Assembly: GCA_029557905.1 (NCBI GenBank)
Contig: JAKQHR010000015.1
Span: 1,557 to 65,556 of the forward strand
Origin: Verrucomicrobiota bacterium
GTDB lineage: Bacteria; Verrucomicrobiota; Kiritimatiellia; JAKQHR01
DNA length: 64,000 bases
Direction of reading: 5' to 3'
Below, piece after piece: positions 1 through 64,000 of this stretch. The notes beneath the pieces were generated by a model, which ran no database searches, was not told where the DNA came from, and was given only the letters and a program-made list of their open reading frames with translations. A program made the translations under genes and the position numbers. Positions within the stretch are counted from its first letter, which is position 1. Each line of letters starts with the position of its first letter.

Positions 1-549
1 GTGTTTCTCATAGAACTGGGGCAGCAGGCGGGAGCAGCGTTCAATGGGGCCGGCCACCAGCTGGGGGAAGAAACTCACATAGAGGGCGAAAATTCCCAGG
101 TGGCGTTCGGCCTGCTGGCGTCCCCGGTATACATCAATCGAATAGCTCAGGGTCTGAAATGTGTAAAACGAGATCCCCACCGGCAGAAGAAGCTTGAAGG
201 CCGGCACATGGTACATCAGGTTGAAGTGCTCGAAAATCGCCCGCGCGGAGTCATTGAAGAAATTGAAGTACTTGAAGCTGAACAGGAGGCCGAGGTTTCC
301 GGCCAGGCTCAGCATAAGCCATGCTTTCCGCCGCCGGCTGCCGGAAGGCGCGGATACCATTCGCAGGCCCGCGGTATAGTCAATCAGGGTGGAGACGATA
401 ATCAGAACAATGTATTCCGCCTTCCAGCACATGTAGAAATAGTAGCTGGCGGCCAGCAGCAGCGCCCAGCGGAAGCGATGGGGGCAGAGGAAGTAAGCCG
501 CCGTCACCAGCGGAAAGAAAACCAGAAACTCGAGAGAATTGAACAGCAT
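1..549 (-). CDS. MBOAT family O-acyltransferase (AlgI/DltB-like), 5' part only; runs off the left window edge
   Basis: Not in the ORF track. Reverse-strand reading from ATG at 549 gives MLFNSLEFLVFFPLVTAAYFLCPHRFRWALLLAASYYFYMCWKAEY..., nearly identical to the N-terminus of the MBOAT at 1543-3024. Confidence 0.88.
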   Translation of the reverse strand, partial: MLFNSLEFLVFFPLVTAAYFLCPHRFRWALLLAASYYFYMCWKAEYIVLIIVSTLIDYTAGLRMVSAPSGSRRRKAWLMLSLAGNLGLLFSFKYFNFFNDSARAIFEHFNLMYHVPAFKLLLPVGISFYTFQTLSYSIDVYRGRQQAERHLGIFALYVSFFPQLVAGPIERCSRLLPQFYEKH

Positions 550-554
550 ATGTT

Positions 555-1541
555 TTACCTGCAGTTCATTCTCTCCCGCAGCTGTTTTGAAAATGCGGGC
601 GCGCCGTGCCGGCGGTTGAGATGATCTTCATCCATGAAATATTTCGTTTCAAAAACAAAATCGGGATTGGCGGAAAAATCGTAGTATTCCACATTGTGCT
701 TCCTCGCAAGCGCTTTCATGTTGCGGCGGAAGGTCTCGACCATGTTCCGGTCGGCCAGTTCCGTGTAGCGGAAGAAGTAGGGCGGGGTGAAGAAGACCGG
801 GCGGATATCCTGCGCCTGAAGGAAGCGGATCGTCCGTTCAAGACAGGCATAGGTGTCTTCCGGCAAACCCGGACAATTCTGGAGCATGTCGTTCATAAGC
901 TTCGCATGTTCCACTATTCTTGCTTTTTCTGCACGTTCAATCAGCACGTTAATATTCCGGAAACCCTTAAACTGGCGGTCCCGGTTCCGGCTTCCGTCGC
1001 GGGGATTGGATTCCTTCGCTGGCCGCGGCTGCTGTCCGAGCAGGCGAAGCAGGGTGGTATACCCGTGGTCGGGCCGGATCAGGTTGATCAGCCGGGCTTT
1101 CACAAAACTTTGGAAGTCTCCCGGAATCCATTTCCAGCCCGGAAGGTAGGCATACGCTTCCACGCGCTTGGACTTGCGGTCGAGAATCGTGGCCGCCCGG
1201 TTGTCGGCAACGAATGTATGAAATGATACGGCATAATAAACCGTGCGCACCTTGGGCAGCCGGGGAATCAGGGTTTTCAGGTGAAGCTCAGTTTCAAAGA
1301 CATCATTCCCGCCCAGCCAGATATGGTATCCCCGCTCACCGAGGGCATCGAAGTCAATGGCCTTGCAGTGAGAATTCCCGGCCGCGACCGCTTCGATTTC
1401 ATTCGCCTGCCGCAGCAGGTTCTGCATCCGGAATTTGATGTCGGGATAGACCGGATCCATCCGGCTCCACAGGGCGGCGCAGAACAAAACAATTCCGATG
1501 AGCCCGGCCGTGAACAATATACTCTGCTGCAGTTGTTTCAT
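555..1541 (-). CDS. SGNH-fold / DltD-like membrane-anchored acyltransferase partner
   Basis: N-terminal TM helix, block-I-like GNSH and C-terminal DEDHLN (DxxH). Sits between two MBOAT genes. Start reassigned to MKQLQQ at 1541, abutting the MBOAT stop. Confidence 0.65.
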   Translation of the reverse strand: MKQLQQSILFTAGLIGIVLFCAALWSRMDPVYPDIKFRMQNLLRQANEIEAVAAGNSHCKAIDFDALGERGYHIWLGGNDVFETELHLKTLIPRLPKVRTVYYAVSFHTFVADNRAATILDRKSKRVEAYAYLPGWKWIPGDFQSFVKARLINLIRPDHGYTTLLRLLGQQPRPAKESNPRDGSRNRDRQFKGFRNINVLIERAEKARIVEHAKLMNDMLQNCPGLPEDTYACLERTIRFLQAQDIRPVFFTPPYFFRYTELADRNMVETFRRNMKALARKHNVEYYDFSANPDFVFETKYFMDEDHLNRRHGAPAFSKQLRERMNCR

Positions 1542-1542
1542 T

Positions 1543-3024
1543 TCAGAACTGAAAATATATAAACTCCACAACTTCAAAGCGTCCGAAAACAAGGATAGTC
1601 ATGATCAGGCTGTAGTAGATCAGCCAGCGGCACCAGACCGGGCGTTCGGCCAGAAATTCCGAGATGCCCTGCCTGTCATGAATAAGCTGGACCGTTTCCA
1701 TCACCGTGACAGCCGCCACTCCTATGAGCAGTTCCCAGAGGGTGTGGCCGACCACCACGGGTGCAAGGGCGGCCCGTCGAAGATGAAAGACATCGTTCAG
1801 CCATGCCGGCAGGCCGGTCGGCAGGTTCCGGATGATGTGCACAGCCTCCCGGATGTCCGCGGCTCTGAAGAATATCCATCCGAAGAAGAGCAGAAAGAGC
1901 GTCGAGGCGATATTGATGAACCGATGAAAACGCGGGTGTTTTTTCAGCCCGGTTTGCTCGCACCATCTGCGCCGGGTGTTGAAACTGAGATATTCCAGAA
2001 TTAGATAGGTTCCATGGAGTGCCCCGCACGCAATAAAAGTCCACGCGGCTCCATGCCAGAGGCCGCTGATCATGAACACCAGCAGCAGACTGATCACCCA
2101 CCACCGTTTGCTTGTGCTGCGGCCGCAGAGGGGGAGATACAGATAATCACGAAGCCACGTGCTCAGTGAAATATGCCAGCGCTGCCAGAATTCCGTGATG
2201 GAGCGGGAAATAAACGGGCGGTTGAAATTGCGCATGAGATCAAATCCCAGTACGCGCGCGGCGCCGATGGCGATGTCCGAGTAGCCCGAAAAGTCACAGT
2301 AGATCTGCCAGCCGAAAAGAATCCCCGCCACAATATAACTGATCCCCTGCCAGTTCTCCGGCTGGTCGAACACCGCATTCACGAACAGCGCGAGCCGGTC
2401 CGCAATCACCAGTTTCTTGAAGAAACCCCAGAGCATCAGACGGAGCCCGCTGCACATGCGGTCAAAACGGAAGTGGTGCACTGCGCTGAACTGCGGCAGA
2501 AGCCGCGCGGCACGCTCTATCGGCCCGGCCACCAGCTGGGGGAAGAAGGACACATAGAGCGCAAATTTCCCAAAATGTGCTTCGGGCCGCTGGCTTCCCC
2601 GATAAACGTCGATGAGATAACTCATGGTCTGGAATGTGTAGAAAGAAATTCCCACCGGCAGCAGCACGTTGAACGCGGGCACTCCGTAAAAAAGATTGAA
2701 GTGATTGAAGAGCGTCCGGAACGAATCGTTGAAGAAGTTGAAATATTTGAACGCAAACAAAATGGCGAGATTCACGCCCAGGCTCACGGTGAGGCACAGA
2801 TGCCTGCGGGAATCGTTCTGCGGGAGTGTCCCGATGCACAGCCCGCCCCCGTAGCCGGCGAGAGTGGACGCGAGAAGCAGCAGCCCGTATTCCGCCTTCC
2901 AGCACATGTAGAAATAGTAGCTGGCGGCCAGCAGCAGCGCCCAGCGGAAGCGATGAGGGCAGAGAAAGTAAGCCGCTGTAACCAGCGGAAAGAATAAAAG
3001 GAACTCCAGCGAATTAAACAGCAT
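1543..3024 (-). CDS. MBOAT family O-acyltransferase (AlgI/DltB-like)
   Basis: LPVGISFYTFQ, FFPQLVAGPIER, DFSGYSDIAIG, FWQRWHISLSTW and SGLWHGA (catalytic His) motifs. Confidence 0.93.
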   Translation of the reverse strand: MLFNSLEFLLFFPLVTAAYFLCPHRFRWALLLAASYYFYMCWKAEYGLLLLASTLAGYGGGLCIGTLPQNDSRRHLCLTVSLGVNLAILFAFKYFNFFNDSFRTLFNHFNLFYGVPAFNVLLPVGISFYTFQTMSYLIDVYRGSQRPEAHFGKFALYVSFFPQLVAGPIERAARLLPQFSAVHHFRFDRMCSGLRLMLWGFFKKLVIADRLALFVNAVFDQPENWQGISYIVAGILFGWQIYCDFSGYSDIAIGAARVLGFDLMRNFNRPFISRSITEFWQRWHISLSTWLRDYLYLPLCGRSTSKRWWVISLLLVFMISGLWHGAAWTFIACGALHGTYLILEYLSFNTRRRWCEQTGLKKHPRFHRFINIASTLFLLFFGWIFFRAADIREAVHIIRNLPTGLPAWLNDVFHLRRAALAPVVVGHTLWELLIGVAAVTVMETVQLIHDRQGISEFLAERPVWCRWLIYYSLIMTILVFGRFEVVEFIYFQF

Positions 3025-3181
3025 GCCCGATTTCTATCCCTGGTTTTCCCCGGGTTTCACAGTGATTCCTCATGATGGGAACGGATTCTCTGAAAATCCT
3101 TGGGCGTGGGCAAGTCCATAAAGACGGGTTTGTTGTCTCGATGATTGCCATGCCGGGGGGCATCGCGATAGAGTGGACAGC

Positions 3182-4303
3182 ATGAAGATTGCTTTTGTGA
3201 AACAGAAATATGTCCCCTTTGGCGGAGGGGAGCTGTATCTCGAAAGGCTGGCCGGGGCCTGCCGCGACCGGGGGGACGAGGTCCATTTGATTACTGCCGC
3301 CTGGCCGGGGAACAGAGTTTCTGCTTTCACTGTTCATCCTGTTCCTGTTCGAAACTGGTCTCATGCCTCGGTGGCGAGGTCTTTCTCGCACAATCTGAAG
3401 GAGATCATCCGGTCGGTCGGGTTCGATGTGGTCTTCAGTCTGGACCGGACCGAACAGCAGCACATCTGGCGTGCGGGCGAGGGGGCTCATCCGGTCTGGC
3501 TGGACCGCCGCGGCGAATTTGAGCCGGCGTGGAAAGTCAGGCTGGCGCGTCTGTCATCGCGGCAAAGGACCCTGTTGAAGCTGGAGAGGCGATGCGTGAG
3601 CCGGACCCCTGTGATTATCGCGAATTCGCAGATGGTGAAAAATGATCTCGAGAACTGCTATGATCTTTCCGGAAAACGCGTGGAAATAATTCACAATGGC
3701 GTTGATTTTTCCCGCTTTTCTCCGGACGGACGCGAAGAGGCGCGCACCCAGGTGCGCTCACGCTTGCAGGTGAATCCCGACGGCCCGCTGCTGCTGTTTG
3801 CCGGAAGCGGGTTTCGCAGGAAGGGGCTCCCGGAACTGATGCGTGCGCTGCGTGGCGTGCCCGATGCGGTCCTGCTGGTTATCGGCCGGGACAAATCCGC
3901 CCCCTGGATTCGTTTGGCTGCGAGTCTGGGGGTCTCTGGCCGGGTGCGTTTTCTGGCCCCATCCGAATCTCTGCCGGAGCTGTATCGCGCGGCCGATGTG
4001 ACGGTGTTCCCGACATGGTTTGATTCCTTCGGGTTTGTCGGACTCGAGTCCATGGCCTGCGGGACCCCGCTGGTCACGACCCCTTTTGCCGGTGTATCGG
4101 AGCTGGTCCGCGAGGGGGTCAATGGCGCGGTGATCGCGCGCCCGGATGCCGCCGATGAACTGGCGGCGGCCATACAAGACCAGGTTTCCCGGAAAGACAG
4201 GAGCCGGGCCATCGCGGATTCCGTGAGAGAATATTCTCTGGAAAACAACATCCGCCGAACCCTTGCGGTCATAGATGACACCGCGTTCAGCCGCAAATCA
4301 TGA
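3182..4303 (+). CDS. Glycosyltransferase family 4 (WaaG/RfaG-like)
   Basis: GGGE N-terminal motif, RKG, and DSFGFVGLESMACGTP (EX7E-type with Asp in place of the first Glu). Confidence 0.9.
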   Translation: MKIAFVKQKYVPFGGGELYLERLAGACRDRGDEVHLITAAWPGNRVSAFTVHPVPVRNWSHASVARSFSHNLKEIIRSVGFDVVFSLDRTEQQHIWRAGEGAHPVWLDRRGEFEPAWKVRLARLSSRQRTLLKLERRCVSRTPVIIANSQMVKNDLENCYDLSGKRVEIIHNGVDFSRFSPDGREEARTQVRSRLQVNPDGPLLLFAGSGFRRKGLPELMRALRGVPDAVLLVIGRDKSAPWIRLAASLGVSGRVRFLAPSESLPELYRAADVTVFPTWFDSFGFVGLESMACGTPLVTTPFAGVSELVREGVNGAVIARPDAADELAAAIQDQVSRKDRSRAIADSVREYSLENNIRRTLAVIDDTAFSRKS

Positions 4304-5039
4304 GCTTTGCCGGACATGTCCGCCAGCGAAAGCGAAGCACGGGATGTTCAGCCGCGACAGCTCCTGCCATTCGATTGAGAAGCGTGAAATAATATTGATG
4401 AAACATTCTGCTCGGCGAATTTCGCAGAATTTCCGGGGTCAGCCCGCTTCCGGCCGCTTTTGAGATGGCCTCCTTGAGCGTCCAGACTTTGTAGAATGCC
4501 CGCACGCGCTCCGGTTCCGGAAGTTTGCTGATCCTGTTTATTTCTTCCCCGGAACAGGATTTGAGCATCATGCGCTGCAGGTCTCTGACGGGCCTTTCTT
4601 CTTCAATATCAACCCCGACCGGCCATGATTTTGCCAGGGCGAACAGCAGATCGCTCCCGGTATGGGAAACGCTGAAGAACAGCGGGCGAAGGCCGTCCCG
4701 GCTGACCGGCATCATCGGCTGCCCTCCGGCGCTGTACTCCAGCGCGCATGGATACAGCCTGCTTCCGGTATGCAGGCCCAGCAGCCGCCTCAACAGGCCC
4801 CGGCGGATCATGAAACTGTTCTGCGGCTCCTGCCGCAGGAATCTTCCGGCCCGGGCGGCATCATCCGGAGTGAGCCTGCTGCGGGCCGGTTCGAGCAGGC
4901 TGTTTGTGTCCGACAGATCAAAATACCAAAGCTGAATATCGCCCGGCTGCAGCGTGTCGGTTTGGACATTCCACTCTCCGCGCGTGAAGCGGGGCTCTAT
5001 GCATGTTGAATCCGGCATCATCACTCCAGAATAATCCAC
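4287..5039 (-). CDS. Sfp-type 4'-phosphopantetheinyl transferase
   Basis: FSVSHT, VGVDIE and WTLKEAISKA motifs; divergent from an ACP-containing gene. Confidence 0.9.
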   Translation of the reverse strand: MDYSGVMMPDSTCIEPRFTRGEWNVQTDTLQPGDIQLWYFDLSDTNSLLEPARSRLTPDDAARAGRFLRQEPQNSFMIRRGLLRRLLGLHTGSRLYPCALEYSAGGQPMMPVSRDGLRPLFFSVSHTGSDLLFALAKSWPVGVDIEEERPVRDLQRMMLKSCSGEEINRISKLPEPERVRAFYKVWTLKEAISKAAGSGLTPEILRNSPSRMFHQYYFTLLNRMAGAVAAEHPVLRFRWRTCPAKLMICG

Positions 5040-5128
5040 AGTTGATGTCTGTGATCAAGCCCGGGGTGATGGGAACTGGACACACGGTTCATCTTTGAGT
5101 ATGTTCCGGGACTTTCTTTTGGAGCAGG

Positions 5129-7837
5129 ATGAAAGTCAGAGGGGAATACAGGAGCATCATTGACGTGGTTGAGGCGCTGACGGCGACGGATCCCGGCGCT
5201 GCGGCATGCACCTTTCTTGCGGACGGACTGAACGACCGGTGTGCATGGACCCGGCGCGATTTGTACAGCCGCGCCTGTGCGGTGGCCAGAGTTCTGTCGG
5301 ACCGCAAAGCCCGCGGCCAGCCGGCTCTGCTCCTGTACTATCCCGGCCTGGAATTTCTTGCGGCGCTGTTCGGCTGTCTTTTCTCGGGGGTTGTTGCCAT
5401 CCCGGCCTATCCTCCGGGCATCAGCGCGCGTTCCTCGCGGCGAATTGAGAGCATTCTGGAGGATGCCGGTTCGTCACTGATTCTGACCACATCCAGAATA
5501 AGGGAAACGCGCCGCACAAGCATGGACCGTCACTCGGCTCTGCCGCGCCAGGCCTGGATTGAGACTGAACTGATTGCATTGGACTCGGCTGAAGACTGTG
5601 TTCCTGTCCGGGCGCAGGAAAGCGATGTGGCCTATCTGCAGTATACCTCCGGCTCCACATCAACCCCCAAGGGTGTAGTTGTCACCCATGGCAATCTGTT
5701 CCACAACCTCACCTGCATTGACCGGACATTCAATGTTTCCGGCGGGTCCGGAATTGCTTCCTGGATGCCCCACTTTCATGATTTCGGCCTTGTGTTCGGT
5801 CTTCTTGCGCCGATCTTCACGGGAAAGCCCTGCACTCTGATGCCTCCGGCGGTTTTTGTGCAGAATCCGTGGCTGTGGCTGAAGGCCATCTCCGACGCCC
5901 GTGCCAGTCATGCTGCCGCCCCCAACTTTGCCTATGACCTGTGCAATACCCGCATAACAGATGCCCAGCTGGAAACGCTTGATTTGTCCTGCATCACGGC
6001 GCTGCTTAATGGCGCGGAGCCCGTTCGCGCATCCACGCTGGATGAATTCACGCGGCGTTTTGCGGTCTGCGGATTCCGGCGCGAAATGTTTTGTCCCGTG
6101 TATGGCCTGGCCGAGATCACCGTCGGGGCGGTTTGCACCCGTTTTGATGAACCGCCGGTCTGTTTGTCCGTGGATGCGGACGCGATCGAGCAGCACCATG
6201 CTGTGCCCGCGGAGGGGAATGCTCCCAAGAGCCGCCTGCTGGTTTCCTGCGGGCATGAAGTGTTCGGACACCGAATGGAAATTGTGGATCCGGTGGCTCT
6301 TGTGCGCGTACCGAAGGGCGGGGTGGGTGAAATCTGGCTGGATTCTCCCAGCGTGTGTGCGGGGTACTGGAACCGGCCGGATGAAACCCGGCAAACCTTC
6401 CAGGCTTGTCTGGCAGGCACGAATGAGGGGCCGTTCCTGCGCACCGGCGATCTGGGGTTCATGCACGACGGGAATTTGTATATCACCGGCCGCATTAAGG
6501 ACCTCATTATCATTCACGGGGTTAACTATTATCCGCAGGACATTGAGCTGTCGTGCGAGAAGGCGCATCGCGCCCTCAAAGCGAATGCCGGCGCGGCCTT
6601 CTCCGTGGAGCGCGGCGGATCAGAAAAGCTGGTGGTGGTGTACGAACAGGACCGCACCGTGAAAGACCCGGATATCGGCCAGATCGCGATGGCTGTGCGC
6701 CACGCGGTGTCTGAAGAGCATGAGCTGCAGATTTATGACTTCGTCATGGTGCGGCCGGGCACGATTCCCAAGACTTCCAGCGGAAAAATCCAGCGGCATG
6801 CGTGCAAAGCGGATTATCTGAACGGCAGCCTGAAGGTGGTTGCATCCAGCCGGCTTGAAATTGCGGCCGCCGGAGAAAGAAATATCGCGCCACCCGCTGA
6901 TGAAATGGAGCGGCAGCTGGCGCGGATATGGGAGGAAGTCCTCGAGATATCGCCGATCGGGGTGACCGACAACTATTTCGATCTCGGGGGGAACTCGCTC
7001 CATGCCCTGCGTATCATCGGTAAAATTGGAGAGACAACCGGCCGTGAACTGCAGCTGACCGATTTGTTTCAGACTCCGACGATACGCGGAGTGGCTGAGC
7101 TGCTGCGGCGGGCGGACGAAACCGCCGAGTTGATCGCGCTGGTCCCGTTGCAGCCGGCGGGGACATGTACTCCGTTTTTCTGCGTGCATCCAGGCGGCGG
7201 AATGGTCATGTGCTTCAATGATCTGGCGCACAGCGTCGGAAAGGATCAGCCGTTCTATGCTCTGCAGTCGCAGGGTCTGGATGGCCGTCGTTCCCCGCTC
7301 AAGCGTATTGAAGACATGGCCTCTCTGTACATTCGCGAAATAAAAACAGTGCAGCCTGCCGGGCCCTATCGGCTGGGGGGAATGTGCCTTGGCGGGGTCA
7401 TTGCCTATGAAATGGCGCAGCAGCTGGTGCGGCTGGGAGAGCCGGTGGAATTCCTGGGAGTGCTGGATACCCGTCGCCCACCCGGCTGGTACAGACCTCT
7501 GTTCCGCCAGCGCAGGGTGATCAAGGAGTGGCTGGGCATGATATCCCATGCGGGACAGAAGCGTGTGCTGAAGCGGATATGGCTGGCAAACGAGAAAGCC
7601 CGCAACCGGTATCGCCCGGAACCGTACCCCGGGAAAATTACGCTTTTCTGGAGCGATCACGAGGGTGATGAGCAGGCCGACCGGCAGGAAATGTGGCGCA
7701 GACTTGCGCTGGGCGGTCTTGACATAATTCCCATCGCGGGGGCATCGCATCGCGCCATCCTCGCGGCGCCTCATGTGCAGACGCTTGCAGACAGGATCGT
7801 GTCCTGCCTTGAACCTTTCAACGGGATCCGCTCATGA
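5129..7837 (+). CDS. Fatty acyl-AMP ligase - acyl carrier - thioesterase tridomain protein
   Basis: YLQYTSGSTSTPKG, WMPHFHDFGL, YGLAE, FAAL insertion ending LVSCG, LRTGDLG and PKTSSGKIQR; carrier motif DNYFDLGGNSL; TE with HPGGG, GMCLGG and GASH. Confidence 0.9.
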   Translation: MKVRGEYRSIIDVVEALTATDPGAAACTFLADGLNDRCAWTRRDLYSRACAVARVLSDRKARGQPALLLYYPGLEFLAALFGCLFSGVVAIPAYPPGISARSSRRIESILEDAGSSLILTTSRIRETRRTSMDRHSALPRQAWIETELIALDSAEDCVPVRAQESDVAYLQYTSGSTSTPKGVVVTHGNLFHNLTCIDRTFNVSGGSGIASWMPHFHDFGLVFGLLAPIFTGKPCTLMPPAVFVQNPWLWLKAISDARASHAAAPNFAYDLCNTRITDAQLETLDLSCITALLNGAEPVRASTLDEFTRRFAVCGFRREMFCPVYGLAEITVGAVCTRFDEPPVCLSVDADAIEQHHAVPAEGNAPKSRLLVSCGHEVFGHRMEIVDPVALVRVPKGGVGEIWLDSPSVCAGYWNRPDETRQTFQACLAGTNEGPFLRTGDLGFMHDGNLYITGRIKDLIIIHGVNYYPQDIELSCEKAHRALKANAGAAFSVERGGSEKLVVVYEQDRTVKDPDIGQIAMAVRHAVSEEHELQIYDFVMVRPGTIPKTSSGKIQRHACKADYLNGSLKVVASSRLEIAAAGERNIAPPADEMERQLARIWEEVLEISPIGVTDNYFDLGGNSLHALRIIGKIGETTGRELQLTDLFQTPTIRGVAELLRRADETAELIALVPLQPAGTCTPFFCVHPGGGMVMCFNDLAHSVGKDQPFYALQSQGLDGRRSPLKRIEDMASLYIREIKTVQPAGPYRLGGMCLGGVIAYEMAQQLVRLGEPVEFLGVLDTRRPPGWYRPLFRQRRVIKEWLGMISHAGQKRVLKRIWLANEKARNRYRPEPYPGKITLFWSDHEGDEQADRQEMWRRLALGGLDIIPIAGASHRAILAAPHVQTLADRIVSCLEPFNGIRS

Positions 7838-8643
7838 GTGTGCTGGCTGTAAACGTGATCTGCACGTCATATTCAGGCAACACGTGGCTCAATTTGATGC
7901 TGGGCGCGCATTCGCGGGCCTTCTGCGTGGGCGAATACAAAAACATACGCAAGACCGGCCGGGTGAACTGCATGCTTCACGGCGCGGACTGCCCGGTCTG
8001 GAGCCGTTTTGATGCCTCGGCGCAGGAGCATCCGTATCTGCAGCTCAGCCGCCTGACCGGAAAGAACATTCTGGTGATCAGCAATTCACTTGATTATCTC
8101 CCGGCCGATCCCGGACCGGGGATTGAGCAGCGATTCATTCATCTCATTCGCGACGGGCGCGCGGTGGCCGCCAGTTTCAGGCGGAAGCACCGCGGAATGA
8201 ACATCTGGCAGGCTGCCCGCCGCTGGCGGCACGACCACCGGAAAAATCTGCGCCGCCTGAGCCGGCATCCGGCAGAAGCCGTTCTGCCCGTGCGCTACGA
8301 AGAGTTGAAGTCCGACCCCGAGAGAGAAGTGCGCCGCATTTGCGGATTCCTCGGGATCCCCTTTGAACCGTCCATGCTGGAATACTGGACGCGGGACATG
8401 CATTATCTGGGCGGGAATCAGGGCACGCTGCTGGCGCTCGCGCGCAAACAGGGAGGGGATCTGCCCGAGTCCTCGCGCAGGGAGCAGGGCCGGGAGCAGC
8501 GTGACTGGAAGCTGGAATTCTACGCCGGGTCCGATCCTCAGAAGTTTACAGACGACCGCTGGAAAAGCGATCTGACCTCCATTCAGCTTGGGATATTCAA
8601 TTTGGCCGCCGGCGGTTTGAACCGCAGACTGGGCTATCAGTGA
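7834..8643 (+). CDS. PAPS-dependent sulfotransferase family protein
   Basis: SYSGNTWLNLMLGAH (5'-PSB-like), HLIRDGRAVAAS (3'-PB) and VRYEELKSDPEREVRRICGFLG. ATGA overlap with the FAAL gene. Confidence 0.82.
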   Translation: MSVLAVNVICTSYSGNTWLNLMLGAHSRAFCVGEYKNIRKTGRVNCMLHGADCPVWSRFDASAQEHPYLQLSRLTGKNILVISNSLDYLPADPGPGIEQRFIHLIRDGRAVAASFRRKHRGMNIWQAARRWRHDHRKNLRRLSRHPAEAVLPVRYEELKSDPEREVRRICGFLGIPFEPSMLEYWTRDMHYLGGNQGTLLALARKQGGDLPESSRREQGREQRDWKLEFYAGSDPQKFTDDRWKSDLTSIQLGIFNLAAGGLNRRLGYQ

Positions 8644-9849
8644 TTATTCCACTGTAATGCCCAGCGCCGCGAGGGTCTCGTACGTCAGCCCGCCTTCGGC
8701 AATGTCACGGTCCTTCTGGAACTGTGCCACCGCCTCCCGGGTCTGGCCCCCGATCACGCCGTCCACGCCGCCCGTGTTGAAGCCTTGCTCAATCAGGGCT
8801 GTCTGAATCTGGCGGATGATGTCCGGAGAAAGGTTGGATTCGCACAGCACGCGCTTCCAGAGCATCCGGCCGGGTTCCACCATTACCTCTTTCGAAACGG
8901 TCTGATACACCGCCGGAATAATTTTGCGCTCCTCGCGCTCCGGTGCGGTCATCTTCTGCACCCTCACCGTTTCGTATTCGGCCGGCACGGTCACATCGCG
9001 CGTTGTTGCGGGTTTGGTCATTACGTGCTTGCGGATGGTCTCATATTCAGCGGGGACCTGGATTTCCCTGACACTGGCCGGCTCCGCCAGCACGCGTTTT
9101 TTAACCTTTTCGTATACCGGGGGGAGTTCCACCAGGCACAGAATCTCGCCGGTGGCGTTGTCCACTGTGGTGATCAGGCCCGTGCCCTTTTTCCACTCGC
9201 GCCGCGCGGGCTTCACCATCACTTCCTCCTCGACCCACTCATAGCGCGCGGGAATCTCCTCGGTGCGCACAGAGGCGGGAGTCACCAGCACTTCCTCTTC
9301 CACCCATTCATATTCTGCCGGCACAACCTCAAGCTCCGTGGAAGCCTCCTTCACAAGCACTTCTTCCTCGACCCATTCGAACTGCGCGGGGATGACCACG
9401 ATTTCTTCGGACTCCGGCTGGAGAAGCACCTGCTCGGTCACGGTTTCATATCGGGGCGGAATGTGAACTCTGGCATAGCATTCACCGGGCCGGGCGTCCG
9501 GGGGAAGCGCCTCGTCTCCGCCGGCCGACGGTTCAGTCACGGCGGGTTCGATCTCCTCGTTGAACACTTCGGGAGGGGGAATCGCGGCCGGGTCCGGGAG
9601 GGTTTCTGTCTCATCGGCGGGTCCAACCGGCTCTTCTTCGGCATAGGCCGGAACAGCCGGTGCCGGACGGACCGCTATCGTGTGCGCCGGAGGGACATCA
9701 TAGACAACCTCGGCCGGGGGCACGTCCCAGTCGGTCTGCTGCCCCGCCTTTATTTTATAGGCATTGGAGGGCTCGAAAAATTCGCATCCCGCCAGCAGCA
9801 TGACGGACAGTGCGGCGGCCGCGCAGAAGACCAGAGACTTGTTTTTCAT
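8644..9849 (-). CDS. Lipoprotein with Val/Glu-rich repeats and C-terminal peptidoglycan-binding domain
   Basis: Lipobox LAGC; repeated PAEYEWVEEEVLV units; C-terminal IQTAL..GFNTGGVDGVIGGQTREAVAQFQ (PG_binding_1). Confidence 0.8.
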   Translation of the reverse strand: MKNKSLVFCAAAALSVMLLAGCEFFEPSNAYKIKAGQQTDWDVPPAEVVYDVPPAHTIAVRPAPAVPAYAEEEPVGPADETETLPDPAAIPPPEVFNEEIEPAVTEPSAGGDEALPPDARPGECYARVHIPPRYETVTEQVLLQPESEEIVVIPAQFEWVEEEVLVKEASTELEVVPAEYEWVEEEVLVTPASVRTEEIPARYEWVEEEVMVKPARREWKKGTGLITTVDNATGEILCLVELPPVYEKVKKRVLAEPASVREIQVPAEYETIRKHVMTKPATTRDVTVPAEYETVRVQKMTAPEREERKIIPAVYQTVSKEVMVEPGRMLWKRVLCESNLSPDIIRQIQTALIEQGFNTGGVDGVIGGQTREAVAQFQKDRDIAEGGLTYETLAALGITVE

Positions 9850-9923
9850 GTTCGGATACTCCTTAACAAAATGTGGCCTAACATTACTATTCCGGGAGCC
9901 CGACGCAATGAAAAACTTGCCGG

Positions 9924-10736
9924 TCAGTCCGGCGGATGGGCCCGCTTCTCAAACCCCATCAGAGCGCCGCCGGTTATGGCCGCGCCGCCGTCCACGGTGA
10001 GAATCTGACCGGTGATCTTCTGTGCATAGGGCCCCAGCAGGAAAGTCACGGCATCCGCCACGGCCTGCTTGTCCTTCAGCGTGTCCCACGGGAGCGGGCT
10101 GACCGTTTCCCAGAGGCTGGTCAGGCTTCCAAAGCCCGGAATTTTGCTGGCCGCCTTGGTGAACAGCGGCCCGGCGGAAACGGCATTCACGCGGATCAGG
10201 TCGCGGCCGTGCCGTCGCGCCAGCGCGCGCACAAGCGCCTCCAGCGCGGCCTTCTGCACCCCCATCCAGTTGTAGTAGGGATACACATGCGCGGTGTCGA
10301 AGCTCAGCGCCACCACCGAACCGCCATCCTTCAAACTGGGCTGCGCATGCCGCAGCACCGTGGCCAGCGAAACGCAGCTGATGTGGTGCGAGAGCAGGAT
10401 GTCGTCAATTTCGCTTGTGTGGAACTCCTCGCCGAGACAGGTGTTGGGATTGGCATAGGCAATGGAATGCACCAGTCCGCGCAGCGGCCCGAGGTCTGCA
10501 AAAAGCTCCTGCACCTCCTCGTCAACCGTCACATCGCAGAACCGCAGATCGAGGGCTTCGATTTCCTGCCGGCTGAGTGCTTCGGCGCGGTCCAGAAAGC
10601 GCTTCTTGAACACTTCATTCTGAACCGTGTAGATCACCCGGCCGCCGAAGCGCTCAATGGTCTTCCCGATGGCAAAGGCCAGCGAATCGGCATCCAGCAG
10701 CCCCATCACCAGATATGTTTTTCCCGCCTCAATCAT
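9924..10736 (-). CDS. fabI: Enoyl-ACP reductase (FabI-like SDR)
   Basis: SLAFAIG, LVHSIAYA, YNWMGVQKAALE (Y-x6-K), RVNAVSAGP and ITGQILTVDGG. Confidence 0.78.
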   Translation of the reverse strand: MIEAGKTYLVMGLLDADSLAFAIGKTIERFGGRVIYTVQNEVFKKRFLDRAEALSRQEIEALDLRFCDVTVDEEVQELFADLGPLRGLVHSIAYANPNTCLGEEFHTSEIDDILLSHHISCVSLATVLRHAQPSLKDGGSVVALSFDTAHVYPYYNWMGVQKAALEALVRALARRHGRDLIRVNAVSAGPLFTKAASKIPGFGSLTSLWETVSPLPWDTLKDKQAVADAVTFLLGPYAQKITGQILTVDGGAAITGGALMGFEKRAHPPD

Positions 10737-10810
10737 GGCATGCTCTCCATTCAAACAGCACACAGCCTACTACACAAATCGCCGTTTGAACAGCCGTCCG
10801 GCCGCAAAAG

Positions 10811-10887
10811 TTCCAACCATTGGAACTTTTCGTCAAAAAACTTCCAATCATTGGAACTTTTTCCGGCAAAACTTCCAGTCATTGGAA
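10811..10887. repeat. Three palindromes TTCCA(A/G)-N3-TTGGAA at 31-bp period
   Basis: TTCCAACCATTGGAA at 10811, TTCCAATCATTGGAA at 10842 and TTCCAGTCATTGGAA at 10873, between divergent genes. Confidence 0.85.
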
Positions 10888-10942
10888 AATGCCGCAAAAA
10901 TGGATTTGCGAAACAGCCGGTCAGCCGTCATGCTTTGCCGAA

Positions 10943-11896
10943 ATGACACCAGCTCCAGCAGAACGGAAATGGACGGAGTGCGGCCCCGGGCCCCGGGCCG
11001 TGCTCTATTTTCTTGCGGCGATCACGGCCGGCCTCCTGATTGCGCCGCCGGTGTTCAATCTGGTCACCTGGCTGGGCCGCGAGTTCCAGTGGCTGGCAGG
11101 CCTGCGGGAAACCGCATTCGAAAAGCTCCTGAACCGGTGTGTGATCCTCTGCGTCATGCTGGCGCTCTATCCCGCGATACGGGTCACCGGCCTGAACAGC
11201 TGGAAGGCGCTGGGACTCTCGCGGGACGATCGCGGGCTGCGTCTCTTCTGGATCGGCTGGATCATCGGAACCGTTTCGATGGTCGGCCTGATGCTGACGG
11301 GGTGGGCTTCGGGCGCGATGTACTATCTTCCGGGCCGCGTGGACTGGTCGCTGGCCGGGAAGGTGGTCAGCTATATGTTCGGCGCCGTTGTGGTGGGGGT
11401 TGTTGAGGAAATCCTGTTTCGCGGCGCCGCGCTGGGCATGCTCCGCCGCGGCCTGCGCCTGCTTCCCGCGGCCCTGCTGCTCAGTTTTGTTTTTGCGTTA
11501 GCGCATTTCGCGACTCCGGAACCGGCCGTCGGCGTGGTGCGCGGCCACTGGGATTCCGGCCTGCGGATGCTCCCGTACCTGATTTCTGTCGAAGACATGC
11601 GCTGGGAATATGCGTTCATGTTCATCACGGTGTTTTTCATGAGCATGACCCTGTGCTTCCTGTACGCCGCGTACGGGAATCTCTATCTGGCCATCGGGCT
11701 TCACGCGGGGTGGGTCTGGCTGATGCGCATCGGCGGGCACCTGCTGGAGCGCGATGACAATGTGATGATGGTGCTGTTCGGCCCCAGCATGTCTGTGGCC
11801 AAGAGCGGCATGGCCATCATTGAAGTGCTGCTGTTTTTCGCGGCGGCTCTGTTTCTTTACGGGCGCAAACGCAGAACCGTTCCGGATCCGGCATGA
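10943..11896 (+). CDS. CPBP family intramembrane metalloprotease (CAAX protease/Abi-like)
   Basis: Multi-TM; EEILFRG, FALAHF and IGLHAGW motifs. Start moved downstream because the ORF-track N-terminus is translated repeat. Confidence 0.85.
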   Translation: MTPAPAERKWTECGPGPRAVLYFLAAITAGLLIAPPVFNLVTWLGREFQWLAGLRETAFEKLLNRCVILCVMLALYPAIRVTGLNSWKALGLSRDDRGLRLFWIGWIIGTVSMVGLMLTGWASGAMYYLPGRVDWSLAGKVVSYMFGAVVVGVVEEILFRGAALGMLRRGLRLLPAALLLSFVFALAHFATPEPAVGVVRGHWDSGLRMLPYLISVEDMRWEYAFMFITVFFMSMTLCFLYAAYGNLYLAIGLHAGWVWLMRIGGHLLERDDNVMMVLFGPSMSVAKSGMAIIEVLLFFAAALFLYGRKRRTVPDPA

Positions 11897-12603
11897 GCCT
11901 GAACCATATCCTGGACATGGTATATCCCCGCGCCTGCATCGGATGCCATGCCCGGGCGCCGGAAAATTCACCCTATCTCTGCTGGGACTGCCAGTCCTCA
12001 ATCATGTTCGTGCAGCCGCCGTTCTGCTCGCAGTGCGGCGATCCGGTTTCGGGCTATATTGACCATGATTACATCTGCTCCTTCTGCGCGGAAACCCGTC
12101 CGGCCTTTGACCGGGCGCGTTCGGTGGCCCGCTATGAGGGCGTGGTCCGGCAGATGCTGCGCGATTTGAAGTATAACGACGCGATCTGGCTGGTCGGGGA
12201 CCTCGCGCGCATGCTGGAGATCTGCGCCCGCGCCCATTACGACCTCGCCGCCGTTGATGTCGTCTGCGCCGTGCCCCTCTACGGAGCCCGGCAGCGCCAG
12301 CGGGGCTATAATCAGTCCCGGGTGCTGGCGGAGGCGCTCGCGGAAAGAATCCACAAGCCTTTCATATCAAAGGGATTCCGGCGCATCCGCCCGACGCCGA
12401 CGCAAACGGATTTGACAGCAGGGGAGCGGCTGGCTAACGTGAAAGATGCTTTTTCGGCCGTCAGCCGCGGCTGGATCGAAGGGAAAAGAATTCTTTTGAT
12501 TGATGATGTCATGACCACCGGAGCCACGGTGCATGAGGCATCCCGGGCACTCAGGAAATGCGGCGCCTCCAGAATTTATGTGCTGACGGCGGCCCGCGGT
12601 TAA
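11893..12603 (+). CDS. comF: ComF family protein (zinc ribbon + PRTase fold)
   Basis: CxxC pairs, RGYNQS and LLIDDVMTTGAT. Confidence 0.88.
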   Translation: MSLNHILDMVYPRACIGCHARAPENSPYLCWDCQSSIMFVQPPFCSQCGDPVSGYIDHDYICSFCAETRPAFDRARSVARYEGVVRQMLRDLKYNDAIWLVGDLARMLEICARAHYDLAAVDVVCAVPLYGARQRQRGYNQSRVLAEALAERIHKPFISKGFRRIRPTPTQTDLTAGERLANVKDAFSAVSRGWIEGKRILLIDDVMTTGATVHEASRALRKCGASRIYVLTAARG

Positions 12604-12615
12604 CGAGGTGATAAG

Positions 12616-13482
12616 ATGTTTCCGTTTTTCAGGAAGAAAAGCTCAACGCTGACGGCAAGAAAAAGAGATGTCCCCGACGGATTGTGGACAAAGTGTCCCT
12701 CGTGTTCGGAACTGGTCTACCGGAAGCAGATGCATCGCGATCACGGCATCTGCGCAAAATGCGGCTTCCATTTCCCAATCGGCGCGGCCGAACGCATCGA
12801 AATGCTGCTCGAAAACAAGTCCTTCGAGGAATGGGATGCCGGCCTGGAATCGGTGGATTCGCTGGAGTTCACCGGAACCTCCTCCTATGTCTCCAAGCTG
12901 GAATCCAACATGAAGAAGACCGGCCGCAAGGATGCGGTGATCTGCGGCAGGGGGCGCATCGGCGAGCACGCCGTGGCGCTTGCCGTCATGGATTTTGATT
13001 TTCTGGCCGCGAGCATGGGGGCCGTGGTGGGCGAAAAGATCACCCGGCTGATTGAACGCGCCACGGCGGAGCGGCTCCCGGTGGTTATCGTCTGCGCCTC
13101 GGGCGGCGCGCGGATGTATGAAGGACTCTTCAGCCTGATGCAGATGGCCAAGACCAGCGGGGCGCTGGCGCGCCATGCCGCCGCCGGCCTGCCCTATATC
13201 CCCGTGCTGACACACCCCACCACCGCCGGCGTCATGGCCAGCTTTGCCACGCTGGGCGATGTGATCGTGGCGGAGCCGGATGCCCTGATCGGCTTCGCCG
13301 GACCCCGGGTCATCAAGGAAACCACGCAGCAGGATCTGCCGGACGGCTTCCAGAAATCCGAATTTCTCCTGAAACACGGGCTGCTGGATATGGTGGTGAA
13401 CCGCAAGGAACTCAAGTCCACGCTTATTCAGCTTCTGGATTATTTCCGGCCGCATCGTCAGGGCGAGGCCAAGGCGTCGTGA
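12616..13482 (+). CDS. accD: Acetyl-CoA carboxylase carboxyltransferase beta subunit
   Basis: GLWTKCPSC zinc finger, SGGARM, PTTAGV and IGFAGPRVI. Confidence 0.96.
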   Translation: MFPFFRKKSSTLTARKRDVPDGLWTKCPSCSELVYRKQMHRDHGICAKCGFHFPIGAAERIEMLLENKSFEEWDAGLESVDSLEFTGTSSYVSKLESNMKKTGRKDAVICGRGRIGEHAVALAVMDFDFLAASMGAVVGEKITRLIERATAERLPVVIVCASGGARMYEGLFSLMQMAKTSGALARHAAAGLPYIPVLTHPTTAGVMASFATLGDVIVAEPDALIGFAGPRVIKETTQQDLPDGFQKSEFLLKHGLLDMVVNRKELKSTLIQLLDYFRPHRQGEAKAS

Positions 13483-14795
13483 GCAGCACGCTGGCGTCGT
13501 CGCTGGAAAAACTTTTCCGCCGCACCGCCTTCGGAATCAGGCCCGGCCTTGAGGTGACGGAAGCCATTCTTTCTGAGCTGGGCGATCCCCATCGAAGAAC
13601 TCCCTGTGTGCATGTCGCCGGCACCAACGGGAAGGGGTCGGTGGCGGCCATGATGGAATCGGTGCTGCGCGCGGCCGGAATCAGGACCGCATTCTACACT
13701 TCGCCCCATCTGGTTGATTTCAATGAGCGGTTCCGCCTTTGCGGGCAGCCGGTGGGCGATGATGAGCTGGCCCGGCTGCTGGAAGACGTGGAGCAGGCCG
13801 CCGATGCGGCGTCGCGGAAGCACGGTCTCCGGCCCGCCACTTTTTTTGAAATCTCCACGGCGCTGGCCTTCGAATATTTTGCGCGGGCGGGAGCGGAACT
13901 GGCGGTCATTGAAACCGGCATGGGGGGGACATGGGATTCCACCAATGTTGTCATCCCGCTGGTTTCGGTCATCACGCGCATCGGCATGGACCATATGGAA
14001 TATCTGGGACACACGCTGGAGGCCATCGCCGCCGAAAAAAGCGGGATCATCAAGCCGGGTGTTCCCGTGGTGTTCGGAGCCATGCCGGAGGAGGCTTCCG
14101 CAGTCCTTCTGCGCCGCGCAAAGGAAGCGGGTGCGTCCGCTCTTGCGGCTGCCGGATATGCGTCGGTGCGCCGCATGAAACAGGGGCTGGACGGCCAGCG
14201 CCTGAAGATTGAAACCCTGCAGACGGCTTATCCGCCCGTCCTGCTGCCCCTGCTTGGCGATCATCAGCTTGAAAATACAGCGACTGCCGTCGCGGCGCTG
14301 GAAACGCTGGCCGGCCGCCTGGAAACAGAACTGGCCGCCGATGCCGTCAAACACGGCCTGGAAAAAACATTCTGGCCTGCCCGGTGCCAGATTCTCAGCC
14401 GCGAACCACCGGTGATGCTGGACGGCGCGCACAACGAAAGCGGCGCCGCGGCTCTTGCGCAGACCCTGAAGGGCCTCAGGGAAAAACGTCCGCTGCGCAT
14501 GATTGTCAGCTTTCTGGCGGACAAGGACATGGACGGCTTCCTGCGGCATTTCGAACGGCAGGCGGAACATGCATGGGCGGTGCAGCTTCACTGCGACCGC
14601 GCACGGCCGGTCGAGGACATCATGGCTGCGCTCCAGCGGCATCACATTCCATGTGAATCGCGGCTCCTGCCGGATGCCCTTGCGGAAGCGCGAACCTGGG
14701 CGGTGGAAAACAGGGGGATGGTCTGCATTGCAGGATCGCTGTATCTGGCGGGTGAAGTCCTGAAGCTTGAGCAGGGCAGATTGAACTTTATATGA
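13479..14795 (+). CDS. folC: Folylpolyglutamate synthase / dihydrofolate synthase
   Basis: HVAGTNGKGS, YTSPHL, ETGMGG.WDSTN and DGAHN; follows accD. Confidence 0.95.
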   Translation: MSSTLASSLEKLFRRTAFGIRPGLEVTEAILSELGDPHRRTPCVHVAGTNGKGSVAAMMESVLRAAGIRTAFYTSPHLVDFNERFRLCGQPVGDDELARLLEDVEQAADAASRKHGLRPATFFEISTALAFEYFARAGAELAVIETGMGGTWDSTNVVIPLVSVITRIGMDHMEYLGHTLEAIAAEKSGIIKPGVPVVFGAMPEEASAVLLRRAKEAGASALAAAGYASVRRMKQGLDGQRLKIETLQTAYPPVLLPLLGDHQLENTATAVAALETLAGRLETELAADAVKHGLEKTFWPARCQILSREPPVMLDGAHNESGAAALAQTLKGLREKRPLRMIVSFLADKDMDGFLRHFERQAEHAWAVQLHCDRARPVEDIMAALQRHHIPCESRLLPDALAEARTWAVENRGMVCIAGSLYLAGEVLKLEQGRLNFI

Positions 14796-14834
14796 AGGCG
14801 GATCTCATTATGATCTGCCGCCGGATGTGAGAAG

Positions 14835-15941
14835 ATGAAGAAACTGAAAATAGCCTTGGCCTGCGGCGGTACCGGAGGGCACATATTCCCCGGCATGGCC
14901 ACCGCCTGTGTCCTGCGCGCGCGCGGTCACGAGGTCACGCTCTGGGTGGCCGGCAAGGATGTCGAGAGCACCGCGCTGGCCGGATGGGACGGACCTGTGC
15001 TCACCGTGAAAGCGCGCGGGTTCCCGCATGGAGTATCACTTAAGGCGCTGGGTTCGGCCTGGCAGCTGCTCTGCGCTGTCCGCAAATGCCGGGCGATGAT
15101 GAAAAAAGACCGTCCTGACGTGGTGCTGGCGATGGGCAGCTATGCTTCGGTGGGTCCCGTGGGCGCGGCGCGCCGCCTCAGGATTCCAGTGGTGCTGCAC
15201 GAGTCCAACGTGCTGCCCGGCCGCACGAATGCGCTGTTCGCGCGCGGTGCGTCCGCCGTCGCCGGATGTTTTGAGGAAACCCGGTTCTATATGAAGCGGA
15301 AGGATATTGTCCTGACCGGCATGCCGCTTCGCAGAGAGCTCGAGGCGGCTTCCGCCGTCCTGCCGTCTCTCCCTCCGGAGGGCGGGCCCCGCACCGTGCT
15401 GATCATGGGCGGCAGCCGCGGAGCGCGCCGCCTGAATGAAGTCGCCTCGCGGGCGGTCTGCGAATTGCACCGCAAAGGCAGTGCCGTGGAAGTGATTCAT
15501 CTGGCCGGCGTGGCCGATGAAAAAGAAGTGCGAAGCATATACGAGGAAGCCGGTGTGCCCCACAAGGTTGAATCCTTCATCCAGAACATGGCGCCGGTCT
15601 ATCAGAAGACTCATCTGGCCATCTGCCGTTCCGGCGCGGCGACCTGTGCGGAACTGTCCGCCTTCGGCATTCCCGCTCTACTGGTCCCGTATCCCTTTGC
15701 CTCCAAGGATCACCAGACAGCCAATGCGCGCGCGGTCGAGAAAAAGAAGGCGGCTGATGTGGTGGATGAAAAGGACATGACCTGCGAGTTTCTGGTGGAC
15801 TATCTCACAAGAATCTTTTCGTCACCGGACCGGCTGGCCGCGATGAGCCAGGCGGCCAGAAAGCGCTACAGCGGCCGGGGCGCGGAGGCGCTGGCGGATC
15901 TTGTGGAACAGACCGCGGCCGGGGGCCGGGAGACGAACTGA
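14835..15941 (+). CDS. murG: Undecaprenyl-PP-MurNAc-pentapeptide GlcNAc transferase
   Basis: GGTGGHIFPG, HESN, GGSRGA, RSGAAT and HQTANA. Confidence 0.95.
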   Translation: MKKLKIALACGGTGGHIFPGMATACVLRARGHEVTLWVAGKDVESTALAGWDGPVLTVKARGFPHGVSLKALGSAWQLLCAVRKCRAMMKKDRPDVVLAMGSYASVGPVGAARRLRIPVVLHESNVLPGRTNALFARGASAVAGCFEETRFYMKRKDIVLTGMPLRRELEAASAVLPSLPPEGGPRTVLIMGGSRGARRLNEVASRAVCELHRKGSAVEVIHLAGVADEKEVRSIYEEAGVPHKVESFIQNMAPVYQKTHLAICRSGAATCAELSAFGIPALLVPYPFASKDHQTANARAVEKKKAADVVDEKDMTCEFLVDYLTRIFSSPDRLAAMSQAARKRYSGRGAEALADLVEQTAAGGRETN

Positions 15942-17341
15942 TGCCGGACCGCGATGTCGCATCTATCCGGCTCTGGCTGCGGTCGGGTCAGGGGCATGCT
16001 CATTTCGCGGGCATCGGAGGCGTAGGCATGGCCGGCCTCGCATTCCTTGTCGGCAAAGCCGGCTTCCGCGTTTCCGGGTGCGATCTTGTGGAATCCCGCA
16101 TCACGGCATGGCTGCGCGCAAACGGCATTCAGGTGCACTCCGGTCACGATGCCGCCCATATTGATCAATCCGTGACTGCGCTGATTCGGACTCCGGCCGT
16201 GAGACCGGATGCGCCCGAGGTGAAGCGCGCGCGGGAAAAGGGGGTGCCTGTCTATCTGCGCGGCGCCGTGCTGGCGGCGTTGATCGAAGATCGGGCCTCC
16301 ATAGCCGTTACCGGCACACATGGGAAAACCACAACATCCACCTTCACGGCTCAGCTGCTTTCTGCCTGCGGACGCGATCCCTCTTTCTGCATCGGCGCGG
16401 AAGTCGCGGGCCCCGGAGTCGTGGCGCATGCGGGCCGGGGAAAACAGATCGTGGTGGAGGCGGATGAAAGCGATGGAACGGTGGCCCTTTACCGGCCCGA
16501 GACGGCACTTTTGACGAACATCGAGTATGATCACATGGAGCATTTCGGGAGCGAAGCGGAAATGGAGGACTGCTTCCGCGCCTTTGCCCGCGCGGCGCGC
16601 CGGCATGTGATCTGGTGCGCGGATGATCCGGGCCTCCGCCGCGTGATGGCCGGAATCGGGAACGGGATCACTTATGGCCTCTCTGACAAAGCAGACTGCC
16701 GTGCCGCCGTTGAGAAAATGACAGCGGATGAAACCACCATCCGGCTCTGGTGGCGGGGGGCCGACCAGGGCCTCTTCACGTGTGCGGCCGCGGGCATGCA
16801 CAACGCGGTCAATGCGGCCGGCGCGGCGGCGGCGGCGCATTTGTACGGCTGCTCATTTGATGAGATCCGGGACGGATTCTGCGAACTGCATCTTGCGCGC
16901 CGGCGGTTTGAACAGGTGTGTGATCTGAAGGGGGTGCGGGTGATTTCAGACTATGCGCATCATCCCACGGAAATCCGGGCGCTCATCGAGGTGGCGCGCA
17001 TGCAGCCGCACAGGCGAATCATTGCCGTGTTCCAGCCTCACCGCTATACGCGCACGCGGGCGCTGGGCCCCCGGTTTGTCCCGGCCTGTGCGGGGGCTGA
17101 CCACCTGATTCTTGCGCCGGTTTATCCGGCTTCGGAAGCGCCGCTTGACGGCGGCCGCATCGAAGACCTGCACCGGCATTTTGAAGAGGCCGGAGCGCGG
17201 AATGTCCAGCTGGCCGGCTCCCTGGAAGATGCATGGGCCCGTGTGCGCACGGTTCTGCAGCCGGGTGACCTGCTGCTGGTGATCGGCGCGGGCGATGTCG
17301 AGATCATCGGCCAATGGGCCGCGGCGCATCTGGCCGGCTGA
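15941..17341 (+). CDS. murC: UDP-N-acetylmuramate--L-alanine ligase
   Basis: GIGGVGM, GTHGKTTT, EADESDG, DYAHHPTE and FQPHRYTRT. Confidence 0.93.
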   Translation: MPDRDVASIRLWLRSGQGHAHFAGIGGVGMAGLAFLVGKAGFRVSGCDLVESRITAWLRANGIQVHSGHDAAHIDQSVTALIRTPAVRPDAPEVKRAREKGVPVYLRGAVLAALIEDRASIAVTGTHGKTTTSTFTAQLLSACGRDPSFCIGAEVAGPGVVAHAGRGKQIVVEADESDGTVALYRPETALLTNIEYDHMEHFGSEAEMEDCFRAFARAARRHVIWCADDPGLRRVMAGIGNGITYGLSDKADCRAAVEKMTADETTIRLWWRGADQGLFTCAAAGMHNAVNAAGAAAAAHLYGCSFDEIRDGFCELHLARRRFEQVCDLKGVRVISDYAHHPTEIRALIEVARMQPHRRIIAVFQPHRYTRTRALGPRFVPACAGADHLILAPVYPASEAPLDGGRIEDLHRHFEEAGARNVQLAGSLEDAWARVRTVLQPGDLLLVIGAGDVEIIGQWAAAHLAG

Positions 17342-17345
17342 AGAA

Positions 17346-17951
17346 TTACTTCAGCGGCTTGTAGGATTCCGCCACATCCAGCAGCACGGGGAGATAACGG
17401 TCATAGAGCGAGTGGGGGATGCTGATCTGGATGTTGTGACCGACATAATTTTCGACAAAGTCCAGCGTCCGAACTTTCGATGCGTGCAGAACAGTCGTGC
17501 GCTGGATAATCTCGCGTCCATTCCAGTTTGTCTGCGCAATATTCATGTTGAGGCCGTAATCCCTCTGAACAGCCTCAATGCGCTTGCGCAGCGTCACCAG
17601 GCTGTTGTATTCCACCCTGGTGGCGGTGATCGAAATGGAGGGGCCGTTGCGGCTTTGAAAAGTCACATTGTACGGGGTGCTGTCCGGCCAGGCCGTGATC
17701 TCCCACCCGTCCGGGGCGTTCATTGTAAACAGTCCATTGACATCCCGGAACACCCTGGGATGGCTCTGGAGAATGATGCTCTGGATTTCAGTTTCCGGGG
17801 GAGGAACCGGATCTGTTTTCTGCTTGTCAATCCAGGAGGACACATCCGCCGCCAGCGCCAGCAGCACGGCCGCTCCGATCAGCAGCAGGATGAGCTTGAT
17901 GAAAATCCCAGCGGGGCTGCTTCCCCGCTCTCTTGAAGACTGGCTTGGCAT
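17346..17951 (-). CDS. Hypothetical single-TM protein (possibly PsbP-like fold)
   Basis: One N-terminal TM helix then a soluble domain with FTMNAPDGW. Start uncertain. Confidence 0.5.
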   Translation of the reverse strand: MPSQSSRERGSSPAGIFIKLILLLIGAAVLLALAADVSSWIDKQKTDPVPPPETEIQSIILQSHPRVFRDVNGLFTMNAPDGWEITAWPDSTPYNVTFQSRNGPSISITATRVEYNSLVTLRKRIEAVQRDYGLNMNIAQTNWNGREIIQRTTVLHASKVRTLDFVENYVGHNIQISIPHSLYDRYLPVLLDVAESYKPLK

Positions 17952-18070
17952 GGCATATCCTTTCCTGCAGGTTGAAGACATACTAGTCATCAAACTGGGA
18001 AATGGCGAATCCTAAACACAAAACAATTGCCGAAAAGGCGGGAGTGTGATTAGCATTCGCGCTGATTGTT

Positions 18071-18147
18071 ACCCCCGTAGCTCAGCAGGACAGAGCAACA
18101 GATTTCTAATCTGTGGGTCGCAGGTTCGAGCCCTGCCGGGGGTGCCA
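18071..18147 (+). tRNA. tRNA-Arg (UCU)
   Basis: Acceptor ACCCCCG/CGGGGGT, D arm, anticodon stem ACAGA/TCTGT with loop TTTCTAA, GGTTCGAG T-loop, encoded CCA. Confidence 0.96.
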
Positions 18148-18240
18148 TGAACCAGAGCCCTCCGCTGCGCTCCGGGCATGGTTCATGGCCAGCCATGAGA
18201 CAAGAAAGCCACTGTTTAAAACCCCAGGCTCTGGTTCATG
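18146..18240. repeat. Inverted repeat / hairpin immediately after tRNA-Arg
   Basis: CATGAACCAGAGCC (18146-18159) and its reverse complement GGCTCTGGTTCATG (18227-18240); an alternative nested pairing uses TGGTTCATGG at 18179-18188. Confidence 0.7.
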
Positions 18241-18386
18241 AGTCCTGCACCGTGTTTTCCCGAACGAAGTGAGGACAAACTCTGGTGCAGGGCCATGATG
18301 CTCCGGTGTCACGAATTGGATTGCACAACAGCATTGCGGGTTGTGCGGCAGAGCGGTACACTCACTTTTTATATTTGGAGCAGAAT

Positions 18387-19292
18387 ATGGATACACAACT
18401 GAGGGATTGCCTGAGTCCGGAGAACATTCTATTTGAGGTCGCCGCGACCACGCGTGATGAAGTCCTTACCCTGCTGGTGAATCATCTGGAGAGCACCCTG
18501 GACGGGTTCGATCCGCAGGAGGCCCTGCATGCGCTCAAGGAGCGCGAGGCTGTGCTGCCCACGGTTATTGCGCCCGGAGTGGCGCTTCCGCATGCCCGGC
18601 TGGACAATATGGACAAGACGCTGATCGCGGTAGCGACAACCCGCGGAGGCATTGTTTTTGACGCAGACAAGGATCCGGTCAATCTGATTCTGCTTGTGCT
18701 GACACCGAAGAACGATCCCAGCTCCTATCTGCGGGTGCTGGCCCTGCTGTCCGGCGCCCTCAAGGATCTGAAGATCAGGGAGTTTATCAAGGAAGCCTCT
18801 GCAGAGACGGTATCGGCGCTCTTTCGTTCCGGGGACCGGGGGCAAGGAGAGTATCTGACTGCGGCGGACATCATGAATGCCCGGCCGCTGACCCTGAAGG
18901 AAGGCGATACACTGCGGGCGGCCATTACCGCGCTGTGCTCCCGTCGACTTCTTGATATTTCCGTGGTGGATGACCAGGGAGATCTCCGGGGGGTGATCTG
19001 CATGGAGGATCTGCTGAGCCAGAGCCTCCCGCAGCACCTGCTCTGGATGGAGGATTTGTCTCCCATTCTGCGCTTCGAGCCGTTTGCCGAGATGATGAAG
19101 AAGGACAATGAAACCAAGCTGGCCGACTTCATGCATGAGGATTATGTGTCCGTGTCTCCCGATACGCCGGCGGTTCAGCTGGCCAAGATTTTCATTATGA
19201 AGCACACCCGTCAGATTCAGGTGCTGGAAGGCCGGCGGCTGGCCGGCGTGGTCAGCCTGGCGGGATTCACGACCAAACTGTTCTGGGCCTGA
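18387..19292 (+). CDS. PTS EIIA-like domain fused to a CBS pair
   Basis: GVALPHAR with the phospho-acceptor His; C-terminal tandem CBS (ADIM..., VVDDQGDLRGVI, DFMHEDYVSVSPDTP). Confidence 0.88.
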   Translation: MDTQLRDCLSPENILFEVAATTRDEVLTLLVNHLESTLDGFDPQEALHALKEREAVLPTVIAPGVALPHARLDNMDKTLIAVATTRGGIVFDADKDPVNLILLVLTPKNDPSSYLRVLALLSGALKDLKIREFIKEASAETVSALFRSGDRGQGEYLTAADIMNARPLTLKEGDTLRAAITALCSRRLLDISVVDDQGDLRGVICMEDLLSQSLPQHLLWMEDLSPILRFEPFAEMMKKDNETKLADFMHEDYVSVSPDTPAVQLAKIFIMKHTRQIQVLEGRRLAGVVSLAGFTTKLFWA

Positions 19293-19340
19293 TGCGTCTG
19301 TTCTTTTTCATCATTTCTTAAAATCACGGAGCAATATATC

Positions 19341-20759
19341 ATGCATGGCGGAGATGACCACGGGGGCGAACTGACACTCAGGCAGATGATGGTCCGAATG
19401 GCCCTGCTGCTCTTCATCAGCGGGACAACGGGTCTGTGCGGCGTCCGGATGGGGTTGAACTTTTCGCAGGCGGTGGCCACCTCGGTGTTTCTCGCGATTA
19501 TTCTCGGCACGCTTTTTTTCTGGAATTTCCGTCTCGCCATTGCATTCCTCGGCATTGGAGTGCTGATATTCACCCGGTCGCTCGATATTGACCATTTCGT
19601 CAAAGAGGCGTCGCTTCCGGTTATTCTTTTTCTGGTCGGCATGATGATTGTGGTCGGCGCGCTGCGCGATCTGGGCTTTTTCACATGGATCGTCCAGAGC
19701 ATCATTTCCATTCCGAAGATCACCGGACGCAAATTCATGGCCATTACGGCCGTGGCCTCGGCCCTGCTGGCCTGCGCGGTGGATGAAGTCACTTCAATCA
19801 TCTTTATTTCAACACTGATCTTTCAGGTCTGCAACCGCCTCAAGCTGAATCCCGCGCCCTACCTCATGATTTGCGTGCTCTGCACGAACATCGGCAGCTC
19901 CGGCACAATGATGGGCAATCCCGTGGGTATTTACATCGGCACCAAGGCCCATCTCAGTTTCGCTGATTTCATCCGCTGGGCATTTCCCGTCATGCTGCTG
20001 GCCCTGGGCTCCTGCGTGGCCGTCACGATGTTCTGGTATCGCCGGGACCTGGATGAATTTGATGTGCGGCTCAAGGACCGGATGGACCGCGACCTGAGTC
20101 TGGTCCCGAAGGTGAAGGTGCCTTACGGCCGGGGACTGGCGGTTCTTCTGCTGACCCTTGTGTTTATTGCGCTGCATCATACGCTGGAAGAGGCTCTGCA
20201 TCTGGATCCCAACAGCATTCTGCTGGTTGCTCCTCTGGCCTGCGCCGGCGTTATCATGATCTTCAAGCGCGATCGCGCCCGGCACTATGTCGAAGCCGAG
20301 GTGGACTGGTGGACGCTGCTCTTCTTCATGCTGTTGTTTGCCATTGCCGGAACCCTGGCTTATACCGGCGTGACGCGCCTGATGGCGGACGGCTTCACCC
20401 GCCGTTTCGGGACGGACCTGAATGTGCTGATCCCCGTGATCATGGCCACCACGGCCCTGGGCTCAGCCTTTGTGGACAATGTCATCTTTGTGGCCGCCTT
20501 TGCGCCGATCATTGAAGCGCTCGGGGAAAGCGTGAAAATCATGCCCTTGTGGTGGGCGCTTCTTTTCGGGGCCTGTTTCGGCGGAAACATCACGCTGATC
20601 GGCAGCACCGCCAACATCGTTGCGCTCGGGATGCTTGAAAAGGAATGCAGGATTCAGATCAGCTTTTTCCGATGGCTCAAGATCGGTGCGCTGTCATCGC
20701 TGGTCGCGTGCCTGATTGCCTGGGGCATGCTCGCGCTTCTTGCCCCCCTGATGCCCTGA
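19341..20759 (+). CDS. ArsB/NhaD (SLC13-like) ion transporter
   Basis: About 12 TM; CAVDEVTSII, NIGSSGTMMGNP, SAFVDNV and FGGNITLIGSTANIVA. Confidence 0.87.
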   Translation: MHGGDDHGGELTLRQMMVRMALLLFISGTTGLCGVRMGLNFSQAVATSVFLAIILGTLFFWNFRLAIAFLGIGVLIFTRSLDIDHFVKEASLPVILFLVGMMIVVGALRDLGFFTWIVQSIISIPKITGRKFMAITAVASALLACAVDEVTSIIFISTLIFQVCNRLKLNPAPYLMICVLCTNIGSSGTMMGNPVGIYIGTKAHLSFADFIRWAFPVMLLALGSCVAVTMFWYRRDLDEFDVRLKDRMDRDLSLVPKVKVPYGRGLAVLLLTLVFIALHHTLEEALHLDPNSILLVAPLACAGVIMIFKRDRARHYVEAEVDWWTLLFFMLLFAIAGTLAYTGVTRLMADGFTRRFGTDLNVLIPVIMATTALGSAFVDNVIFVAAFAPIIEALGESVKIMPLWWALLFGACFGGNITLIGSTANIVALGMLEKECRIQISFFRWLKIGALSSLVACLIAWGMLALLAPLMP

Positions 20760-20894
20760 AATGCCTCCACCGCGAAGAAACTTGAATAAGAATCGGCGAT
20801 TTGTTACACAATAATGCCGCAAGTGGCGCGGATGTGTCCGCGACCCGGCAACCAGGAGCATGTGGTGCCTGAATCCGTACAGTCGACATCCGTG

Positions 20895-22841
20895 ATGCTG
20901 CAGATCCCGCTGCGGAGAAAACTCTCGTTGATCTGGACGTATGCCCGGGAGCGGCTGATGCGCCAGGTGCATGCGGTGGCCTTCATCACGGGATATCTGG
21001 CGCTCTTTCAGCTTCTCGTGCTGCGCGCCCCGATTGCGGATTTTCTGAAAATCGCCGCGGGTATTCTTGCCGTGGTGGCGGGTCTGGCTTTTTTCATGGA
21101 AGGGCTGTTTCTGGCCATCATGCCCCTCGGGGAACGCTGCGGACTGCGCATGCCCGCGCGTGCCGGTCTGGGCCTGCTTGTGGCGTTTGCGGTGATCCTC
21201 GGAATTACCGCCACCTATGCGGAGCCGGCCATAGGATTCCTGAAGGCGCAGGGGAGTTCCACTCTGCCCTGGCGCGCGCCGCTGCTGTATTATCTCCTGA
21301 ACGCCGGCGCGCCGCTCACCGTGGGCGCGGTGGCCGTCGGGGTTGGCTTTGCCGTGGTGCTTGGGGTCTTCCGGTCCCTGCGCTCGTGGAGTTTCAAGCC
21401 TTTCCTGTACCTGACGATTCCCGTCCTTCTGGCGCTCTCGTACTGGGTTTCACGTGATCCGCGCACGGCCGCCATCATCGGACTGGCGTGGGATACCGGG
21501 GGGGTGACCACGGGGCCGGTGACCGTGCCGCTGGTGATCGCGCTGGGAATTGGAGTTTCACGCATTGCCGGCCGCGGCGATGAACCCTCCAGCGGCCTGG
21601 GTGTTGTTACGCTGGCTTCGGCGCTTCCGGTGATCATGGTCCTGCTGCTCGGCGCTGTGCTGGCCCCGCGGTTCCCGATGCCCGGCGGACCGGATGAGTT
21701 CTTTGCGCCGGAGCGTCACAATCAGTCGGTGCGGGTGGCCGGAAGCGAAGAGGCTTTTCGCGAACTGGCGGCAAACAATCTGTCTCCCGAGAAGGTCAAA
21801 ACCCGTTTCGGGACGGAATCCAAGAAGAAGCCCTCAGATGCCGGCCCGCGCCGGCATGTGCCGCGCAAGATGATGAGGGCCCATGCCGTCAACGCTCTGA
21901 AAGCCATTGTCCCGCTGGCCGCCGTGCTGCTTCTTGCGCTGCTGTTGATTGTGCGTGAGCGACTGCCGCACAACGACGAGGTTTCGCTGGGGCTGGTGTT
22001 CAGCCTGGTTGGGATGCTGCTGTTCAGTTACGGCATGGATCGCGGTCTTTCAAGCCTTGGAAATCAGGCCGGCCGCTCTCTGCCGCGCGCGTGGGAGGCC
22101 ACGGAGCGCCCGGACAAGGCCGTGACCTACAGCGGCATAAATGAGAACCTTCTGGTGCGCGCCGTCCGCCCCAACGGCTCCGTCGCAGAGTATCTTCCGC
22201 TGGCGGACAAGGGCGGGCCGCAGTTTGTGCCGTTCATCCGCGAACGGTACGATGCGGACCGGGCCGAGTACCGCTGGATTCCCGAACAGGGTCCTGTGGC
22301 CGGCGATGAGGATTTCTGGGGCTATGCGCTGGTGCTGCTCTTTGTGTTTGTGATGGGTTTGGGCGCAACCATTGCGGAACCTTCACTGAACGCGCTGGGC
22401 GTGACACTGGAAGAGCTGACGACGGGAACCTACAAGCGCTCTTTCCTCATAGTGACCGTGGCCCTGGGCGTGGGCGCCGGCATGGCCATGGGATTCTGCC
22501 GAATACTGTTCGCCTGGCCCATGATCCCCCTTCTCGCGGGGTGTTACCTCGTGGCTCTTGCGCTGACCTGCATTTCGACGGAAGAAATGTCGGCCATTGC
22601 ATGGGACTGCGCGGGCGTAACGACTGGTCCCATCACGGTTCCGCTGGTTATTGCCGCAGGTTTGGGCATTGGCCAGCGCGCCGGCGCGGCCGAGGCTTTC
22701 GGCGTGGTGACCATGGCCTCCGTGTTTCCGATCATCGCGGTGCTGCTTTCCGGTTTTCTGATCGCCGCCCGGCGAAACGCGCTCGACCTTGAAAATCTGC
22801 AGATGGATGCGGCCCCGGCAGAACGGGAGGCAAAGCCGTGA
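20895..22841 (+). CDS. DUF1538 membrane protein with two fused DUF1538 units
   Basis: Duplicated motifs TYAEPA/TIAEPSL and AWDTGGVTTGPVTVP/AWDCAGVTTGPITVP. Start uncertain (20814 or 20895). Confidence 0.82.
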   Translation: MLQIPLRRKLSLIWTYARERLMRQVHAVAFITGYLALFQLLVLRAPIADFLKIAAGILAVVAGLAFFMEGLFLAIMPLGERCGLRMPARAGLGLLVAFAVILGITATYAEPAIGFLKAQGSSTLPWRAPLLYYLLNAGAPLTVGAVAVGVGFAVVLGVFRSLRSWSFKPFLYLTIPVLLALSYWVSRDPRTAAIIGLAWDTGGVTTGPVTVPLVIALGIGVSRIAGRGDEPSSGLGVVTLASALPVIMVLLLGAVLAPRFPMPGGPDEFFAPERHNQSVRVAGSEEAFRELAANNLSPEKVKTRFGTESKKKPSDAGPRRHVPRKMMRAHAVNALKAIVPLAAVLLLALLLIVRERLPHNDEVSLGLVFSLVGMLLFSYGMDRGLSSLGNQAGRSLPRAWEATERPDKAVTYSGINENLLVRAVRPNGSVAEYLPLADKGGPQFVPFIRERYDADRAEYRWIPEQGPVAGDEDFWGYALVLLFVFVMGLGATIAEPSLNALGVTLEELTTGTYKRSFLIVTVALGVGAGMAMGFCRILFAWPMIPLLAGCYLVALALTCISTEEMSAIAWDCAGVTTGPITVPLVIAAGLGIGQRAGAAEAFGVVTMASVFPIIAVLLSGFLIAARRNALDLENLQMDAAPAEREAKP

Positions 22842-23974
22842 AACGGATGGATGTCTCCAGGATTGTCTGCATTGCCGATGTGCGGCTGACGGAACGGCTG
22901 GAAGCCGAGGCTGACCGCATTGGACTGCGGGAGACCTGGTCAACACGCGGCAAGCAGGTTGCCCTCAAGGCGCGCTCCGTCTGGCAGCCGTTCGGCCGGC
23001 GGCTTCCAATGGCCGAGTCGCCCTCCGACATCATTCGCTTCTATGTCCCGCGGCAGCACGAACGCGCGGCGATGATCCGCCTGGCTGCGGCCGCGGATCT
23101 CTACCTGCCGGGCCGCGGGAGCGTCTATGCCGAGGATGTGGCTCTCATCGGGGATGGGGTGCAGCCATGGGATGAGGAGAAGCTCTGCGCCGACCAGCCC
23201 TCATGGGTTGTTGAGAACCGGATGGAGCCGGCCCCCTATGACATGATCTACTGCATCGTGCAGCGCGGCCGCGGAGGAGAACTGGCCCGCACCATGCTGG
23301 AAATGGGGCTCTGCGTGCCGATCGTCAGTTTCGGCGAGGGCATGGGCATGCGCGACAGGCTCGGGCTCCTGCGCATCACCATCCCGCAGGAGAAGGAAAT
23401 CCTTCTGTTTGTTGTTCCGCCGGGAGACTCGGATTTTGTGATGGATGTGGCCGTGCGGAAAGCGAACCTGCACGAGCCGGGAAACGGTTTTCTGTGCCGC
23501 GTTCCCGTGCGCGCACTGGCCGTGAATTCGCGGATGCATCTGGACCGGCGCAAGCATGTCGCGACCATGGAGCAGGTCATCAGCACGCTTGATCAGCTTC
23601 GCGGATCCACCGACTGGCGGAGAATGTCCGCGGCGGCCCGGCATCATCGCGGAGCGGAGCCTGAAGGCCTGGTGCGCTTCACGCTGATTTGCGAAGAGGG
23701 CACATCGTCAGCTCATGTGCGCGCCGCGCTGGATGCCGGCGCGGGCGGCGCGACGCTTTCGCTCCTTTCCCGGCGTGTGCCCGCCCCGCACGAAGGGGGC
23801 GGGGAAGTTGCCATGGCGTCCCGCGCCCGGGAATGCTGTGATCTCGTCATTCCCCGCGCGTTAAAGGAACGCATCGAGGAAGCGGTGACCCGGACCGGGC
23901 TGTTTGCTGAATCCTCCGGCGGTTTCATTGAAACCGGCATTGTATACGATGCGATCACGGCGGCCGGCCGCTGA
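22838..23974 (+). CDS. Protein with tandem PII-like (GlnB-like fold) domains
   Basis: Best-conserved middle unit IYCIVQRGRG...GEGMG...EKEILLFVV...PGNGFLCRVPV; degenerate units on both sides; translationally coupled to DUF1538. Confidence 0.68.
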   Translation: MKRMDVSRIVCIADVRLTERLEAEADRIGLRETWSTRGKQVALKARSVWQPFGRRLPMAESPSDIIRFYVPRQHERAAMIRLAAAADLYLPGRGSVYAEDVALIGDGVQPWDEEKLCADQPSWVVENRMEPAPYDMIYCIVQRGRGGELARTMLEMGLCVPIVSFGEGMGMRDRLGLLRITIPQEKEILLFVVPPGDSDFVMDVAVRKANLHEPGNGFLCRVPVRALAVNSRMHLDRRKHVATMEQVISTLDQLRGSTDWRRMSAAARHHRGAEPEGLVRFTLICEEGTSSAHVRAALDAGAGGATLSLLSRRVPAPHEGGGEVAMASRARECCDLVIPRALKERIEEAVTRTGLFAESSGGFIETGIVYDAITAAGR

Positions 23975-24045
23975 AAAGAGAAAATGAATCCGCTTGTGCG
24001 CACGGTTCCCTTGCATAAGCGGGTCCGGTGGGATAGATTCCACGC

Positions 24046-25242
24046 ATGCCGTACATCACAAAAGGCCTTCTGAAAGATTTTTATCTGCCGGACTACGCTG
24101 ACGGCAGCACCGTCAATCTGCTGGCTTCCATCATCCGTTCGCGCGGCGGAAAATCGCCGCACAAAAACCTCAAGGGCCTGGACCCGCGCCGGCTGCGCGA
24201 GGCGCGCAATGTCATTTATCTGGTCGTGGACGGACTGGGGGTCAGCCAGCTTGAGCGGTTCCTGAGCATGGGGAAGGGGAAGCAGTTTTTTGCAAAGCAT
24301 CCCTGGACGACCATTTCCTCCGTTTTCCCCGCGACGACCGCCGCGGCCGTGACAACCTTTGCCACCGGCGCATCCCCGGCTGAGCATGCGGTGCTGAGCT
24401 GGTACCTGAACCTGCACGACCTCGGCGTCGTGACGATGATTCTTCCGGCCATCACCCGCACCGGAAGCCCGCTGGCCCGCGAGGAGTTTGATCTGCATGC
24501 CTATCTTGATCTGCCCTCGTACATAGACAGCGTGAAAGGCCGCAGGGGACTGATCTCGTACGAGGATATTCCGCAGAGCCGCTATTCAAGGGCGGGCACC
24601 CGATGGACCGACCGCATGGCCGCCCGCACACTGCAGGGGCTTGAGCGGCAGATCATGGCCTTTGTGAGGAAGCGGGGGCGGAAAATGGCCTATGCCTACT
24701 GGCCCGAATATGATTCCAACTGCCATGAGCACGGGGTGACGCACAGGAAGACGGACCGGCATCTGCGCCAGATTGACGAATCCCTCGCGCGCCTGGTGCG
24801 CAAACTGCAGGGCACGGACACGCGCCTGTTTGTGCTGGCGGATCACGGACTCATTGACGCGCCCGCTGCACAGCGCATAGATCTGGGCGCGGTTCCCGGA
24901 TTCTACGGCTGCCTGGCCACGATCACGTCCGGCGATGCCCGTTCTGTTTCCTGCTTCGTGCGGCCGGGCAGGGTGAAGGCTTTCAAGGAAATCGTGAACA
25001 GGAAACTGGGCCATGCCTGTGTATGCACGCCGGGCGAGGTCCTGCTGGCCATGAACGCCTTTGGGCCGGGCAAGCCTCACAAGGCTTTGGCGAACAGGGC
25101 GGGGGATTTCTTCCTGATGGCCAGGCCGGGCTATGCCTTCACCGCGACACTTCCGGGATGGGAGCCCCGGTTCCACGTCGCCTATCACGGCGGCATGTCG
25201 GCGGATGAAGTGCTGGTGCCGCTGTACTCAGTTCAATGCTGA
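24046..25242 (+). CDS. Alkaline phosphatase superfamily nucleotide pyrophosphatase/phosphodiesterase
   Basis: LVVDGLG, VFPATT (Thr nucleophile), DSNCHEHG, LADHG and YHGG. Confidence 0.87.
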   Translation: MPYITKGLLKDFYLPDYADGSTVNLLASIIRSRGGKSPHKNLKGLDPRRLREARNVIYLVVDGLGVSQLERFLSMGKGKQFFAKHPWTTISSVFPATTAAAVTTFATGASPAEHAVLSWYLNLHDLGVVTMILPAITRTGSPLAREEFDLHAYLDLPSYIDSVKGRRGLISYEDIPQSRYSRAGTRWTDRMAARTLQGLERQIMAFVRKRGRKMAYAYWPEYDSNCHEHGVTHRKTDRHLRQIDESLARLVRKLQGTDTRLFVLADHGLIDAPAAQRIDLGAVPGFYGCLATITSGDARSVSCFVRPGRVKAFKEIVNRKLGHACVCTPGEVLLAMNAFGPGKPHKALANRAGDFFLMARPGYAFTATLPGWEPRFHVAYHGGMSADEVLVPLYSVQC

Positions 25243-25243
25243 A

Positions 25244-27067
25244 CTATTCAGCCGCAGTTTCGTCGGCCTCAACCGGAATTTCTTCCTTGTACAGTTCCTC
25301 GTCGGCGTATTCCTCGTCCTCTTCTTCCGGCTCCTCATCGTCCCATTCGCCGAAGGAGCGGGGCTGGAAGTCAGCCTCATTCAGAAGCCATTCCTGAAAG
25401 GCGCCGAAGTTCACGCCCAGGCGGTCCTGCCGCAGCGCGGTCACCAGATTGGCGCGGTAGGTTTCGAACAGGGAGGCATCCCCCGGCGTACGCGAGGCGA
25501 TATGGCAGAGGATGAAGCCCTCTTCCGTTTCGATGGCCTCGGGAATTTCTCCCGGATTGCTGGTGATGGCCGCCCGCATGATCAGGTCGCTGTAGTCGGC
25601 GAACTGTTCATCCTCGATGCCGGTCATGGCCGAGACATTGGTCGCGGTCTGCATCACCAGCCCGCTGGATTCAAGCACCGAAGCAAAGGTGTTTCCCTTC
25701 CTGACGGCCTGTTCGGCGCTTTCGCGGACACTCTGGACCAGTTCGTCAAGGGCTTCTTTCTTCGCGACGGCGGTTGCGATTTCACGCACCTGGTCCTCAA
25801 CTTCCGCGAATTCCGGCACGCGGGCGGGAATGCGCTCTTCGAGCGCCAGCACATACACGGCTTCCTCGCCGGCTATGGCGTCGCTGAAGTATTCGTCGGG
25901 ATTGGGGCGGAGGGAGAAGGCAATCTCATTGAAATCGGGGCCGACCTTGAGCTCCGTCAGTTCCTCGTCCAGGGTGAAGGACTCCAGCGTCAGCACGTCC
26001 CTTTTCGCCTTTTTGGCCTGGGTTTCAAACGGAACGGACTGGCCCTTCCGGTTGGGCGCGAGGGCTACGACGAAATCGGTGGCTTCATCAAGCGCCTTGT
26101 TGAGCGCTGCCTCGCGGATCAGCTTTGCGAGAATCTCATCCTGCACTTCCTCCAGCGGGGTGATGACCTGTTCCTCGCGGACCTGGTCCTCAAAAGCCTC
26201 CTCGCCCTCGGCCGAGGTGAGCAGGGGCACCTGGTTGGTGGTGGTCACGGTCTCGGTGTAGTCATCGAGATTGTCCTCATAGTACTCCGCCACCTCATCG
26301 TCGGAAAAACTGAAGTCGGCCATGTAGTCGGCGATCGGAAAGGCGGCGTACTTGACTTTGACCCGTGCCGGGAGCGTGAAGGCCTTGGGATCCTGTTCAA
26401 AGAACGTCTGGAGCTCCTTGCGCGCGGGTCTCACGGTTTTTTTCACGTCATTCGTGGTGATCATCGCGAATTCTAGGTCAAAGGTGTCGACCAGCGTGGA
26501 GAAGGTACGCTGCAGCTCGTAGGGGGAGATCAGGACGGACTGGCTGACCATGCGCTGAAGCTTCTGCAGTATGATTTCCTCGCGGACGTGCTCTTCAAAG
26601 CGCGCCCCGGAAATGCCCAGTTCCTGCCGCAGAAAACCCTGCGCAAACGCCATATAGCGCTGGGGGCTGAACTGCCCGTTGTCGGCGAAGCCGGGATTGC
26701 CGGCGATGGCCATGCGCACTTCGTTGTCGGATGCGGTCAGGCCCAGTTCCCGGGCTTTGCGAAGCGTGATCAGGCGCTGCCATGAGGCATCCTTCAGGCG
26801 GTCGCTCAGGTCGCCGTTCAGGTTCGGCCGCCCGCCGGCGGCCAAGGCGACGGCGAGCCAGGTGTTGGCATAGGCGTTCTGGAACTCCTGATTGGGCACA
26901 TGCTCGCCGTTGAGCATGCCGGCCGAGTTGGCGGCCGCCGCCCGCTCCTCGTCGCCCGGCCACTGAATGTAGAGCCCGACAAATGCGATCACAATGATCA
27001 CGAGAATAACGTACCAGACCACCTTGGACTGGATCAGCCGGTGAAACTTCGAAATCAACATTGCCAT
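25244..27067 (-). CDS. PpiD/SurA-N-like membrane-anchored periplasmic chaperone
   Basis: N-terminal TM, LGLTASDNEV, FADNGQFSPQRY, EEHVREEII; acidic tail. Confidence 0.75.
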   Translation of the reverse strand: MAMLISKFHRLIQSKVVWYVILVIIVIAFVGLYIQWPGDEERAAAANSAGMLNGEHVPNQEFQNAYANTWLAVALAAGGRPNLNGDLSDRLKDASWQRLITLRKARELGLTASDNEVRMAIAGNPGFADNGQFSPQRYMAFAQGFLRQELGISGARFEEHVREEIILQKLQRMVSQSVLISPYELQRTFSTLVDTFDLEFAMITTNDVKKTVRPARKELQTFFEQDPKAFTLPARVKVKYAAFPIADYMADFSFSDDEVAEYYEDNLDDYTETVTTTNQVPLLTSAEGEEAFEDQVREEQVITPLEEVQDEILAKLIREAALNKALDEATDFVVALAPNRKGQSVPFETQAKKAKRDVLTLESFTLDEELTELKVGPDFNEIAFSLRPNPDEYFSDAIAGEEAVYVLALEERIPARVPEFAEVEDQVREIATAVAKKEALDELVQSVRESAEQAVRKGNTFASVLESSGLVMQTATNVSAMTGIEDEQFADYSDLIMRAAITSNPGEIPEAIETEEGFILCHIASRTPGDASLFETYRANLVTALRQDRLGVNFGAFQEWLLNEADFQPRSFGEWDDEEPEEEDEEYADEELYKEEIPVEADETAAE

Positions 27068-27277
27068 AGCGCAAGACCTTCGTTGAAATTAAACCATTGA
27101 AAAACAGCCCGCAAAATAGACATCGCGGCCGCCGGGGTCAACAGGAAACTGCTTTCAGCCGGATCCGTCCCGCCTCCGCGGACGCTCCTTTGTTGCATTC
27201 GCCGGGCCAATCCGATATGAAGGACGGAAATTCCATCGGCGGCAGGAAGCCGCCGCTTAAGCAGTGAAAGGAACCGG

Positions 27278-27682
27278 ATGAATCTTGATCGTGTGCGCGA
27301 AATTGTCGGGGACGCGGGTTTTGGCATGATGGCCACATCGGTGGACGGTCAGCCCCAGGTGCGAGCCATGGCGTTTGTGCTGCTGGAGGACGGCCGCCTC
27401 TGGAGTTCAACGGTGAACATCAGCGGGAAGGTGGCGGAACTGAAGAAAAATTCCAAAGTGGGGATCTGTTTTCTCGACAGCCGCAAGTCGGAAGTGCGGA
27501 TCGACGGGATTGCCGATATCACCGGCGGCCCGGACAAAAAGAAAAAGCTTCTGGAGCTGAATCCCTACATCAAAAAGCATTTTCCTGACGAAAACGATCC
27601 GAAGTTTGTTCATATTGAAATCGTCCCGACCCGCATCCGGTGGAAGAATGCGGGATTCGGGGAATATACCGAAGTGATCTGA
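27278..27682 (+). CDS. Pyridoxamine 5'-phosphate oxidase-like FMN-binding protein
   Basis: MATSVDGQPQVRAM and KVAELKKNSKV split-barrel motifs. Confidence 0.82.
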   Translation: MNLDRVREIVGDAGFGMMATSVDGQPQVRAMAFVLLEDGRLWSSTVNISGKVAELKKNSKVGICFLDSRKSEVRIDGIADITGGPDKKKKLLELNPYIKKHFPDENDPKFVHIEIVPTRIRWKNAGFGEYTEVI

Positions 27683-27699
27683 TCGAGAAAGGATGAGCC

Positions 27700-28434
27700 A
27701 TGACCAATGTTGTGAATGCGCATGAAACTGAAATGAAGCCGAAAATTGGAATGGCCGTCGCCAGCCTGATTCTGGGGTGCCTGTCCATCGGATACGGATT
27801 GTTTGTTATCGGCGTTCTTTTCGCGGTTCCGGGGCTCATTCTGGGTGTGCTCCATTTCCGGCTGCGCGCAAATTTCCGCGCGATGGCCGTGTGGGGCGCT
27901 GTGCTTTCCCTCCTCGGGCTGCTCCTTTCCGGCTGGGTGGGATACAGCTTTTTCCGCGCCTACCGCGCCGCGTCGGGCGGCGGAAGCAGCTCGTTCGATG
28001 AGTGGCAGGGCGTCGAGGCGCCGGATTTCAGTGTGACCACTCTCGACGGGCAAAAGATCCAGCTGTCGGACCTGCGAGGCAGGCCGGTGATTGTTGACTT
28101 CTGGGCCACCTGGTGCCCGCCGTGTGTGAAGGAAATCCCGCATTTCATCCGGCTGGCCGGTGAATACAGTCCCGATGAACTGACAGTCGTCGGCATCAGC
28201 AGGGAAGAGGAGGCTGTGCTGGCGGAATTCGCCGCGAAGAAGGGGATCAACTATCCGATTGCATCGGCAAACGACTTGCCCGCGCCGTACAGCGAAGTCC
28301 GGTCCATCCCGACCACATTCTTCATAGACGCCGACGGCGTCATTCAGGCCGTGTTCGAGGGCTATCATGACTACGACGCACTCAAAGCCGCCGCCTTTGC
28401 TGAAGATGTCCCGGAAACTGCGCCTGAAGAATAA
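27700..28434 (+). CDS. TlpA-family thiol-disulfide oxidoreductase with DUF4190-like membrane anchor
   Basis: APDFSV..LDG, VDFWATWCPPC and IPTTFFID; N-terminal AVASLILG two-TM segment. Confidence 0.88.
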   Translation: MTNVVNAHETEMKPKIGMAVASLILGCLSIGYGLFVIGVLFAVPGLILGVLHFRLRANFRAMAVWGAVLSLLGLLLSGWVGYSFFRAYRAASGGGSSSFDEWQGVEAPDFSVTTLDGQKIQLSDLRGRPVIVDFWATWCPPCVKEIPHFIRLAGEYSPDELTVVGISREEEAVLAEFAAKKGINYPIASANDLPAPYSEVRSIPTTFFIDADGVIQAVFEGYHDYDALKAAAFAEDVPETAPEE

Positions 28435-28489
28435 AAAATGCCCGCCCGGTGATGCCGGCGGCCTGCGCCCGCGATTTCGTTTTGAGGGC

Positions 28490-29060
28490 CTGAAAAACCT
28501 CAAAAAACGGCCCAAAATGGCCAAAAACAGCCAAAAAACGGCCAAAAATGGTCAAAAACGGCCAAAAAACGCCCAAAAACGGCCTGAAAACGGGTTCTTC
28601 TACGATTTTCGTGGGAACATTGGTCGAAATGGAACTGGCTGCGGGGAAGAAATAAAGAACAGGACACAGCCAGATACAGGAGCTGGGAACATAATTTCCC
28701 GGAGAATCGGCGTGATCATGGCGGCGGTGTAGTAGCGCCTCTGTGAGGCGCATTCTGAAACATATGCCGCTCGCAGAGCGGCTACTACACCAGAACCCCT
28801 GCAAATAAAGGCGTTCCCGGCTGTTGTGATCATGGAACGACGAACATGAAAAGCCGTCTGTGAATTCGTGTGAAAGCGGCGTCCAGCCGCCGCACTCCAA
28901 AGCGCCGCGAAGGTGGCGCAACGTTTATCATTTAACGCCAGAAGTTGATTTGGATATCAAAACCTTCCACGATAATTGACGAAGAACCCAAAAATGGCCC
29001 AAAACGGCCTGAAAACGCCCAAAAACGTGAAAAATTCGAATTAGTACTAATTTAGTACTA
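28490..29060. repeat. Phased A-tract array (about 10-11 bp unit, e.g. CCAAAAACGG) ending in TAGTACTAATTTAGTACTA, copy 1, interrupted by a MITE
   Basis: A4-A6 tracts recur at 28493-28590 and 28990-29037; palindrome at 29042-29060. Confidence 0.85.
28593..28988. mobile_element. Non-autonomous ISL3-like MITE, copy 1 (396 bp)
   Basis: Terminal IRs GGTTCTTCTACGATTTTCGTGG / GGTTCTTCGTCAATTATCGTGG (18/22). Reverse-complement homolog of 63318-63721. No transposase ORF. Confidence 0.72.
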
Positions 29061-29099
29061 TATAACCGCCTCCAGTCTCTGCATTTCCTTCAGCCTTCT

Positions 29100-29460
29100 T
29101 TATCATTCTGACTCCTGACTTCTGAATCCTGACTCCTGTCTTTTTTCCCACTTTCTTCTGGCATTCCGCTCCGCCCCTGCGTTATTCTTCGGAACGGCGA
29201 GGGGGTCCAGGAGGACGGACTGAAAGTGAACGACAGACCGGAAACGGCAGGACTCGCGCTGAACACACCCCATACCTGTAACCTTTCTTTTCACCATCAC
29301 GAACCTGAAGATTTCTCGCGCAGGGGCGCAGGGACGCGGAGGGGATGAATAGATATTTCACCGCAAAGAACGCAAGAGAGCGCAGAGAATTAACTGCATA
29401 AAACGCGGAATGGACGAAAGAAGAAGCGGCGCGCGGAAACACAGAAAAGAACGGAACGAA
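29100..29460. repeat. Low-complexity short-period repeats (TCCTGAC/TTCTGAA heptamers, CGCAAAGAACGCAAG-type motifs)
   Basis: attctgactcctgacttctgaatcctgactcctg at about 29106-29139; motifs at 29325-29390 recur at 32490-32632. Confidence 0.6.
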
Positions 29461-29518
29461 TGTTAGATGTTAAGACCCGACCCCATTAACCATTAAGTAA
29501 CGAAGATACAACCCTAAC

Positions 29519-29525
29519 GTTAGGC
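29519..29525 (+). other. Integron core site R' (GTTAGGC) of a degenerate attC or attI preceding cassette 1
   Basis: ccctaacGTTAGGC is the exact complement of the R'' GCCTAAC closing cassette 1. The upstream arm is not clearly recognisable. Confidence 0.7.
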
Positions 29526-29540
29526 ATTAAGGAGACAGCT

Positions 29541-30230
29541 ATGGCGAAAATGAAAAGGCAGTTTATTCCCAATCAGGTCTTTGTTGGTCTCCCGTGGAAA
29601 AATGTACGCCCACGATACGAGCGCATTATCACTTCGCTCAACAAAAAGTATCCACTTCACTTCACGATAGTCGGACGGGATGATGGACAAAATGCTGTGG
29701 CGTTATTCGAGGTTATTAAGGATCGCATTGCCTCCTCAAGCTATGCGATTTTCGATGCCACGGGAGGAAACGCAAATGTATCACTCGAATATGGGTATGC
29801 CGAGGGGATTGAAGTCCCCAGATCGCTCTTCTTGAGCTCACATAAAGCGGCGCGTAAAGCCTCTGCAGGTGATCCAATTATTTCGGATCTGATCGGTATG
29901 CGCCGAGTTCCATACAAGACAGAATCAGTTCTCTCCAAAGAACTAAACAGCTTTAGCCGTAACCATGATTTTACAAAGCGATTCGAAAAGGCGTTGTTTG
30001 TCATTCTGAAAGGCAAAATAAAAGGTAAAAAGAAGAGCGGCCGCGCTCTGGCCCTAAAGATCATTCATTCGCTCGGCGGAAAGTCTCAAATACGCCGAGC
30101 TGAACTCATTCAACATTTTCAGGCGCAAAGCTATGAAGTCAAGGACATCGAAACAATGTTGAAGGGATTGCATCAACAAAAGATAGTCAAATGCTCTGTC
30201 GGGAAGTACTCCGATGTGAACATTGCCTAA
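29541..30230 (+). CDS. Cassette 1: nucleoside deoxyribosyltransferase-like/TIR-like domain plus C-terminal winged-helix-like domain
   Basis: VFVGLPW and IASSSYAIFDATGGNANVSLEYGYAEG (IaDlT..NpNV.yElGyA signature); basic helical C-terminus; RBS AAGGAG; visibly AT-rich. Confidence 0.75.
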   Translation: MAKMKRQFIPNQVFVGLPWKNVRPRYERIITSLNKKYPLHFTIVGRDDGQNAVALFEVIKDRIASSSYAIFDATGGNANVSLEYGYAEGIEVPRSLFLSSHKAARKASAGDPIISDLIGMRRVPYKTESVLSKELNSFSRNHDFTKRFEKALFVILKGKIKGKKKSGRALALKIIHSLGGKSQIRRAELIQHFQAQSYEVKDIETMLKGLHQQKIVKCSVGKYSDVNIA

Positions 30231-30301
30231 CAAAGCACTTCACACTTATAAAATGGGCCGCGCAGACGAGTCCCGTTACAAGGGTGAGGCCGACGTTCGA
30301 T
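30225..30301 (+). other. attC site 1
   Basis: GCCTAAC overlaps the stop codon; L boxes CTTCAC/GTGAGG; ends GTTCGAT. Confidence 0.82.
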
Positions 30302-30316
30302 TACAGATGAGAGGAA

Positions 30317-30904
30317 ATGCGTATGACTAATAATCCAAAGAGCCTTAAACGGTTTAAGTGGGTAGTAGAAATACTCGGCCCATCTATTATTGCAGCATTA
30401 GCCGTTATTGCCGGGGTCGTTCTTGGCGAGAAGAGAGCCTATAAGGCTGCGGAAGGGGAGGTGCGTGCGGAATTGAAAAAGGAGATGTACCAGGCACAAG
30501 CTAAGTACCTGCAAAATCTTAGGATATTAACAGAGCTCGGGGAAAGACTCACTAGTATGACATTCCATGAAAAGTGGATCGATCAAAATGGAGAATTGGT
30601 TGCAGAAGACAATATCGGGATAACGCGGATCTTCCCATCGGTCATTAATGAGACCGAAACGAAATCGAAATGGACAAATATAGCGGCCCAAACAAGACTT
30701 GCGGAAGATGTCATCGACCCAGATATCTATTTGGCCTTTAAAGATCTAGTAAACTTAGTTGATGAATATCCCTGGCCAACTGAAATGAATGTATCAGAAG
30801 TAGAAAAGTCTGGTTGGGCAGAGAAAGACCGTGTTGGAAGGTGGCTGATGTTAAATAAATATCTTGTTCTTAAACTAGATAAATACAAGTTCCTTGAGGA
30901 GTAG
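30317..30904 (+). CDS. Cassette 2: hypothetical protein with N-terminal TM helix
   Basis: Single ORF bounded by GTTCGAT and ATCGAAC core sites; TM at ILGPSIIAALAVIAGVVLG; AT-rich. Confidence 0.75.
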   Translation: MRMTNNPKSLKRFKWVVEILGPSIIAALAVIAGVVLGEKRAYKAAEGEVRAELKKEMYQAQAKYLQNLRILTELGERLTSMTFHEKWIDQNGELVAEDNIGITRIFPSVINETETKSKWTNIAAQTRLAEDVIDPDIYLAFKDLVNLVDEYPWPTEMNVSEVEKSGWAEKDRVGRWLMLNKYLVLKLDKYKFLEE

Positions 30905-30924
30905 TATTCCTTGTCTGAACAATA

Positions 30925-31028
30925 ATCGAACCACGGGCTGGAGTCTGCCGGTGCCCGCCGCGCGTCGCTGAAGCTATGCAGGGCGAGCCTGCGATTGAAG
31001 CACCGGAGACTCACCCCTAACGTTAGAA
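30925..31028 (+). other. attC site 2
   Basis: ATCGAAC ... GAGTCT(G)CCGGTGC / GCACCGGAGACTC stem with one extrahelical base ... GTTAGAA. Confidence 0.85.
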
Positions 31029-31041
31029 GGGATGATAAATC

Positions 31042-31980
31042 ATGAGAATACTCGTATTGTTGTTCGCTCTTCTCGGGAACTGCACCATCGGTCTCGCGTT
31101 CAGTGTTCATGATGGCTGGATACAAAGCGTAGCCTATATTGCCAATGAGTCGACTGGGGGTGCTGGCACGGGATTCTTCGTTGCGCGTTCCGTTAGCCCT
31201 GGTCATTCGAAAATCTTCCTCGTGTCGAATAAGCACGTTCTGAACCCCCGAACGCTTGCGCCAACTGAATCGAACGCATATGCTACCGCCACACTCTTCA
31301 TCACAACTGAAAAAGCAGGAGTCTTGTCATTGGAGAAGATACCTATAGTCCTTCGCGAAACCAACGGAAACAGCAAAGTCGTTGGCCACCCACGGGATGA
31401 TGTCGATGTGGCAGTGATGGAAGCGACAAGCTATGTTACCGATCCTTCGGGGGGCCTCAGGCAGGGATACCGCGTCGGATTCGTTGCAGAAGACCAGTTT
31501 GCCACAACTGAGGGCATCACAAACAGCCATCTTTCCGTGGGTGATAGAATCATCCTCCTTGGATATCCGCTCAACCTTGTTGAAGGCAGTAGTGCAATAC
31601 CTGTTGCGCGGGGTGGAACCATTTCAACACCACCTGAGCGCGACTTCCGGGGGACTCCAGTTTTCCTAATCGACTGTCCCACGATCCGCGGATCCAGTGG
31701 AAGTCCAGTATTCAGCCCCTTACGTCCCTGTACTGTCGAGCTCAACGGCATGAACGCCAGCATCAACCCCATGGGCTTTTACGTGCCAGAATTCTTGGGC
31801 ATGGTATCGGCCACAATCCCCGACTGGGAGTTGATTCTAAAGAAAACCGATTCGTTCGGGATGCCTCCAACGGCAATCTCTGTGATGGATACTGCAAACT
31901 TCGGCATTGTGTTTCGCGCCGATTCGATCTCCGAGACCCTCGATCACACTGGATGTATGCGACACCGGGAGAAGAAATAG
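31042..31980 (+). CDS. Cassette 3: secreted trypsin-like serine protease
   Basis: Signal peptide; TGFFV, VSNKHV (His), DVDVA (Asp), GYP and GSSGSP (Ser). Confidence 0.85.
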   Translation: MRILVLLFALLGNCTIGLAFSVHDGWIQSVAYIANESTGGAGTGFFVARSVSPGHSKIFLVSNKHVLNPRTLAPTESNAYATATLFITTEKAGVLSLEKIPIVLRETNGNSKVVGHPRDDVDVAVMEATSYVTDPSGGLRQGYRVGFVAEDQFATTEGITNSHLSVGDRIILLGYPLNLVEGSSAIPVARGGTISTPPERDFRGTPVFLIDCPTIRGSSGSPVFSPLRPCTVELNGMNASINPMGFYVPEFLGMVSATIPDWELILKKTDSFGMPPTAISVMDTANFGIVFRADSISETLDHTGCMRHREKK

Positions 31981-31983
31981 ACC

Positions 31984-32052
31984 TTCTAACAACGGCCTTC
32001 AGATTTTCCAGTGCCCCGCTGGGGTACTGGAAACTGAGGTCGGGCGTTCGAC
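31984..32052 (+). other. attC site 3
   Basis: TTCTAAC ... CCTTCAG-AT-TTTCCAGTGCCCC gct GGGGTACTGGAAA-CTGAGG ... GTTCGAC. Confidence 0.87.
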
Positions 32053-32145
32053 TACAATAATATTTTGTTTTGTTGGGGAGCATTTCTGCAATACCCTGCC
32101 GTCTGTGCCTCAATATAATATCAAAAGACAGGGCTGACCAGGGTT

Positions 32146-32249
32146 CAAAATGGGCCATATAACAGGCCAAAACCGCTTAAAAATGCCTAAAAATGGCCAA
32201 AAAACGCCCCAAAACGTGAAAAATGCGAAATAGTACTAAATTAGTACTA
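32146..32249. repeat. Phased A-tract array ending in TAGTACTAAATTAGTACTA, copy 2 (no MITE)
   Basis: A-tracts at 32147-32225; palindrome at 32231-32249. Confidence 0.85.
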
Positions 32250-32650
32250 TTTAACAGGTGTTCCGCTGAGGAGCATTAACCCGCGAACCGGCTTTGTCCG
32301 GAGGCCTCGTTGGGGCAGGGGCAGTGCGGCTGAGTCTCCGCGCGACAATCCGTTTTGTGCCTTTTGTGCCTTTTCGTGGCCAGCTTCTGAAACGGCGGCA
32401 GAAGAAGATTTACCACCAAGACACCAAGGCGCGGAGTTCCGGAAAAGAATTCACCATGAAGAAAAGAAGATCATGAAGACATAAATTAACCGCAAAAGTG
32501 CGCAAGGAGCGCATAGAAAGTATTCAGCAGTCAGAATGGGGAATCCTTCAACCTTCAACCTGCAACCTTCAACCGTCTTCATCCGTGGTCATGAATCTGA
32601 AGTCTTCTCTGCGTCCCTGCGTCTCCGCGCGAATATCTTCTTGTTCTCCC

Positions 32651-32760
32651 GCAAAAAGGCTCAAAAAGCGCAAAAAATGCCCAAAAACGGCTAAAAACGG
32701 CCAAAAAAGGCCAATTTTTCGTTATTTTTTACGTTTTTTGGTCATTTTTTGCGTTTTTCG
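32651..32760. repeat. Head-to-head A-tract / T-tract array (imperfect inverted repeat)
   Basis: Phased A5-6 tracts at 32653-32708, then phased T5-6 tracts at 32714-32758 whose reverse complement resembles the first half. Confidence 0.72.
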
Positions 32761-32833
32761 CTTGTTGCATTGCGGATGGGATTCATATATGAATGGCGGA
32801 GTTTTTCAGCGGATATCAATGGGAGTTTTTCTT

Positions 32834-33571
32834 ATGAGACTGTTTTTGAGTTTCTTTGTCGCGCTTTGCATGTCCGGCCTTGTCCAGGCTCAGGAACCCG
32901 TGGAGGCTGTGAGCGGAGAATCGGCGCCTGCGGTTGTCGAAGCGGCGGCCGCAGCGGTTGAAGCCGCCGTGGAGGAATCTTCCCCCGAAGCGGCCGGGAC
33001 AATCGAAATCCCCGCGCAGGAAGCCGCCCCGGAACCGGAGCCGTGTGCCGCGCCGGTTAACGGCGTCGCGCTGGTGACGGCCGGTGAGGTGGAGGCCGAT
33101 CTCGCCGCCCGGGTGCAGGCGTATGTGCAGGCCAACCTTTTCACGACGGTTATGCTTCTTGAGCCCATGGAGCTGGCCGAGGGGGCTCTTGACGGGCAGG
33201 CGCAGGCCGCCGTTGCCCGGAAGAAGGAGAACCATCTTGCGGTGCTCGTGCTGGCGTCACTGGAAGGGAATCCGCATCACGGCGCCTCGTATCCTGAGCA
33301 GTCTGTTGCGGTGATCAATGTGGCCGCGCTGCGCCCGGATCCCATGGATGCGGAGCTTTACGGCCGCCGGGTCGAGAAACAGCTGATGAGCGCGGGCGGC
33401 ATCCTGCTGGGCATGGAAATCTGCCCGAATCCGCTGTGCGCCCTGTCTGCCTATATGGACATGGAGCGGCTGGACGCAAAGGGGCGGAATTACTGCCCGC
33501 CGTGCCAGGACCGCGTGAGGAAAATCCTGGAGGCGAAGAACGCCCTGCTGGAGCCGGGTGCGGCACAGTAG
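32834..33571 (+). CDS. Secreted archaemetzincin (peptidase M54)-like protein lacking the HExxH motif
   Basis: Signal peptide MRLFLSFF..., Ala/Glu-rich linker, then RRVEKQLMSAGGILLG..CPNPLCAL....LDAKGRNYCPPC. The ORF-track N-terminal extension is translated repeat DNA. Confidence 0.65.
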   Translation: MRLFLSFFVALCMSGLVQAQEPVEAVSGESAPAVVEAAAAAVEAAVEESSPEAAGTIEIPAQEAAPEPEPCAAPVNGVALVTAGEVEADLAARVQAYVQANLFTTVMLLEPMELAEGALDGQAQAAVARKKENHLAVLVLASLEGNPHHGASYPEQSVAVINVAALRPDPMDAELYGRRVEKQLMSAGGILLGMEICPNPLCALSAYMDMERLDAKGRNYCPPCQDRVRKILEAKNALLEPGAAQ

Positions 33572-33592
33572 GTCCTTCGCAAAGAGCTGCAT

Positions 33593-34867
33593 ATGCTGGA
33601 TATCAAAAAACTGCGGGAAAACCCCGATGAGATTTCGCGCCGCCTCGCTTTGCGCGGCAAGACGTACGATCTGCAGGCCGTGCTGGCCCTGGATCAGGAC
33701 CGCCGCCGCCTGCAGACTGAAACCGAAAAGCTGAAGAGCGAGCGCAATTCCGCCTCGAAGGAAATCGGCCGCATGAAAAAGGCGGGCGAGAGCACGGATG
33801 CCATGCAGGAGTCCGTTCGCAAAACCGGCGAGCGCATTGCGGAAATTGATGCGGAGCTTAAAGGGCTGGAGCAGCGTCAGCATGAGGCGATGCTCATGAT
33901 CCCGAATCTGCCGCACGCAAGCGTTCCCGCCGGCGCCAGCGAGGCGGACAACCAGCTCGTGCGCACATGGGGCTCCCCGCGCGAGTTCAGCTTCACGCCC
34001 GCGCCGCACTGGGATATCGGCGCACGGCTCAGGATTCTGGATTTTGAGCGCGCCGCGCGGATGTCGGGCGCGGGCTTCCCGCTGTTCCGGGGCGCGGGCG
34101 CGCGGCTCGAGCGGGCGCTGATTCAGTTCATGCTGGATCTGCACACGACACAGCACGGCTACACCGAAATTGCGCCGCCCTTCCTGTGCGGCACCGACGC
34201 CATGACCGGCACCGGACAGCTCCCGAAAATGGCGGAGGACATGTATCAGCTTGCGGGCGAACAGCTCTATCTGATTCCAACGGCCGAAGTGCCGGTCACG
34301 AACATCTATCGCGAGGAAATCATCAGCGAGCCGCTGCCCCTGTCATTCGTGGCCTATACGCCCTGTTTCCGGCGCGAGGCCGGCGCGGCGGGCAAGCTGA
34401 CGCGCGGCCTGAACCGCCTGCATCAGTTCGACAAGGTTGAGCTGGTCAAGATCGTTGAGCCCGCGAAATCGTACGAGGCCCACGAGCAGATCGTGTCTCA
34501 TGCCGAGGCCGTCCTGCGGAAACTGGGACTGCATTACCGCGTGCTGGAACTCTGCACCGCGGACATCAGCTTCGCCGCGGCCAAATGCTATGACCTGGAG
34601 CTCTGGGCGCCCGGGCAGAACGCATGGCTGGAAGTTTCCTCCTGCAGCAACTTCGAGGACTTCCAGGCGCGCCGCGCCGGCATCCGCTATCGCAATGCCG
34701 AGGGCCGGGTGGAATATGTGCACACCCTGAACGGCTCGGGCGTCGCGCTGGCGCGGCTCTATGTGGCCATCCTGGAAAACTACCAGGAGGCCGACGGCTC
34801 GGTGGTGATCCCGGAAGTGCTCCGGCCGTACATGGGCGGCCTGGAGCGGATTCAGCCCGCGTCATGA
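33593..34867 (+). CDS. serS: Serine--tRNA ligase
   Basis: MLDIK N-terminus, LIPTAEVP, CFRREAG, RLHQFDKVE, EVSSCSN and HTLNGSG. Confidence 0.98.
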   Translation: MLDIKKLRENPDEISRRLALRGKTYDLQAVLALDQDRRRLQTETEKLKSERNSASKEIGRMKKAGESTDAMQESVRKTGERIAEIDAELKGLEQRQHEAMLMIPNLPHASVPAGASEADNQLVRTWGSPREFSFTPAPHWDIGARLRILDFERAARMSGAGFPLFRGAGARLERALIQFMLDLHTTQHGYTEIAPPFLCGTDAMTGTGQLPKMAEDMYQLAGEQLYLIPTAEVPVTNIYREEIISEPLPLSFVAYTPCFRREAGAAGKLTRGLNRLHQFDKVELVKIVEPAKSYEAHEQIVSHAEAVLRKLGLHYRVLELCTADISFAAAKCYDLELWAPGQNAWLEVSSCSNFEDFQARRAGIRYRNAEGRVEYVHTLNGSGVALARLYVAILENYQEADGSVVIPEVLRPYMGGLERIQPAS

Positions 34868-36249
34868 ACCTGCCCGGCAGGGTTCTGGACTTCATTCTGA
34901 GGGGCGGTCTGCTCAGGGGCGGCGAGCATGTGCTGGCCGCGGTCTCCGGCGGCGCGGACTCAGTGGCCATGCTCCATTTGCTCAGCGATCTCGCCCCGCA
35001 GCTCGGCATCCGGCTTTCCGTCGCGCATTTGAATCACCGGCTGCGGGGGCGTGAGGCCGCGCGCGACGCGCGGTTTGTTGAACAGCTCGCGAAAAGTTTG
35101 GGCATGCCTTTCATGGGTTCATCCTGCGAGGTCAGGAAACTCGCGCGCGAGCGGAACGTTTCCGTGGAAATGGCCGCCCGCATGGCCCGTTACAAATTCC
35201 TGGCCGAAGCCCGGGAAAAGCTTGGCGCGGATTGCGTGGCGGTGGCCCATAACTCCGATGATCAGGTTGAGACGGTCCTGCTCAAGCTCGCCCGCGGAAG
35301 CGTGGCCGGGCTGGGCGGCATGAAGGCCGTCACTGCCTGGGGCGGCCTGCGGGTGATCCGTCCGCTGCTGGGCACTCCGCGTCCGGAAATCATGCGCTAC
35401 CTGAAGGGCCGCCGGCTGGAATGGGTTGAGGACTCCAGCAACGCCGGCCGGAAGCATTTGCGCAACCGCGTCCGGCACGAGGTCATCCCGCTGATCGAAA
35501 AGGAGCTTAATCCGCAGTTCCGCAAAGCCGTGCTCCAGACGGCCGGGATCGTCGCTGAGGATCAGGAGTGGCTGGATGAACTCTCGGTGGCCCTGCTGAA
35601 AAAATGTTCGGTCGGCGAGGGCCTTTCCATGCAGAAGCTCAACCGGCTGCATCCCGCCGCCCGCCGCCGCGTGCTGATGCTGTGGCTTCAGCCCTGCGGA
35701 GATGTTACGTTTGAACTGCTGAAGCGAATCGAAGTCGTGCTGGCCGGCGAAAAGGGGAGCCAGTGGGTCCCGGGGCCGGGCGGTTTGCGCGTCGGCCGGC
35801 GCTACGATCTTCTTGTCCTTGAAACCGCCCGGGAGGGAAAAGGATTCAACCGCCCGGTGAAGATCCCGGGTGCGACGGCGCTGAAGAAGCAGTATCTGGT
35901 CGTGACGGCCGAAAGGTGCCGGACGCTCAGCCGGCAGGCCGGCGGGAAGATCGGGGAATATCCGGCATGGGCGTGCGTCAATGCCTCTGTTCTGAAGGGG
36001 CGCGGACTGCGTGTGCGGTCGTGGCGGGCAGGGGACCGGTTCGCGCCGCTGGGCATTGCGGGCACGAAAAAGATTCAGGACATCTTTGTGGACGCCAAGA
36101 TTCCGCAGGCCCTGCGCGGGGATATCCCGCTGTTCGCGGCGGGCGACGAAATCATCTGGATTCCGGGCTATCGCGTTGCGCGCAGCGCGGCCGTGACCGA
36201 CCCGTCGAAAGGGGTCATTCTTCTGCGCGTCGAACGCGGAAACTCCTGA
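34864..36249 (+). CDS. tilS: tRNA(Ile)-lysidine synthetase
   Basis: AVSGGADS, AHNSDDQVET, IRPLL and RNRVRH. Start at the ATGA overlap with serS. Confidence 0.95.
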   Translation: MNLPGRVLDFILRGGLLRGGEHVLAAVSGGADSVAMLHLLSDLAPQLGIRLSVAHLNHRLRGREAARDARFVEQLAKSLGMPFMGSSCEVRKLARERNVSVEMAARMARYKFLAEAREKLGADCVAVAHNSDDQVETVLLKLARGSVAGLGGMKAVTAWGGLRVIRPLLGTPRPEIMRYLKGRRLEWVEDSSNAGRKHLRNRVRHEVIPLIEKELNPQFRKAVLQTAGIVAEDQEWLDELSVALLKKCSVGEGLSMQKLNRLHPAARRRVLMLWLQPCGDVTFELLKRIEVVLAGEKGSQWVPGPGGLRVGRRYDLLVLETAREGKGFNRPVKIPGATALKKQYLVVTAERCRTLSRQAGGKIGEYPAWACVNASVLKGRGLRVRSWRAGDRFAPLGIAGTKKIQDIFVDAKIPQALRGDIPLFAAGDEIIWIPGYRVARSAAVTDPSKGVILLRVERGNS

Positions 36250-36346
36250 CGCGCTCTTCTTAATCGCCGCGGCCGCCTCATATCCGTTGCAAAGTTGGAT
36301 GGGCGGTGTTAGATTCGGCATTCATTGCAACTTGGGATGGAGAAAG

Positions 36347-38293
36347 ATGGAAGAACATAAAGATGCTCCGCAGAAAGAAGCCGGTCCTCCGCAGCAGAAG
36401 ATGCCGTTCCGCGGGATGGCGGTCTGGTTCCTGCTGATTGCCCTTTTCCTGACGCTTTTCCAGGTGTTCTCGCAGCGTCAGGTCAAATACGAGGAAATCG
36501 CATGGAGTCCCGCGTTTGTGGACCTGGTCAAGAACAACCGGATTCGCGACTGCGAAATTGTGCGCGATCTGGCGGGAAACAATGAATATATCCGCGGGAA
36601 GAAGCTGGATGGAAGCAAGGTCACGCATTTTCGCGTGAACACCATTGTCACGGAGTACACGCAGAAATGGCTGGATGAGAACGGGGTCAGCTATCAGTAC
36701 AAATCGCAGAACCCCTATCTGTGGCAGATCATCTCCAGTGCGATTCCCCTGCTGCTTTTCATCGGCCTGCTGTACTTCTTCTTCATCCGGCAGATGAAAA
36801 TGGCCGGCCGCGGCGCCATGAGTTTCGGCAAGAGCCGCGCGCGCATGCTGACCCGCGACCGCAACCTGATCACCTTCAAGGATGTCGCGGGCATTGACGA
36901 GGCCGAGGAGGAGGTGCAGGAGATCATCGAGTTCCTGAAGGATCCCAAGCGCTTCACCAAGCTGGGCGGCCGCATCCCGAAAGGCGTGATGCTGGTCGGG
37001 GCCCCCGGCACCGGCAAGACGCTCCTCGCCAAGGCCATCGCCGGCGAGGCCAAGGTGCCGTTCTTCAGCATCAGCGGCTCGGACTTTGTGGAAATGTTCG
37101 TGGGCGTGGGCGCATCGCGCGTTCGCGACATGTTCCAGCAGGGGAAGAAGCACGCGCCGTGCATCATCTTCATTGATGAAATTGACGCGGTCGGCCGCAG
37201 CCGCTTCAGCGGTATCGGGGGCGGGCATGATGAACGCGAGCAGACGCTGAACGCGCTGCTGGTGGAGATGGACGGTTTTGAGACCCAGGAGGGCGTGATC
37301 ATCGTGGCCGCGACGAACCGCCCGGATGTGCTGGACAACGCCCTGCTGCGGCCCGGCCGTTTCGACCGGCAGATCGTGGTGGACCTCCCGGACCAGACCG
37401 GCCGCGAGAACATTTTAAAGATTCATTCCAAAAAAGTGAAGCTGGGCGCCACCGCCGACCTGCGCCGGGTGGCGCGGGGCACTCCGGGTTTTTCGGGCGC
37501 GGATCTGGCCAACCTGATCAACGAGAGCGCTCTGCTGGCGGCGCGGCGCGGCGCATCGGCCATTGAAATGAAGGATATGGAAGAGGCGCGCGACAAGGTC
37601 CGCTGGGGACGCGAAAGGCGGTCCCGCCGGCTCGACGAGAAAGAGCGCCGCCTGACGGCCTATCACGAGGCCGGTCACGCCATTGTGCTGGCGATGATGA
37701 AGGAGACAGAGCCGCTGCACAAGGTGACCATTATCCCGCGCGGCATGGCCCTGGGCGCCACGATGCAGCTGCCCGAGAAAGACCGCTACACCCAGACCCG
37801 TCAGAGCCTGCTGGACATGATTGCCGGCATGATGGGCGGGCGCTCGGCCGAAGAAATCGTCTTCAACGACATCACCACGGGCGCGCAGAGCGACATCAAG
37901 CAGTCCACCCACATCGCCCGCATGATGGTGTGCAACTGGGGCATGAGCGACGTGCTGGGCCCGCAGAGTTTCGGCAAGGGAGAGGAACTTCTTTTTCTCG
38001 GCCGCGAAGTGGCCCGTTCGCAGGATCACAGCGAGGAAACCTCCCGGAAAATTGACGCCGAAGTCAGCCGCATCATCAATGAGGGACATGAGCGTGCGCT
38101 GACGGTGCTGCGCGATCACCGCGAGCATCTGGACAAACTGGCCGGCATTCTGCTGGAGCGCGAAACCGTCGAAGGATTTGAAGTGGAGGAAATCCTTAAG
38201 CACGGGCGCATCCTGGACGAAGCGGAGCGGGCGGAAATCCGGAATCGCGAGAATCCGGCCGTGCCTGCGGATGAGCCGCCCGCCGCGGGATAG
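36347..38293 (+). CDS. ftsH: ATP-dependent zinc metalloprotease FtsH
   Basis: Two [28 protein letters not shown] and AYHEAGH. Confidence 0.98.
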
Positions 38294-38306
38294 GAGTCCG
38301 CCGCGC

Positions 38307-39182
38307 ATGCGCAGAACCTGCCAGTGGAAATGCCGTGATCGAACCCTCGCCTGCGGCTCGCGCACACTGATCATGGGCATCCTTAACGTGACGCCCGACT
38401 CGTTTTCCGACGGGGGCCTGTATCGTTTCGCGCCCGATGCCGCGGCGCATGCGCTGGACATGGAGGCGGATGGCGCCGCCATAATCGATATTGGCGGAGA
38501 GTCCACGCGTCCGGGGGCGGCAGAAGTGCCTGCGGATGAAGAGCTGGGGCGGGTCATTCCGGTCATCCGCATGCTGGCGGGGAAAACCCGCTGCGCGCTT
38601 TCGATTGACACCACCAAAGCCCGGGTGGCCCGGGCGGCGCTGGAAGCCGGATGCCACATCGTGAACGACATTTCCGCGGGCGCCGCTGATCCGGAGATGC
38701 TCTCCGTGGTTCGGGAGTCCGGCGCCGGCTATATTCTGATGCACATGCAGGGCACTCCGCGCACCATGCAGCAGAATCCGGTTTATGAGAATGTGCTGGA
38801 AGAGGTCTGCCGCCTGCTTTCCGACCGGTCGGAGGCCTGCCTGGCGGCCGGCGTGGCGCATGAGGCGCTGGCGCTGGATCCGGGCATCGGATTCGGGAAA
38901 ACCGTGGACCACAATCTCGACCTTCTGGCCGGGCTGGATCGCCTGGCCGCGCTCGGATTCCCTGTCGTGGCGGGCCTGTCGCGGAAGAGTTTTCTCGGGG
39001 TGCTGACCGGCGCCGGTCCGTCGGGCCGGCTGGCGGGAGGGCTTGCGGCGATGGCCTTTGCGGCGGCTCATGGCGCCGCGGTTTTACGCGTGCATGATGT
39101 AAAGGAGTCTTGCGATGCCGCCCGCGTTGTGGATATACTGCTCGCGCATGAACAGGATATGAAAGAATGCCGGAAATCATAG
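38307..39182 (+). CDS. folP: Dihydropteroate synthase
   Basis: MGILNVTPDSFSDGG, DIGGESTRPG, DPGIGFGK, SRKSF and LRVHDV. Confidence 0.96.
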   Translation: MRRTCQWKCRDRTLACGSRTLIMGILNVTPDSFSDGGLYRFAPDAAAHALDMEADGAAIIDIGGESTRPGAAEVPADEELGRVIPVIRMLAGKTRCALSIDTTKARVARAALEAGCHIVNDISAGAADPEMLSVVRESGAGYILMHMQGTPRTMQQNPVYENVLEEVCRLLSDRSEACLAAGVAHEALALDPGIGFGKTVDHNLDLLAGLDRLAALGFPVVAGLSRKSFLGVLTGAGPSGRLAGGLAAMAFAAAHGAAVLRVHDVKESCDAARVVDILLAHEQDMKECRKS

Positions 39183-40027
39183 CCCAGATTATCACGCCGA
39201 TGCTGGAAATGCTCGTGCTCGCTGTGATGTATTACTATGTGTTCCTCTTTCTGCGGGGCACACGCGGCTGGCAGATGCTGGTCGCTTTTGTGGTCGCTCT
39301 GCTGGTCCTGCAGTTTGTGACGGAGTTCTTCCATTTGACCACCCTGAACTGGGTGCTAGCGAAGTTCACGGCCTATATAGCCATCGCGTTCATTGTGATC
39401 TTCCAGCCTGAAATCCGGCGTGCGCTTGCCGAACTGGGCAAACAGCATGTGTTCGCGGGCACACAGCGCGAGAGAGGCCTGTGCGATCATCTGGTGCAGG
39501 CCACCCTGATGCTGGCCGAACGGAAAATCGGCGCGCTGATAGCCGTGGAGCAGGAAATCGGCATGCGGACCATTCAGGAAACGGGCACCCCCCTTGACGC
39601 CCGCGTCACGCCCGAACTGCTCTCCACCATTTTCTATCCGGGCACGCCGCTGCATGACGGCGGGGTGCTGGTCCGCGAAAACCGCGTTGTGGCGGCCGGC
39701 TGCCTCTTCCCCCTTTCGCAGCGTGTCGAGCTGGGACGTTCTCTGGGCACGCGGCACCGTGCCGCCATCGGACTGACGGAGGAGACTGATGCCGTTGTGC
39801 TCGTGGTTTCAGAAGAAACCGGCACCATCTCCATCGCCTATCGCGGGCGCCTCCTGCGCCCGCTTGACGAAGACAAGCTGCGCCGGATCCTGACGCGCAT
39901 CATGCTGCGCAGCCGCAAGGGGAAGAGCCGGATCAACCGTGTGCAGGAACTGCTGGATCTCAGCCCGGACGGCGTGGCCAAAACCGAGGTGATCTCATCG
40001 GAGCAGGGAGGGGCGGATGCCGTTTGA
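39167..40027 (+). CDS. cdaA: Diadenylate cyclase CdaA
   Basis: Three TM, FQPEIRRAL, PLHDGG and LGTRHRAA. Confidence 0.93.
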   Translation: MPEIIAQIITPMLEMLVLAVMYYYVFLFLRGTRGWQMLVAFVVALLVLQFVTEFFHLTTLNWVLAKFTAYIAIAFIVIFQPEIRRALAELGKQHVFAGTQRERGLCDHLVQATLMLAERKIGALIAVEQEIGMRTIQETGTPLDARVTPELLSTIFYPGTPLHDGGVLVRENRVVAAGCLFPLSQRVELGRSLGTRHRAAIGLTEETDAVVLVVSEETGTISIAYRGRLLRPLDEDKLRRILTRIMLRSRKGKSRINRVQELLDLSPDGVAKTEVISSEQGGADAV

Positions 40028-40958
40028 ATCGAGAATTCCCGAATGGCTGCGCAGCAATTTCGCAGCCAAGCTGGGCGCGGTGCTGCTGGCGGTTGGCACA
40101 TGGTTCATCATTGACAGCATCATCAGCAACAAGGAACTGCTTTCCGATGTTCCGCTGGTGATTCGCACCGGGGAGGGGCTCGCCGTGCTGAAGCGTTCCG
40201 TGGACTCGGTGGACGTCGTGTTCCGCGGATCGCGCGAAGATATACAGCGCCTGAAGCGGGGAGAGGTTTCTGTGGAAATTTCAACTGGCGAGGCCTCCGG
40301 CAGGACCGTCATTCGCCTGAAGCCGGAGCATGTGAAGGCGCCCCGGGGCTGCCGTGTGGTCTCGATGGACCCCGAGACGGTGGATGTGGAACTCGATCGC
40401 GAAGATGAGAAGAAGGTGCCTGTGCGGCCGGTGACGGAAGATGCGCTGCCGGACGGCTATGTGCTTGATAAACTCATCCCGACACCCACCAACGTCACAA
40501 TCCGCGGGCCTGTTGGACAGCTTAAGGATGTGAAGGAAATCAGGACGCGTCCCATATCGCTCAAGGGGCGCAACGGCACTTTTCGCGAGCGTATTGCACT
40601 TGCTGCTCCATCGGACATATGGGATGCGCGCATGGATCCCGAGCGGGTGATGGTGGAGGCGGCTATTGTTGAGCACACCTCGGAAAAGCTCGTGGAGGCC
40701 GTTCCTGTTTCGGCCATGGTGGGAACAGGTTCCCGGCTTTTAATCCGCGTTGAGCCATCGCATGTGAATATCACGCTGAAAGGCGGTGAAGATATTCTGA
40801 AGGAGGCTGATGTCACCCGCATCAGCGCCTATGTGGACTGTTCCGGCATGGATGCCGGAGCCTCTTCCGTGCTCCCGGTCAAGGTTGTTCCGCTGCCGCG
40901 CATCGCCGTGGACCGCGTCGAGCCGGATGTCGTCAATGTGGAGGTTGGTGTCCGGTGA
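40017..40958 (+). CDS. cdaR: CdaR / YbbR-like regulator
   Basis: One TM plus repeated YbbR-like beta domains; overlaps the cdaA stop. Confidence 0.85.
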   Translation: MPFESRIPEWLRSNFAAKLGAVLLAVGTWFIIDSIISNKELLSDVPLVIRTGEGLAVLKRSVDSVDVVFRGSREDIQRLKRGEVSVEISTGEASGRTVIRLKPEHVKAPRGCRVVSMDPETVDVELDREDEKKVPVRPVTEDALPDGYVLDKLIPTPTNVTIRGPVGQLKDVKEIRTRPISLKGRNGTFRERIALAAPSDIWDARMDPERVMVEAAIVEHTSEKLVEAVPVSAMVGTGSRLLIRVEPSHVNITLKGGEDILKEADVTRISAYVDCSGMDAGASSVLPVKVVPLPRIAVDRVEPDVVNVEVGVR

Positions 40959-41569
40959 AGAGGGGGCGGGGCAGGAACGGCCGGCGCACCTTTCTGGTTC
41001 TGGCTGTCGTGGCGCTGCCCGTATTGAGGGCATATTCTCAGCCCGCCAATGCCGTGCCCGCGGACAGCTGGGCGGAAACCGCCTATATCGCGATGAACAA
41101 GGGCAACACGGCCGAAGCCATATCCCTGTTCAAGGATGCGCTGAAAGCCGATCCAAAATCCCGCAACGCATGGTTTGGCCTGGCCACGGTGCATATCCAG
41201 ATCAGGGATTACGCCACGGCGGAGAAAATTCTGCTGAAGCTGGCGCAGGCTTATCCAGAGGATTATGCCATCAGGAACAATATCGCATGGATGTATGCGA
41301 CCGCCGAGAATCCGAAGTTCCGGAATGCGGAGAAGGCCGTGAAATGGGCCCGTGACGCGGTTTTCCTTTCCCCGCTGAGTCCGGAGCTGTGGAGCACGCT
41401 TTCCGAGGCGCATTATCTGGCGGGTGATTACGAGAAGGCCTTCAGGGCGGTTGAACATGTGATGGATATCGCGCCGCGCGAGAAGCTTTCCCGTGAACAG
41501 GCGCGTATTTATGCTGAACAGTACACGAAATGCAAGAAGGCAAAAGAGGCTATGTCTCTCATACCCTAG
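40955..41569 (+). CDS. Exported TPR protein
   Basis: Signal peptide; TPR helices; NNIAWMYAT and STLSEAHY patterns. Confidence 0.8.
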   Translation: MKRGRGRNGRRTFLVLAVVALPVLRAYSQPANAVPADSWAETAYIAMNKGNTAEAISLFKDALKADPKSRNAWFGLATVHIQIRDYATAEKILLKLAQAYPEDYAIRNNIAWMYATAENPKFRNAEKAVKWARDAVFLSPLSPELWSTLSEAHYLAGDYEKAFRAVEHVMDIAPREKLSREQARIYAEQYTKCKKAKEAMSLIP

Positions 41570-41658
41570 ACGGGAAGAGCGCGGATTCATTTCAGAAAGA
41601 TTGACTGTTTTGCGCCGTGCATCTAGAGTACGGATTTAATACGGAGGAAAAGACAGGC

Positions 41659-43701
41659 ATGAGAACAGAACTTTTGATTGCGGCATTCGGTGCGGGTCTT
41701 GCAGCGATTGTTTTCGCGCTGTGGAAGACCGCTTGGATCAACAGGCAGTCCCCCGGGACAGAACGCATGCAGGAAATCGGATCTGCCGTACGCGAGGGTG
41801 CCATGGCCTTTCTTAACCGTGAATACAAAGTCCTGGCTGTCTTTGTCCTGGCCGTGGCGCTTCTGATGCTTTTTGCCTATGAAGGCGCCCAGAAACTTGT
41901 GGCTCTGTCGTTTGTCGTGGGCGCGGTATGCTCTTCGCTGGCCGGCTGGTTCGGCATGCGGGTTGCCACTGCGGCCAACATGCGCACCACGGAAGGCGCG
42001 CGGCACGGCCTGCAGCCCGCCCTGCGGGTGGCCTTCTCCGGCGGAACAGTCATGGGCATGAGCGTGGTGGGACTGGCCATGCTGGGCCTTTCGGGCCTTT
42101 TCATTGTCTATACCAGAAAATTCGGGACGGAGCTTTCTGCTCTCAAGGGAACCATTCTTCCTGTGATCACGGGTTTCTCCTTCGGCGCCAGCTCCATTGC
42201 CTTGTTCGCCCGCGTGGGCGGAGGCATCTATACCAAGGCGGCGGATGTGGGGGCGGACCTTGTGGGCAAGGTGGAGGCGGGAATTCCGGAAGACGATCCC
42301 CGCAACCCGGCCACCATCGCCGACAATGTCGGAGATAACGTGGGCGACGTGGCCGGCATGGGCGCCGATCTTTTTGAATCCTATGTGGGCGCGATTGTGG
42401 GGGCCATGGTTCTGGGCGCGGCCGCCGGACAGGTCAAACTTGTGACGCTCCCGCTGGTTGTCGCGGGGATCGGGATCATTGTATCCATCGCAGGCACTTT
42501 CTTCGTCCGCACAAAGGAGGGCGGCAATCCGCAGACGGCCCTGAACATGGGGACCTTCGGCGCCGCCGTCATCATGGCGCTGCTTACCTGGCCCATCGTC
42601 ATGAAATTCGCGCCGGAACAGTTTGTACTGGGCGAAACGACATACAGCGCGGCCGGGATTTTCTGGGCCACCATCGCGGGTCTTGTGGCGGGTGTGGCTA
42701 TCGGCATGCTCACGGAGTACTACACGGCGGAGAACAAGCGCCCGGCGCAGAAAATCGCCGAAGCCTCCGAAACGGGATCCGCCACCAATATCATTGCGGG
42801 ACTGGGCACAGGAATGCTTTCCACGGCCCTGCCCATTCTGTGCATTGGCGTGGCCATTGTGCTTTCTTTCCGGTTTGCGGGGCTCTATGGAATCGCTATT
42901 GCCGCTCTCGGCATGCTGGCGACCACCGGCATTCAGCTCGCGGTGGATGCTTATGGCCCGATTGCCGACAATGCGGGCGGTCTGGCGGAAATGGCCAAAC
43001 TGGAGCCGGAAGTCCGGAAGAGAACGGACAAGCTTGATGCCGTCGGGAACACGACCGCGGCCATTGGCAAGGGTTTTGCCATTGGTTCCGCCGCGCTGAC
43101 GGCCCTCGCGCTTTTTGCCGCTTTCATGGAAACGGCCGGGCTGAAAGTCATTGATGTCAGCAAGCCGATGGTCATGGCCGGCCTGTTTCTGGGCGGCATG
43201 CTCCCGTTCCTGTTTTCTTCCCTCGCGATGGGCGCTGTGGGCCGCGCAGCCTATGCCATGATTGAAGAGGTTCGGCGCCAGTTTCGTGAGATCCCGGGCC
43301 TTCTTGACGGCAATGCAAAAGCGGAATATGCCAAGTGCGTGGACATATCCACCAAGGCCGCAATCAGGGAAATGGTGCTGCCCGGCCTGCTGGCCGTGCT
43401 GACCCCGGTGCTGGTCGGGTTTGTATTCGGCCCCGAGATGCTGGGCGGCGTACTGGCCGGCGTAACCGTGTCGGGGGTGATGCTGGCGCTGTTTATGTCA
43501 AACGCCGGCGGCGCCTGGGACAACGCCAAAAAACATATTGAGGCTGGAAACTTTGGCGGCAAGGGCTCAGAAGCACACAAGGCGGCGGTTACGGGCGACA
43601 CGGTGGGCGACCCGTTCAAGGACACCGCCGGGCCCGCGCTGAATATCCTCATCAAGCTCATGAGCGTGGTGTCTCTGGTGATTGCCGCGCTGCTGGTCTA
43701 G
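41659..43701 (+). CDS. hppA: Membrane-bound pyrophosphatase, K+-dependent type (probably Na+-translocating)
   Basis: [21 protein letters not shown] and DNVGDNVGD; [10 protein letters not shown] has Ala at the K+-dependence position. Coupling ion is inferred. Confidence 0.93.
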
Positions 43702-43716
43702 CCGCCGAAGGGGAAC

Positions 43717-43793
43717 TGGTGGGCCCTGCAGGACTCGAACCTGCGACCAAAAGATTATGAGTCTTCCGCTCTGACCAACTGAGCTAAGGGCCC
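43717..43793 (-). tRNA. tRNA-Ile2 (CAU, lysidine type)
   Basis: GGGCCCTTAGCTCAG...CTCATAA...GGTTCGAGTCC...GGGCCCACCA. Paired first base and overall similarity fit the Ile2 type rather than fMet; elongator Met is not fully excluded. Confidence 0.88.
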
Positions 43794-43897
43794 GTTTGAG
43801 ATGAAGCAACCTACCCAATAACCGGGCGAATTGCAACCCCCGGATTGATTCGGGATTTCCTTGAAGCTGGACCTTTGACAGTGCAGAATGGCTTCAA

Positions 43898-44548
43898 ATG
43901 AACAGCCTTCGGATTCAGCCTGTGGTGTTCGGCGTGGCCGGGGGCACTGCGTCCGGAAAAACCACCGTGGCCAGAAAGATTCTTGAACAGGTGGGCGCCG
44001 GTCGCGTGGCCTATCTGCCGCACGACGCCTATTACCGCGACATGTCGCACCTTCCGGTGGCAGAGCGGTCCCGGATGAACTACGATCATCCCAACGCGCT
44101 CGAGACCAGCCTGCTGGTGACTCATATCCGGGAACTGCTGGAGGGCCGCGCCGTTCAGCTGCCGGTCTACAGCTTCGCGGACTACTGCCGGAAGGAGGAG
44201 ACGGTCGCCGTGGAGCCGGCCCCCGTCATACTGGTGGACGGCATTCTTATTCTCGCCGAGCCGGACCTCCGCGCGCTGATGGACATCAAGCTTTTCGTGG
44301 ACACAGATGCGGATGTGCGCCTCATCCGCCGCATGGAGCGCGACATCCGGGAGCGGGGACGGAGTCTGGACTCGACGGTGCAGCAGTATATGGAGACGGT
44401 GCGCCCCATGGATCTTGAATTTGTGCAGCCCAGCCGCCGGTATGGCGATGTGATCATCCCGGGCGGCGGCATGAACCGCGTGGCGATTGATATGGTGGTC
44501 CTTAAACTCCGGGATATTCTGCAGCAGCATGGAGTGGATTCGAAATGA
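43898..44548 (+). CDS. udk: Uridine kinase
   Basis: GVAGGTASGKTT, HDAYY, NYDHP, DADVRLIRR and FVQPSRRYGD. Confidence 0.93.
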   Translation: MNSLRIQPVVFGVAGGTASGKTTVARKILEQVGAGRVAYLPHDAYYRDMSHLPVAERSRMNYDHPNALETSLLVTHIRELLEGRAVQLPVYSFADYCRKEETVAVEPAPVILVDGILILAEPDLRALMDIKLFVDTDADVRLIRRMERDIRERGRSLDSTVQQYMETVRPMDLEFVQPSRRYGDVIIPGGGMNRVAIDMVVLKLRDILQQHGVDSK

Positions 44549-45564
44549 GCCTGAACGCGGGAAAAATTGATCAGGCGGCGCTGGAACGAATCCTGGCCTA
44601 TACCGGCACAGCCGATCCCCAGGTGCTGCTGGGACCCCGGTTTGGAGAGGATGCCGGCGTGGTGCGCCTGGGCCCCGGCGGGCTGGTGGCCGCCAGCGAT
44701 CCGGTGACACTGGCTTCGGAGCAGGTCGGCTGGTATGCCGTGCATATTAATGCGAATGATATTGCGGTGACCGGAGGAATTCCCCGCTGGTTTCTTTCGA
44801 CCATCCTGCTTCCCCCCAGCACGGCGGACGGCGTTCTGGAGCGCATATTCCTGCAGATCCACGATGCCTGCCGCGAACTGGCCGTCGCGGTGATTGGCGG
44901 GCACACGGAAGTTTCGATGAGCGTGCGCCAGCCGCTGGTGTGCGGCACCATGCTGGGCACGGTGGATCCGGATCGGATCATACGCACCGCCGGCGCGCGC
45001 ACGGGCGATGTCATCATCATGACCAAGGGCGTGTGCATCGAGGGCGCCGCTCTGCTGGCGCTGGACCGCCCGGTGGAATCGAAGTTTATTCTCGGGGAGG
45101 AGCGCTGGAAAAAAGTCTGCAACTACCTGCGTGAGCCCGGCATCAGTGTCCTCCGGGATGCCCGCATCGCCTGTGAAACCGCTGAAGTTCACGCCATGCA
45201 CGATCCGACCGAGGGCGGTCTGAACATGGGGCTCTACGAGATGGCCGTTTCGTCCGGCCTGGGGGTGGAGCTTGACGAGGACAGCATTCTGTTCATTGAC
45301 GATTCGGTGACGCTGTGTGAACGCTTTGCCATGGATCCGCTGCGGACTCTCACCAGCGGCACCCTGCTGATTGCGGTGGCGCCCGCTGAGGCGGACAGCC
45401 TGCTTGCGGCCTATCACAGAAAAAACATCCCGGCGGCCGTGATCGGGCGCATGGTGCCGGAGGGGTTCACTGTGTTCAGAAGGGGCCTGCGCTATCCGCT
45501 GGTCTGCAGCGCACAGGATGAAACCGTCAGCCTGATCAACCGCGAACTGTTCCCTGAACCATGA
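44545..45564 (+). CDS. AIR synthase-related protein (HypE/ThiL superfamily)
   Basis: GEDAG, SDPVT, NANDIA, GGHTE and MHDPTEGG. Confidence 0.85.
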   Translation: MSLNAGKIDQAALERILAYTGTADPQVLLGPRFGEDAGVVRLGPGGLVAASDPVTLASEQVGWYAVHINANDIAVTGGIPRWFLSTILLPPSTADGVLERIFLQIHDACRELAVAVIGGHTEVSMSVRQPLVCGTMLGTVDPDRIIRTAGARTGDVIIMTKGVCIEGAALLALDRPVESKFILGEERWKKVCNYLREPGISVLRDARIACETAEVHAMHDPTEGGLNMGLYEMAVSSGLGVELDEDSILFIDDSVTLCERFAMDPLRTLTSGTLLIAVAPAEADSLLAAYHRKNIPAAVIGRMVPEGFTVFRRGLRYPLVCSAQDETVSLINRELFPEP

Positions 45565-45995
45565 GCGAAGGAGAATTCAAAATGATGCTTCCGGATCTGC
45601 AGTCAAGCATTCTGTGCGACGATGTCCGCCAGGAACGGAACGGGAAGTTCATGCTGATAGGCCTCTTCGATGCCATTGCGGCCCACCAGCTCCCGGTGCG
45701 CTATCCCCGCCTCTTCATGGTCACCCGCTGGTGCAGCGGGGAGGGCAGTTTTATCCAGCAGACCCGCATTCTCAAGCCTGACCAGAGGACCCTCCTCATC
45801 GAGGGCAAGCATATCCCCGTAAAACTTCCGGCGGAAGACACCACGGCAACCAACGTGGAGGTTTTTGTGAACGTGGAGTTTGCCGAGGCCGGAACCCACT
45901 GGATCGAAATCCACCTCGATAACACCCTGAAAATCCGCTATCCGCTTCGCGTCAGCATCGTCCCTCATCCGGTGCCGCCGCCGCAGGCTTCGTGA
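45561..45995 (+). CDS. Conserved hypothetical (DUF6941-like)
   Basis: ILCDDVRQERNGKFMLIG pattern. Confidence 0.65.
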   Translation: MSEGEFKMMLPDLQSSILCDDVRQERNGKFMLIGLFDAIAAHQLPVRYPRLFMVTRWCSGEGSFIQQTRILKPDQRTLLIEGKHIPVKLPAEDTTATNVEVFVNVEFAEAGTHWIEIHLDNTLKIRYPLRVSIVPHPVPPPQAS

Positions 45996-46003
45996 TCCGC
46001 GGT

Positions 46004-46711
46004 CTATTCTGCCGGATTTTCGACCAGACGGATGGTGCGGGGCTTGGACGCCATTTTCACGAGGTTGTCAGATTCGGCCAGATGCTTCTGCAGCGCGCTG
46101 AGTGTGCTCGTGAAGTCGTTGGACGCCGCGATGGATTTGATGGTGCCCTCCACGGTTTTCTGAAGCTGGAGAACGCTGTCAATCTGCTGCTGAAGCCTGG
46201 TAACCTCGCCCAGTTTTTCCGCGACGGCGGCGCCGGCGGCTTCCATCTGCTTGCTGCTTTCGGCAAGAGTCTTCTGAAGCTCTGTTGTATGGCCCTTCAG
46301 GGCGCTGTCAATCTTTCCGGCGCTGCTGTCCAGCGAGCCCAGACTGGTTTCAAAAGACTTGGCGCCGGCTTTCAGCTTGTCGGCCAGGACATCCCCGGCC
46401 CCCTTGGAGGCCTCCGTGACGGCCGATGACATTTTTTCGACATGAGTCTTCAGGGCGGATTCCAGTTTCTCGGCGGCGGCCTTGAAAGCCGCAACCTGCG
46501 TGCCGAATTCCTTCGCCCCGGCCTGCAGCTGGGAGGACAGATCCCTGCCGGCATCTTCGAGCGCCGATTTCACGGTCGAGGCCATCTTGTCCGGCTGGGG
46601 GATGTAGTTCTTGAAGGCCTGGTCAATGGCTGTGCCGATGGCTCCCGAGAGATCCTCAACAGTGATGACGGTTCCGGGCAACGTTTTCCTGAACAGTGAA
46701 AATGCGCACAT
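46004..46711 (-). CDS. Hypothetical helical / coiled-coil protein
   Basis: Strong RBS GGAGG before ATG; Ala/Ser/Lys-rich amphipathic helical repeats. Confidence 0.7.
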   Translation of the reverse strand: MCAFSLFRKTLPGTVITVEDLSGAIGTAIDQAFKNYIPQPDKMASTVKSALEDAGRDLSSQLQAGAKEFGTQVAAFKAAAEKLESALKTHVEKMSSAVTEASKGAGDVLADKLKAGAKSFETSLGSLDSSAGKIDSALKGHTTELQKTLAESSKQMEAAGAAVAEKLGEVTRLQQQIDSVLQLQKTVEGTIKSIAASNDFTSTLSALQKHLAESDNLVKMASKPRTIRLVENPAE

Positions 46712-46776
46712 AGTGCCTCCTGCTTATAAGCTGTTTACCTTTCCAACAGCCGTGATAGTATACAAACCGTCCGGTC

Positions 46777-47487
46777 ATGGTAAGCATAAAAACGGAGAAA
46801 ATCGTGGCGACGGCAAAAACAGCGCTGCTGATGGGGGGGATGATGCTGCTGTACGGATGCGGCGGCCCGCAGAATGCGGTTCGCATTGGACATCGGAAGC
46901 ACGTGCTTTGTCCTGTGCCTGCCCCGGCCGGCGGCGCCGCGTTTCTGATGGGAAGCCTCGAAATCTCGGTTGCCGAATACGCGGCTTACCTCAATGAGAA
47001 TCCCCCGGCGAAGCAGCACCCCCAAATCGTCTGCGCCCCAAAAGGCTGCAGGCCCAGCCGCGGGCTGGACAAGCATCCTGCCGCTCATGTTTCACGAACT
47101 GAAGCGGAGAATTTCTGCTACTGGCTGTCACGGAAAACAGGCCGCACCGTGCGGCTGCCAACCGCCGCTGAATGGGAGCATGCCGCCCGCGGAGGAATCA
47201 ACGGGTCGGACTATCCCTGGGGCTGGGGCAGTCCGTCCAGCAACGCCTGCTTCAGGACCGAAGGCCCGGTTGAATGCGGGCAGTATGATCCGAATCCGTA
47301 CGGCCTCCATGACATGGCCGGCAACGTGGCCGAATGGTGCTCTGACAACGCAGGCAGTCAGCTGGTGGCTCTTGGCGGAAGCTGGGCCGAGCGGAGCGAG
47401 GAACTCCTGCGCGTTGACCGATGCACGCTCTTCCCCCCGGACTACAGCGATGCGGACGTCGGCTTCCGGATTCTGGTCGAGAGATGA
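46777..47487 (+). CDS. FGE-sulfatase (SUMF1-like) domain lipoprotein
   Basis: LYGC lipobox; RLPTAAEWEHAARGG and YGLHDMAGNVAEW. Confidence 0.87.
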   Translation: MVSIKTEKIVATAKTALLMGGMMLLYGCGGPQNAVRIGHRKHVLCPVPAPAGGAAFLMGSLEISVAEYAAYLNENPPAKQHPQIVCAPKGCRPSRGLDKHPAAHVSRTEAENFCYWLSRKTGRTVRLPTAAEWEHAARGGINGSDYPWGWGSPSSNACFRTEGPVECGQYDPNPYGLHDMAGNVAEWCSDNAGSQLVALGGSWAERSEELLRVDRCTLFPPDYSDADVGFRILVER

Positions 47488-47542
47488 TGTCTCCGGCGGG
47501 ACAGTTCTCCCTCCGGCACCCGGAGAAACAAGCGCGCCGGCT

Positions 47543-48484
47543 TCATGCAAACAGCGATGTTGACAGGTACCGCTCGCCGGAGTCGGGCAGAATGACCACG
47601 ATGGTCTTGCCTTCAAATTCCCGTTTGCGCGCAAGGCGAGCAGCCGCCGCCAGAGCCGCGCCGCAGGAGATGCCGGAAAGAATACCCTCATCTTTCGCCA
47701 GACGCCTTGCGTATTCCATAGCCTCGTCTCCGCCGACTTTTTCCACCCGGTCAATGACCGAAAGGTCCAGCGTGTCGGGGATGAATCCTGCGCCGATGCC
47801 CTGAATCGGATGAGGGCCGGGCTGGAGCGGATCGCCCGCCATGGCCTGCGAGATGACGGGACTGGCTTCGGGTTCGACTGCAACGGTCAGGACATTCCTG
47901 TCCATGGTCTTCTTGAAATAGCGGGCAATGCCGCTGATGGTTCCTCCCGTGCCGACACCGGCCACCAGCACATCGATATTCCCTCCAGTGGCCTTCCAGA
48001 TTTCCGGTCCGGTTGTTTTTTCATGGATGGCGGGGTTGGCGGGGTTTTTGAACTGCTGGGGCATATAGAACTGCCCGGGGTATTCCGCCATGATCTGGTC
48101 AGCTTTCTCAATGGCGCCCTTCATGCCCTTCGCGCCTTCAGTCAGCACCACGATGGCGCCGAAGGCATCCAGAATTTTGCGGCGCTCAATGCTCATGGTT
48201 TCGGGCATGGTCAGCGTGACGCCATAGCCTCGCGCGGCGCCGACGTAGGCGAGGGCAATGCCCGTGTTGCCGCTGGTGGGTTCCAGTATTTCCATGCCGG
48301 GCTTCAGAATTCCTTTTTTCTCGGCGTCCCAGACCATAGAGGCCCCGATGCGGCATTTGACCGAATAAGCGGGATTGCGGCCCTCAATTTTGCCCAGCAC
48401 AAGCGCCTTGCTCCCGGCCAGTTTTCGAATCTGCACGAGCGGAGTATTCCCGATGCTCAGCGAGTTGTCCGTATAGTAGTTCAT
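47543..48484 (-). CDS. cysK: Cysteine synthase A
   Basis: NPAYSVKCR (PLP Lys), [15 protein letters not shown] and GIGAG. Confidence 0.95.
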
Positions 48485-49269
48485 TGTTTACCTCCTGATG
48501 GGTGTCTCCTCAAATCCCTGATTTCCGGATTCTTCCCGCACAGCGGGCAGTCGGCATTTCGATGGATATCAATGGTCCGGATGACCATGTCCAGCGCGTC
48601 GTAAGTCAGCAGGCGGTTGGTCAGCAGGCGCCCAATGCCCAGGATGTGTTTAATGGCCTCCGTGGCCTGGATTGTGCCCACGACCCCCGGCACGGCCCCG
48701 AGCACGCCTTTGCTGAAGGGCGGGCACTCGGCGGGTTCGCTGCGGAATATGCACCGGTAGCAGGCGGTTTCTCCCGGCAGCACGGTCAGGGTCTGGCCGT
48801 AGTATTCCAGAATGCCCGCATGACTGTAGGGCTTCCCGGCAAGGAAAGACGCATCGGCAATCAGGAACTTGCTGGCGAGATTGTCGGTTGCATCTATGAT
48901 GAAGTCGTAGTCCTTCAGCAAGTCCATGGCATTGTCCGCCGTGAAGCGCATATGATATGTGACAACATGCACGTCGGGATTGAGCGCGGAAATCGACTCG
49001 CTCCCCGAATGCACTTTCAGGCGGCCAAGGTCTTCGCTTGAATGCAGAATCTGGCGCTGCAGATTGCTGAGGTCAACGGCGTCATTGTCAACGAGACCCA
49101 GATGTCCGACACCGGCCGCCGCGAGATAAAGCAGGGCGGGAGATCCGAGCCCTCCGGCCCCGATCACCAGAACGCGTCCGCGAAGCAGGCGCTCCTGTTC
49201 CTTTTCGCCGAAGCCGGGAAGAATAAGCTGGCGCGAATATCGAAGTTTCTGCTCGGTATTAAGAGACAT
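48481..49269 (-). CDS. ThiF/MoeB/HesA family adenylyltransferase
   Basis: RYSRQ, GAGGLG, SNLQRQ, DATDN, CYRC and CPLC. Confidence 0.92.
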
Positions 49270-49350
49270 CGCGCACTCCTTCAAATGGCATAAAGAACAG
49301 GCTGCACAGCATAGCCGGTTTTGCTGGACACTTTCATATCATATAAAATC

Positions 49351-49378
49351 TATGTAAATAATATATATTATGCGGAGT
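49351..49378 (-). other. dif-like (XerCD-type) 28-bp site
   Basis: Minus strand ACTCCGCATAA-TATATA-TTATTTACATA. 11-6-11 layout; left arm shares CGCATAA with E. coli dif; right arm is degenerate. Confidence 0.35.
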
Positions 49379-49515
49379 GTCCGTGCAACAGCCTGAAGTT
49401 GGCTCAAACTGCAATATTTCTGAGCATTAAGGCTGGAATGAAGGGACATTTTGTGTACACTCGTTCCCATTATGACTCATCATGAGCCCGTAACAGCATA
49501 CAACAGGAGAATGAG

Positions 49516-50334
49516 ATGAACAGCAATCAGTTCCTTCAATTCATGGACAAAGTCAAAATCTATGACCTCACTCAGCGCCTCAGCGTGCATACGCCTCCGT
49601 GGCCCAGCTATATGCCGCTGGGCATTCAGTATTTCAAGCGCATTGCCGGCGCGCACATGGGGCAGGGCGCCAACGGCCAGATTATTACCACCAGCAATCA
49701 TGTGGGAACACACATTGACGGTGAAATCCACTTTCATTCCAGCGGCCGCTGCATTGGCGATGTTCCCCTGAAGGAATGGGTCGGCGCGGGCGCTGTGGCG
49801 GACATTTCAGACATGGTGGGCGACTATGACCTCTATTCCCCGGAAATGATCATGAGCAAGGTGGAGGTCCGCAAGGGCGATATTCTGATTATCAACACCG
49901 GATATCACAAATACGGCTGGGACCAGAAGCATTCCGATGAGGTCCGGTATTTCGTGAAGCATCCGGGCCCGGACAAGGATTTCCACAAGTGGGCATTGAA
50001 GCTCAAGCTGAAATGGATCGGCGTGGACTGCGGTTCAGCCGATCATCCCATGAACACGATCATTCGCGACTGGCATCCCAAGGCTTTTGTTGAAGCCGAG
50101 AAGGTGCTGAAGGCCAAAACGGGCAAGACCTGGGATGAGTACTTCCCGCCCAAGGAATTTTATCAGGTCATGCACATTAAACTGTTCCCGGCCGGACTGG
50201 TTCATGCTGAAAACATCGGCGGCGACATCGGGAAACTGGGATCCCAGCGCCTGTGGATCGGATGCTATCCGCTGAAGGGGATCGAGATGGAATCGGCCAT
50301 GTGCCGCATTGTGGCCATGGCGCAGCCGAAATAA
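49516..50334 (+). CDS. Cyclase family (kynurenine formamidase-like) metal hydrolase
   Basis: HVGTHIDG (HxGTHxD), GVDCGSADH and HAENI. Confidence 0.88.
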   Translation: MNSNQFLQFMDKVKIYDLTQRLSVHTPPWPSYMPLGIQYFKRIAGAHMGQGANGQIITTSNHVGTHIDGEIHFHSSGRCIGDVPLKEWVGAGAVADISDMVGDYDLYSPEMIMSKVEVRKGDILIINTGYHKYGWDQKHSDEVRYFVKHPGPDKDFHKWALKLKLKWIGVDCGSADHPMNTIIRDWHPKAFVEAEKVLKAKTGKTWDEYFPPKEFYQVMHIKLFPAGLVHAENIGGDIGKLGSQRLWIGCYPLKGIEMESAMCRIVAMAQPK

Positions 50335-50347
50335 GGAGGCCCGTCCG

Positions 50348-51235
50348 ATGACGATCGCACTTGACTACGACTACGCGAAGCCGGCGACACTGGCGCAGGC
50401 CAGAAAGCTGATGGCGAAGCACAAGGCTCCCCGTGTGCTTGCGGGGGGAACCGACCTGGTGCCATGGCTGATTGACGGCATGGTGGAGCCTGACATCCTC
50501 GTGGACATCAAGGGGATTGCCAGTCTCGGCAGAATCAGGGTCAAGGGCGATGTGGTCACGCTGGGCGCTCTGGTGACCTTCAACGACCTGCTGGAATCAA
50601 AGGTCATCGCAAAGCGCGCGCCGATGCTTCAGGACATGGCCTCGAAAGTGGCGTCCACGGGAGTTCGCAACCGGGCGACCGTGCTGGGCAACCTTTGCTC
50701 GGCCGTGCCCTGCTGCGATGCCGGGCCCAGCCTGACGGTCTTTGACGCGCAGATTCAACTGTCCGGTCCGGATGGGGACCGCGTGGTGCCGCTGGACGAC
50801 TGGTTCACGGGGCCTCGCCAGACCGTTCGCAAGCCGGCGGAAATCGCCACGGCAATATCCTTCACGCTGCCGCCGAAGGGCAGCGGTGCGGCGTGGATCA
50901 AGCTCGGCCGCTACAAGGGCGAGGACCTTGCCCAGGCCAGCGTGGCCGTGCTGGTTAAGCCCGGCAATGTTTGCAAGGTGGCTTTCGGTTCTGTCGCTCC
51001 GCGTCCCGTGCGCGGCGTGAAAATTGAACAGCTGCTGGATGGCAGGCCATTGACGGACGACCTGATCGCCGAAGCCGTGAAGCTTCTTCCTGAATGCATC
51101 AGTCCGATCACCGATGTGCGCTCTACGCGCGAGTACCGCATGCAGACGATGGAAGTGATGCTGGAAAGGGGCCTGAAAGCGGCCGCGGCGCGCGCCGCCG
51201 GCAGGGGCCCGAAATACGGAACCGCACTGATCTGA
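50348..51235 (+). CDS. Xanthine dehydrogenase family FAD-binding subunit
   Basis: AGGTDL, VRNRATVLGN and ITDVRSTREYR. Confidence 0.92.
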   Translation: MTIALDYDYAKPATLAQARKLMAKHKAPRVLAGGTDLVPWLIDGMVEPDILVDIKGIASLGRIRVKGDVVTLGALVTFNDLLESKVIAKRAPMLQDMASKVASTGVRNRATVLGNLCSAVPCCDAGPSLTVFDAQIQLSGPDGDRVVPLDDWFTGPRQTVRKPAEIATAISFTLPPKGSGAAWIKLGRYKGEDLAQASVAVLVKPGNVCKVAFGSVAPRPVRGVKIEQLLDGRPLTDDLIAEAVKLLPECISPITDVRSTREYRMQTMEVMLERGLKAAAARAAGRGPKYGTALI

Positions 51236-51245
51236 GGAGAAGCCG

Positions 51246-51707
51246 ATGAAGAAAACAATCACGATGAACCTGAACGGCGACCTCCGGAGCGTGGAGGTGG
51301 AGCCCGGCGATATTCTGCTGGATGTCCTGCGGACCAGACTGGGCATCAAGAGCCCGAAGATCGGATGCGAAAAAGGCGATTGCGGGGCGTGCACCATACT
51401 GCTGAACGGCAAGGTGGTGCGGAGCTGCCTGATTCTTGCCATTGAGGTTGACGGGCAGGAGGTCACCACGGTCGAGGGCATCGGCAGGAACGGAGCCACC
51501 AGGCTTCAGAAGGCGTTTGTCGAGCAGAACTCCTTCCAGTGCGGCTTCTGCGCGCCGGGCGTCGTGCTGGCGGCGACGGCGCTGCTGGACAAAAATCCGA
51601 AGCCGTCTGAAAGCGAAGTGAAAGAAGCCCTTGCCGGAAACCTCTGCCGCTGCACCGGCTACGGGCCCATTATCGACGCGGTCATGTCTGTGGCAAAGGA
51701 GAACTGA
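51246..51707 (+). CDS. Xanthine dehydrogenase family [2Fe-2S] subunit
   Basis: GCEKGDCGACT, SC, QCGFC and CRCTGY. Confidence 0.95.
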   Translation: MKKTITMNLNGDLRSVEVEPGDILLDVLRTRLGIKSPKIGCEKGDCGACTILLNGKVVRSCLILAIEVDGQEVTTVEGIGRNGATRLQKAFVEQNSFQCGFCAPGVVLAATALLDKNPKPSESEVKEALAGNLCRCTGYGPIIDAVMSVAKEN

Positions 51708-51708
51708 T

Positions 51709-54144
51709 ATGGCGAACTATAAATATGTCGGGAAAGACGCCGTCAGGATTGACGGGATGGACAAGGTGTCCGGCGCCGCAGTTTATGTGGATGACATGGA
51801 TTTCGGTCCGAATCTGCTGCATGCGGAAATTGTTGAAAGTCCCCATGCCCATGCTCTGATCAAAAAAGTGGATATTTCAGAGGCCATGAAGGTTCCGGGG
51901 GTGGTCAAGGTTGTGACCGGAGAGGACTATCCGTTCACGTTTGGCCTCTATATGCAGGACCGGTTCATTTTTGCGCGCGACCGTGTACGCTTTGTGGGCG
52001 AACAGGTGGCCGCGGTGATCGCGCGCGATTCCAAAACCGCCAAGCGCGCCGCAAAGCTGGTGCGGGTCGACTATGAGGAGCTGCCCGATGTGCTGGACCT
52101 GGAAGGGGCGCTCAAGAAGGACAGCGTGCTGCTCCATCCGGATCTGGACAAATATTCGCGCTGCCCGTGGTTCTTCCCCCGCAAGGGCACCAACATCGCC
52201 CACTGGCGCAAGACCCGCAAGGGCGACATTGAAGAGGGCTTTGCCGAGGCGGATGAGATTCTCGAGGACACCTATACCGTGCCGCGCTATGCGCACTGCG
52301 CCATTGAGCCGCATGTGATCGTGGGCCTCTATGACATGGCCGGGCGCTTGACACTTTGGTCTTCGTCACAGTCGCCTTTCACGCAGCGGCACGTGTTCGC
52401 CGAGGCGCTGGCGCCGCTGGGCTTGACGCACAAGGATATCCGGGTGATCACGCCCTATGTCGGCGGCGGCTTCGGCGGCAAGGCCGGCGTAAGCATGGAG
52501 ATCATCGGATGCGCGCTGGCAATGGCTGTGCGCGGCCAGCCGGTGAAGGTTCGCCTGACCCGGGCGCAGGAGTTCTACAATACCTATCAGCGGCAGGGCG
52601 TGATCGCGAAGATCAGGCTGGGATGCAAAAAGGACGGGACCATTACAGCGCTGGAGCATACGCTTCACTGGGACGCCGGCGCGTATGTTGAATACGGCGC
52701 CAATGTGGTCAACGCGGTCGGGCTCTCGGCCACGGGGCCATACCGGGTTCCCCATGTGAAGATTGACTCGATCTGCACCTATACCAACCTGCCGCCGGGC
52801 GGGCCGTACCGGGGCTTCGGCTATTCCGAGTTCCACTTCGGCCTGGAGTCGCACATGACCCGCATGGCGAAGAAGCTGGGCATGGATCCCGTAGCTTTCC
52901 GCAAAAAGAATGCCATCGCCGAGGGTGATACCAACGGCTATGGATCCAAAATGAATCCGGGCGATATCCAGAAAGCCATTGATGAAGTGGCAAAAGCCGT
53001 GGAATGGGGCAAGAAAGAAGAATCCGCTGATCCTGACAAGAAGATCGGCAAGGGCCTTGCGCTGTTCTGGAAAGCGCCGGCGATGCCGCCGAACGCGAGT
53101 TCGGCAGCGTTTCTCAAGTTCAACGAGGATGGGAGCATAAATATCGCCGTCTCAGGAATGGAAATCGGGCAGGGCTATCTGACCGTCATGGCCCAGGTTG
53201 CCGCTGAAGTGCTCGCCGTTCCTCCGGAGCGGATCCGCGTGGAAACACCGGATACGGACCGCAATGCCTACGAATGGCAGACGGTCGGATCGCATGTTAC
53301 CTGGAGCTGCGGCAACGCCGTGCGCAAGGCGGCGGAAGACGCAAAGCAGAAAATATTCGACACCATTCACCGCGGGTGCGGGCTGCCGGTTGATTCGCTG
53401 TATCTGGAAGACGAGCATGTGAAAAGCCGTGCGGATGCATCCTTTGCGATGCCGTTCAAGAACTTCGTGATCAACGGTATCATGACGCAGGACGGCACAT
53501 GGCGCGGCGGTCCGATTGTGGGAAGCGGCATGTTCATGCCGGAGTTTACTTCCGCCACCGGCGATCCCGAAACCAGCCAGGGCGGCCATCCGTGTGTCCA
53601 CTACACGGTGGGTGCGGCAGCCGTGAAGCTGGAGATTGATCAGAGAACCGGAAAAATGCGAGTGCTGAAAACGGCACTGGCCGTGGATGCCGGGCAGGCC
53701 ATTAATCCATCGCTTGTGAGGGGCCAGCTGACCGGAGGCCTCCTGCAGGGCCTTGCGACCGTGCTTTATGAGGACATGCGCTACAGCAGAAAAGGCAAAC
53801 TGCTGAATCCGAATTTCACCGACTACAAGATTCCAACAGCCGAAGACGTGCCCGATGAGATCATTCCGATCATTATCGAGACACCCCAGCCCGACGGTCC
53901 GTTTGGCGCGCGCGGGGTGGGGGAGCACACCATGATACCGGCCGCCCCAATGGTGGCCGACGCCGTGGAAGATGCCCTTGGGCTTCGGATCAAGACCATG
54001 CCGCTCACTGCGGAAAAGGTGGCTCTGGCCGCACGCGGGATTGATTTCGGCAGCCTGAAGACGGACTCAATCGGCTTCTGCTTCATGGGCAGCGACCCGG
54101 CGGATTACGATTTTAAGTCCAGAGACTCCGCCGCGACTGAATAA
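51709..54144 (+). CDS. Xanthine dehydrogenase family molybdopterin-binding subunit
   Basis: QSPF, GGGFGGK, YRGFG, MEIGQG and ARGVGEH. Substrate not assignable. Confidence 0.93.
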   Translation: MANYKYVGKDAVRIDGMDKVSGAAVYVDDMDFGPNLLHAEIVESPHAHALIKKVDISEAMKVPGVVKVVTGEDYPFTFGLYMQDRFIFARDRVRFVGEQVAAVIARDSKTAKRAAKLVRVDYEELPDVLDLEGALKKDSVLLHPDLDKYSRCPWFFPRKGTNIAHWRKTRKGDIEEGFAEADEILEDTYTVPRYAHCAIEPHVIVGLYDMAGRLTLWSSSQSPFTQRHVFAEALAPLGLTHKDIRVITPYVGGGFGGKAGVSMEIIGCALAMAVRGQPVKVRLTRAQEFYNTYQRQGVIAKIRLGCKKDGTITALEHTLHWDAGAYVEYGANVVNAVGLSATGPYRVPHVKIDSICTYTNLPPGGPYRGFGYSEFHFGLESHMTRMAKKLGMDPVAFRKKNAIAEGDTNGYGSKMNPGDIQKAIDEVAKAVEWGKKEESADPDKKIGKGLALFWKAPAMPPNASSAAFLKFNEDGSINIAVSGMEIGQGYLTVMAQVAAEVLAVPPERIRVETPDTDRNAYEWQTVGSHVTWSCGNAVRKAAEDAKQKIFDTIHRGCGLPVDSLYLEDEHVKSRADASFAMPFKNFVINGIMTQDGTWRGGPIVGSGMFMPEFTSATGDPETSQGGHPCVHYTVGAAAVKLEIDQRTGKMRVLKTALAVDAGQAINPSLVRGQLTGGLLQGLATVLYEDMRYSRKGKLLNPNFTDYKIPTAEDVPDEIIPIIIETPQPDGPFGARGVGEHTMIPAAPMVADAVEDALGLRIKTMPLTAEKVALAARGIDFGSLKTDSIGFCFMGSDPADYDFKSRDSAATE

Positions 54145-54243
54145 AGCGGGCACTTTAAAGGCGGTTGCGCCTGTAACAGCACAACAAACCTGTGCCGCCA
54201 GTCAGCACGGAACCCGTGGTCTATCCGGATTCAACACTGCACG

Positions 54244-56505
54244 TCAGTCGTCCCACGAATCGGGAAGCGTCTGTACGGTTGAACGGCTGTGGTGTGTGTT
54301 GTTATAACCGTCTGATGTAACCGTTCCAGCCTGCAGCCATGAGTTTGTTCCATAGATGGAGTTGTTTGAAAACTGGGCATGCAAACCTGCGCCCCCTTTA
54401 GCCACCAGGTCTCCCCAGACCGTATTGTTATGGAATGCTACACTGGCGTTAAAGGGAGGAAACGGCGGGAATACAACGTTGATCTGCATGGCGCTTGTGG
54501 CGGCGCCCGTAGACTTGATGTAATTGTGAGTGTAGAGATGAATCGGAGTTGGCGGGGAAGAGGCCAAATCATCTATTGTCAGGAACCCGGCTGTGTTGAT
54601 GATCTCGCATCCAATCACTTCAAAGTGGGTAACGACATCGCCCACCTTCAGTGAGTTGGTCGACTGTGCGCTTTCGATTGATGAGTTATAGATGGCCACG
54701 TTTTGCGCGTAGGGGCGCACATCAACGGCGGGAGTTGTGCTTGACACGGTGATAAAGGAGTTCTGAACCTCTATCTGCTGCCCGGTGATGGTCAGGCCGT
54801 TTTGCACACGCATATTATCCAGTTTGACCCCGGTGGCGCCGATGAAAACAGAACCTGTCACTACAATCCCGTCAATGCGCCGACTGCCAACGATGCCCGA
54901 GGTGACACCGGTAACGGTCAGAGAAGCCAGTTGCGGGCGAGAAATGCCGGACACATGTATATTGGGGCTGCCCGCCACAAGACCCGGATAACTTCCTGCG
55001 GTAATAACAAGCGTGGCAGGCTGCGAGGGAAACAGTGCGGCTGCGCTGTTATAGCCGTTCTGGGGTGTATCATAGGGGGCATTCAGCGAACCCGGGCCCG
55101 AGGCGGTCCCATTTGTGGCCACCCATACCATGTTCTGCGGAAAGACTCCATCGCTGAGTCGCATATAGTTTGTGGTACTGTCTGCCGCTGCCCAGAAATT
55201 GCTGTCGAGCCGGGTGCTGACATCCGTCTGCAGGGCGTTGCTGGCCGTGTTCAGGTCGGTCACAAGAGTTCCAACCGCATTGCTCAGGGCGGCGTCTGCA
55301 CCGATGCGGGCAGACGTTTCATCACTCAAGTCTGAGGAAATCCCGCTGACATCATTGCTCAGTGCAGCGTCCGCGCCGATCCGGGCCGCTGCTTCACCAC
55401 TGACGGCATTGCTCAGGGCGGCGTCTGCACCAATGCGGGCAGACGTTTCATCACTCAAGTCTGAGGAAATCCCGCTGACATCATTGCTCAGTGCAGCGTC
55501 CGCGCCGATGCGTGCAGCCGCTTCGTCCCCGAGGTCCGAGGCAATCCCGCTGACTTCGTTGCTGAGCGCGGCGTCTGCGCCGATACGGGCAGTGGCTTCA
55601 TCTCCAAGGTCCGAGGCAATCCCGCTGACTTCGTTGCTCAGGGCGGCATCCGCCCCGATCCGGGCGGCGGCTTCATCGCCAAGGTCCGAAGCAATTCCGC
55701 TGACCTCATTGCTGAGGGCGGCATCCGCACCGATGCGGGCGGCAGTTTCATCGCCAAGGTCTGAAGCAATTCCGCTGACATCATTGCTCAGGGCGGCGTC
55801 TGCGCCGATGCGCGCAGCCGCTTCGTCCCCGAGATCCGAGGCGATTCCGCTGACTTCGTTGCTGAGGGCTGCATCCGCACCAATGCGGGCTGAGGTTTCG
55901 GTGTCGATGGCGGTTTGAAGGGCATTGCTTGCTGACACGAGATCAGCGCTGTCGGCATAGCCTCCCAGTTCATGGTCGCCCCATCCATAGGCTTCAGTCC
56001 ATTGCCCTGTTTCAAGTCCCGTTATGCTTGCGGCAACCGATGCGCCGAAAACAGGATCAGCTTCAATATAAAGAGGTGTACCCGTGGCATAAGCGGCCTT
56101 TTCGGCCTCCCAAATGGGATCAGTTTCCACATATACCGGAGTGCCTGTGGCATATTCGGCTTTCTCTGCTTCCCAGACGGGATCAGCTTCCACATATACC
56201 GGAGTGCCTGTGGCATATCCGGCTTTCTCCGCCTCCCAGACCGGATCCGTCTCGCTGGTGACAACGCCCGTCATATCTGAACCGTCGCCCTCGAATGAGA
56301 CGGCGGACACGATTCCGCTTACGGTGAGATTGGAGACCGTTTCAACCGGCCCGTCGGACTGGACAGACATCAGCTGGTTGGTCTGGTTGTCGTAGATGAC
56401 CAGCGCGCTGCTGCCATCATTCGAATCCAGATACACGCCGAAATCGGCGGCCTGAACTGCGAGCCCCAATGCCGGAATAATCAATGCTGTCAGTATTTTT
56501 TTCAT
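54244..56505 (-). CDS. Secreted fibrous repeat protein (coiled-coil stalk, beta-helix-like C-terminal part)
   Basis: Signal peptide; three 21-aa ETDPVWEAEKAxYATGTPxY repeats; nine ARIGADAALSN repeats; beta-strand-rich C-terminus. Confidence 0.8.
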   Translation of the reverse strand: MKKILTALIIPALGLAVQAADFGVYLDSNDGSSALVIYDNQTNQLMSVQSDGPVETVSNLTVSGIVSAVSFEGDGSDMTGVVTSETDPVWEAEKAGYATGTPVYVEADPVWEAEKAEYATGTPVYVETDPIWEAEKAAYATGTPLYIEADPVFGASVAASITGLETGQWTEAYGWGDHELGGYADSADLVSASNALQTAIDTETSARIGADAALSNEVSGIASDLGDEAAARIGADAALSNDVSGIASDLGDETAARIGADAALSNEVSGIASDLGDEAAARIGADAALSNEVSGIASDLGDEATARIGADAALSNEVSGIASDLGDEAAARIGADAALSNDVSGISSDLSDETSARIGADAALSNAVSGEAAARIGADAALSNDVSGISSDLSDETSARIGADAALSNAVGTLVTDLNTASNALQTDVSTRLDSNFWAAADSTTNYMRLSDGVFPQNMVWVATNGTASGPGSLNAPYDTPQNGYNSAAALFPSQPATLVITAGSYPGLVAGSPNIHVSGISRPQLASLTVTGVTSGIVGSRRIDGIVVTGSVFIGATGVKLDNMRVQNGLTITGQQIEVQNSFITVSSTTPAVDVRPYAQNVAIYNSSIESAQSTNSLKVGDVVTHFEVIGCEIINTAGFLTIDDLASSPPTPIHLYTHNYIKSTGAATSAMQINVVFPPFPPFNASVAFHNNTVWGDLVAKGGAGLHAQFSNNSIYGTNSWLQAGTVTSDGYNNTHHSRSTVQTLPDSWDD

Positions 56506-56522
56506 GATGTTGTCTCCAGAAC

Positions 56523-58061
56523 CTACGGCTGAACCTCAACCCTGTAATAATATCGTTCCCAAACTGTGACTGCGTTGGTAAAGGTGTTCACCGGGGGTGT
56601 GGCCGGCAAGTCGCTTTCCAGCAGCAAGGCCGTTCCAGTCACAAGATTTGTCCGGCGGTAGACTGAATAAAGTTTTCCGTCCACGCTGCTCCATGAAATG
56701 ACGAGATTGGTTTTTGAGCGGGTTTCCACCGCATCCAGGGTCAGCAGCGAGGTGTCATCCCGGGGATCCGTTCCCGCAATCCGTTCCTGCCAGTTGTCCA
56801 TAAGATCGTCATCATCGTCCGCGTCTGGATCCGCGGCGGTGCGATCATCAAAATTGTCGTATTCCCACTTGTCGGGAAGCGTGTCGGAGTCGCTGTCGCC
56901 GGTGGTTTCTGAAGCCAGCAGATCGCCAACCGGCGTGTAGATCAGCGCCGGCTTCAGCGCCACGGAACAGAGAGCCCAGGTGTCGAGGCTGTTAAGCGTC
57001 CAGGACATGACAACCGATGCCGCTCCCGCCTTTGTGCTCCCAGCGCAAGTGATCCCGTCGGCCCCCGTTTCAGTCCGGAAGTTGAACCGCTCTGTTTGTC
57101 CCGTGTCCGCTGCACAGGTGCGGCCGTCGTCGGTCGCAAGGTTGTCGAAAACGAGTTCGGAAGAAGCCGATGAAACCGTGACCGAGGCGGCCGTGCTGTT
57201 GCCGATGGAGCCGGTTGCCGTTCCCAGCGGCGTGACCGGATTTACCCCTGTGAAGGTGACAACTGCGGCGGCAATGGATACTCCGCTGGCAGACCCTTCA
57301 TCAATGCCGATCACCACGGTTCCTGCTCCGGCGGGAGGAGCGGCCAGACTCCAAATTTCACTGATGGCTTCCTGCACGGAAACCTGCTTGACAACCTGTG
57401 ATAGGGATGAGCCGCCATAGACAACGGAAGTGACCGACATGCCGGAAGCGTTGTCGTCCTCGCAGGAAATGCCCACCAGCATAAACCGGTTGCTTCCGGT
57501 GCCTGTGGTGTGGGATATGCTTAGATCGGCCCCGGTTTCATTGGCGTTTGTAGAAATGCTGTCCACGGCAATCGCCGCCAGACTGGTAACCACAGCTGAG
57601 GATTCTTCGATGACCCAGTTGGTGGGGGATGAGATGAAGAGGTCATAATCGCTGGAAGTTCCGCCATCCACAATTACCTGATAGAGCGGTACGGCCGCCA
57701 CGTCTCTTGTCAGGACCACCTCGCAAATACCCGAAACCGTTCCGCCCACCACCAGCTTGTCGAGCGTGGTGTGGTCCGCGGCATAGCACTCGAAGGCGCT
57801 GCCGTCCTGGAAAACAAGATCGCCGGTGAAACTGAGCGTGGCCGTGTCGTCGGGGGATCCGTCGCCCGGGGATATCGTTCCAGAAATATCGCCCGCGCCG
57901 CTGACGGTGCCGGAGCCTTGCAGTATAGCCCCCGCTCCAAGCGTCACATCCCCCCCCTCGGTTTTCCCGATCAGGTTAAGTTTGCCGCCATCAATACGGA
58001 GGTCTGACGCACTGGCGCTTAAGAGCATGCCGGCCATCAGCAGAACAATTGTTTGCTTCAT
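56523..58061 (-). CDS. Secreted protein with beta-rich domains, acidic DxDxD motifs and conserved C-terminal module
   Basis: Signal peptide; DSDSDTLPDKWE...GTDP...ISWSS...Y.VYRRTNL...YYYRVEV. Confidence 0.75.
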   Translation of the reverse strand: MKQTIVLLMAGMLLSASASDLRIDGGKLNLIGKTEGGDVTLGAGAILQGSGTVSGAGDISGTISPGDGSPDDTATLSFTGDLVFQDGSAFECYAADHTTLDKLVVGGTVSGICEVVLTRDVAAVPLYQVIVDGGTSSDYDLFISSPTNWVIEESSAVVTSLAAIAVDSISTNANETGADLSISHTTGTGSNRFMLVGISCEDDNASGMSVTSVVYGGSSLSQVVKQVSVQEAISEIWSLAAPPAGAGTVVIGIDEGSASGVSIAAAVVTFTGVNPVTPLGTATGSIGNSTAASVTVSSASSELVFDNLATDDGRTCAADTGQTERFNFRTETGADGITCAGSTKAGAASVVMSWTLNSLDTWALCSVALKPALIYTPVGDLLASETTGDSDSDTLPDKWEYDNFDDRTAADPDADDDDDLMDNWQERIAGTDPRDDTSLLTLDAVETRSKTNLVISWSSVDGKLYSVYRRTNLVTGTALLLESDLPATPPVNTFTNAVTVWERYYYRVEVQP

Positions 58062-58225
58062 TTGCTGTCTCTCCTCGATCGGCTATTCCCTAACCATACC
58101 CTTTATACATTATCCGGTTAAATTAACTCAAATATAAAACAGACTAATATGGATCCGGTATGTCTGCAATGAGGCTTGAACCGATTTTTATGGATTATTT
58201 CAGGCAATTGTTCAAAATCGCCTCC

Positions 58226-64000: not shown

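What the first reader, a model, noticed from the sequence alone, without database searches (positions are those of the whole stretch)
1..8643. dlt-like acyl-transfer cluster: FAAL-ACP-TE + PPTase + two MBOATs + SGNH/DltD-like + GT4 + sulfotransferase
Seen: seven contiguous genes encoding an adenylating enzyme with fused carrier, its own PPTase, two membrane acyltransferases, an extracytoplasmic GNS...DxxH protein, a glycosyltransferase and a sulfotransferase. Established: this matches the logic of DltA/DltC/DltB/DltD and AlgI/AlgJ, and FAALs load fatty acids onto carriers. Inference: a fatty-acyl (not D-Ala or acetyl) version that builds an acylated and sulfated glycolipid or surface glycan. 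There is no KS or condensation domain, so it is not a standard PKS/NRPS or olefin synthase. I do not recognise this combination as a described pathway.
Basis: partly seen in the sequence, partly recalled or inferred. Interest (0 to 1): 0.82.

Follow-up and report, generated by a model that had tools for sequence, protein, structure and literature searches.

The report
Two adjacent cell-envelope modification gene modules
The seven genes are real, but they are best read as two separate cell-surface modification kits lying side by side in a Kiritimatiellia genome: an uncharacterised fatty-acid-loading, sugar-adding and sulfating module, and ordinary membrane acyltransferase pairs, with no evidence for a fatty-acid version of the Dlt relay.

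Summary
Observation confirmed; interpretation partly supported. However, the genes lie in four divergent or convergent transcription units, and the first MBOAT is cut by the window edge.

Module A consists of a WaaG-like GT4, an Sfp-type PPTase, FAAL-ACP-TE and a sulfotransferase. GT4, PPTase and FAAL-ACP-TE travel as a block in three Kiritimatiellia lineages (50-76% identity) whose flanks are otherwise unrelated, with a sulfotransferase (two different subfamilies) next to FAAL in each. More distant Cys-type FAAL-ACP-TE homologues again sit among glycosyltransferases, sulfotransferases and glycan exporters. The TE has an intact Cys753/Asp780/His874 triad and is NRPS/Pks13-like, not CurM-like.

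Module B consists of MBOAT plus a DltD-fold SGNH partner, duplicated. It is absent from the 50% relatives of module A and occurs elsewhere as a stand-alone gene pair. Every MBOAT of this family ends in FIYFQF, the fused FxYxxF acyl-shuttle motif of acyl-CoA-dependent PatA/AlgI-type MBOATs. DltB lacks that motif and needs DltX and DltC instead.

Best reading: module A makes a fatty-acylated, sulfated glycoconjugate (LPS core or glycolipid) in the cytoplasm. Module B separately O-acylates a surface polymer. The product is unknown. The finding is moderately interesting.

The parts
1..546 (-). MBOAT2. Only the N-terminal 182 aa are present; the gene runs off the left edge of the window. The full 494-aa copy in the identical contig L008 ends in FIYFQF.
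   Evidence: Translation. 73% identical to MBOAT1. 100% match to L008. C-terminus read.
555..1592 (-). X1, a membrane-anchored DltD-fold SGNH-like protein. The likely true start is ATG at 1541 (328 aa). It has an N-terminal TM helix at aa 21-45 and a putative triad of Ser74/Asp321/His324 (345-aa numbering).
   Evidence: Weak Pfam GDSL_2/DltD hits. Invariant G72/S74/H75 and H324 in A3. AF2 pLDDT 79.9. Foldseek top 12 hits are DltD. Hydropathy.
1543..3024 (-). MBOAT1 (493 aa), a PatA/AlgI-type membrane-bound O-acyltransferase. It has the WH motif with His284 and the C-terminal acyl-shuttle hexapeptide F488-I-Y490-F-Q-F493.
   Evidence: PF03062 E 4e-32. DltB structures 6bug/8jem E 6e-31. C-terminal FIYFQF. 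Motif meaning taken from PMC12148441.
3173..4303 (+). GT4 glycosyltransferase, WaaG-like. It is soluble, is transcribed divergently from MBOAT1, and converges on the PPTase gene with a 17-bp overlap.
   Evidence: Pfam Glycos_transf_1 and Glyco_transf_4. Best PDB match is WaaG/RfaG 2iv7, E 2.6e-29, aa 5-355 aligned to 2-352. 52-54% identical orthologues sit next to FAAL in L002 and L004.
4287..5039 (-). Sfp/HetI-type 4'-phosphopantetheinyl transferase, transcribed divergently from FAAL-ACP-TE.
   Evidence: PF01648 E 2e-14. NCBIfam HetI E 1e-25, below cut-off. The same position and orientation are seen in L001-L005, L008 and L009.
5129..6853 (+). FAAL (fatty acyl-AMP ligase) domain of the tridomain protein, aa 1 to about 575.
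   Evidence: Best PDB match is the olefin-synthase FAAL domain 7r7e-g, E 4e-151, aa 5-572. Next are the Legionella FAAL and FadD32. NCBIfam FAAL families score E 1e-131 to 1e-105, against 1e-46 or weaker for acyl-CoA ligases. 7R7E identity taken from PMC11837247.
6896..7108 (+). Carrier (PCP-like ACP) domain. The phosphopantetheine site is Ser623 in GGNSL.
   Evidence: PF00550 E 1.9e-13, aa 596-659. The Ser is invariant in A1. Position.
7166..7837 (+). Thioesterase domain with a Cys nucleophile: Cys753 (GGMCLGG), Asp780, His874.
   Evidence: PF00975 E 7.5e-27. Cys and His are invariant in the Cys clade. PDB neighbours are NRPS TEs and the Pks13 TE. No CurM TE hit at E<=0.01.
7834..8643 (+). 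PAPS-type sulfotransferase (269 aa). Its start overlaps the FAAL-ACP-TE stop by 4 bp. The 5'-phosphosulfate-binding loop is unusual: SYSGNTW, with Tyr13 where Lys/Arg is usual. It has a 3'-PB motif at R106...S114 and a candidate base at Glu34.
   Evidence: PF13469 E 1.6e-18. Best PDB sequence hit is the CurM ST, E 9e-8. AF2 pLDDT 91.9. Foldseek top hit 4gbm, E 3e-9, TM 0.55. Loop conservation.

Best explanation
Two envelope-modification modules lie side by side.

Module A (3173-8643) works in the cytoplasm.
1. The Sfp-type PPTase converts the carrier domain (Ser623) to its holo form.
2. The FAAL domain adenylates a free long-chain fatty acid and loads it on that carrier without using CoA.
3. 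The in-cis thioesterase takes the acyl group on Cys753 and passes it to a hydroxyl or amine of a sugar-containing acceptor rather than to water.
4. The WaaG-like GT4 builds or extends that acceptor. The acceptor is an LPS core or a membrane glycolipid.
5. The sulfotransferase adds sulfate from PAPS.
The product is a fatty-acylated, sulfated glycoconjugate.

Module B (<1-3024, continuing left of the window) is two paralogous PatA/AlgI-type MBOAT plus DltD-fold SGNH pairs.
1. Each MBOAT takes a short acyl group, most likely acetyl from acyl-CoA, onto the Tyr of its own C-terminal FIYFQF motif.
2. It hands the group to Ser74 of its SGNH partner outside the membrane.
3. The SGNH partner esterifies a surface polymer.

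The ACP of module A does not feed the MBOATs.

Shown here: domain identities, catalytic residues, gene order, and conservation or non-conservation across relatives. Inferred: the fatty-acid substrate, TE acting as a transferase, the acceptor, the sulfation site, and the acyl donor of the MBOATs.
For: Module A is a conserved block.
- GT4, PPTase and FAAL-ACP-TE keep the same order and orientation in the window clade (L001, L008, L009), in L002/L003 and in L004/L005. The flanks are unrelated.
- GT4 has diverged in step with FAAL: 52-54% against 50-58% identity.
- A sulfotransferase sits next to FAAL in all three lineages, but from two subfamilies only 23-25% identical to each other. That argues for functional recruitment rather than inherited synteny.

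Distant Cys-type FAAL-ACP-TE homologues also lie in glycan contexts.
- L174 (Nostoc): two TPR-sulfotransferases, a GT1-family GT and Wzm/Wzt.
- L175: five GT2 genes, an ABC exporter and a NodB-type deacetylase.
- L007: a GT4+GT2+GT2 giant protein.
- L006: APS kinase, Wzy, Wzz and Poly_export.

Enzyme features of module A.
- The FAAL identity is strong.
- The TE triad is intact and Cys-type.
- TE neighbours in the PDB include Pks13 TE, which to my knowledge (not tested here) transfers the acyl chain to a sugar.
- GT4, PPTase and ST have no TM segments.
- GT4 is closest to WaaG. L002-L005 add a Kdo/WaaP-family kinase.

Module B.
- The X1 model's top 12 PDB matches are DltD.
- The Ser and His are invariant across the family; the Asp is conserved in 7 of 8 sequences.
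- Every MBOAT of the family ends in FIYFQF. This is the FxYxxF motif fused to acyl-CoA-using MBOATs, while DltB relies on DltX and DltC (PMC12148441).
- MBOAT-X pairs stand alone in L170 and L171.
- The X family has 279 clusters at E<=1e-30.
- L009 has one pair where the window has two.
Against: - No product, substrate or acceptor is known, and nothing here is biochemical.
- The context sample is small: six independent FAAL-ACP-TE lineages and two independent MBOAT-X contexts. Most contigs are short, so an MBOAT-X pair elsewhere in those genomes cannot be excluded.
- In the window clade the two modules are adjacent and divergently transcribed in all three genomes. They may therefore act on the same glycoconjugate even without a relay.
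- The WaaG similarity is only 105.6 bits, and no NCBIfam WaaG model passes its cut-off.
- The sulfotransferase lacks the usual Lys/Arg of the PAPS-binding loop, so its activity or donor could be atypical.
- A TE with a Cys nucleophile could instead hydrolyse, or form a lactone.
- The fused FxYxxF motif shows the MBOAT class. It does not by itself prove that the donor is acyl-CoA.
Confidence: 0.5

Rival explanations
1. One reading: a fatty-acyl Dlt-like relay. FAAL loads the ACP. The ACP docks on the MBOAT as DltC docks on DltB. The acyl group crosses the membrane to the DltD-like protein and then to a glycan made by GT4 and sulfated by ST.
For: - X1 is structurally closest to DltD.
- MBOAT1 is closest in the PDB to DltB.
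- An adenylating enzyme, a carrier and a PPTase lie within 2 kb of the MBOAT operon in all three genomes of the window clade.
Against: - The MBOATs end in FIYFQF, the fused shuttle motif of carrier-independent PatA/AlgI-type MBOATs. There is no DltX-like microprotein and no free-standing carrier.
- The carrier is fused between FAAL and an intact TE.
- No MBOAT-X lies within 10 kb (less in the shorter, contig-limited loci) of FAAL-ACP-TE in L002-L007, L174 or L175.
- MBOAT-X occurs alone in L170 and L171.
- DltB is essentially the only bacterial MBOAT of this kind in the PDB search, so 'best hit DltB' does not discriminate.
Confidence: 0.08
2. A KS-less terminal-olefin (CurM/OLS-like) route. 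FAAL loads a 3-hydroxy fatty acid on the ACP. The sulfotransferase sulfates the 3-OH. The TE releases the chain with decarboxylative loss of sulfate, giving a 1-alkene.
For: - The FAAL domain's best structure match is the olefin-synthase FAAL (7r7e, E 4e-151).
- The ST's best sequence and fold matches are the CurM ST and OLS ST.
- ST is translationally coupled to FAAL-ACP-TE by a 4-bp overlap.
- A FAAL-ACP-ST-TE fusion exists among the homologues (P0031).
Against: - The TE is NRPS/Pks13-like with a Cys nucleophile. No CurM TE match appears at E<=0.01.
- P0031 belongs to the Ser-type clade and sits beside a large PKS.
- ST similarity to the CurM ST is remote: 20% identity, TM 0.55. Tyrosylprotein sulfotransferases score nearly as well.
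- In L002-L005 the adjacent ST is a different subfamily on the opposite strand.
- The co-inherited GT4 is left unexplained.
Confidence: 0.07
3. FAAL-ACP-TE is a lipid-remodelling or fatty-acid-salvage enzyme that works like Aas. It re-activates free fatty acids and re-esterifies them to lysolipids or lipid A. GT4, ST and the kinase are neighbouring LPS-core genes with no shared product.
For: - The layout 'adenylation domain plus bound carrier plus transferase' parallels Aas. NCBIfam PRK08633, acyl-[ACP]--phospholipid O-acyltransferase, is among the hits at 91.6 bits.
- L006 has FAAL-ACP-TE without GT4, PPTase or ST, and with PagL about 6 kb away.
- GT4 is WaaG-like.
Against: - GT4-PPTase-FAAL synteny survives complete turnover of the flanks in three lineages.
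- Sulfotransferases of three different subfamilies are recruited next to Cys-type FAAL-ACP-TE genes in Kiritimatiellia and Nostoc.
Confidence: 0.15

Closest known systems
PatA/PatB, AlgI/AlgJ(X) and WssH/WssI MBOAT-SGNH O-acetyltransferase pairs
   Same: - A multi-pass MBOAT with the WH histidine.
- A C-terminal FxYxxF acyl-shuttle hexapeptide (FIYFQF).
- A membrane-anchored SGNH partner with Ser...DxxH encoded immediately downstream.
- No carrier protein in the operon.
   Different: - The SGNH partner is a family of its own. It has no Pfam or NCBIfam hit above cut-off and is structurally nearer to DltD than to PatB or AlgJ.
- The pair is duplicated in tandem.
- The operon ends with a lipoate-protein-ligase-like gene.
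- The target polymer is unknown.
Dlt pathway (DltA, DltC, DltB, DltX, DltD)
   Same: An adenylating enzyme, a phosphopantetheinyl carrier, an MBOAT and a DltD-fold protein all lie within 8 kb.
   Different: - The adenylating domain is a FAAL, not a D-Ala ligase.
- The carrier is fused to a TE rather than free-standing.
- The MBOAT carries the shuttle motif itself, so no DltX is needed.
- The two halves do not co-occur in relatives.
Olefin synthase (Ols) and the CurM ST-TE off-loading module
   Same: A FAAL-ACP loading unit most similar to the Ols FAAL. The sulfotransferase's nearest solved relatives are the CurM and Ols STs. A terminal TE is present.
   Different: - There is no KS-AT-KR to create the 3-hydroxyl.
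- The TE is of NRPS type with a Cys nucleophile and is not CurM-like.
- The ST is a separate protein with a Tyr in the PAPS loop.
- A GT4 is co-inherited.
Mycobacterial FadD32/Pks13 TE (acyl transfer to trehalose) and sulfolipid-1 biosynthesis (FadD23, Pks2, PapA1/2, Stf0)
   Same: The logic 'FAAL loads a carrier, a TE-type domain esterifies a sugar, a sulfotransferase sulfates it'. The Pks13 TE is among the TE domain's PDB matches (E 5e-14). The descriptions of the mycobacterial pathways rest on my own knowledge.
   Different: - There are no PKS extension modules and no PapA acyltransferases.
- The GT4 is WaaG-like rather than a trehalose synthase.
- The organism is a Gram-negative PVC bacterium.
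- The sulfotransferase family is different from Stf0.
Nod-factor biosynthesis (NodF/NodE/NodA, NodC, NodB, NodH/NoeE, NodIJ)
   Same: A dedicated carrier-bound fatty acid is attached to an oligosaccharide, which is then sulfated and exported. The L002 ST hits NoeE weakly. The L175 context has GT2 genes, a NodB-type deacetylase, an ABC exporter and FAAL-ACP-TE. The Nod pathway description rests on my own knowledge.
   Different: There are no NodA, NodC or NodE homologues. Acyl activation is by FAAL and transfer is by a TE domain.

Membership tests
Dlt D-alanylation system | MBOAT (DltB) without a C-terminal FxYxxF motif, plus a separate DltX microprotein that carries the motif | tested here: not met
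   MBOAT1, MBOAT2 and all five relatives read end in FIYFQF*. Criterion taken from PMC12148441.
Dlt D-alanylation system | Small free-standing carrier protein (DltC) loaded by a DltA-type ligase | tested here: not met
   The only carrier is aa 596-659 of the 902-aa FAAL-ACP-TE protein. The adenylation domain matches FAAL families at E 1e-131.
Dlt D-alanylation system | DltD-type SGNH partner with a Ser/His/Asp triad | tested here: met
   The top 12 Foldseek hits are DltD, E 6e-6 to 5e-4. S74 and H324 are invariant, and D321 is conserved in 7 of 8 sequences.
Dlt D-alanylation system | Ligase/carrier genes and MBOAT/SGNH genes co-inherited | tested here: not met
   MBOAT-X is absent near FAAL-ACP-TE in L002-L007, L174 and L175. 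FAAL is absent near MBOAT-X in L170 and L171.
Acyl-CoA-dependent MBOAT-SGNH pairs (PatA/PatB type) | Invariant MBOAT histidine and a C-terminal FxYxxF motif with the acyl-accepting Tyr | tested here: met
   WH motif at 283-284. F488-I-Y490-F-Q-F493 is conserved in all relatives. Pfam MBOAT E 4e-32.
Acyl-CoA-dependent MBOAT-SGNH pairs (PatA/PatB type) | SGNH partner encoded next to the MBOAT, with no carrier in the operon | tested here: met
   X follows the MBOAT with gaps of at most 8 bp in the window and in L008, L001, L009, L170 and L171.
Acyl-CoA-dependent MBOAT-SGNH pairs (PatA/PatB type) | Acetyl-CoA (acyl-CoA) as the donor | not testable with these tools
   This needs a labelling assay with [14C]acetyl-CoA.
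Fatty acyl-AMP ligase (FAAL) | Closer to FAALs than to acyl-CoA ligases over the whole adenylation domain | tested here: met
   7r7e E 4e-151, 3kxw E 7e-115, FadD32 E 1e-96. NCBIfam FAAL models score E 1e-131 to 1e-105, against 1e-46 or weaker for FACL models. All are below the equivalog cut-offs.
Fatty acyl-AMP ligase (FAAL) | FAAL-specific insertion that blocks CoA ligation | not tested
   Implied only by the gap-poor end-to-end match to the Ols FAAL structure (aa 5-572 aligned to 5-569). No explicit alignment to an acyl-CoA ligase was made.
Fatty acyl-AMP ligase (FAAL) | Transfer to a holo carrier, with a PPTase available | tested here: met
   Fused PP-binding domain with Ser623, and an adjacent Sfp-type PPTase conserved in the three closest Kiritimatiellia lineages.
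CurM/Ols ST-TE olefin-forming module | CurM-type TE partnered with the ST | tested here: not met
   No CurM TE match at E<=0.01. Best hits are NRPS TEs. The nucleophile is Cys753.
CurM/Ols ST-TE olefin-forming module | Upstream KS-AT-KR that makes a 3-hydroxyacyl-ACP | tested here: not met
   No such domains are found in the window or in L001-L009.
CurM/Ols ST-TE olefin-forming module | Activating sulfotransferase of the CurM/Ols branch | tested here: inconclusive
   Best PDB hit by sequence (E 9e-8) and by fold (E 3e-9, TM 0.55, 20% identity). Tyrosylprotein STs score nearly as well.
WaaG LPS-core glucosyltransferase | Orthology to WaaG, with a heptose-containing core acceptor | tested here: inconclusive
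   WaaG is the best PDB hit, end to end, at E 2.6e-29; the next family scores 1e-20. No NCBIfam LPS model passes its cut-off. The acceptor is not testable here.

The most novel reading that the evidence does not exclude
Cys-type FAAL-ACP-TE tridomain proteins define an undescribed, widely scattered route found in Kiritimatiellia, cyanobacteria and other bacteria. In this route a thioesterase domain acts as a carrier-to-sugar acyltransferase. Together with a dedicated GT and a sulfotransferase it produces a new class of sulfated acyl-glycolipid, or a sulfated and extra-acylated LPS core. In this genome that product might be further O-acylated outside the membrane by the neighbouring MBOAT-SGNH pairs.
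Probability: 0.3. Interest if true: 0.7.

Novelty: new variant of a known kind. Interest (0 to 1): 0.45.

Why it matters
If module A works as proposed, it would be a compact, CoA-independent way for Gram-negative bacteria to attach free fatty acids to a sulfated envelope glycoconjugate. It would also give a function to a family of FAAL-ACP-TE proteins that is common in cyanobacteria and PVC bacteria. The four full-text searches run here on this gene combination found no description of it. Sulfated, lipidated surface glycans affect charge, phage and predator recognition, and particle attachment in marine and sediment bacteria.

The negative result also matters. The C-terminal FxYxxF test gives a quick sequence criterion for separating Dlt-type (carrier-fed) from PatA/AlgI-type (acyl-CoA-fed) MBOATs when similar clusters are flagged.

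Tried and rejected
1. A genome-contig scan and a metagenome-contig scan with ACP-TE alignments returned only generic NRPS PCP-TE termination modules at 31-42% identity.
2. Four full-text paper searches for the gene combination or for 'FAAL-ACP-TE' found nothing relevant. A fifth search, for Kiritimatiellota with LPS and sulfotransferase, also returned nothing useful.
3. A sequence search of X1 against the PDB found nothing. Only the fold search identified the DltD relationship.
4. The 158-aa ORF at 3014-3490(-) was considered as an eighth gene. It was rejected because it has no family hit, overlaps the GT4 start on the opposite strand, and is not called in L008.
5. I looked for a Kdo/WaaP-like kinase, a second sulfotransferase, or copies of the lipoate ligase-like or E1-lipoyl-FabH genes inside the window; none was found. 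The 20 larger ORFs scanned between 18 and 60 kb are housekeeping or have no family hit.
6. The olefin-synthase reading was examined and down-weighted.

Full report
**Gene map**

The ORF list, frame translations of the left edge and family scans give the following genes.

| Coordinates | Strand | Gene |
|---|---|---|
| <1-546 | - | MBOAT2, first 182 aa only |
| 555-1541 (longest ORF to 1592) | - | X1, membrane-anchored GNS...DxxH protein |
| 1543-3024 | - | MBOAT1 |
| 3173-4303 | + | GT4 glycosyltransferase |
| 4287-5039 | - | Sfp/HetI-type PPTase |
| 5129-7837 | + | FAAL-ACP-TE, 902 aa |
| 7834-8643 | + | sulfotransferase (ST) |
| 8644-9849 | - | lipoprotein with a PG_binding_1 domain |
| 9924-10763 | - | FabI |

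The genes form four transcription units, not one:
- MBOAT1-X1-MBOAT2 on the minus strand, with gaps of 8 bp or less.
- GT4 alone on the plus strand.
- The PPTase on the minus strand, converging on GT4 with a 17-bp overlap.
- FAAL-ACP-TE plus ST on the plus strand, with a 4-bp overlap.

The ORF at 3014-3490(-) has no family hit and is not called in the identical contig, so I treat it as spurious. The 20 larger ORFs scanned between 18 and 60 kb are housekeeping or have no family hit, and the stretch up to about 17.8 kb is known from the L008 gene calls. The nearest named homologue is from a Kiritimatiellia MAG.

**What lies beyond the left edge**

Contig L008 is 99-100% identical to the window. 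On it the minus-strand operon continues as MBOAT1-X1-MBOAT2-X2, then a 268-aa lipoate-protein-ligase-like gene. That gene is followed by a 1103-aa fusion of 2-oxoacid dehydrogenase E1 alpha and beta, a lipoyl domain and a FabH-type KAS III. The start at coordinate 1 is therefore an artefact of the window. A 76% relative, L009, has only one MBOAT-X pair, orthologous to MBOAT2/X2. The pair fully inside the window is therefore a lineage-specific tandem duplicate. MBOAT1 and MBOAT2 are 59% identical overall. Their first 164 nt are 87% identical.

**Module A is a conserved block**

Gene neighbourhoods of FAAL-ACP-TE homologues show that GT4, PPTase and FAAL-ACP-TE keep the same order and orientation in three groups:
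- the window clade (L001, L008, L009; 73-99% identity);
- L002/L003 (53% identity);
- L004/L005 (50% identity).

Everything outside the block differs. In L002 the upstream genes are leuCD and an RNase H-like gene. In L004 they are fpg and a DUF1722 gene. In the window it is the MBOAT operon. The GT4 orthologues are 52-54% identical to one another, the same divergence as the FAAL proteins at 50-58%.

A sulfotransferase is adjacent to FAAL in all three groups. In L002-L005 it lies on the opposite strand and belongs to another subfamily. That subfamily is 23-25% identical to the window ST and has a canonical GRSGTT loop. It is followed there by a Kdo/WaaP-family kinase. Two unrelated ST subfamilies at the same place argue for function rather than inherited synteny. 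The window itself holds only one ST in 64 kb.

**More distant relatives**

Among the top 50 FAAL-ACP-TE homologues the TE nucleophile is Cys in about 30 and Ser in about 20. The window protein belongs to the Cys group (GGMCLGG). The contexts of Cys-type members are as follows.

| Locus | Context |
|---|---|
| L174 (Nostoc) | TPR-sulfotransferase directly upstream, a second ST, a GT1-family GT, Wzm/Wzt |
| L175 | last gene of an operon with five GT2 genes, an ABC exporter and a NodB-type deacetylase |
| L007 (cyanobacterial, 67% to L174) | next to a 1468-aa GT4+GT2+GT2 protein |
| L006 | APS kinase, Wzy, Wzz and Poly_export within 10 kb |

In total, five of the six independent lineages have glycosyltransferase genes nearby, and the sixth (L006) has glycan polymerisation and export genes. 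Four have a sulfotransferase. None outside the window clade has an MBOAT within 10 kb.

The Ser-type fusion FAAL-ACP-ST-TE (P0031) sits beside a PPTase and a large PKS. It belongs to polyketide chemistry.

**Anatomy of FAAL-ACP-TE**

- The adenylation domain matches the FAAL domain of the Picosynechococcus olefin synthase (7r7e-g) at E 4e-151 over aa 5-572. The Legionella FAAL and FadD32 follow (identity of 7R7E from PMC11837247).
- NCBIfam FAAL models score E 1e-131 to 1e-105. Acyl-CoA ligase models reach only 1e-46.
- The carrier has the PCP-like GGNSL motif with Ser623.
- In the TE, Cys753 and His874 are invariant in the Cys clade; position 780 is Asp in most members and Glu in two.
- Against the PDB, the TE matches NRPS TEs (7dxo, E 2e-23; 4zxh; NocB) and the Pks13 TE (5e-14). 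It does not match the CurM TE at E<=0.01.
- Hydrolysis of the loaded acyl group would be a futile ATP-consuming cycle. Transfer to an acceptor is therefore the more sensible role. This is an inference.

**GT4 and ST**

GT4's best solved relative is WaaG, the LPS-core glucosyltransferase, aligned end to end at E 2.6e-29. The next family scores 1e-20. Together with the Kdo/WaaP-like kinase in L002-L005, and possible heptose-pathway genes (a CTP_transf_like and an epimerase, assigned from Pfam names only) downstream in L004, this points to LPS core as a candidate acceptor. No curated LPS model passes its cut-off.

The ST model is confident (pLDDT 91.9). Its best fold match is the CurM ST (E 3e-9, TM 0.55, 20% identity). 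Tyrosylprotein STs are close behind and the Ols ST ranks 14th. Its 5'-phosphosulfate loop reads SYSGNTW, with Tyr where Lys/Arg is usual. This S[YF]SG[ST]TW form is conserved in most of the roughly 38 homologues at 39-100% identity (about 30 match it exactly). The 3'-phosphate motif RDGRAV...S and a Glu after the loop are also conserved. The protein is under selection but atypical.

GT4, PPTase and ST have no hydrophobic segments. The single one in FAAL is a core strand of the fold. Module A is therefore cytoplasmic.

**Module B**

X1 has only weak Pfam hits and no PDB sequence hit. An eight-sequence alignment shows an invariant G-x-S-H (Ser74) and His324. The C-terminal DxxH is conserved in seven of the eight sequences. 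The AlphaFold model has pLDDT 79.9. Its 12 best PDB matches are all DltD structures, followed by SGNH esterases.

A profile search of 1.84 billion representatives finds 279 clusters at E<=1e-30 and 1768 at E<=1e-10. X is thus a sizeable unannotated family. Two distant members (32-34% identity) sit directly downstream of an MBOAT. These are stand-alone pairs with no ligase, carrier, PPTase or ST nearby (L170, L171).

**The decisive test of 'dlt-like'**

PMC12148441 reports the following.
- DltB takes D-Ala from the carrier DltC and passes it to a Tyr in the FxYxxF motif of the separate microprotein DltX.
- The other bacterial MBOAT-SGNH systems (PatA, AlgI, WssH) lack a carrier and lack DltX.

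MBOAT1 ends ...VVEFIYFQF*. So do MBOAT2 (read in L008), both MBOATs of L001, the single MBOAT of L009, and the MBOATs of L170 and L171. These are therefore PatA/AlgI-type MBOATs.

Three lines of evidence agree. The MBOATs are of the carrier-independent class. The only nearby carrier is fused to its own TE. The two blocks do not co-occur in relatives. On that basis I rate the ACP-to-MBOAT relay as unlikely (0.08).

The two modules are adjacent in all three genomes of the window clade. They may still decorate the same surface molecule.

**Most likely mechanism**

Module A:
1. The PPTase primes Ser623.
2. FAAL adenylates a free long-chain fatty acid and loads the carrier.
3. Cys753 of the TE takes the acyl group and transfers it to a sugar hydroxyl or amine.
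4. The WaaG-like GT4 builds the acceptor on the inner face of the membrane. The acceptor is LPS core or a glycolipid.
5. The ST sulfates the acceptor from PAPS.

Module B: each MBOAT self-acylates Tyr490 from an acyl-CoA through His284. It then hands the group to Ser74 of its SGNH partner, which esterifies an extracytoplasmic polymer.

Domain identities, catalytic residues and conservation patterns are shown. Substrates, acceptor and product are inferred. Confidence is 0.5 overall. It is about 0.75 for the separation into two modules and about 0.4 for the chemistry of module A.

**Rivals**

- The Dlt-like relay (0.08) is discussed above.
- A KS-less olefin route (0.07) would explain the Ols-like FAAL and the CurM-like ST. 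It fails on the TE type, on the non-orthologous ST in L002-L005, and on the co-inherited GT4.
- An Aas-like lipid-salvage role, with GT4 and ST as unrelated neighbours (0.15), fits L006. It does not fit the block conservation or the repeated recruitment of STs.

**Comparison with known systems, and novelty**

Module B is a new member of the MBOAT-SGNH family, with a DltD-fold partner. Module A works like the mycobacterial FadD32/Pks13-TE and sulfolipid-1 pathways, or like Nod-factor synthesis. In those pathways a carrier-bound fatty acid is put on a sugar that is then sulfated. These pathway descriptions rest on my own knowledge. Module A shares no orthologous transferases with them.

A review of FAAL architectures lists stand-alone, didomain and multidomain PKS/NRPS forms. 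The passages I searched in it (terms: thioesterase, sulfotransferase, glycolipid, lipopolysaccharide) do not mention a FAAL-ACP-TE tridomain paired with a GT and an ST. The other searches found nothing either. I rate the finding as a new variant of a known kind, with interest 0.45.

**What led nowhere**

The two large collection scans returned only generic NRPS termination modules. All context evidence therefore rests on twelve contig look-ups, and most of those contigs are short. No biochemical inference here has been tested.

Noticed in passing
Left of the window: L008:1-2936 (same genome); full copy at L009:1190-4501(-): The MBOAT-X operon ends with a lipoate-protein-ligase-like gene (268 aa; TIGR00545 at 229 bits, below the cut-off of 280). 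It is followed by a 1103-aa single protein that fuses 2-oxoacid dehydrogenase E1 alpha and beta, a lipoyl domain and a FabH-type KAS III (PRK09352 at 254.6 bits, above cut-off). There is no E2 catalytic domain. This could prime fatty-acid synthesis from 2-oxoacids without CoA. It seems unusual to me, but no literature or homologue search was run on it.
   Followed up: partly
window 7867-7887 (ST aa 12-18): The sulfotransferase's PAPS 5'-phosphosulfate loop reads SYSGNTW, with Tyr in place of the canonical Lys/Arg. The Tyr/Phe form is conserved in about 38 homologues (39-100% identity). More distant relatives have His or Arg at that position.
   Followed up: partly
window 1-549 and 2488-3024: The MBOAT-X pair is duplicated in tandem. 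The first 164 nt of the two MBOAT genes are 87% identical, against 73% further in, and X1/X2 are only 44-46% identical. This may reflect gene conversion at the 5' ends. A 76% relative (L009) has a single pair.
   Followed up: partly
window about 27600-33600: A low-GC stretch (0.49-0.51, against about 0.60 elsewhere; GC3 0.43-0.65) contains ORFs mostly without Pfam hits plus a trypsin-like peptidase. It may be a horizontally acquired island.
   Followed up: no
window 8644-9849 (-): A lipoprotein-like protein carries about seven degenerate internal repeats of the form (V/I)PAEYE(W/T)VEEEVLV and a C-terminal PG_binding_1 domain. It is conserved next to the ST only in the window clade.
   Followed up: no
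P0031 / L173:10001-14269: A FAAL-ACP-ST-TE four-domain protein (1422 aa, Ser-type TE) lies next to a PPTase and a 2610-aa PKS. This is an olefin-type off-loading pair fused directly to the loading unit.
   Followed up: partly
L010-L089 (genome-contig hits): Cys-nucleophile TE domains (GxCxG) are fairly common in terminal NRPS-like modules of soil and cyanobacterial genomes. They make up roughly one in four or five of the modules read. The Cys is therefore not unique to this family.
   Followed up: no

What the first reader, a model, noticed from the sequence alone, without database searches (positions are those of the whole stretch)
7130..8643. Thioesterase with Cys nucleophile (GMCLG) translationally coupled to a sulfotransferase
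Seen: the TE elbow reads G-M-C-L-G instead of GxSxG, with His retained (GASH), and the next gene overlaps by ATGA. Established: Cys-TEs in SulM (sulfazecin, paired with sulfotransferase SulN) and ObiF (obafluorin) perform ring-closing or transfer chemistry, and CurM/Ols ST-TE pairs make terminal alkenes. Inference: this TE may be a transacylase or sulfate-dependent release enzyme rather than a hydrolase. Caveat: GxCxG also occurs in other uncharacterised TE-like domains.
Basis: partly seen in the sequence, partly recalled or inferred. Interest (0 to 1): 0.62.

Follow-up and report, generated by a model that had tools for sequence, protein, structure and literature searches.

The report
Fatty-acid loader with cysteine thioesterase plus sulfotransferase
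A rare Kiritimatiellia enzyme that activates a fatty acid, carries it and passes it to a cysteine-type thioesterase is co-transcribed with a sulfotransferase inside a cell-envelope sugar (LPS-core-like) locus, so it most likely makes an acylated, sulfated envelope glycolipid rather than a beta-lactam, beta-lactone or alkene.

Summary
ORF 5129-7837 (+) encodes a 902-aa FAAL-ACP-TE with elbow G-M-C753-L-G, Asp780 and His874. Its stop overlaps (ATGA) the start of a 269-aa PAPS sulfotransferase at 7834-8643.

- **Cys is not exceptional here.** 54 of the 121 nearest TE domains carry GxCxG, with at least 5 Ser/Cys switches on the tree. The best solved relative, AB3403, is also a Cys-TE.
- **The TE is EntF/AB3403-type.** The acid sits at the canonical position. 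SulM and ObiF rank 16th and 35th by fold, and CurM TE does not appear.
- **No beta-hydroxy-forming module exists**, so CurM-like alkene release is unlikely.

What does hold:
- GT4-PPTase-FAAL-ACP-TE is conserved in two divergent lineages, each followed by a different, non-orthologous sulfotransferase.
- Nine relatives keep the GT4 orthologue (with heptosyltransferase, GT2 or WaaP-like kinase) but lack the FAAL-ACP-TE, and they have no sulfotransferase.
- Orthologues of the window's sulfotransferase elsewhere lie in glycan loci without carrier proteins.

Best reading, at about 40%: the Cys-TE acts as an acyltransferase onto an anionic, sulfated envelope glycolipid or LPS core. A loader followed directly by a hydrolase would be futile. 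This is a new variant of known parts, of moderate interest.

The parts
5129..7837 (+). FAAL-ACP-TE gene (902 aa): fatty acyl-AMP ligase (aa 1-571), carrier domain (596-659, Ser623), thioesterase domain (682-902)
   Evidence: Translation. Pfam AMP-binding, AMP-dom_DIP2-like, PP-binding and Thioesterase. The best NCBIfam models are FAAL families (PRK05850, FadD32, FadD21/28), all below their equivalog cut-offs.
7172..7834 (+). Thioesterase domain, EntF/AB3403-type alpha/beta hydrolase with a Cys753-Asp780-His874 triad
   Evidence: By sequence the best PDB hits are AB3403 4ZXH (GWCFG elbow, MIDTR acid) and NocB TE. AF2 model has pLDDT 89. Foldseek rank 1 is AB3403, followed by EntF PCP-TE at TM 0.75.
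7385..7387 (+). Codon TGC for the nucleophile Cys753 in the elbow G-M-C-L-G
   Evidence: Invariant in the orthologues. TGC is one base change away from the Ser codons AGC and TCC.
7466..7474 (+). Catalytic Asp780 followed by T-R782-R783. The R-R pair is invariant in this family and rare (3-5%) in the other 115 nearest TE domains.
   Evidence: The Asp aligns with the canonical ('position I') Asp of AB3403 and EntF.
7748..7750 (+). Codon for the catalytic His874 (GASH)
   Evidence: His occupies this column in 97 of 121 aligned TE domains.
6995..6997 (+). Codon for Ser623, the phosphopantetheine attachment site (GGNSL)
   Evidence: Invariant in the orthologues.
7834..7837 (+). ATGA overlap: start of the sulfotransferase inside the stop of FAAL-ACP-TE
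   Evidence: The same overlap occurs in L001 and L135. In the L002/L021 lineage the sulfotransferase is instead convergent.
7834..8643 (+). PAPS-type sulfotransferase (269 aa). It has a 5'-PSB loop SYSGNTW (aa 12-18), a candidate base Glu34, and a 3'-PB motif RDGRA...S (106-114).
   Evidence: Pfam. Family alignment with invariant G15, T17, R106-A110 and S114. AF2 pLDDT 88.7. Foldseek returns CurM ST, TPST1/2 and OLS ST at TM 0.47-0.60.
4287..5039 (-). Sfp/HetI-type phosphopantetheinyl transferase, divergently transcribed from FAAL-ACP-TE
   Evidence: Pfam ACPS and NCBIfam HetI. Conserved next to FAAL-ACP-TE in L001, L002/L021 and L135.
3173..4303 (+). WaaG-like GT4 glycosyltransferase
   Evidence: Best PDB hit is WaaG/RfaG over the full length, E 2.6e-29. 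54% orthologue sits beside the 57% FAAL-ACP-TE. Orthologues in 9 other genomes lie with GT9 heptosyltransferase, GT2 or a Kdo/WaaP kinase.
555..3024 (-). MBOAT (1543-3024) and its SGNH-like partner (555-1592). These are peripheral and linked to the module only within this genus.
   Evidence: Pfam MBOAT and a weak GDSL_2 match; DltB model at 159 bits, below its cut-off. Present in L001 and L135, absent from L002/L021 and L004.

Best explanation
The two genes form an operon inside an envelope-glycan (LPS-core-like) locus.

**Proposed steps**
1. The FAAL domain adenylates a free fatty acid and loads it on its own carrier domain. The divergently encoded Sfp-type PPTase has primed that domain.
2. 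The acyl group moves by an energy-neutral thioester exchange onto Cys753 of the EntF/AB3403-type TE.
3. The TE then transfers the acyl group to a hydroxyl or amine of an acceptor, not to water.
4. That acceptor is most likely the cytoplasmic-face glycolipid, or LPS inner-core intermediate, built by the adjacent WaaG-like GT4.
5. The cytoplasmic PAPS sulfotransferase sulfates the same glycoconjugate. It occupies the locus position where relatives encode a WaaP-type kinase.

The product would be an acylated, sulfated envelope glycolipid.

**Shown:** domain order, triad, operon overlap, conservation and co-occurrence.

**Inferred:** transferase rather than hydrolase activity, the identity of the acceptor, and the order of sulfation and acylation.
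For: 1. **Architecture.** The gene is FAAL-ACP-TE with no condensing or extension domain. Hydrolysis of an unmodified chain would therefore be futile.
2. **Conserved triad of the right type.** The Cys-Asp-His triad is invariant in five orthologues. The TE type is that of AB3403, EntF, NocB and Pks13. Pks13 TE is an established acyl-transferase onto a sugar (own knowledge). In ObiF, replacing Cys with Ser turns ring closure into hydrolysis (PMC6668435).
3. **Conserved module.** GT4-PPTase-FAAL-ACP-TE is conserved at 52-57% identity in a second lineage, L002/L003/L021.
4. **Sulfotransferase follows the enzyme.** In both lineages a sulfotransferase follows directly, but the two are non-orthologous: 23-28% identity, one of them TPST-like. 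Nine loci with the GT4 orthologue but no FAAL-ACP-TE have no sulfotransferase within about 8 kb.
5. **The GT4 points to LPS core.** Its best PDB hit is WaaG. Where neighbours were scanned, its orthologues lie with GT9 heptosyltransferase and GT2 (two genomes), GT2 and further GT4s (one), or a Kdo/WaaP-family kinase (one).
6. **The sulfotransferase family is glycan-linked.** Orthologues of the window's enzyme (38-50% identity) lie in glycan loci in 7 of the 8 other contexts examined. Neighbours there include GT4, methyltransferases, further sulfotransferases, Kdo/WaaP kinases and Wzy. None of the 8 has a carrier protein.
7. **The genome has the supporting genes.** It encodes APS kinase, needed for PAPS, and three heptosyltransferases.
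8. **Basic lid residues.** Family-specific invariant residues R782, R783, K799, K815, K823 and R825 lie just after the catalytic Asp and in the lid helices. This fits an anionic substrate.
Against: - No biochemical data exist for any member of the family.
- Only two independent lineages carry the full module, so the co-occurrence statistic is thin (2/2 against 0/9, Fisher about 0.02).
- A third FAAL-ACP-TE lineage (L004, 47-50% identity) has neither GT4 nor a sulfotransferase nearby.
- In L002 the sulfotransferase is convergent and in an operon with a Kdo-family kinase. It may therefore belong to the core locus rather than to the TE.
- In the window's own genus the GT4 is not next to heptosyltransferases.
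- The GT4 call rests on roughly 25-30% similarity to WaaG plus synteny in relatives.
- The positions of the basic lid residues relative to the active site were not inspected in 3D.
Confidence: 0.4

Rival explanations
1. On-carrier tailoring followed by hydrolytic release. A hydroxy fatty acid is loaded on the ACP. It is sulfated by the sulfotransferase, and perhaps glycosylated by the GT4, while tethered. The Cys-TE then hydrolyses or oligomerises the modified chain to give a free sulfated (glyco)lipid surfactant. RhlA/RhlB-type hydroxy-acid glycolipids would be the analogue.
For: - The operon overlap with the sulfotransferase is conserved in the genus.
- Sulfotransferases co-occur with FAAL-ACP-TE.
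- The nearest solved relative of the sulfotransferase by sequence and fold is CurM ST, which acts on an ACP-bound substrate.
- The basic lid residues could bind a sulfated acyl chain.
- SulN sets a precedent for in-trans sulfation of a carrier-bound intermediate before transfer to a Cys-TE (PMC11298585).
Against: - None of the 8 other contexts of the sulfotransferase's orthologues holds a carrier protein; 7 are glycan loci and one is a glycan-degradation neighbourhood.
- Similarity to CurM ST is weak (18% identity, TM 0.52) and no better than to tyrosylprotein sulfotransferases.
- The second lineage uses a TPST-like sulfotransferase.
- No hydroxylase or hydroxy-acid source is encoded in the conserved module.
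Confidence: 0.2
2. Adjacency without a shared product. The GT4 and the sulfotransferase decorate the LPS core. PPTase plus FAAL-ACP-TE is an independent cassette that landed in this locus. It might be an Aas-like enzyme that re-acylates lyso-lipids or deacylated lipid A with scavenged fatty acids.
For: - The GT4 orthologue is much more widespread (13 of 88 genera at E<=1e-40, about 10 genomes at 44-53% identity) than FAAL-ACP-TE.
- The L004 orthologue stands without GT4 or sulfotransferase, near PagL and ExbBD.
- In L002 the sulfotransferase is in a convergent operon with a Kdo-family kinase.
- NCBIfam shows a distant match to the acyl-ACP/phospholipid acyltransferase Aas.
Against: - A sulfotransferase is found only where FAAL-ACP-TE is present. 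The two are non-orthologous enzymes at the same position.
- The ATGA translational coupling is kept across the genus.
Confidence: 0.22
3. Dlt-like export of an acyl group. FAAL-ACP plays the role of DltA/DltC and hands the acyl group to the neighbouring MBOAT and its SGNH-like partner. These would then acylate an extracytoplasmic polymer.
For: - An MBOAT and an SGNH-like protein lie 2 kb upstream, with a second MBOAT at the window edge.
- The MBOAT matches the DltB model at 159 bits.
- The same layout occurs in L001 and L135.
- An earlier first-reader note (e1-5098156) makes the same proposal.
Against: - The MBOATs are absent from the L002/L003/L021 and L004 lineages.
- The model leaves the conserved Cys-TE without a role.
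- In L135 the MBOAT operon continues into LplA and an E1-lipoyl-KASIII gene, not into the FAAL operon.
- The DltB score is far below the cut-off of 375.
Confidence: 0.08
4. CurM/OLS-like sulfate-assisted decarboxylative release to a terminal alkene, or SulM/ObiF-like four-membered ring closure. These are the first reader's analogies.
For: - The elbow is GxCxG.
- A sulfotransferase is adjacent, and its closest solved relative is CurM ST.
- A FAAL-ACP loader also starts the olefin synthase (PMC11837247).
Against: - No KS, AT or KR is present to make a beta-hydroxyacyl-ACP.
- CurM TE is not found by phmmer at E<=10 and is not in the Foldseek top 50.
- The SulM criteria fail: Asp position II, the Q-C-N motif and a DAP-activating A domain (PMC11298585).
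- The ObiF feature fails too: Asp is not relocated, and Asp rather than Gly sits at the canonical site (PMC6668435).
- The substrate is a fatty acid, not a beta-amino or beta-hydroxy amino acid.
Confidence: 0.05

Closest known systems
AB3403 (ABBFA_003403) termination module of Acinetobacter baumannii, PDB 4ZXH
   Same: It is the best sequence match (E 2.5e-21) and the best fold match (E 1e-23) of the TE. It has the same GxCxG elbow (GWCFG) and the same canonical position of the catalytic Asp (MIDTR against VLDTR). PMC11298585 names it as the only other solved Cys-TE with the acid at position I.
   Different: AB3403 is a C-A-PCP-TE amino-acid module of a lipopeptide pathway. Its own TE chemistry is uncharacterised, and no sulfotransferase or GT4 is involved. 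Identity is only 26%.
CurM / olefin synthase ST-TE offloading (PDB 4GBM, 4GOX; PMC11837247)
   Same: A FAAL-ACP loader, a PAPS sulfotransferase and a TE all occur in one pathway. CurM ST is the top solved match of the window's sulfotransferase by sequence and by fold.
   Different: In CurM/OLS the ST and TE are fused after a KS-AT-KR-ACP module that makes the beta-hydroxy substrate, and the TE is a distinct Ser enzyme. Here there is no extension module. The TE is an EntF-type Cys enzyme unrelated to CurM TE at the sensitivity used. The ST similarity is 18% identity and TM 0.52, equal to that for TPSTs.
SulM TE + SulN (sulfazecin) and ObiF TE (obafluorin)
   Same: Both have a Cys nucleophile. 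In sulfazecin a sulfotransferase acts in trans before the intermediate is passed to the TE cysteine (PMC11298585, PMC6668435).
   Different: SulM and ObiF relocate the catalytic Asp, and SulM has a Q-C-N motif and a DAP-specific A domain. The window has Asp at the canonical site, an M-C-L motif and a fatty-acid loader. They rank 16th and 35th by fold at 18% identity and are not found by sequence.
Pks13 TE (mycolate transfer to trehalose), and Aas (acyl-ACP synthetase/acyltransferase)
   Same: These are functional analogies. In each, an activated fatty acyl on a carrier is passed to a lipid or sugar acceptor instead of water. Pks13 TE is a clear sequence and fold relative (E 4e-12; TM about 0.58). 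The transferase role of Pks13 TE and the function of Aas are from own knowledge.
   Different: Pks13 uses Ser and follows a condensing module. Aas uses a PlsC-type acyltransferase and a free ACP.
AlmEFG (Vibrio cholerae lipid A glycine addition) and LpsS (Sinorhizobium LPS sulfotransferase)
   Same: These are precedents for carrier-protein-dependent decoration of LPS and for sulfated LPS, recalled from own knowledge.
   Different: No sequence relationship was tested. AlmE activates glycine and uses an LpxL-like transferase. Neither system combines acylation and sulfation.

Membership tests
Fatty acyl-AMP ligase with fused carrier (FAAL-ACP loader) | FAAL-type adenylation domain (not an amino-acid A domain) followed by a PP-binding domain with the conserved Ser | tested here: met
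   Pfam AMP-binding, the DIP2-like FAAL C-domain and PP-binding are all present. The top NCBIfam hits are FAAL models at 350-438 bits, below their equivalog cut-offs. Ser623 lies in GGNSL.
EntF/AB3403-type type I thioesterase with Cys nucleophile | GxCxG elbow, catalytic Asp at the canonical position after the next strand, and a C-terminal His | tested here: met
   Cys753, Asp780 and His874 align to AB3403 GWCFG and MIDTR. Foldseek rank 1 is AB3403, and EntF PCP-TE has TM 0.75.
SulM-type beta-lactam-forming TE (criteria of PMC11298585) | Catalytic Asp at the relocated 'position II' | tested here: not met
   The Asp is at position I, as in AB3403 and EntF (PMC11298585).
SulM-type beta-lactam-forming TE (criteria of PMC11298585) | Gln-Cys-Asn motif around the nucleophile, and a DAP-activating A domain | tested here: not met
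   The motif is Met-Cys-Leu. The loader is a FAAL.
SulM-type beta-lactam-forming TE (criteria of PMC11298585) | Positively charged pocket (two of three Arg positions) for the sulfamate | tested here: inconclusive
   Family-specific R782, R783, K799, K815, K823 and R825 exist. Their equivalence to the SulM Arg positions and their 3D placement were not checked.
ObiF-type beta-lactone-forming TE (PMC6668435) | GxCxG together with a RifR-like triad: Asp moved to the later strand and Gly at the canonical Asp site | tested here: not met
   GxCxG is present, but Asp occupies the canonical site. ObiF1 ranks 35th by fold at 18% identity and is not found by phmmer at E<=10.
CurM/OLS ST-TE terminal-alkene offloading | A KS-AT-KR-ACP module supplying beta-hydroxyacyl-ACP, with ST and TE fused downstream | tested here: not met
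   No KS, AT or KR is present in the gene or its neighbours. ST and TE are separate genes. The reference architecture is taken from PMC11837247.
CurM/OLS ST-TE terminal-alkene offloading | CurM-type TE | tested here: not met
   No CurM TE appears among PDB sequence hits at E<=10 or in the Foldseek top 50.
CurM/OLS ST-TE terminal-alkene offloading | Sulfotransferase of the CurM/OLS 'activating' clade | tested here: inconclusive
   CurM ST is the top hit (phmmer E 9e-8; Foldseek E 2e-9, TM 0.52), but TPST1/2 score alike at TM 0.47-0.60. Orthologues lie in carrier-free glycan loci.
PAPS-dependent sulfotransferase | 5'-phosphosulfate-binding loop and 3'-phosphate-binding motif on a sulfotransferase fold | tested here: met
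   Pfam Sulfotransfer_3 and Sulfotransfer_1 match. G15, T17, R106-A110 and S114 are invariant. The AF2 model (pLDDT 88.7) matches more than 100 sulfotransferase structures. The basic residue of the loop is replaced by Tyr or Phe in most members of the family alignment.
Dlt-like carrier/MBOAT acylation system | Adenylating enzyme, carrier, MBOAT and DltD-like partner conserved together | tested here: not met
   They occur together only in the window's genus. The MBOAT is absent beside the orthologues in L002/L021 and L004.
WaaG-like LPS-core GT4 | Similarity to WaaG, and a genomic association with inner-core enzymes | tested here: met
   WaaG is the best PDB hit over the full length, E 2.6e-29. 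Orthologues at 44-53% identity lie beside GT9 heptosyltransferase, GT2 or a Kdo/WaaP kinase in the neighbourhoods scanned. The acceptor itself is not testable here.

The most novel reading that the evidence does not exclude
Some Kiritimatiellia may decorate their LPS inner core, or a related envelope glycolipid, with both a sulfate and an extra fatty acyl chain. The sulfate would replace WaaP-type phosphate. The acyl chain would be delivered by a self-contained FAAL-ACP-Cys-TE acyltransferase whose Arg/Lys-rich lid recognises the sulfated acceptor. That would be a carrier-protein-dependent, sulfate-gated LPS acylation system with no described counterpart.
Probability: 0.15. Interest if true: 0.7.

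Novelty: new variant of a known kind. Interest (0 to 1): 0.4.

Why it matters
If the best reading holds, this would be a new way of remodelling the Gram-negative envelope. Free fatty acids would be attached to a glycolipid by an assembly-line-type thioesterase acting as an acyltransferase, together with sulfation in place of phosphorylation.

That would bear on three things:
- how marine and anaerobic PVC bacteria build their outer membrane in sulfate-rich, phosphate-poor settings;
- the catalytic range of Cys-thioesterases;
- the annotation of the many GxCxG TE domains, which this work shows to be common rather than a marker of beta-lactam or beta-lactone chemistry.

If instead the enzyme proves to be a plain hydrolase, or unrelated to its neighbours, the locus is ordinary.

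Tried and rejected
- **Kinship with SulM, ObiF and CurM TE.** Sought by PDB phmmer up to E=10 and by Foldseek. Rejected as close relatives.
- **ST fused to FAAL-ACP-TE.** I looked for fusions among longer homologues: P0008, P0016, P0086 and P0312, P0223, P0224. None was found. P0312 carries TPR repeats instead.
- **G030 FAAL hit (41-44% identity).** It turned out to be FAAL-ACP-KS, so not a member of the family. The G015 hit is a split FAAL without ACP-TE.
- **Genome-wide scan of 185,579 species genomes with the ACP-TE profile.** It found only the window's genus and one Verrucomicrobiota MAG with a FAAL in front. All 77 other loci are NRPS or PKS termini.
- **Alcanivorax glycine-glucolipid cluster.** I recalled it as a GT/NRPS/PPTase analogue but could not document it from the library, so it is not used.
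- **CurM ST structure paper.** It is not held. The equivalence of Glu34 to the CurM or TPST catalytic Glu therefore remains an unverified recollection.
- **Promoter and terminator scan.** It gave only weak consensus matches and was not used as evidence.

Full report
**1. Observation**

The window carries an uninterrupted ORF at 5129-7837 (+) of 902 aa. Pfam resolves four domains:
- an AMP-binding domain (20-414);
- the DIP2-like C-terminal subdomain typical of fatty acyl-AMP ligases (458-571);
- a PP-binding carrier (596-659);
- a Thioesterase domain (682-784 matched, running to the C-terminus).

The best NCBIfam models are FAAL families such as PRK05850 and FadD32, all below their equivalog cut-offs.

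The elbow reads G-M-C753-L-G, with the TGC codon at 7385-7387. The acid is Asp780 in LGVLDT and the base is His874 in GASH. The next ORF, 7834-8643 (+), begins in ctcATGAgt. It encodes a 269-aa Sulfotransfer_3/Sulfotransfer_1 protein. Its N-terminus coincides with that of all family members, so the ATG at 7834 is the true start.

**2. Conservation**

Homologues of the whole protein are rare. A search of the 5.8-billion-protein collection found five close relatives with the same architecture: P0003 to P0006 and P0010, at 99-47% identity over ACP-TE. All keep Cys, Asp and His.

A scan of one genome per 185,579 species found this ACP-TE behind a FAAL only in the window's genus and in one Verrucomicrobiota MAG. 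Among 40 relatives of the class, only the sister genome has it. Two other hits are a FAAL-ACP-KS and a split FAAL.

A search of 1.84 billion representatives added a more distant form (42% identity) that carries C-terminal TPR repeats. It also has a Cys elbow.

**3. Is the Cys special?**

Among the 121 nearest TE domains, mostly NRPS and PKS termini, 54 have Cys and 66 have Ser. On a maximum-likelihood tree the character changes at least 5 times, or 10-11 by parsimony. Cys TGC is one base away from the Ser codons AGC and TCC.

The homologue search is seeded by shared words, so the Cys share may be inflated. The scatter on the tree is nonetheless real. The window's TE sits in a well-supported 14-member clade, 13 of which carry Cys.

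The best solved relative, by sequence (E 2.5e-21) and by fold (E 1e-23), is AB3403. It too has a Cys elbow (GWCFG) and the acid at the canonical position.

- **SulM.** PMC11298585 states that AB3403 is the only other solved Cys-TE with the acid at 'position I'. It lists the marks of SulM-type lactam formers: Asp at position II, a Q-C-N motif, an Arg pocket and a DAP-activating A domain. The window fails the first, second and fourth.
- **ObiF.** PMC6668435 shows that ObiF relocates the Asp and puts Gly at the canonical site. The window does not.
- **Ranks.** SulM and ObiF rank 16th and 35th by fold at 18% identity. Neither is found by phmmer at E<=10.
- **CurM TE.** It is found by neither method.

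The Cys is real and conserved, but it does not mark beta-lactam, beta-lactone or alkene chemistry here.

**4. The sulfotransferase**

The family alignment shows an intact cofactor site:
- a loop S-Y/F-S-G-x-T-W with invariant G15 and T17;
- a near-invariant G33-E34;
- RDGRA...S at 106-114.

The AF2 model is confident at pLDDT 88.7. Its closest solved relatives are CurM ST (phmmer E 9e-8; Foldseek E 2e-9, TM 0.52), TPST1/2 (TM 0.47-0.60) and OLS ST (TM 0.56), all at 16-21% identity. It belongs to the broad CurM/TPST-like branch, not specifically to the 'activating' clade. The genome encodes APS kinase twice, so PAPS is available.

The family is rare in the phylum, at 3 of 401 genomes. I examined eight other genomic contexts of orthologues at 38-50% identity. 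Seven are glycan loci. Their neighbours include GT4 glycosyltransferases, methyltransferases, further sulfotransferases, Kdo/WaaP-family kinases and a Wzy-type protein, often upstream of lepA. The eighth, L012, sits among a sulfatase and a GH172 glycosidase. None of the eight contains a carrier protein, FAAL or TE. This favours a sugar acceptor.

**5. The neighbourhood**

The locus has three further parts.
- **PPTase.** An Sfp/HetI-type PPTase at 4287-5039 (-) is divergently transcribed from the FAAL gene.
- **GT4.** The GT4 at 3173-4303 (+) has WaaG, the LPS core glucosyltransferase, as its best solved relative over its full length (E 2.6e-29).
- **MBOAT pair.** Further left lie an MBOAT and an SGNH-like partner, with a second MBOAT at the window edge.

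In the second lineage (L002/L003/L021) the order GT4, PPTase and FAAL-ACP-TE is kept, with 54% and 52-57% identity. A sulfotransferase again follows directly. That enzyme is a different one: 23-28% identical, TPST-like and convergent, in an operon with a Kdo-family kinase. MBOATs are absent there.

Orthologues of the GT4 (44-53% identity) occur in about ten other genomes of the class without FAAL-ACP-TE. I scanned the neighbours in five of these. They lie with GT9 heptosyltransferase and GT2 in two genomes. They lie with GT2 and further GT4s in one, with a Kdo/WaaP kinase in one, and with another GT4 and a methyltransferase in one. These are inner-core-type loci.

None of the nine fetched loci has a sulfotransferase or PPTase within about 8 kb (tblastn, E<=0.01, four diverse sulfotransferase queries). 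Sulfotransferases therefore accompany the FAAL-ACP-TE in 2 of 2 lineages against 0 of 9 without it. Because non-orthologous enzymes were recruited, this argues for a functional link with sulfation. The sample is small.

A third FAAL-ACP-TE lineage (L004) has neither GT4 nor a sulfotransferase. It lies near PagL, ExbBD and an APS kinase.

**6. Mechanism**

*Shown:* a fatty-acid loader, its carrier, a dedicated PPTase and a Cys-Asp-His TE with no extension module; an operon with a PAPS sulfotransferase; a position inside a WaaG-type glycan locus.

*Inferred:* hydrolysis of an unmodified acyl-ACP that was just made at the cost of ATP would be futile. The TE must therefore either transfer the acyl group to another nucleophile or release a chain that was tailored while on the carrier.

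Three points favour transfer:
- A thioester acyl-enzyme is suited to poor nucleophiles. In ObiF the Cys-to-Ser change diverts ring closure to hydrolysis (PMC6668435).
- Pks13 TE is a clear relative and transfers mycolate to trehalose (own knowledge).
- The family has invariant, family-specific basic residues just after the catalytic Asp (R782, R783) and in the lid helices (K799, K815, K823, R825). The other 115 TE domains rarely have them. This fits an anionic partner such as a sulfated or phosphorylated glycolipid.

My best reading, at about 0.4, is O- or N-acylation of the GT4-built, sulfated envelope glycolipid or LPS core at the cytoplasmic face.

The rivals, with my estimates, are:
- on-carrier sulfation or glycosylation followed by release (0.2);
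- mere adjacency, with an Aas-like re-acylation role (0.22);
- a Dlt-like hand-over to the MBOATs, which is confined to one genus and leaves the TE unexplained (0.08);
- CurM-, SulM- or ObiF-like chemistry (0.05).

**7. Comparison and novelty**

The protein is a member of the FAAL-ACP loaders and of the EntF/AB3403-type TEs. It is not a member of the SulM, ObiF or CurM TE types.

The combination of a stand-alone FAAL-ACP-Cys-TE, a PPTase, a WaaG-like GT4 and a sulfotransferase is, as far as these searches show, undescribed. It is restricted to a few uncultured PVC lineages. I rate it a new variant of a known kind and of moderate interest. The more interesting point is the envelope-glycan context and the recurrent pairing with sulfation.

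Noticed in passing
L134:1-7685 (Logan SRR19603255 contig): There are tandem paralogues of a FAAL-ACP-TE-TPR protein. P0312 (1227 aa, 42% identical to the window protein) has elbow GRCLG and Glu instead of Asp at the acid position. It is flanked on both sides by further TE-TPR or TPR-rich ORFs that are cut by the contig ends.
   Followed up: partly
L001:1-169 and L135:1-2501 (same genus, upstream of the MBOAT operon; beyond the window's contig start): A 1103-aa fusion of 2-oxoacid dehydrogenase E1 (E1_dh, Transket_pyr, Transketolase_C), a lipoyl domain and a KASIII (ACP_syn_III) lies upstream of the MBOAT genes. In L135 it shares a strand and is contiguous with an LplA-like ligase, a 334-aa protein and the MBOAT. 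It may be a fused branched-starter unit for fatty-acid synthesis.
   Followed up: no
L017:1139-10418: This sulfate-rich glycan cluster has four sulfotransferase genes (two of the window's family), two GT4 genes and two methyltransferases within 9 kb. It is probably a sulfated polysaccharide or LPS locus of a Planctomycetes-like organism.
   Followed up: no
window:7466-7609 (TE residues 780-827): Family-specific invariant residues R782, R783, K799, W801, K815, W818, E822, K823 and R825 lie after the catalytic Asp and in the lid helices. The other 115 nearest TE domains rarely have them.
   Followed up: partly
window:8643-8644: The sulfotransferase gene and the convergent PG-binding lipoprotein gene (8644-9849, -) abut with no spacer. 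This arrangement is conserved in L001 and L135.
   Followed up: no
L125:1-5371 (G030:C17): A FAAL-ACP-KS polyketide starter at a contig end lies next to an ArsR-type regulator, a SurA-like chaperone and an outer-membrane phospholipase A1. This is another envelope-associated FAAL, unrelated to the TE family studied here.
   Followed up: partly
window:1-549: The window starts inside a second MBOAT gene, the left copy of an MBOAT-SGNH-MBOAT array. L001 shows two complete MBOAT/partner pairs, whereas L135 has only one.
   Followed up: no

Follow-up and report, generated by a model that had tools for sequence, protein, structure and literature searches.

A single-chain triple PII-like protein paired with a fused double-DUF1538 membrane protein in a Verrucomicrobiota genome

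The window analysed here, a stretch of 64,000 nucleotides from a Verrucomicrobiota bacterium, contains two overlapping genes that encode a membrane protein with two fused DUF1538 repeats and a smaller protein in which three non-identical PII-type units are joined in one chain (Table 1). The pairing recurs in more than ten bacterial phyla, and the triple-PII chain is strongly asymmetric, with a T-loop that is near-invariant in unit 2 only. The pair probably works as a transporter that carries its own asymmetric metabolic switch. Pairs of a PII protein and a transporter are already known as a kind; the single-chain triple-PII/DUF1538 form is new, and a literature search found no description of a DUF1538-PII pairing or of a single-chain PII protein.

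The gene junction and the DUF1538 partner

The two genes are read in different frames and overlap in the tetranucleotide GTGA, which holds the GTG start of the PII gene (22838-22840) and the TGA stop of the membrane gene (22839-22841). A Shine-Dalgarno-like GGGAGG precedes the PII start. The open reading frame of the membrane gene may begin at 20814 or 20895, and the ATG at 20895 is favoured, since alignments with homologues begin at residue 2 of the 648-aa form. A scan for promoters and terminators gave nothing informative, and a search for RNA elements between 17300 and 25400, including c-di-AMP-type riboswitches, found no riboswitch, with a tRNA as its sole match.

Table 1. Features of the DUF1538/triple-PII locus. 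Positions are those of the window; secondary-structure elements (E, H) are from AlphaFold2 (AF2) models.
Feature	Position	Strand	Basis or remark
Fused double-DUF1538 (UmpA-like + UmpB-like) membrane protein	20895..22841	+	648 aa, long form
Inter-repeat linker, aa 260-323	21672..21863	+	K/R-rich, partly helical (H266-305)
Beta-rich insert, repeat 2, ~70 aa (aa 400-470)	22092..22304	+	Long-form-specific; AF2 strands E410-413, 421-424, 430-438, 441-447, 458-461
Translational-coupling junction	22825..22841	+	Direct sequence reading
Shine-Dalgarno-like GGGAGG	22825..22830	+	
GTGA overlap	22838..22841	+	
Single-chain triple PII-like protein	22838..23974	+	378 aa
PII-like unit 1, aa 2-105	22841..23152	+	A-type duplicate by hhalign, AF2; E2-14/H15-28/E33-44/E58-71/H72-85/E94-105
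PGRGSVY, aa 91-97	23108..23128	+	Unit 1 B-loop
PII-like unit 2, aa 132-228	23231..23521	+	A-type by HMM, hhalign, AF2; E132-142/H146-155/E162-169/E184-193/H195-208/E217-228
Unit-2 T-loop and base, aa 166-183, GEGMGMRDRLGLLRITIP	23333..23386	+	Entropy, near-invariance
PGNGFLC, aa 214-220	23477..23497	+	Unit 2 B-loop
Conserved unit 2-3 linker, aa 238-262, RKHVATMEQVISTLDQLRGSTDWRR	23549..23623	+	Entropy, predicted helix
PII-like unit 3, aa 278-373	23669..23956	+	B-type by hhalign, AF2; E278-286/H290-299/E305-313/E330-339/H340-351/E363-373
SSGGFIE, aa 359-365	23912..23932	+	Unit 3 B-loop, degenerate

Pfam matches PF07556 (DUF1538) to the 648-aa protein in two stretches (E 2e-102, 341 bits, cut-off 22.6), in agreement with a preliminary description of the locus that had read the partner as a fusion of two DUF1538 units. 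NCBIfam splits the same protein into a UmpA-like half (NF041627, 193.7 bits against an equivalog cut-off of 490) and a UmpB-like half (NF041628, 152.1 bits against 500). Since both scores lie far under the equivalog cut-offs, the fusion is a family member rather than an equivalog, and the UmpAB substrate is not confidently transferable to it. To our knowledge the DUF1538 family has one functional report and no solved structure, and neither sequence nor fold searches of the PDB turned up a relative of the window protein. Its AlphaFold2 model (pLDDT 78.9, pTM 0.78) gave no credible Foldseek match there (best E 0.015, TM <=0.2).

The partner had also been called an uncharacterised transporter, which overlooks that functional report: the DUF1538 proteins UmpA and UmpB of Halomonas zhaodongensis function as a heterodimer and form a two-component Na+(Li+,K+)/H+ antiporter (PMC5484666). 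The window fusion likewise has one UmpA-like and one UmpB-like DUF1538 repeat and covalently mimics this heterodimer; unlike UmpAB, its halves are fused in 648 aa and carry an extra linker and a beta-rich insert. The UmpAB paper mentions PII 0 times, and UmpAB is active in E. coli without any PII partner (PMC5484666), so a partner of this type is dispensable for the basal activity of the homologue. The PII partner could have a non-regulatory role.

The motif WDxGGVTTGP is conserved in each DUF1538 repeat, and the helices are broken there in the model. Taken with the UmpAB precedent this suggests that the fusion is a transporter, with cation/H+ as a possible substrate by the same analogy. The inter-repeat linker region is rich in basic residues (15 K+R per 79 aa), its helices are modelled at pLDDT 80-88, and it is shorter or missing in DUF1538 fusions of 497-519 aa. 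The insert, with conserved G428, P446, Y459, P463 and P467, is absent from these short forms and specific to the long forms paired with triple-PII proteins. By the positive-inside rule both linker and insert would be cytoplasmic, and the insert is a candidate cytoplasmic docking domain.

Fold, homology and origin of the triple-PII protein

A PII-superfamily unit has about 100-112 residues in a ferredoxin-like beta-alpha-beta-beta-alpha-beta fold, with a T-loop joining beta2 to beta3 and a B-loop ahead of beta4, and the superfamily assembles as trimers whose ligand clefts lie between the subunits. Modelling of the 378-aa protein with AlphaFold2 from a 47-sequence alignment (pLDDT 81.6, pTM 0.83, 53 residues with pLDDT <50) gave three such units, the outer ones included. 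Foldseek comparison, of single chains only, matched the model to GlnK/PII chains with probability 1.0 and a TM of 0.62-0.71 on target. The open reading frame and the motifs PGRGSVY, PGNGFLC and SSGGFIE are present as first described, and the proposal of three PII-type folds in one chain is upheld by the model, by Foldseek and by the transitive homology to PF00543 set out below. Each unit was described as a beta-alpha-beta unit ending in one of the motifs; the number of units was right, but each is a double beta-alpha-beta and the motifs mark the B-loop and the start of beta4, not unit ends. The pTM argues for a confident overall arrangement of the three units in one compact body, which may be packed like a PII trimer.

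The protein has at least 182 homologues, and clustering at 50% identity leaves 244 family representatives with E<=1e-30. Among the 150 best of these, most have about 365-390 aa and keep three units, and all are too short to represent a natural fusion of DUF1538 with PII.

Direct sequence searches gave little. Pfam and NCBIfam returned no match for the 378-aa protein (no PF00543 at E<=0.1), weak PF00543 matches were found in 3 of 47 family members (best E 0.018), and a single-sequence search of the PDB gave nothing meaningful. Profile searches of the PDB made weak contact with the B-loop region of GlnK1 for unit 2 (E 0.03) and with SbtB over its full length for unit 3 (E 0.2), and no unit aligned significantly by hhalign with a canonical-PII profile made from 21 relatives. 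Homology to PF00543 is, as judged from sequence profiles, transitive only, and runs through the single PII proteins linked to DUF1538. One of these, the stand-alone protein of locus L100, passes PF00543 (40.7 bits), matches a canonical PII profile (E 2e-6) and aligns by hhalign with unit 1 (E 8.4e-6 over 101 columns), unit 2 (E 1.6e-20 over 103 columns; 82 bits by HMM) and unit 3 (E 1.4e-9 over 104 columns). Unit 2 also matches the PII protein of locus L020 (E 4e-11) and is the unit closest to the stand-alone DUF1538-linked proteins. Units 1 and 2 align with each other (hhalign profile-profile E 5e-8 over 95 columns), which together with the full-length L100 alignments indicates that the internal repeat is not due to chance.

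In relatives within the same phylum the DUF1538 gene is followed by a pair of separate PII genes, by one double-PII gene or by a single PII gene, and PF00543-positive stand-alone or double PII proteins lie beside DUF1538 at loci L100, L020, L086, L087 and L088. In these relatives the first PII domain has its match in unit 2, the second in unit 3. By these matches and the alignment of unit 1 with unit 2, the first two units are copies of one A-type unit, and unit 3 is of a B-type, the counterpart of the second PII in two-gene or double-domain relatives. The stand-alone and double proteins share with the triple form the position directly downstream of DUF1538, homologous units and the T-loop motif GxGx(5-7)LGLL..PEKE. 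They differ in having one or two units and in passing the Pfam P-II cut-off (35-41 bits), whereas the triple form has no Pfam match, has gained an A-type duplicate and a conserved linker helix, and no longer carries the T-loop motif in its first and third units. No canonical PF00543 gene was found in the window's own genome (96% complete); 16 of 21 relatives have one.

Asymmetry between the units

Conservation was scored on 80 triple-PII sequences from more than ten phyla. The T-loop of unit 2 is the most conserved segment of the protein (mean entropy 0.62 bits), with G166, G168, G170, R172, G176, R179 and P183 near-invariant, and its motif is also present in the L100 protein. Residues 174-180 have low pLDDT, as a flexible loop would give. 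The T-loops of unit 1 (aa 45-57, 2.66 bits) and unit 3 (2.89 bits, indel-rich) are variable, and the asymmetry between units first proposed for this chain is plain from these values. The unit 1 B-loop is conserved at L88/P91/G92/G94 (1.15 bits); units 1 and 2 keep near-invariant glycine-rich motifs in the B-loop and at the base of the T-loop, and the K186-E187 pair is likewise near-invariant. In unit 3 the B-loop (2.32 bits) and T-loop base are not conserved, and a canonical-like G-x-G-G-A-T motif is retained at the start of beta2 (aa 301-306), where GAGGAT is near-invariant.

Canonical PII proteins carry the B-loop signature G-[DY]-G-[KR]-[IV]-[FW], with an ATP-binding lysine, and a modification site at T-loop Tyr51/Ser49. 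Neither is found in the 378-aa protein. Units 1 and 2 retain the G-x-G of the B-loop but the lysine is replaced (K90 corresponds to F218, S95 and I364), and Tyr is absent from the unit-2 T-loop GMGMRDRLGLLRITIP. The canonical C-terminal arginines also appear to be replaced, so nucleotide binding may have been lost or altered. Of the three non-equivalent ligand sites once suggested, probably one or two are kept and at least one is degenerate, given that unit 3 conserves neither its B-loop nor its T-loop base.

The linker between units 2 and 3 is near-invariant at A242, E245, Q246, D252, G256, W260 and R261 (1.01 bits), and a helix is predicted at 244-255 with low confidence (pLDDT 39-46). The segment is specific to the triple-PII family and absent from the linkers of double-PII relatives, and its helix is a candidate second interaction element.

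Conservation of the pairing and a proposed mechanism

Of 41 loci that could be evaluated, drawn from more than ten phyla, 39 have the triple-PII gene directly 3' of a fused DUF1538 gene of the long form, and the module reaches poorly studied groups such as Kiritimatiellia, Gemmatimonadota, Latescibacterota, Zixibacteria and Fibrobacterota. Counted over all 46 genome loci, 39 have it immediately downstream on the same strand; of the other seven, five run into contig ends, an IS interrupts one, and the last, L070, has an intact long-form DUF1538 gene without an adjacent triple-PII gene. Metagenome loci at 41-47% identity show the same pairing. The module is patchy, occurring in 20 of 301 genomes of the phylum, and the two partners vary together: long DUF1538 fusions, which have about 640-750 aa and include the additional linker and beta-insert, co-occur with triple-PII proteins and short fusions (497-519 aa) with separate or double PII proteins. 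DUF1538 is the sole conserved neighbour, the others differing even at 86% identity. An EIIA-CBS regulator and a CitMHS transporter, encoded upstream, and a type I phosphodiesterase encoded downstream were considered as parts of the system and rejected, as none of the three is conserved beside the module; the upstream pair is missing even from an 86%-identical relative.

In GlnK-AmtB and SbtB-SbtA, a PII or PII-like trimer gates a co-transcribed transporter through its T-loop. The operon linkage typical of such PII-gated pairs is present here, with a PII-superfamily gene adjoining, and probably co-expressed with, a membrane transporter gene, and the flexible T-loop is again the most conserved element. 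The known regulators are homotrimers acting on a trimeric channel or transporter, whereas the window protein is one chain with three non-identical units and one conserved T-loop, and its partner is a pseudo-dimeric DUF1538 protein.

On balance we favour a two-gene transport module in which a dedicated, asymmetric PII pseudo-trimer docks 1:1 on the transporter and gates transport. Gene 1 would encode a fused UmpAB-type (DUF1538 x2) ion-coupled secondary transporter, and gene 2 a translationally coupled, dedicated cytoplasmic subunit of the PII superfamily, in which A'-A-B units that are separate or double in relatives would be joined into an intramolecular pseudo-trimer. This would dock on the cytoplasmic face of the transporter, with the single near-invariant unit-2 T-loop as the main contact, aided by the conserved linker helix, and with the long-form-specific linker and beta-insert as the surfaces on the transporter side. 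A small ligand, perhaps an adenine nucleotide or c-di-AMP, would bind in one or two inter-unit clefts and switch the T-loop conformation, thereby gating transport as in GlnK-AmtB and SbtB-SbtA; the cleft that involves the degenerate unit-3 B-loop is probably non-functional. Gene structure, fold, homology, uneven conservation and the recurrent gene pairing are established here, and from them we infer the physical complex, the T-loop contact, the ligand, the direction of regulation and the cation/H+ substrate.

PstA and DarA are c-di-AMP-binding PII-like proteins, and cation transport is commonly under c-di-AMP control. The triple-PII protein resembles PstA/DarA in having a PII-like fold in organisms that make c-di-AMP (a DAC domain occurs in 31 of 32 module genomes), but no sequence match between them was detected. 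As DAC also occurs in 11 of 14 controls, c-di-AMP synthesis does not discriminate module genomes and is compatible with such a ligand rather than evidence for it.

A bolder version, possible but more doubtful, is that this is the first natural single-chain PII, and that it keeps an A2B heterotrimer stoichiometry for which relatives bring together separate A and B proteins. The broken three-fold symmetry would leave one functional T-loop and one or two live clefts, and would thereby solve the mismatch between a 3-fold sensor and a pseudo-2-fold transporter with an unsolved fold, gating cation/H+ exchange 1:1 by adenine nucleotide or c-di-AMP. Few signal transducers are as widespread as PII proteins, and as far as we know all those studied are homotrimers whose three sites are equivalent and anticooperative. 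If confirmed, a natural asymmetric pseudo-trimer in one chain would show how PII symmetry can break, and would be a tool for mutating every site and every T-loop separately. DUF1538, if gated, would join AmtB and SbtA as a third class of PII-gated transporter, and characterising one pair would provide annotation for hundreds of gene pairs.

The best-surviving alternative, though unlikely, is that the triple-PII protein serves the long-form transporter as an obligatory part of its structure or assembly rather than as a ligand-responsive switch. It would then be a stabilising cytoplasmic cap, built on a PII scaffold with vestigial nucleotide sites. The poorly kept ATP-binding residues and missing PF00543 match would fit this, as would the strict partnership with long-form-specific insertions and a conserved linker helix that regulatory PII proteins lack. 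However, near-invariant glycines of the B-loop and T-loop base and K186-E187 (units 1 and 2) and GAGGAT (unit 3) form the pattern expected of a retained small-molecule site, a flexible yet invariant T-loop is typical of switchable PII contacts, and UmpAB works without such a subunit (PMC5484666).

Gating of the adjacent transporter is also preferred to a role as signal transducer with its main targets elsewhere, in enzymes or transcription factors, the DUF1538 linkage reflecting co-expression rather than a complex. Canonical PII proteins have many targets, and a wider signalling role could fall to the triple-PII protein in a genome without the canonical gene that most relatives have. We think this improbable: DUF1538 is the only neighbour conserved over more than ten phyla, the genes are translationally coupled, the form of PII co-varies with that of the transporter, and the patchy distribution fits an accessory module better than a global regulator.

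It seems just as improbable that each unit trimerises with its equivalents in other chains, or that chains swap domains, to build a lattice or ring of higher order on a multimeric transporter. In favour of this, double-PII relatives cannot close a trimer from one chain, so that assembly between chains exists in the family, and the 2-fold and 3-fold symmetries are mismatched. Against it, the monomer model has a pTM of 0.83 despite its low-confidence residues, the inter-unit linkers, with 26 and 49 aa, could span the distances needed to close the body within one chain, and most of the 150 best of 244 representatives have exactly three units at about 370 aa.

Gene pair and its distribution

The region from 20895 to 23974 carries two open reading frames on the same strand, encoding a membrane protein of two fused DUF1538 repeats and an adjoining triple PII-like protein. 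The second gene starts with GTG, which overlaps the stop codon of the DUF1538 gene in the sequence GTGA and has GGGAGG 8 nt before it; the overlap and the GGGAGG motif are a classic signature of translational coupling. A longer frame for the DUF1538 gene opens at 20814; alignments with homologues begin at residue 2 of the 648-aa form.

Features of the gene pair, its surroundings and the encoded PII-like protein (nucleotides of the window, or residues marked aa; entropies are means over the triple-PII family)
Feature	Position	Strand	Basis or value
EIIA(Ntr)-like and CBS-pair protein with CitMHS/ArsB-type transporter	18285-20759	+	
Fused double-DUF1538 membrane protein, 648 aa	20895-22841	+	ORF reading
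Triple PII-like protein, 378 aa	22838-23974	+	ORF reading
Type I phosphodiesterase/nucleotide pyrophosphatase (alkaline-phosphatase superfamily)	24046-25242	+	
Diadenylate cyclase gene (DAC, PF02457)	39167-40027	+	G000:C30:41053-41406 (own genome and contig), E 4e-41
PII-like unit 1	aa 2-105		AlphaFold2 model
PII-like unit 2	aa 132-228		AlphaFold2 model
PII-like unit 3	aa 278-373		AlphaFold2 model
Unit-1 T-loop			2.66 bits
Unit-2 T-loop			0.62 bits
Unit-3 T-loop, indel-rich			2.89 bits
Unit-1 B-loop			1.15 bits
Linker helix	aa 244-262		1.01 bits

Scanning a single genome for each species gave 46 loci with relatives of the DUF1538 membrane protein, spread over Kiritimatiellia/Verrucomicrobiota, Spirochaetota, Gemmatimonadota, Desulfobacterota, Planctomycetota, Latescibacterota, Zixibacteria, Handelsmanbacteria, Fibrobacterota, Lentisphaerota and Dependentiae. 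In 39 of them the next gene downstream, on the same strand, encodes a triple-PII homologue of about 370 aa; five more loci end at a contig edge. At the L075 locus of a Desulfobacterales MAG (3980-6067) an oppositely oriented gene for a 391-aa transposase/integrase-like protein cuts the fused DUF1538 gene after its first repeat, and this looks like a module copy disrupted by an insertion sequence. The sole intact exception among evaluable loci is L070 in a Fibrobacterota MAG (3974-6619), where a long-form DUF1538 fusion (653 aa) is followed by an unrelated convergent SEC-C-motif gene in place of the triple-PII gene. Metagenome loci at 41-47% identity again show the pair, with other neighbours differing.

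The EIIA-CBS protein, CitMHS transporter, type I phosphodiesterase and SurA-like protein do not recur beside the module, except for the two downstream genes, which do so in the closest relative. Directly upstream, the EIIA(Ntr)-CBS protein and CitMHS transporter form a second regulator-transporter pair, rejected as a part of the module as it is not conserved there even in an 86%-identical relative. The phosphodiesterase gene, 72 nt 3' of the triple-PII gene, is probably outside the module, since only the closest relative (L035) shares that arrangement.

An exhaustive profile search with the triple-PII protein gave 244 representatives of 50%-identity clusters (E<=1e-30). Most of the best 150 are 365-390 aa long, indicating a stable three-unit architecture, and the shorter ones resemble fragments. 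The module is patchy, occurring in 3 of 21 close relatives and 20 of 301 genomes of the phylum. No gene matching canonical PII (PF00543) turned up in the genome containing the window, which is 96% complete, while 16 of the 21 relatives, including a genome of the same genus, carry between one and four. Either such a gene falls in the absent 4% or the organism lacks GlnB/GlnK.

Fold and origin of the PII-like units

The preliminary description had proposed three PII-like units in one chain, ending in PGRGSVY, PGNGFLC and SSGGFIE. These motifs occur at aa 91-97, 214-220 and 359-365, and the predicted structure bears out the three-unit proposal, with three beta-alpha-beta-beta-alpha-beta units in the AlphaFold2 model (47 homologue sequences at 39-87% identity; mean pLDDT 81.6, pTM 0.83). 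The units are joined by linkers of 26 and 49 residues, and each has a beta2-beta3 loop at the T-loop position. Model confidence is low in the T-loops of units 2 (174-180) and 3 (319-326) and in the linker between them (239-273). The protein has no matches in Pfam or NCBIfam. Foldseek searches of the PDB with the model retrieved dozens of GlnK/GlnB/PII chains (probability 1.00), at target-normalised TM scores of 0.62-0.71 over 87-98 columns, equivalent to one unit. A flavoenzyme, the sole match ranked higher, was dismissed as noise (RMSD 20 Å, TM 0.15-0.18).

Units 1 and 2 align over 95 columns (hhalign E 5e-8) and are, by sequence, clearly duplicates of each other; unit 3 is far more divergent and matches unit 2 in register at E 1.4e-3. 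Compared directly with a canonical-PII profile built from 21 relatives, the units gave no significant match, and PDB profile searches gave no more than weak matches, of GlnK1 to the B-loop region of unit 2 (E 0.03) and of SbtB to full-length unit 3 (E 0.2). Homology to PII was established through relatives in the same phylum with ordinary-sized PII-like genes directly 3' of the DUF1538 gene, arranged as single units (L100, L020), two separate genes (L086) or double-domain proteins (L087, L088). L100, L020 and both double proteins score 35-41 bits against PF00543, enough to pass its cut-off; the second gene of L086, gene B, falls below it (15.6 bits). The L100 protein aligns with the canonical profile (E 2.2e-6, 109 columns) and, over its full length, with unit 1 (E 8.4e-6, 101 columns), unit 2 (E 1.6e-20, 103 columns) and unit 3 (E 1.4e-9, 104 columns).

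By HMM bit score, the first domain of both double proteins is closest to unit 2; the second is closest to unit 3 in L087 and ties between units 3 and 2 in L088. In L086, gene A resembles units 2 and 1, and gene B resembles unit 3. These matches favour an A'-A-B reading of the triple protein, in which an A-type unit has been duplicated and a B-type unit comes last. In the L020/L083 locus of a Kiritimatiellia relative (G011:C3), a single-repeat DUF1538 gene is followed after 18 nt by a 101-aa PF00543-positive PII. This pair may represent the module in its minimal or ancestral state, which would imply a homodimeric transporter with a homotrimeric sensor.

The DUF1538 membrane partner

The 648-aa protein has two Pfam DUF1538 matches (PF07556, E 2e-102), and its halves resemble UmpA (193.7 bits) and UmpB (152.1 bits) in NCBIfam, far under the 490 and 500 bits set as equivalog cut-offs. 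Its AlphaFold2 model (33 sequences; pLDDT 78.9, pTM 0.78) predicts an all-helical membrane body in which a helix is broken at an invariant WDxGGVTTGPxTVP in both repeats. Broken helices of this sort are typical of ion-coupled carriers. The model also has a partly helical inter-repeat linker (H266-305) and a beta-rich insert (aa 400-470). Alignment with short fused relatives (497-519 aa) shows the long linker and insert to be specific to the long form, and in the phylum sample triple-PII proteins accompany the long form while separate or double PII proteins accompany the short form. The first 24 aa contain 6 lysines and arginines, the linker 15, and the 16 residues before the first helix of repeat 2 another 5. 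Under the positive-inside rule the linker and insert are tentatively placed in the cytoplasm, a placement that depends on how many times each repeat crosses the membrane.

No PDB relative was found by sequence, and the model had no credible Foldseek neighbour among 350,542 PDB chains (best E 0.015, TM <=0.2); the predicted structure suggests that the family may represent a transporter fold not yet solved. Function in the family has been reported once, for UmpAB from Halomonas zhaodongensis; complementation of E. coli KNabc and vesicle assays identified it as a heterodimeric Na+(Li+,K+)/H+ antiporter, and the paper makes no mention of PII (PMC5484666). Six papers were found to mention DUF1538, and neither their titles and abstracts nor the full text of the UmpAB paper link it to PII; no tandem, fused, triple or single-chain PII pseudo-trimer was found in the literature searched. 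PII-transporter pairing is already known as a kind; this pair would stand apart by its asymmetric candidate sensor in a single chain and by a transporter fold that appears unsolved.

Asymmetric conservation, proposed mechanism and candidate ligand

Across 80 non-identical members of the triple-PII family, drawn from more than 10 phyla, no segment is nearly as well conserved as the unit-2 T-loop, in which G166, G168, G170, R172, G176, R179 and P183 are near-invariant. Its sequence, GMGMRDRLGLLRITIPQEKE, resembles the stand-alone L100 T-loop, GQGIRERLGLLGLAIQPEKE. The linkers of double-PII proteins lack the linker helix, in which A242, E245, Q246, D252, G256, W260 and R261 are conserved.

A PII nucleotide cleft lies between two neighbouring subunits, one supplying its B-loop, T-loop base and K58, the other its G-x-x-G-x-T and C-terminal residues. 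Unit 1 keeps L88, P91, G92 and G94 in its B-loop. In unit 3 neither the B-loop nor the T-loop base is conserved, but beta2 still opens with a canonical-like G301-A-G-G-A-T306. Judged from this geometry and the motifs kept in each unit, a cleft using the unit-3 B-loop should be degenerate, and one joining the unit-3 GAGGAT to the unit-1 or unit-2 B-loop could be live. Ligand chemistry may differ from ATP/2-oxoglutarate since the B-loop lysine is replaced in all three units.

The most economical reading, and on conservation and analogy a reasonably probable one, is a transporter-plus-sensor unit of the GlnK-AmtB or SbtB-SbtA kind. The single-chain pseudo-trimer would dock 1:1 on the cytoplasmic face of the pseudo-dimeric transporter through its one conserved T-loop, the conserved linker helix possibly docking on the long-form-specific linker or insert, and the loop conformation would depend on ligand bound in one or two of the clefts between units. 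It is unlikely that the triple-PII protein is instead a structural subunit that does not switch, and more doubtful still that it is a signal transducer with targets elsewhere. Trimer-like packing of the three units in one chain is suggested by the pTM of the model; assembly of units between chains seems as improbable as a role with targets elsewhere.

For the transporter-plus-sensor unit, c-di-AMP is a candidate ligand. No riboswitch or other RNA element was found near the module genes. Each of the 12 genomes of the phylum that carry the module encodes a DAC domain, as do 19 of 20 carriers in other phyla and 11 of 14 control genomes, so its presence does not discriminate. The window itself carries a DAC gene about 15 kb downstream of the module, from which the organism is predicted to be able to make c-di-AMP.

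What the first reader, a model, noticed from the sequence alone, without database searches (positions are those of the whole stretch)
29519..32052. Integrase-less integron cassette array (CALIN) with three perfectly matched cassettes
Seen: each gene is preceded by a core site exactly complementary to the inverse core after it: GTTAGGC/GCCTAAC, GTTCGAT/ATCGAAC and GTTAGAA/TTCTAAC. The attC stems show extrahelical bases, genes are co-oriented and AT-rich, and no intI is in the window. Two cores are non-canonical GTTCGAY. Established: this complementarity is the hallmark of excisable cassettes. Integrons are little studied in PVC bacteria.
Basis: partly seen in the sequence, partly recalled or inferred. 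Interest (0 to 1): 0.75.

Follow-up and report, generated by a model that had tools for sequence, protein, structure and literature searches.

The report
Three-cassette integron array without integrase
A 2.5-kb stretch of a wastewater Kiritimatiellia genome is a genuine array of three mobile integron gene cassettes with no integrase nearby, which is a well-known kind of element (a CALIN) in a phylum where none had been described.

Summary

- **Cassette boundaries.** Three co-oriented ORFs (29541-30230, 30317-30904, 31042-31980) each have a 7-nt core 20-22 nt before the start codon. The exact reverse complement lies at or just after the stop. Each attC ends in the core of the next cassette. Shuffled sequence never reproduced the two chain links.
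- **attC model.** I built a covariance model from 20 attC sites of other integrons. It ranks attC3 first (E 0.0012), attC1 second (E 0.007) and attC2 fourth (E about 1), all with exactly the predicted ends.
- **Cassettes found elsewhere.** Homologues of cassettes 1 and 3 sit in strong attC arrays in other bacteria, some with the same boundary heptamers. The arms of attC2 are 110-470 times deeper than the genome in six metagenomes, and the similarity starts at AAC and stops at GTT.
- **No integrase.** No intI was found in the 64 kb.
- **Population.** The array is identical in at least 16 contigs and absent from the only related genome found.
- **Cores.** GTTCGAY cores are rare but occur in other arrays.
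- **Scores.** It is a new member of a known kind, of modest interest.

The parts
29495..29525 (+). Upstream boundary: a relic resembling the 3' arm of an attC, ending in the first core site R' GTTAGGC (29519-29525). The recombination point is between G29519 and T29520.
   Evidence: Positions 29495-29523 match the 3' arm of attC2 (30998-31026) at 23 of 29 positions, including an exact CCCTAACGTTAG. The covariance model finds no complete attC upstream, and 29440-29525 does not fold (z +0.5).
29520..30295 (+). Cassette 1 (776 bp). Its ORF is 29541-30230 (229 aa): a weak nucleoside-2-deoxyribosyltransferase/TIR-like N-terminal domain plus a C-terminal winged helix.
   Evidence: Core GTTAGGC and inverse core GCCTAAC match exactly. 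There are 614 homologues at 63-74% identity in many phyla. In L044/L045 the homologue is a cassette with the same GTTAGGC ... GCCTAA(C) boundaries, followed by a 48.8-bit attC. No Pfam or NCBIfam hit; PADLOC TIR E 0.009; Foldseek E 0.015.
30225..30301 (+). attC1 (77 nt): R'' GCCTAAC, L'' ACT[T]CAC, L' GTGAG, R' GTTCGAT.
   Evidence: Model R1 gives 18.6 bits, E 0.0074, rank 2 in the window with exact ends. It is a weak hairpin in the array context (z +0.4) and -11.1 kcal/mol as a circular form. It is single copy in the metagenomes.
30296..31022 (+). Cassette 2 (727 bp). Its ORF is 30317-30904 (195 aa): an N-terminal membrane anchor, function unknown.
   Evidence: Core GTTCGAT and inverse core ATCGAAC match exactly. 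Only distant relatives exist (25-34% identity, 46 representatives). No family hit.
30925..31028 (+). attC2 (104 nt): R'' ATCGAAC, arms GGAGTCT[G]CCGGTGC / GCACCGGAGACTC, R' GTTAGAA. It belongs to a high-copy attC family in the same communities.
   Evidence: Model R1 gives 11.3 bits, E about 1, rank 4 with exact ends. Bottom strand z -1.9, and -27.6 kcal/mol as a circular form. Depth over 30929-30956 is 686-3203 against 5-16 for the genome in six runs. Similarity starts at AAC and ends at GTT.
31023..32046 (+). Cassette 3 (1024 bp). Its ORF is 31042-31980 (312 aa): a trypsin-like serine protease with a signal-peptide-like N-terminus.
   Evidence: Core GTTAGAA and inverse core TTCTAAC match exactly. 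Pfam Trypsin_2 5e-8; PADLOC PDC-S45 1.3e-32. H65, D122 and S219 are invariant in the family alignment. Homologues are cassettes in L012/L020 (same GTTAGAA/TTCTAAC), L018, L019 and L032.
31984..32052 (+). attC3 (69 nt): R'' TTCTAAC, L'' CCT[T]CAG, L' CTGAGG, R' GTTCGAC. This is the last site of the array.
   Evidence: Model R1 gives 21.3 bits, E 0.0012, rank 1 with exact ends. Bottom strand z -3.8, top strand z -4.8. It is single copy in the metagenomes and shows no joints. No GTCGAAC partner lies downstream.

Best explanation
Positions 29519-32052 are a cluster of three integron gene cassettes lacking a local integron integrase (a CALIN). It sits in an AT-rich, repeat-laden intergenic region of a Kiritimatiellia chromosome, between an AhpC/TSA-like gene and an M54-like protein gene followed by serS.

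**What is shown.** Each cassette is a promoterless ORF with its own ribosome-binding site, followed by an attC site. The boundaries show the circular permutation that IntI-type recombination leaves: cleavage between G and TT of the core, so that a cassette's first six bases complement its own R''.

**What is inferred.**
- The cassettes were captured by an integron integrase acting on folded bottom-strand attC hairpins. They came from a cassette pool that circulates in wastewater and sludge communities.
- The array is most likely a truncated fragment of a larger array. A relic of an attC 3' arm precedes cassette 1.
- It is now fixed in this population.
- It could still be excised or shuffled only by an integrase supplied in trans, possibly from an integron elsewhere in the same genome.
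- At least cassettes 1 and 3 plausibly encode single-gene anti-phage functions.
For: **Boundaries.** Core/inverse-core complementarity is exact in 3 of 3 cassettes, each attC ends in the next cassette's core, and shuffles never gave two chain links.

**attC model.** A covariance model trained only on other integrons' attC sites places the three sites at ranks 1, 2 and 4 in 128 kb of both strands. All have exact ends and lie on the gene strand. The bulged bases have canonical polarity.

**Cassettes found elsewhere.**
- Cassette-1 homologues lie in arrays with attCs of 30-53 bits and share the GTTAGGC/GCCTAAC boundaries.
- Cassette-3 homologues are cassettes in at least 4 other arrays. Two have the same GTTAGAA core. 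One array has at least 13 cassettes.
- The three families never co-occur elsewhere, so they behave as independent modules.
- The arms of attC2 are a high-copy family bounded exactly by AAC and GTT, with different flanks.

**Foreign origin.** The array is 48% G+C against 60%, and it is absent upstream of the orthologous gene in Kiritimatiellia MAG L007.

**No integrase.** tblastn with IntI1 gives a best E of 1.4, no box II motif occurs in any long ORF, and Pfam finds nothing on the low-GC ORFs.

**Fixation.** The array is identical in 16 contigs and in at least 12 runs from 2016-2024.
Against: - The attC scores are low (11-21 bits), whereas independent attCs in other arrays score 30-53 bits. 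The higher values include training sites.
- attC2 alone is not significant, and attC1 folds no better than shuffles in its array context.
- IntegronFinder's own model could not be run.
- Two R'' boxes (ATCGAAC, TTCTAAC) depart from RYYYAAC.
- No excision or rearrangement junction appears in the assembled contigs. Recombination activity is therefore unproven, although contigs hide rare variants.
- The truncated-array origin rests on a single match of 23 out of 29 positions.
Confidence: 0.87

Rival explanations
1. The array is an active satellite of a complete integron elsewhere in the same genome. The native IntI still excises and reinserts these cassettes, so the element is 'integrase-less' only locally.
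For: - Two contigs of about 650 and 683 nt carry attC2-like 5' arms and track this genome's depth at about 1:1 across 5-6 runs (r 1.00 and 0.97).
- About half of CALINs are in replicons that encode IntI (PMC4889954).
- All three core/inverse-core pairs are still perfect.
Against: - No intI was located, and the rest of the genome could not be searched.
- The array content is invariant in every contig and run examined.
- No alternative junctions appear at attC1 or attC3.
- The total attC2-family depth does not track the genome (r 0.08).
Confidence: 0.3
2. A circle of three cassettes was inserted in one step at a non-specific secondary site (GTT) of the chromosome by a transiently present integrase. 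On this reading it is not the remnant of a larger array.
For: - There is no complete attC or recognisable attI upstream of cassette 1.
- The last R' (GTTCGAC) has no partner downstream.
- IntI-mediated creation of CALINs at secondary sites is documented (PMC4889954).
Against: - The 29 nt before the first recombination point resemble the 3' arm of attC2 (23 of 29, with an exact CCCTAACGTTAG). That is expected for a pre-existing attC, not a random target.
- No empty-site sequence was recovered.
Confidence: 0.2
3. The complementary heptamers are chance, or the palindromes are ordinary terminators or REP-like repeats between unrelated small genes of a genomic island. No integron is involved.
For: - The region is full of dispersed repeats and hairpins.
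- A naive scan for AAC...GTT plus a hairpin is non-specific in this GC-rich genome.
- attC1 folds weakly.
Against: - Shuffles never reproduce the chained boundaries.
- An independent attC model picks exactly these ends.
- The same boundaries flank homologues in unrelated genomes.
- The attC2 family's similarity is delimited by AAC and GTT.
Confidence: 0.02

Closest known systems
CALIN (cluster of attC sites lacking integron-integrase; Cury et al. 2016, IntegronFinder, PMC4889954)
   Same: - It has at least two attC sites on one strand, less than 4 kb apart, with no intI nearby.
- It has few cassettes (83% of CALINs have fewer than six).
- Its cassettes are unrelated to the resistance cassettes of mobile integrons.
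- No recognisable intI pseudogene lies nearby, as for 95% of CALINs.
   Different: - The host is a Kiritimatiellia MAG lineage. No paper in the searched library links that group with integrons.
- The attC sites are heterogeneous in length (69, 77 and 104 nt) and low-scoring.
- Two of the four cores are GTTCGAY.
Cassette arrays of class 1 mobile integrons (for example In2 of R100: intI1-attI1-aadA1)
   Same: - The cassette anatomy is the same: core G|TTRRRY, ORF, then an attC with R''-L''...L'-R' and a bulged base in L''.
- The covariance model trained partly on class 1 attCs recognises the window's sites.
   Different: There is no intI1, attI, Pc promoter, 3' conserved segment or resistance genes, and the array is chromosomal. 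IntI1 has no homologue in the window.
Sedentary chromosomal integrons with large homogeneous attC families (Vibrio VCR arrays; here the environmental arrays L032 and L049)
   Same: - attC2 belongs to a high-copy family with conserved arms and variable loops and flanks, as in such arrays.
- The cassettes encode candidate anti-phage functions, as reported for sedentary chromosomal integron cassettes (bioRxiv 10.1101/2024.07.02.601686).
   Different: The window has only three cassettes, with three unrelated attC types and no integrase. It looks like a sample drawn from several cassette pools, not an in-situ array of one family.

Membership tests
CALIN / integron cassette array | At least two attC sites on the same strand less than 4 kb apart, detected by an attC covariance model | tested here: met
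   I used model R1, built from 20 attCs of other integrons. attC3 scores E 0.0012, attC1 E 0.0074 and attC2 E about 1. All are on the + strand with exact ends, and spacing is 624-956 nt. This is a substitute model with rough E-values.
CALIN / integron cassette array | Detection by IntegronFinder's own attC model and thresholds | not testable with these tools
   IntegronFinder and its attC_4 model are not available here, and Rfam holds no attC family.
CALIN / integron cassette array | attC architecture: R'' (RYYYAAC) and R' (GTTRRRY) boxes, an unpaired central spacer, L''/L' boxes with an extrahelical base on the R''/L'' arm, a variable loop, and a length of about 57-141 nt | tested here: met
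   Lengths are 77, 104 and 69 nt. The invariant AAC and GTT triplets are present in all three. The L boxes pair with a one-base bulge at the model's bulge column (T, G, T). Deviations: R'' ATCGAAC and TTCTAAC, and R' GTTCGAT and GTTCGAC, depart from the degenerate consensus.
CALIN / integron cassette array | Cassette circular permutation: the six bases after the G of the upstream core complement the cassette's own R'' | tested here: met
   3 of 3 cassettes show exact 7-nt complementarity, chained through shared R' sites. Shuffles never gave two links.
CALIN / integron cassette array | No integron integrase within 4 kb | tested here: met
   tblastn with IntI1 against the whole 64-kb window gives a best E of 1.4. 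No tyrosine-recombinase box II motif occurs in any long ORF. The neighbours are an AhpC/TSA-like gene, an M54-like gene and serS.
CALIN / integron cassette array | Cassettes are mobile units found in different arrays | tested here: met
   Cassette 1 is supported and cassette 3. For cassette 2, only its attC is shared with many other cassettes.
CALIN / integron cassette array | attC sites are recombined by an integron integrase through the folded bottom strand | not testable with these tools
   This needs recombination assays or raw-read junction analysis. Only assembled contigs were available, and they show no junctions.
Complete integron | An intI gene with an adjacent attI site and a Pc promoter upstream of the first cassette | tested here: not met
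   There is no intI. Positions 29067-29518 are a mosaic of short dispersed repeats with no coding similarity to IntI. No promoter-like site lies upstream of cassette 1 on the + strand.
Sedentary chromosomal integron array | More than 10 cassettes with homogeneous attC sites | tested here: not met
   There are three cassettes with three dissimilar attCs.

The most novel reading that the evidence does not exclude
This Kiritimatiellia lineage carries, elsewhere in its genome, a large active integron that uses the abundant attC2-type family and favours GTTCGAY cores. The three-cassette array would then be a satellite through which single-gene anti-phage cassettes are exchanged with the wastewater cassette pool. 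This would be the first integron system characterised in Kiritimatiellota.
Probability: 0.2. Interest if true: 0.5.

Novelty: new member of a known kind. Interest (0 to 1): 0.3.

Why it matters
- **Host range.** It extends documented integron cassette arrays to Kiritimatiellia, an uncultivated PVC lineage common in sludge and digesters.
- **Shared cassette pool.** The same cassette families circulate across very distant phyla: a 229-aa NDT/TIR-like plus winged-helix protein, and a PDC-S45-type protease. They keep their recombination boundaries.
- **Testable defence candidates.** It offers two compact single-gene anti-phage candidates.
- **A detection trick.** attC-family depth spikes in metagenome assemblies can reveal large integron arrays that short-read binning loses.
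- **No new mechanism.** It does not reveal a new mechanism.

Tried and rejected
1. **Fold-only scan.** I scanned for NNNNAAC...GTTNNNN plus a hairpin. It gave hundreds of hits in this GC-rich DNA and was abandoned as non-specific.
2. **Rfam.** Only two tRNAs pass the gathering threshold. In E-value mode only spurious miRNA-like hairpins appear, and there is no attC family.
3. **First attC alignment.** The 26-site alignment (A2) had misaligned members. I rebuilt it as A3 with 20 sites.
4. **Upstream 29067-29518 as an integron platform.** There is no IntI similarity, and read laying shows a mosaic of 45-85-nt dispersed repeats.
5. **Joints skipping about 3.7 kb between A-tract repeats.** Examples are 28517->32227 and 28989->32733. 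Only 24-30 nt lie on one side, at contig ends. These are repeat artefacts, not empty sites.
6. **Joint 29285->30998.** It comes from a contig sharing only 85 nt of dispersed repeat.
7. **attC2 arm in IMG/VR.** One pattern gave 0 hits. A shorter one gave 2 chance hits that are not attCs.
8. **Cassette 2.** The word-indexed search found only itself. Full HMMER found only distant relatives of unknown function.
9. **The three genes as one system.** There is no co-occurrence in any fetched locus.
Full report
**1. What is there**

The stretch 29519-32052 holds three co-oriented ORFs on the + strand: 29541-30230 (229 aa), 30317-30904 (195 aa) and 31042-31980 (312 aa).

- GTTAGGC 29519 and GCCTAAC 30225
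- GTTCGAT 30295 and ATCGAAC 30925
- GTTAGAA 31022 and TTCTAAC 31984
- a final GTTCGAC at 32046

Taking the recombination point as G|TT gives this layout:

| Cassette | Coordinates | Length | attC site | attC length |
|---|---|---|---|---|
| 1 | 29520-30295 | 776 bp | 30225-30301 | 77 nt |
| 2 | 30296-31022 | 727 bp | 30925-31028 | 104 nt |
| 3 | 31023-32046 | 1024 bp | 31984-32052 | 69 nt |

Each core lies 20-22 nt before its ATG, and a purine-rich ribosome-binding site lies in between. The array is 48% G+C (cassettes 46, 45 and 52%), against 60% for the rest of the window.

**2. Is it more than chance?**

I scanned for ORFs of at least 50 aa with three features: a GTTNNNN up to 60 nt upstream, its exact reverse complement within -12 to +45 of the stop, and another GTT 45-138 nt further on.
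- In the real window the scan finds the three cassettes and four scattered hits.
- Only the three cassettes are chained, meaning the R' that ends one attC is the core of the next. That makes 2 links.
- One hundred block shuffles gave a mean of 1.16 hits and 0.02 links, and never 2 links.
- The same scan recovers the known cassettes of class 1 integrons (VIM, IMP-1, aac(6')-IIa, aadA2 and others).

A cruder scan based on AAC...GTT plus folding energy alone was hopelessly non-specific in this GC-rich DNA and was dropped.

**3. Structure**

As DNA in the array context:
- The attC3 bottom strand folds far better than shuffles (z -3.8).
- attC2 folds moderately (z -1.9).
- attC1 folds no better than shuffles (z +0.4).

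When each site is rebuilt as it would be in the excised circle (G plus the cassette's own first six bases), all three bottom strands form one hairpin closed by the 7-bp R''/R' box. The energies are -11.1, -27.6 and -17.7 kcal/mol.

The unpaired bases lie on the 5' arm of the top strand, which is the 3' arm of the bottom strand. This is the polarity of canonical attC sites, where the extrahelical bases of the R''/L'' side mark the recombinogenic bottom strand (established knowledge; PMC2727003).

**4. An independent attC model**

IntegronFinder's model is not available, and Rfam has no attC family. I therefore built one.

Training set, 20 sites in all:
- Starting from the aadA1 attC, I fetched class 1 arrays from plasmids and took eight distinct attCs.
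- I added twelve attCs from three environmental arrays found later (L012, L018, L032).
- No window sequence was used.

Validation:
- The 20-site alignment supports a 17-bp R-box plus L-box structure. 88% of cells pair, against 26-42% when partners are slid.
- The covariation score is 0.44 against 0.14 in shuffles, with 0 of 500 shuffles reaching it.

Result of searching all 64 kb on both strands with filters off:

| Rank | Site | Coordinates | Bits | E-value |
|---|---|---|---|---|
| 1 | attC3 | 31984-32052 | 21.3 | 0.0012 |
| 2 | attC1 | 30225-30301 | 18.6 | 0.0074 |
| 3 | false positive lacking AAC/GTT | 20867-20968 | 15 | 0.089 |
| 4 | attC2 | 30925-31028 | 11.3 | about 1 |

- All three sites are on the gene strand with exactly the predicted first and last bases.
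- In each alignment a single base (T, G, T) falls at the model's bulge column between the two halves of L''.
- No fourth attC was found.

The scores are nevertheless low. Attcs not used in training score 30-53 bits in other arrays with the same model, and up to 80 bits when training sites are included.

**5. The cassettes are mobile units elsewhere**

Cassette 3:
- It encodes a Trypsin_2 protease (Pfam 5e-8). It is a strong match to the PADLOC phage-defence candidate PDC-S45 (1.3e-32).
- The His65/Asp122/Ser219 triad is invariant across 22 relatives.
- Homologues at about 55% identity occur in many metagenome contigs. Several are themselves cassettes:
  - L012/L020, with the same GTTAGAA core and TTCTAA(C) inverse core
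  - L018, inside an array of textbook attCs
  - L019 (GTTGGAG/CTCCAAC)
  - L032 (GTTGGGC/GCCCAAC), in an array of at least 13 cassettes with near-identical attCs

Cassette 1:
- It belongs to a 229-aa family with 614 members at 63-74% identity. Hosts include bacteria labelled Bryobacterales, Burkholderiales, Eisenbacteria and Sumerlaeota.
- In L044/L045 and L049/L050 the homologue sits in arrays with attCs of 30-53 bits.
- In L044 it has the same GTTAGGC upstream core and the same GCCTAA(C) overlapping the stop codon as in the window.

Cassette 2:
- It has only distant relatives (25-34% identity).

The three families never co-occur in any fetched locus. That is what independent cassettes, not an operon, would predict.

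**6. attC2 belongs to a very abundant attC family**

I laid Logan contigs of six sludge, digester, wastewater and landfill metagenomes on the locus.
- The genome's depth is 5-16.
- Depth rises to 686-3203 over 30929-30956 (the 5' arm) and to 167-932 over 31006-31026 (the 3' arm).
- The loop stays much lower.
- The contigs that carry the locus break inside attC2.
- The extra contigs match only from the AAC of R'' (30929) to the GTT of R' (31024), then run into unrelated sequence. After GTT they continue, for example, with CGAC..., CGCA... or CGGT....

This is the signature of many cassettes sharing one attC type. The family's total depth does not follow the genome's (r 0.08). Two specific contigs of about 650 and 683 nt do follow it, at about 1:1 in 5-6 runs (r 1.00 and 0.97). 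From this I infer, with moderate confidence, that the same genome holds further attC2-type cassettes elsewhere.

attC1 and attC3 are single copy. Each shows one contig and no joints, even at 80% likeness.

**7. No integrase here; the array is fixed; context**

Integrase:
- IntI1 taken from R100 finds nothing by tblastn in the window or in six allelic contigs (best E 1.4).
- No tyrosine-recombinase box II motif lies in any long ORF.
- Pfam on eight ORFs from the lower-GC parts of the window shows only housekeeping domains.

Population:
- The same three-cassette array, more than 99.7% identical, is in 16 contigs from JGI, ENA and three NCBI MAGs.
- It is also in at least 12 runs from 2016-2024.
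- No variant content was seen.

Relatives:
- The only related genome found is a Kiritimatiellia MAG with about 79% nucleotide identity over serS and tilS (L007).
- It has no cassettes and no attC hit upstream of the orthologous M54-like gene. It has only a 500-bp AT-rich spacer with the same A-tract repeat. Upstream synteny differs.

**8. Origin**

The 29 nt ending at the first recombination point (29495-29523) match the 3' arm of attC2 at 23 of 29 positions, with an exact CCCTAACGTTAG. No complete attC or foldable site lies upstream. I read this as the stump of a preceding attC. That makes the array a truncated piece of a larger one, either through loss of the upstream part or through a rearrangement.

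Insertion of a three-cassette circle at a secondary GTT site is the main alternative. Both routes are among those proposed for CALINs (PMC4889954).

No sigma-70-like site precedes cassette 1 on the + strand. How the cassettes are expressed is unknown.

**9. Cassette functions (inferred, low to moderate confidence)**

- **Cassette 3** is a single-gene defence candidate (PDC-S45) with a signal-peptide-like N-terminus.
- **Cassette 1** was modelled with mean pLDDT 67. The C-terminal half is confident and the region 74-124 is poor. Only weak structural matches resulted (best Foldseek E 0.015). The N-terminal domain matches nucleoside 2-deoxyribosyltransferase/DNPH1, and the C-terminal domain matches winged-helix domains. 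This agrees with a marginal PADLOC TIR hit (E 0.009).
- **Cassette 2** is a membrane-anchored protein of unknown function.
- Defence genes are a known major cargo of chromosomal integron cassettes (bioRxiv 10.1101/2024.07.02.601686).

**10. The GTTCGAY cores**

Two of the four cores are GTTCGAT or GTTCGAC. Among 44 distinct attCs that the model found in other loci, the fourth base of R' is A in 39, G in 3 and C in 2 (GTTCGGC). Chained GTTCGGC/GCCGAAC and GTTCGGT/ACCGAAC cassettes occur in L032 and L015. Some attC2-family members are also followed by GTTCG.... The variant is therefore unusual but not new. Whether it reflects the preference of a particular integrase is untested.

**11. Comparison and verdict**

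The element meets every testable criterion of a CALIN. It fails those of a complete integron or a sedentary chromosomal integron.

Integrons are already known in Verrucomicrobia (PMC4889954) and Planctomycetes (PMC8352920). I found no paper linking them with Kiritimatiellia.

It is a new member of a known kind. It is real, well delimited and mechanistically ordinary, and it carries two tidy defence-candidate cassettes. There is also a hint that a larger integron exists in the same genome or community.

Noticed in passing
window 28473-28606, 28981-29066, 32149-32255, 32633-32758, 63740-63830; L007 9760-9850: This is a dispersed intergenic repeat. It consists of arrays of A-tracts phased every 10-11 nt (AAAAAYGGCC)n, the geometry expected for intrinsically bent DNA. 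In three copies the array is followed by the conserved TCGAAATAGTACTAAWTTAGTACTATWTAAC (29042, 32231, 63806; 0 expected by chance). Two copies, 86% identical over 77 nt, flank the cassette array as direct repeats. One A-tract array is an inverted pair directly upstream of the M54-like gene. The repeat is multi-copy in the metagenome contigs. Its function is unknown.
   Followed up: partly
window 28726-28791; L002 1-1457: In one allelic contig (L002) an IS110-family element (DEDD_Tnp_IS110 plus Transposase_20) ends at window position 28781/28782. That is inside the right arm of a 28-nt-arm palindrome which is itself multi-copy in the metagenomes (depth 80-210 against about 10).
   Followed up: partly
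window 29100-29500 and 32260-32650: The non-coding stretches on either side of the array are mosaics of short repeated modules, such as GACTCCTGACTTCTGAATCCTGAC, CCTTCAACCTTCAACCTGCAACC and CGCAGGGGCGCAGGGACGCGGAG. Some are shared in inverted orientation between the two sides (29316-29341 / 32607-32632 and 29104-29123 / 32519-32538). They also appear as 45-85-nt pieces in other contigs of the same metagenomes.
   Followed up: partly
window 30929-30956 and 31006-31026: Short-read assemblies break inside attC2, because its arms are shared by a very large attC family in sludge and digester communities (110-470 times the genome's depth). A variant with a 15-nt loop (CGCTGCGCGGGTTCG) recurs in all six runs. 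Such depth spikes could be used to find integron arrays that binning loses.
   Followed up: yes
L032 358-10443 (Ga0209454_1000953); L049 4747-12464 (Burkholderiales MAG JABTUF010000003.1): These are two large environmental cassette arrays with near-identical attC sites: at least 13 sites in L032 and at least 16 in L049. That is typical of sedentary chromosomal integrons. L032 includes chained GTTCGGC/GCCGAAC cassettes. L049 has several attC-to-attC intervals of about 430 nt with no called gene. No intI lies within the fetched parts.
   Followed up: partly
window 28367-28732 (+) and 28382-28921 (-): These long ORFs are produced by translating the A-tract repeat (for example ...KNSQKTAKNGQKRPKNAQKRPENG...). 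They are artefacts of the repeat, although gene callers do call a 79-aa product here in L001.
   Followed up: no
window 20867-20968: This is the third-best hit of the attC model (15 bits, E 0.09). It lies inside a long ORF, lacks the AAC and GTT triplets, and is a false positive. It is a useful gauge of the model's noise level.
   Followed up: yes
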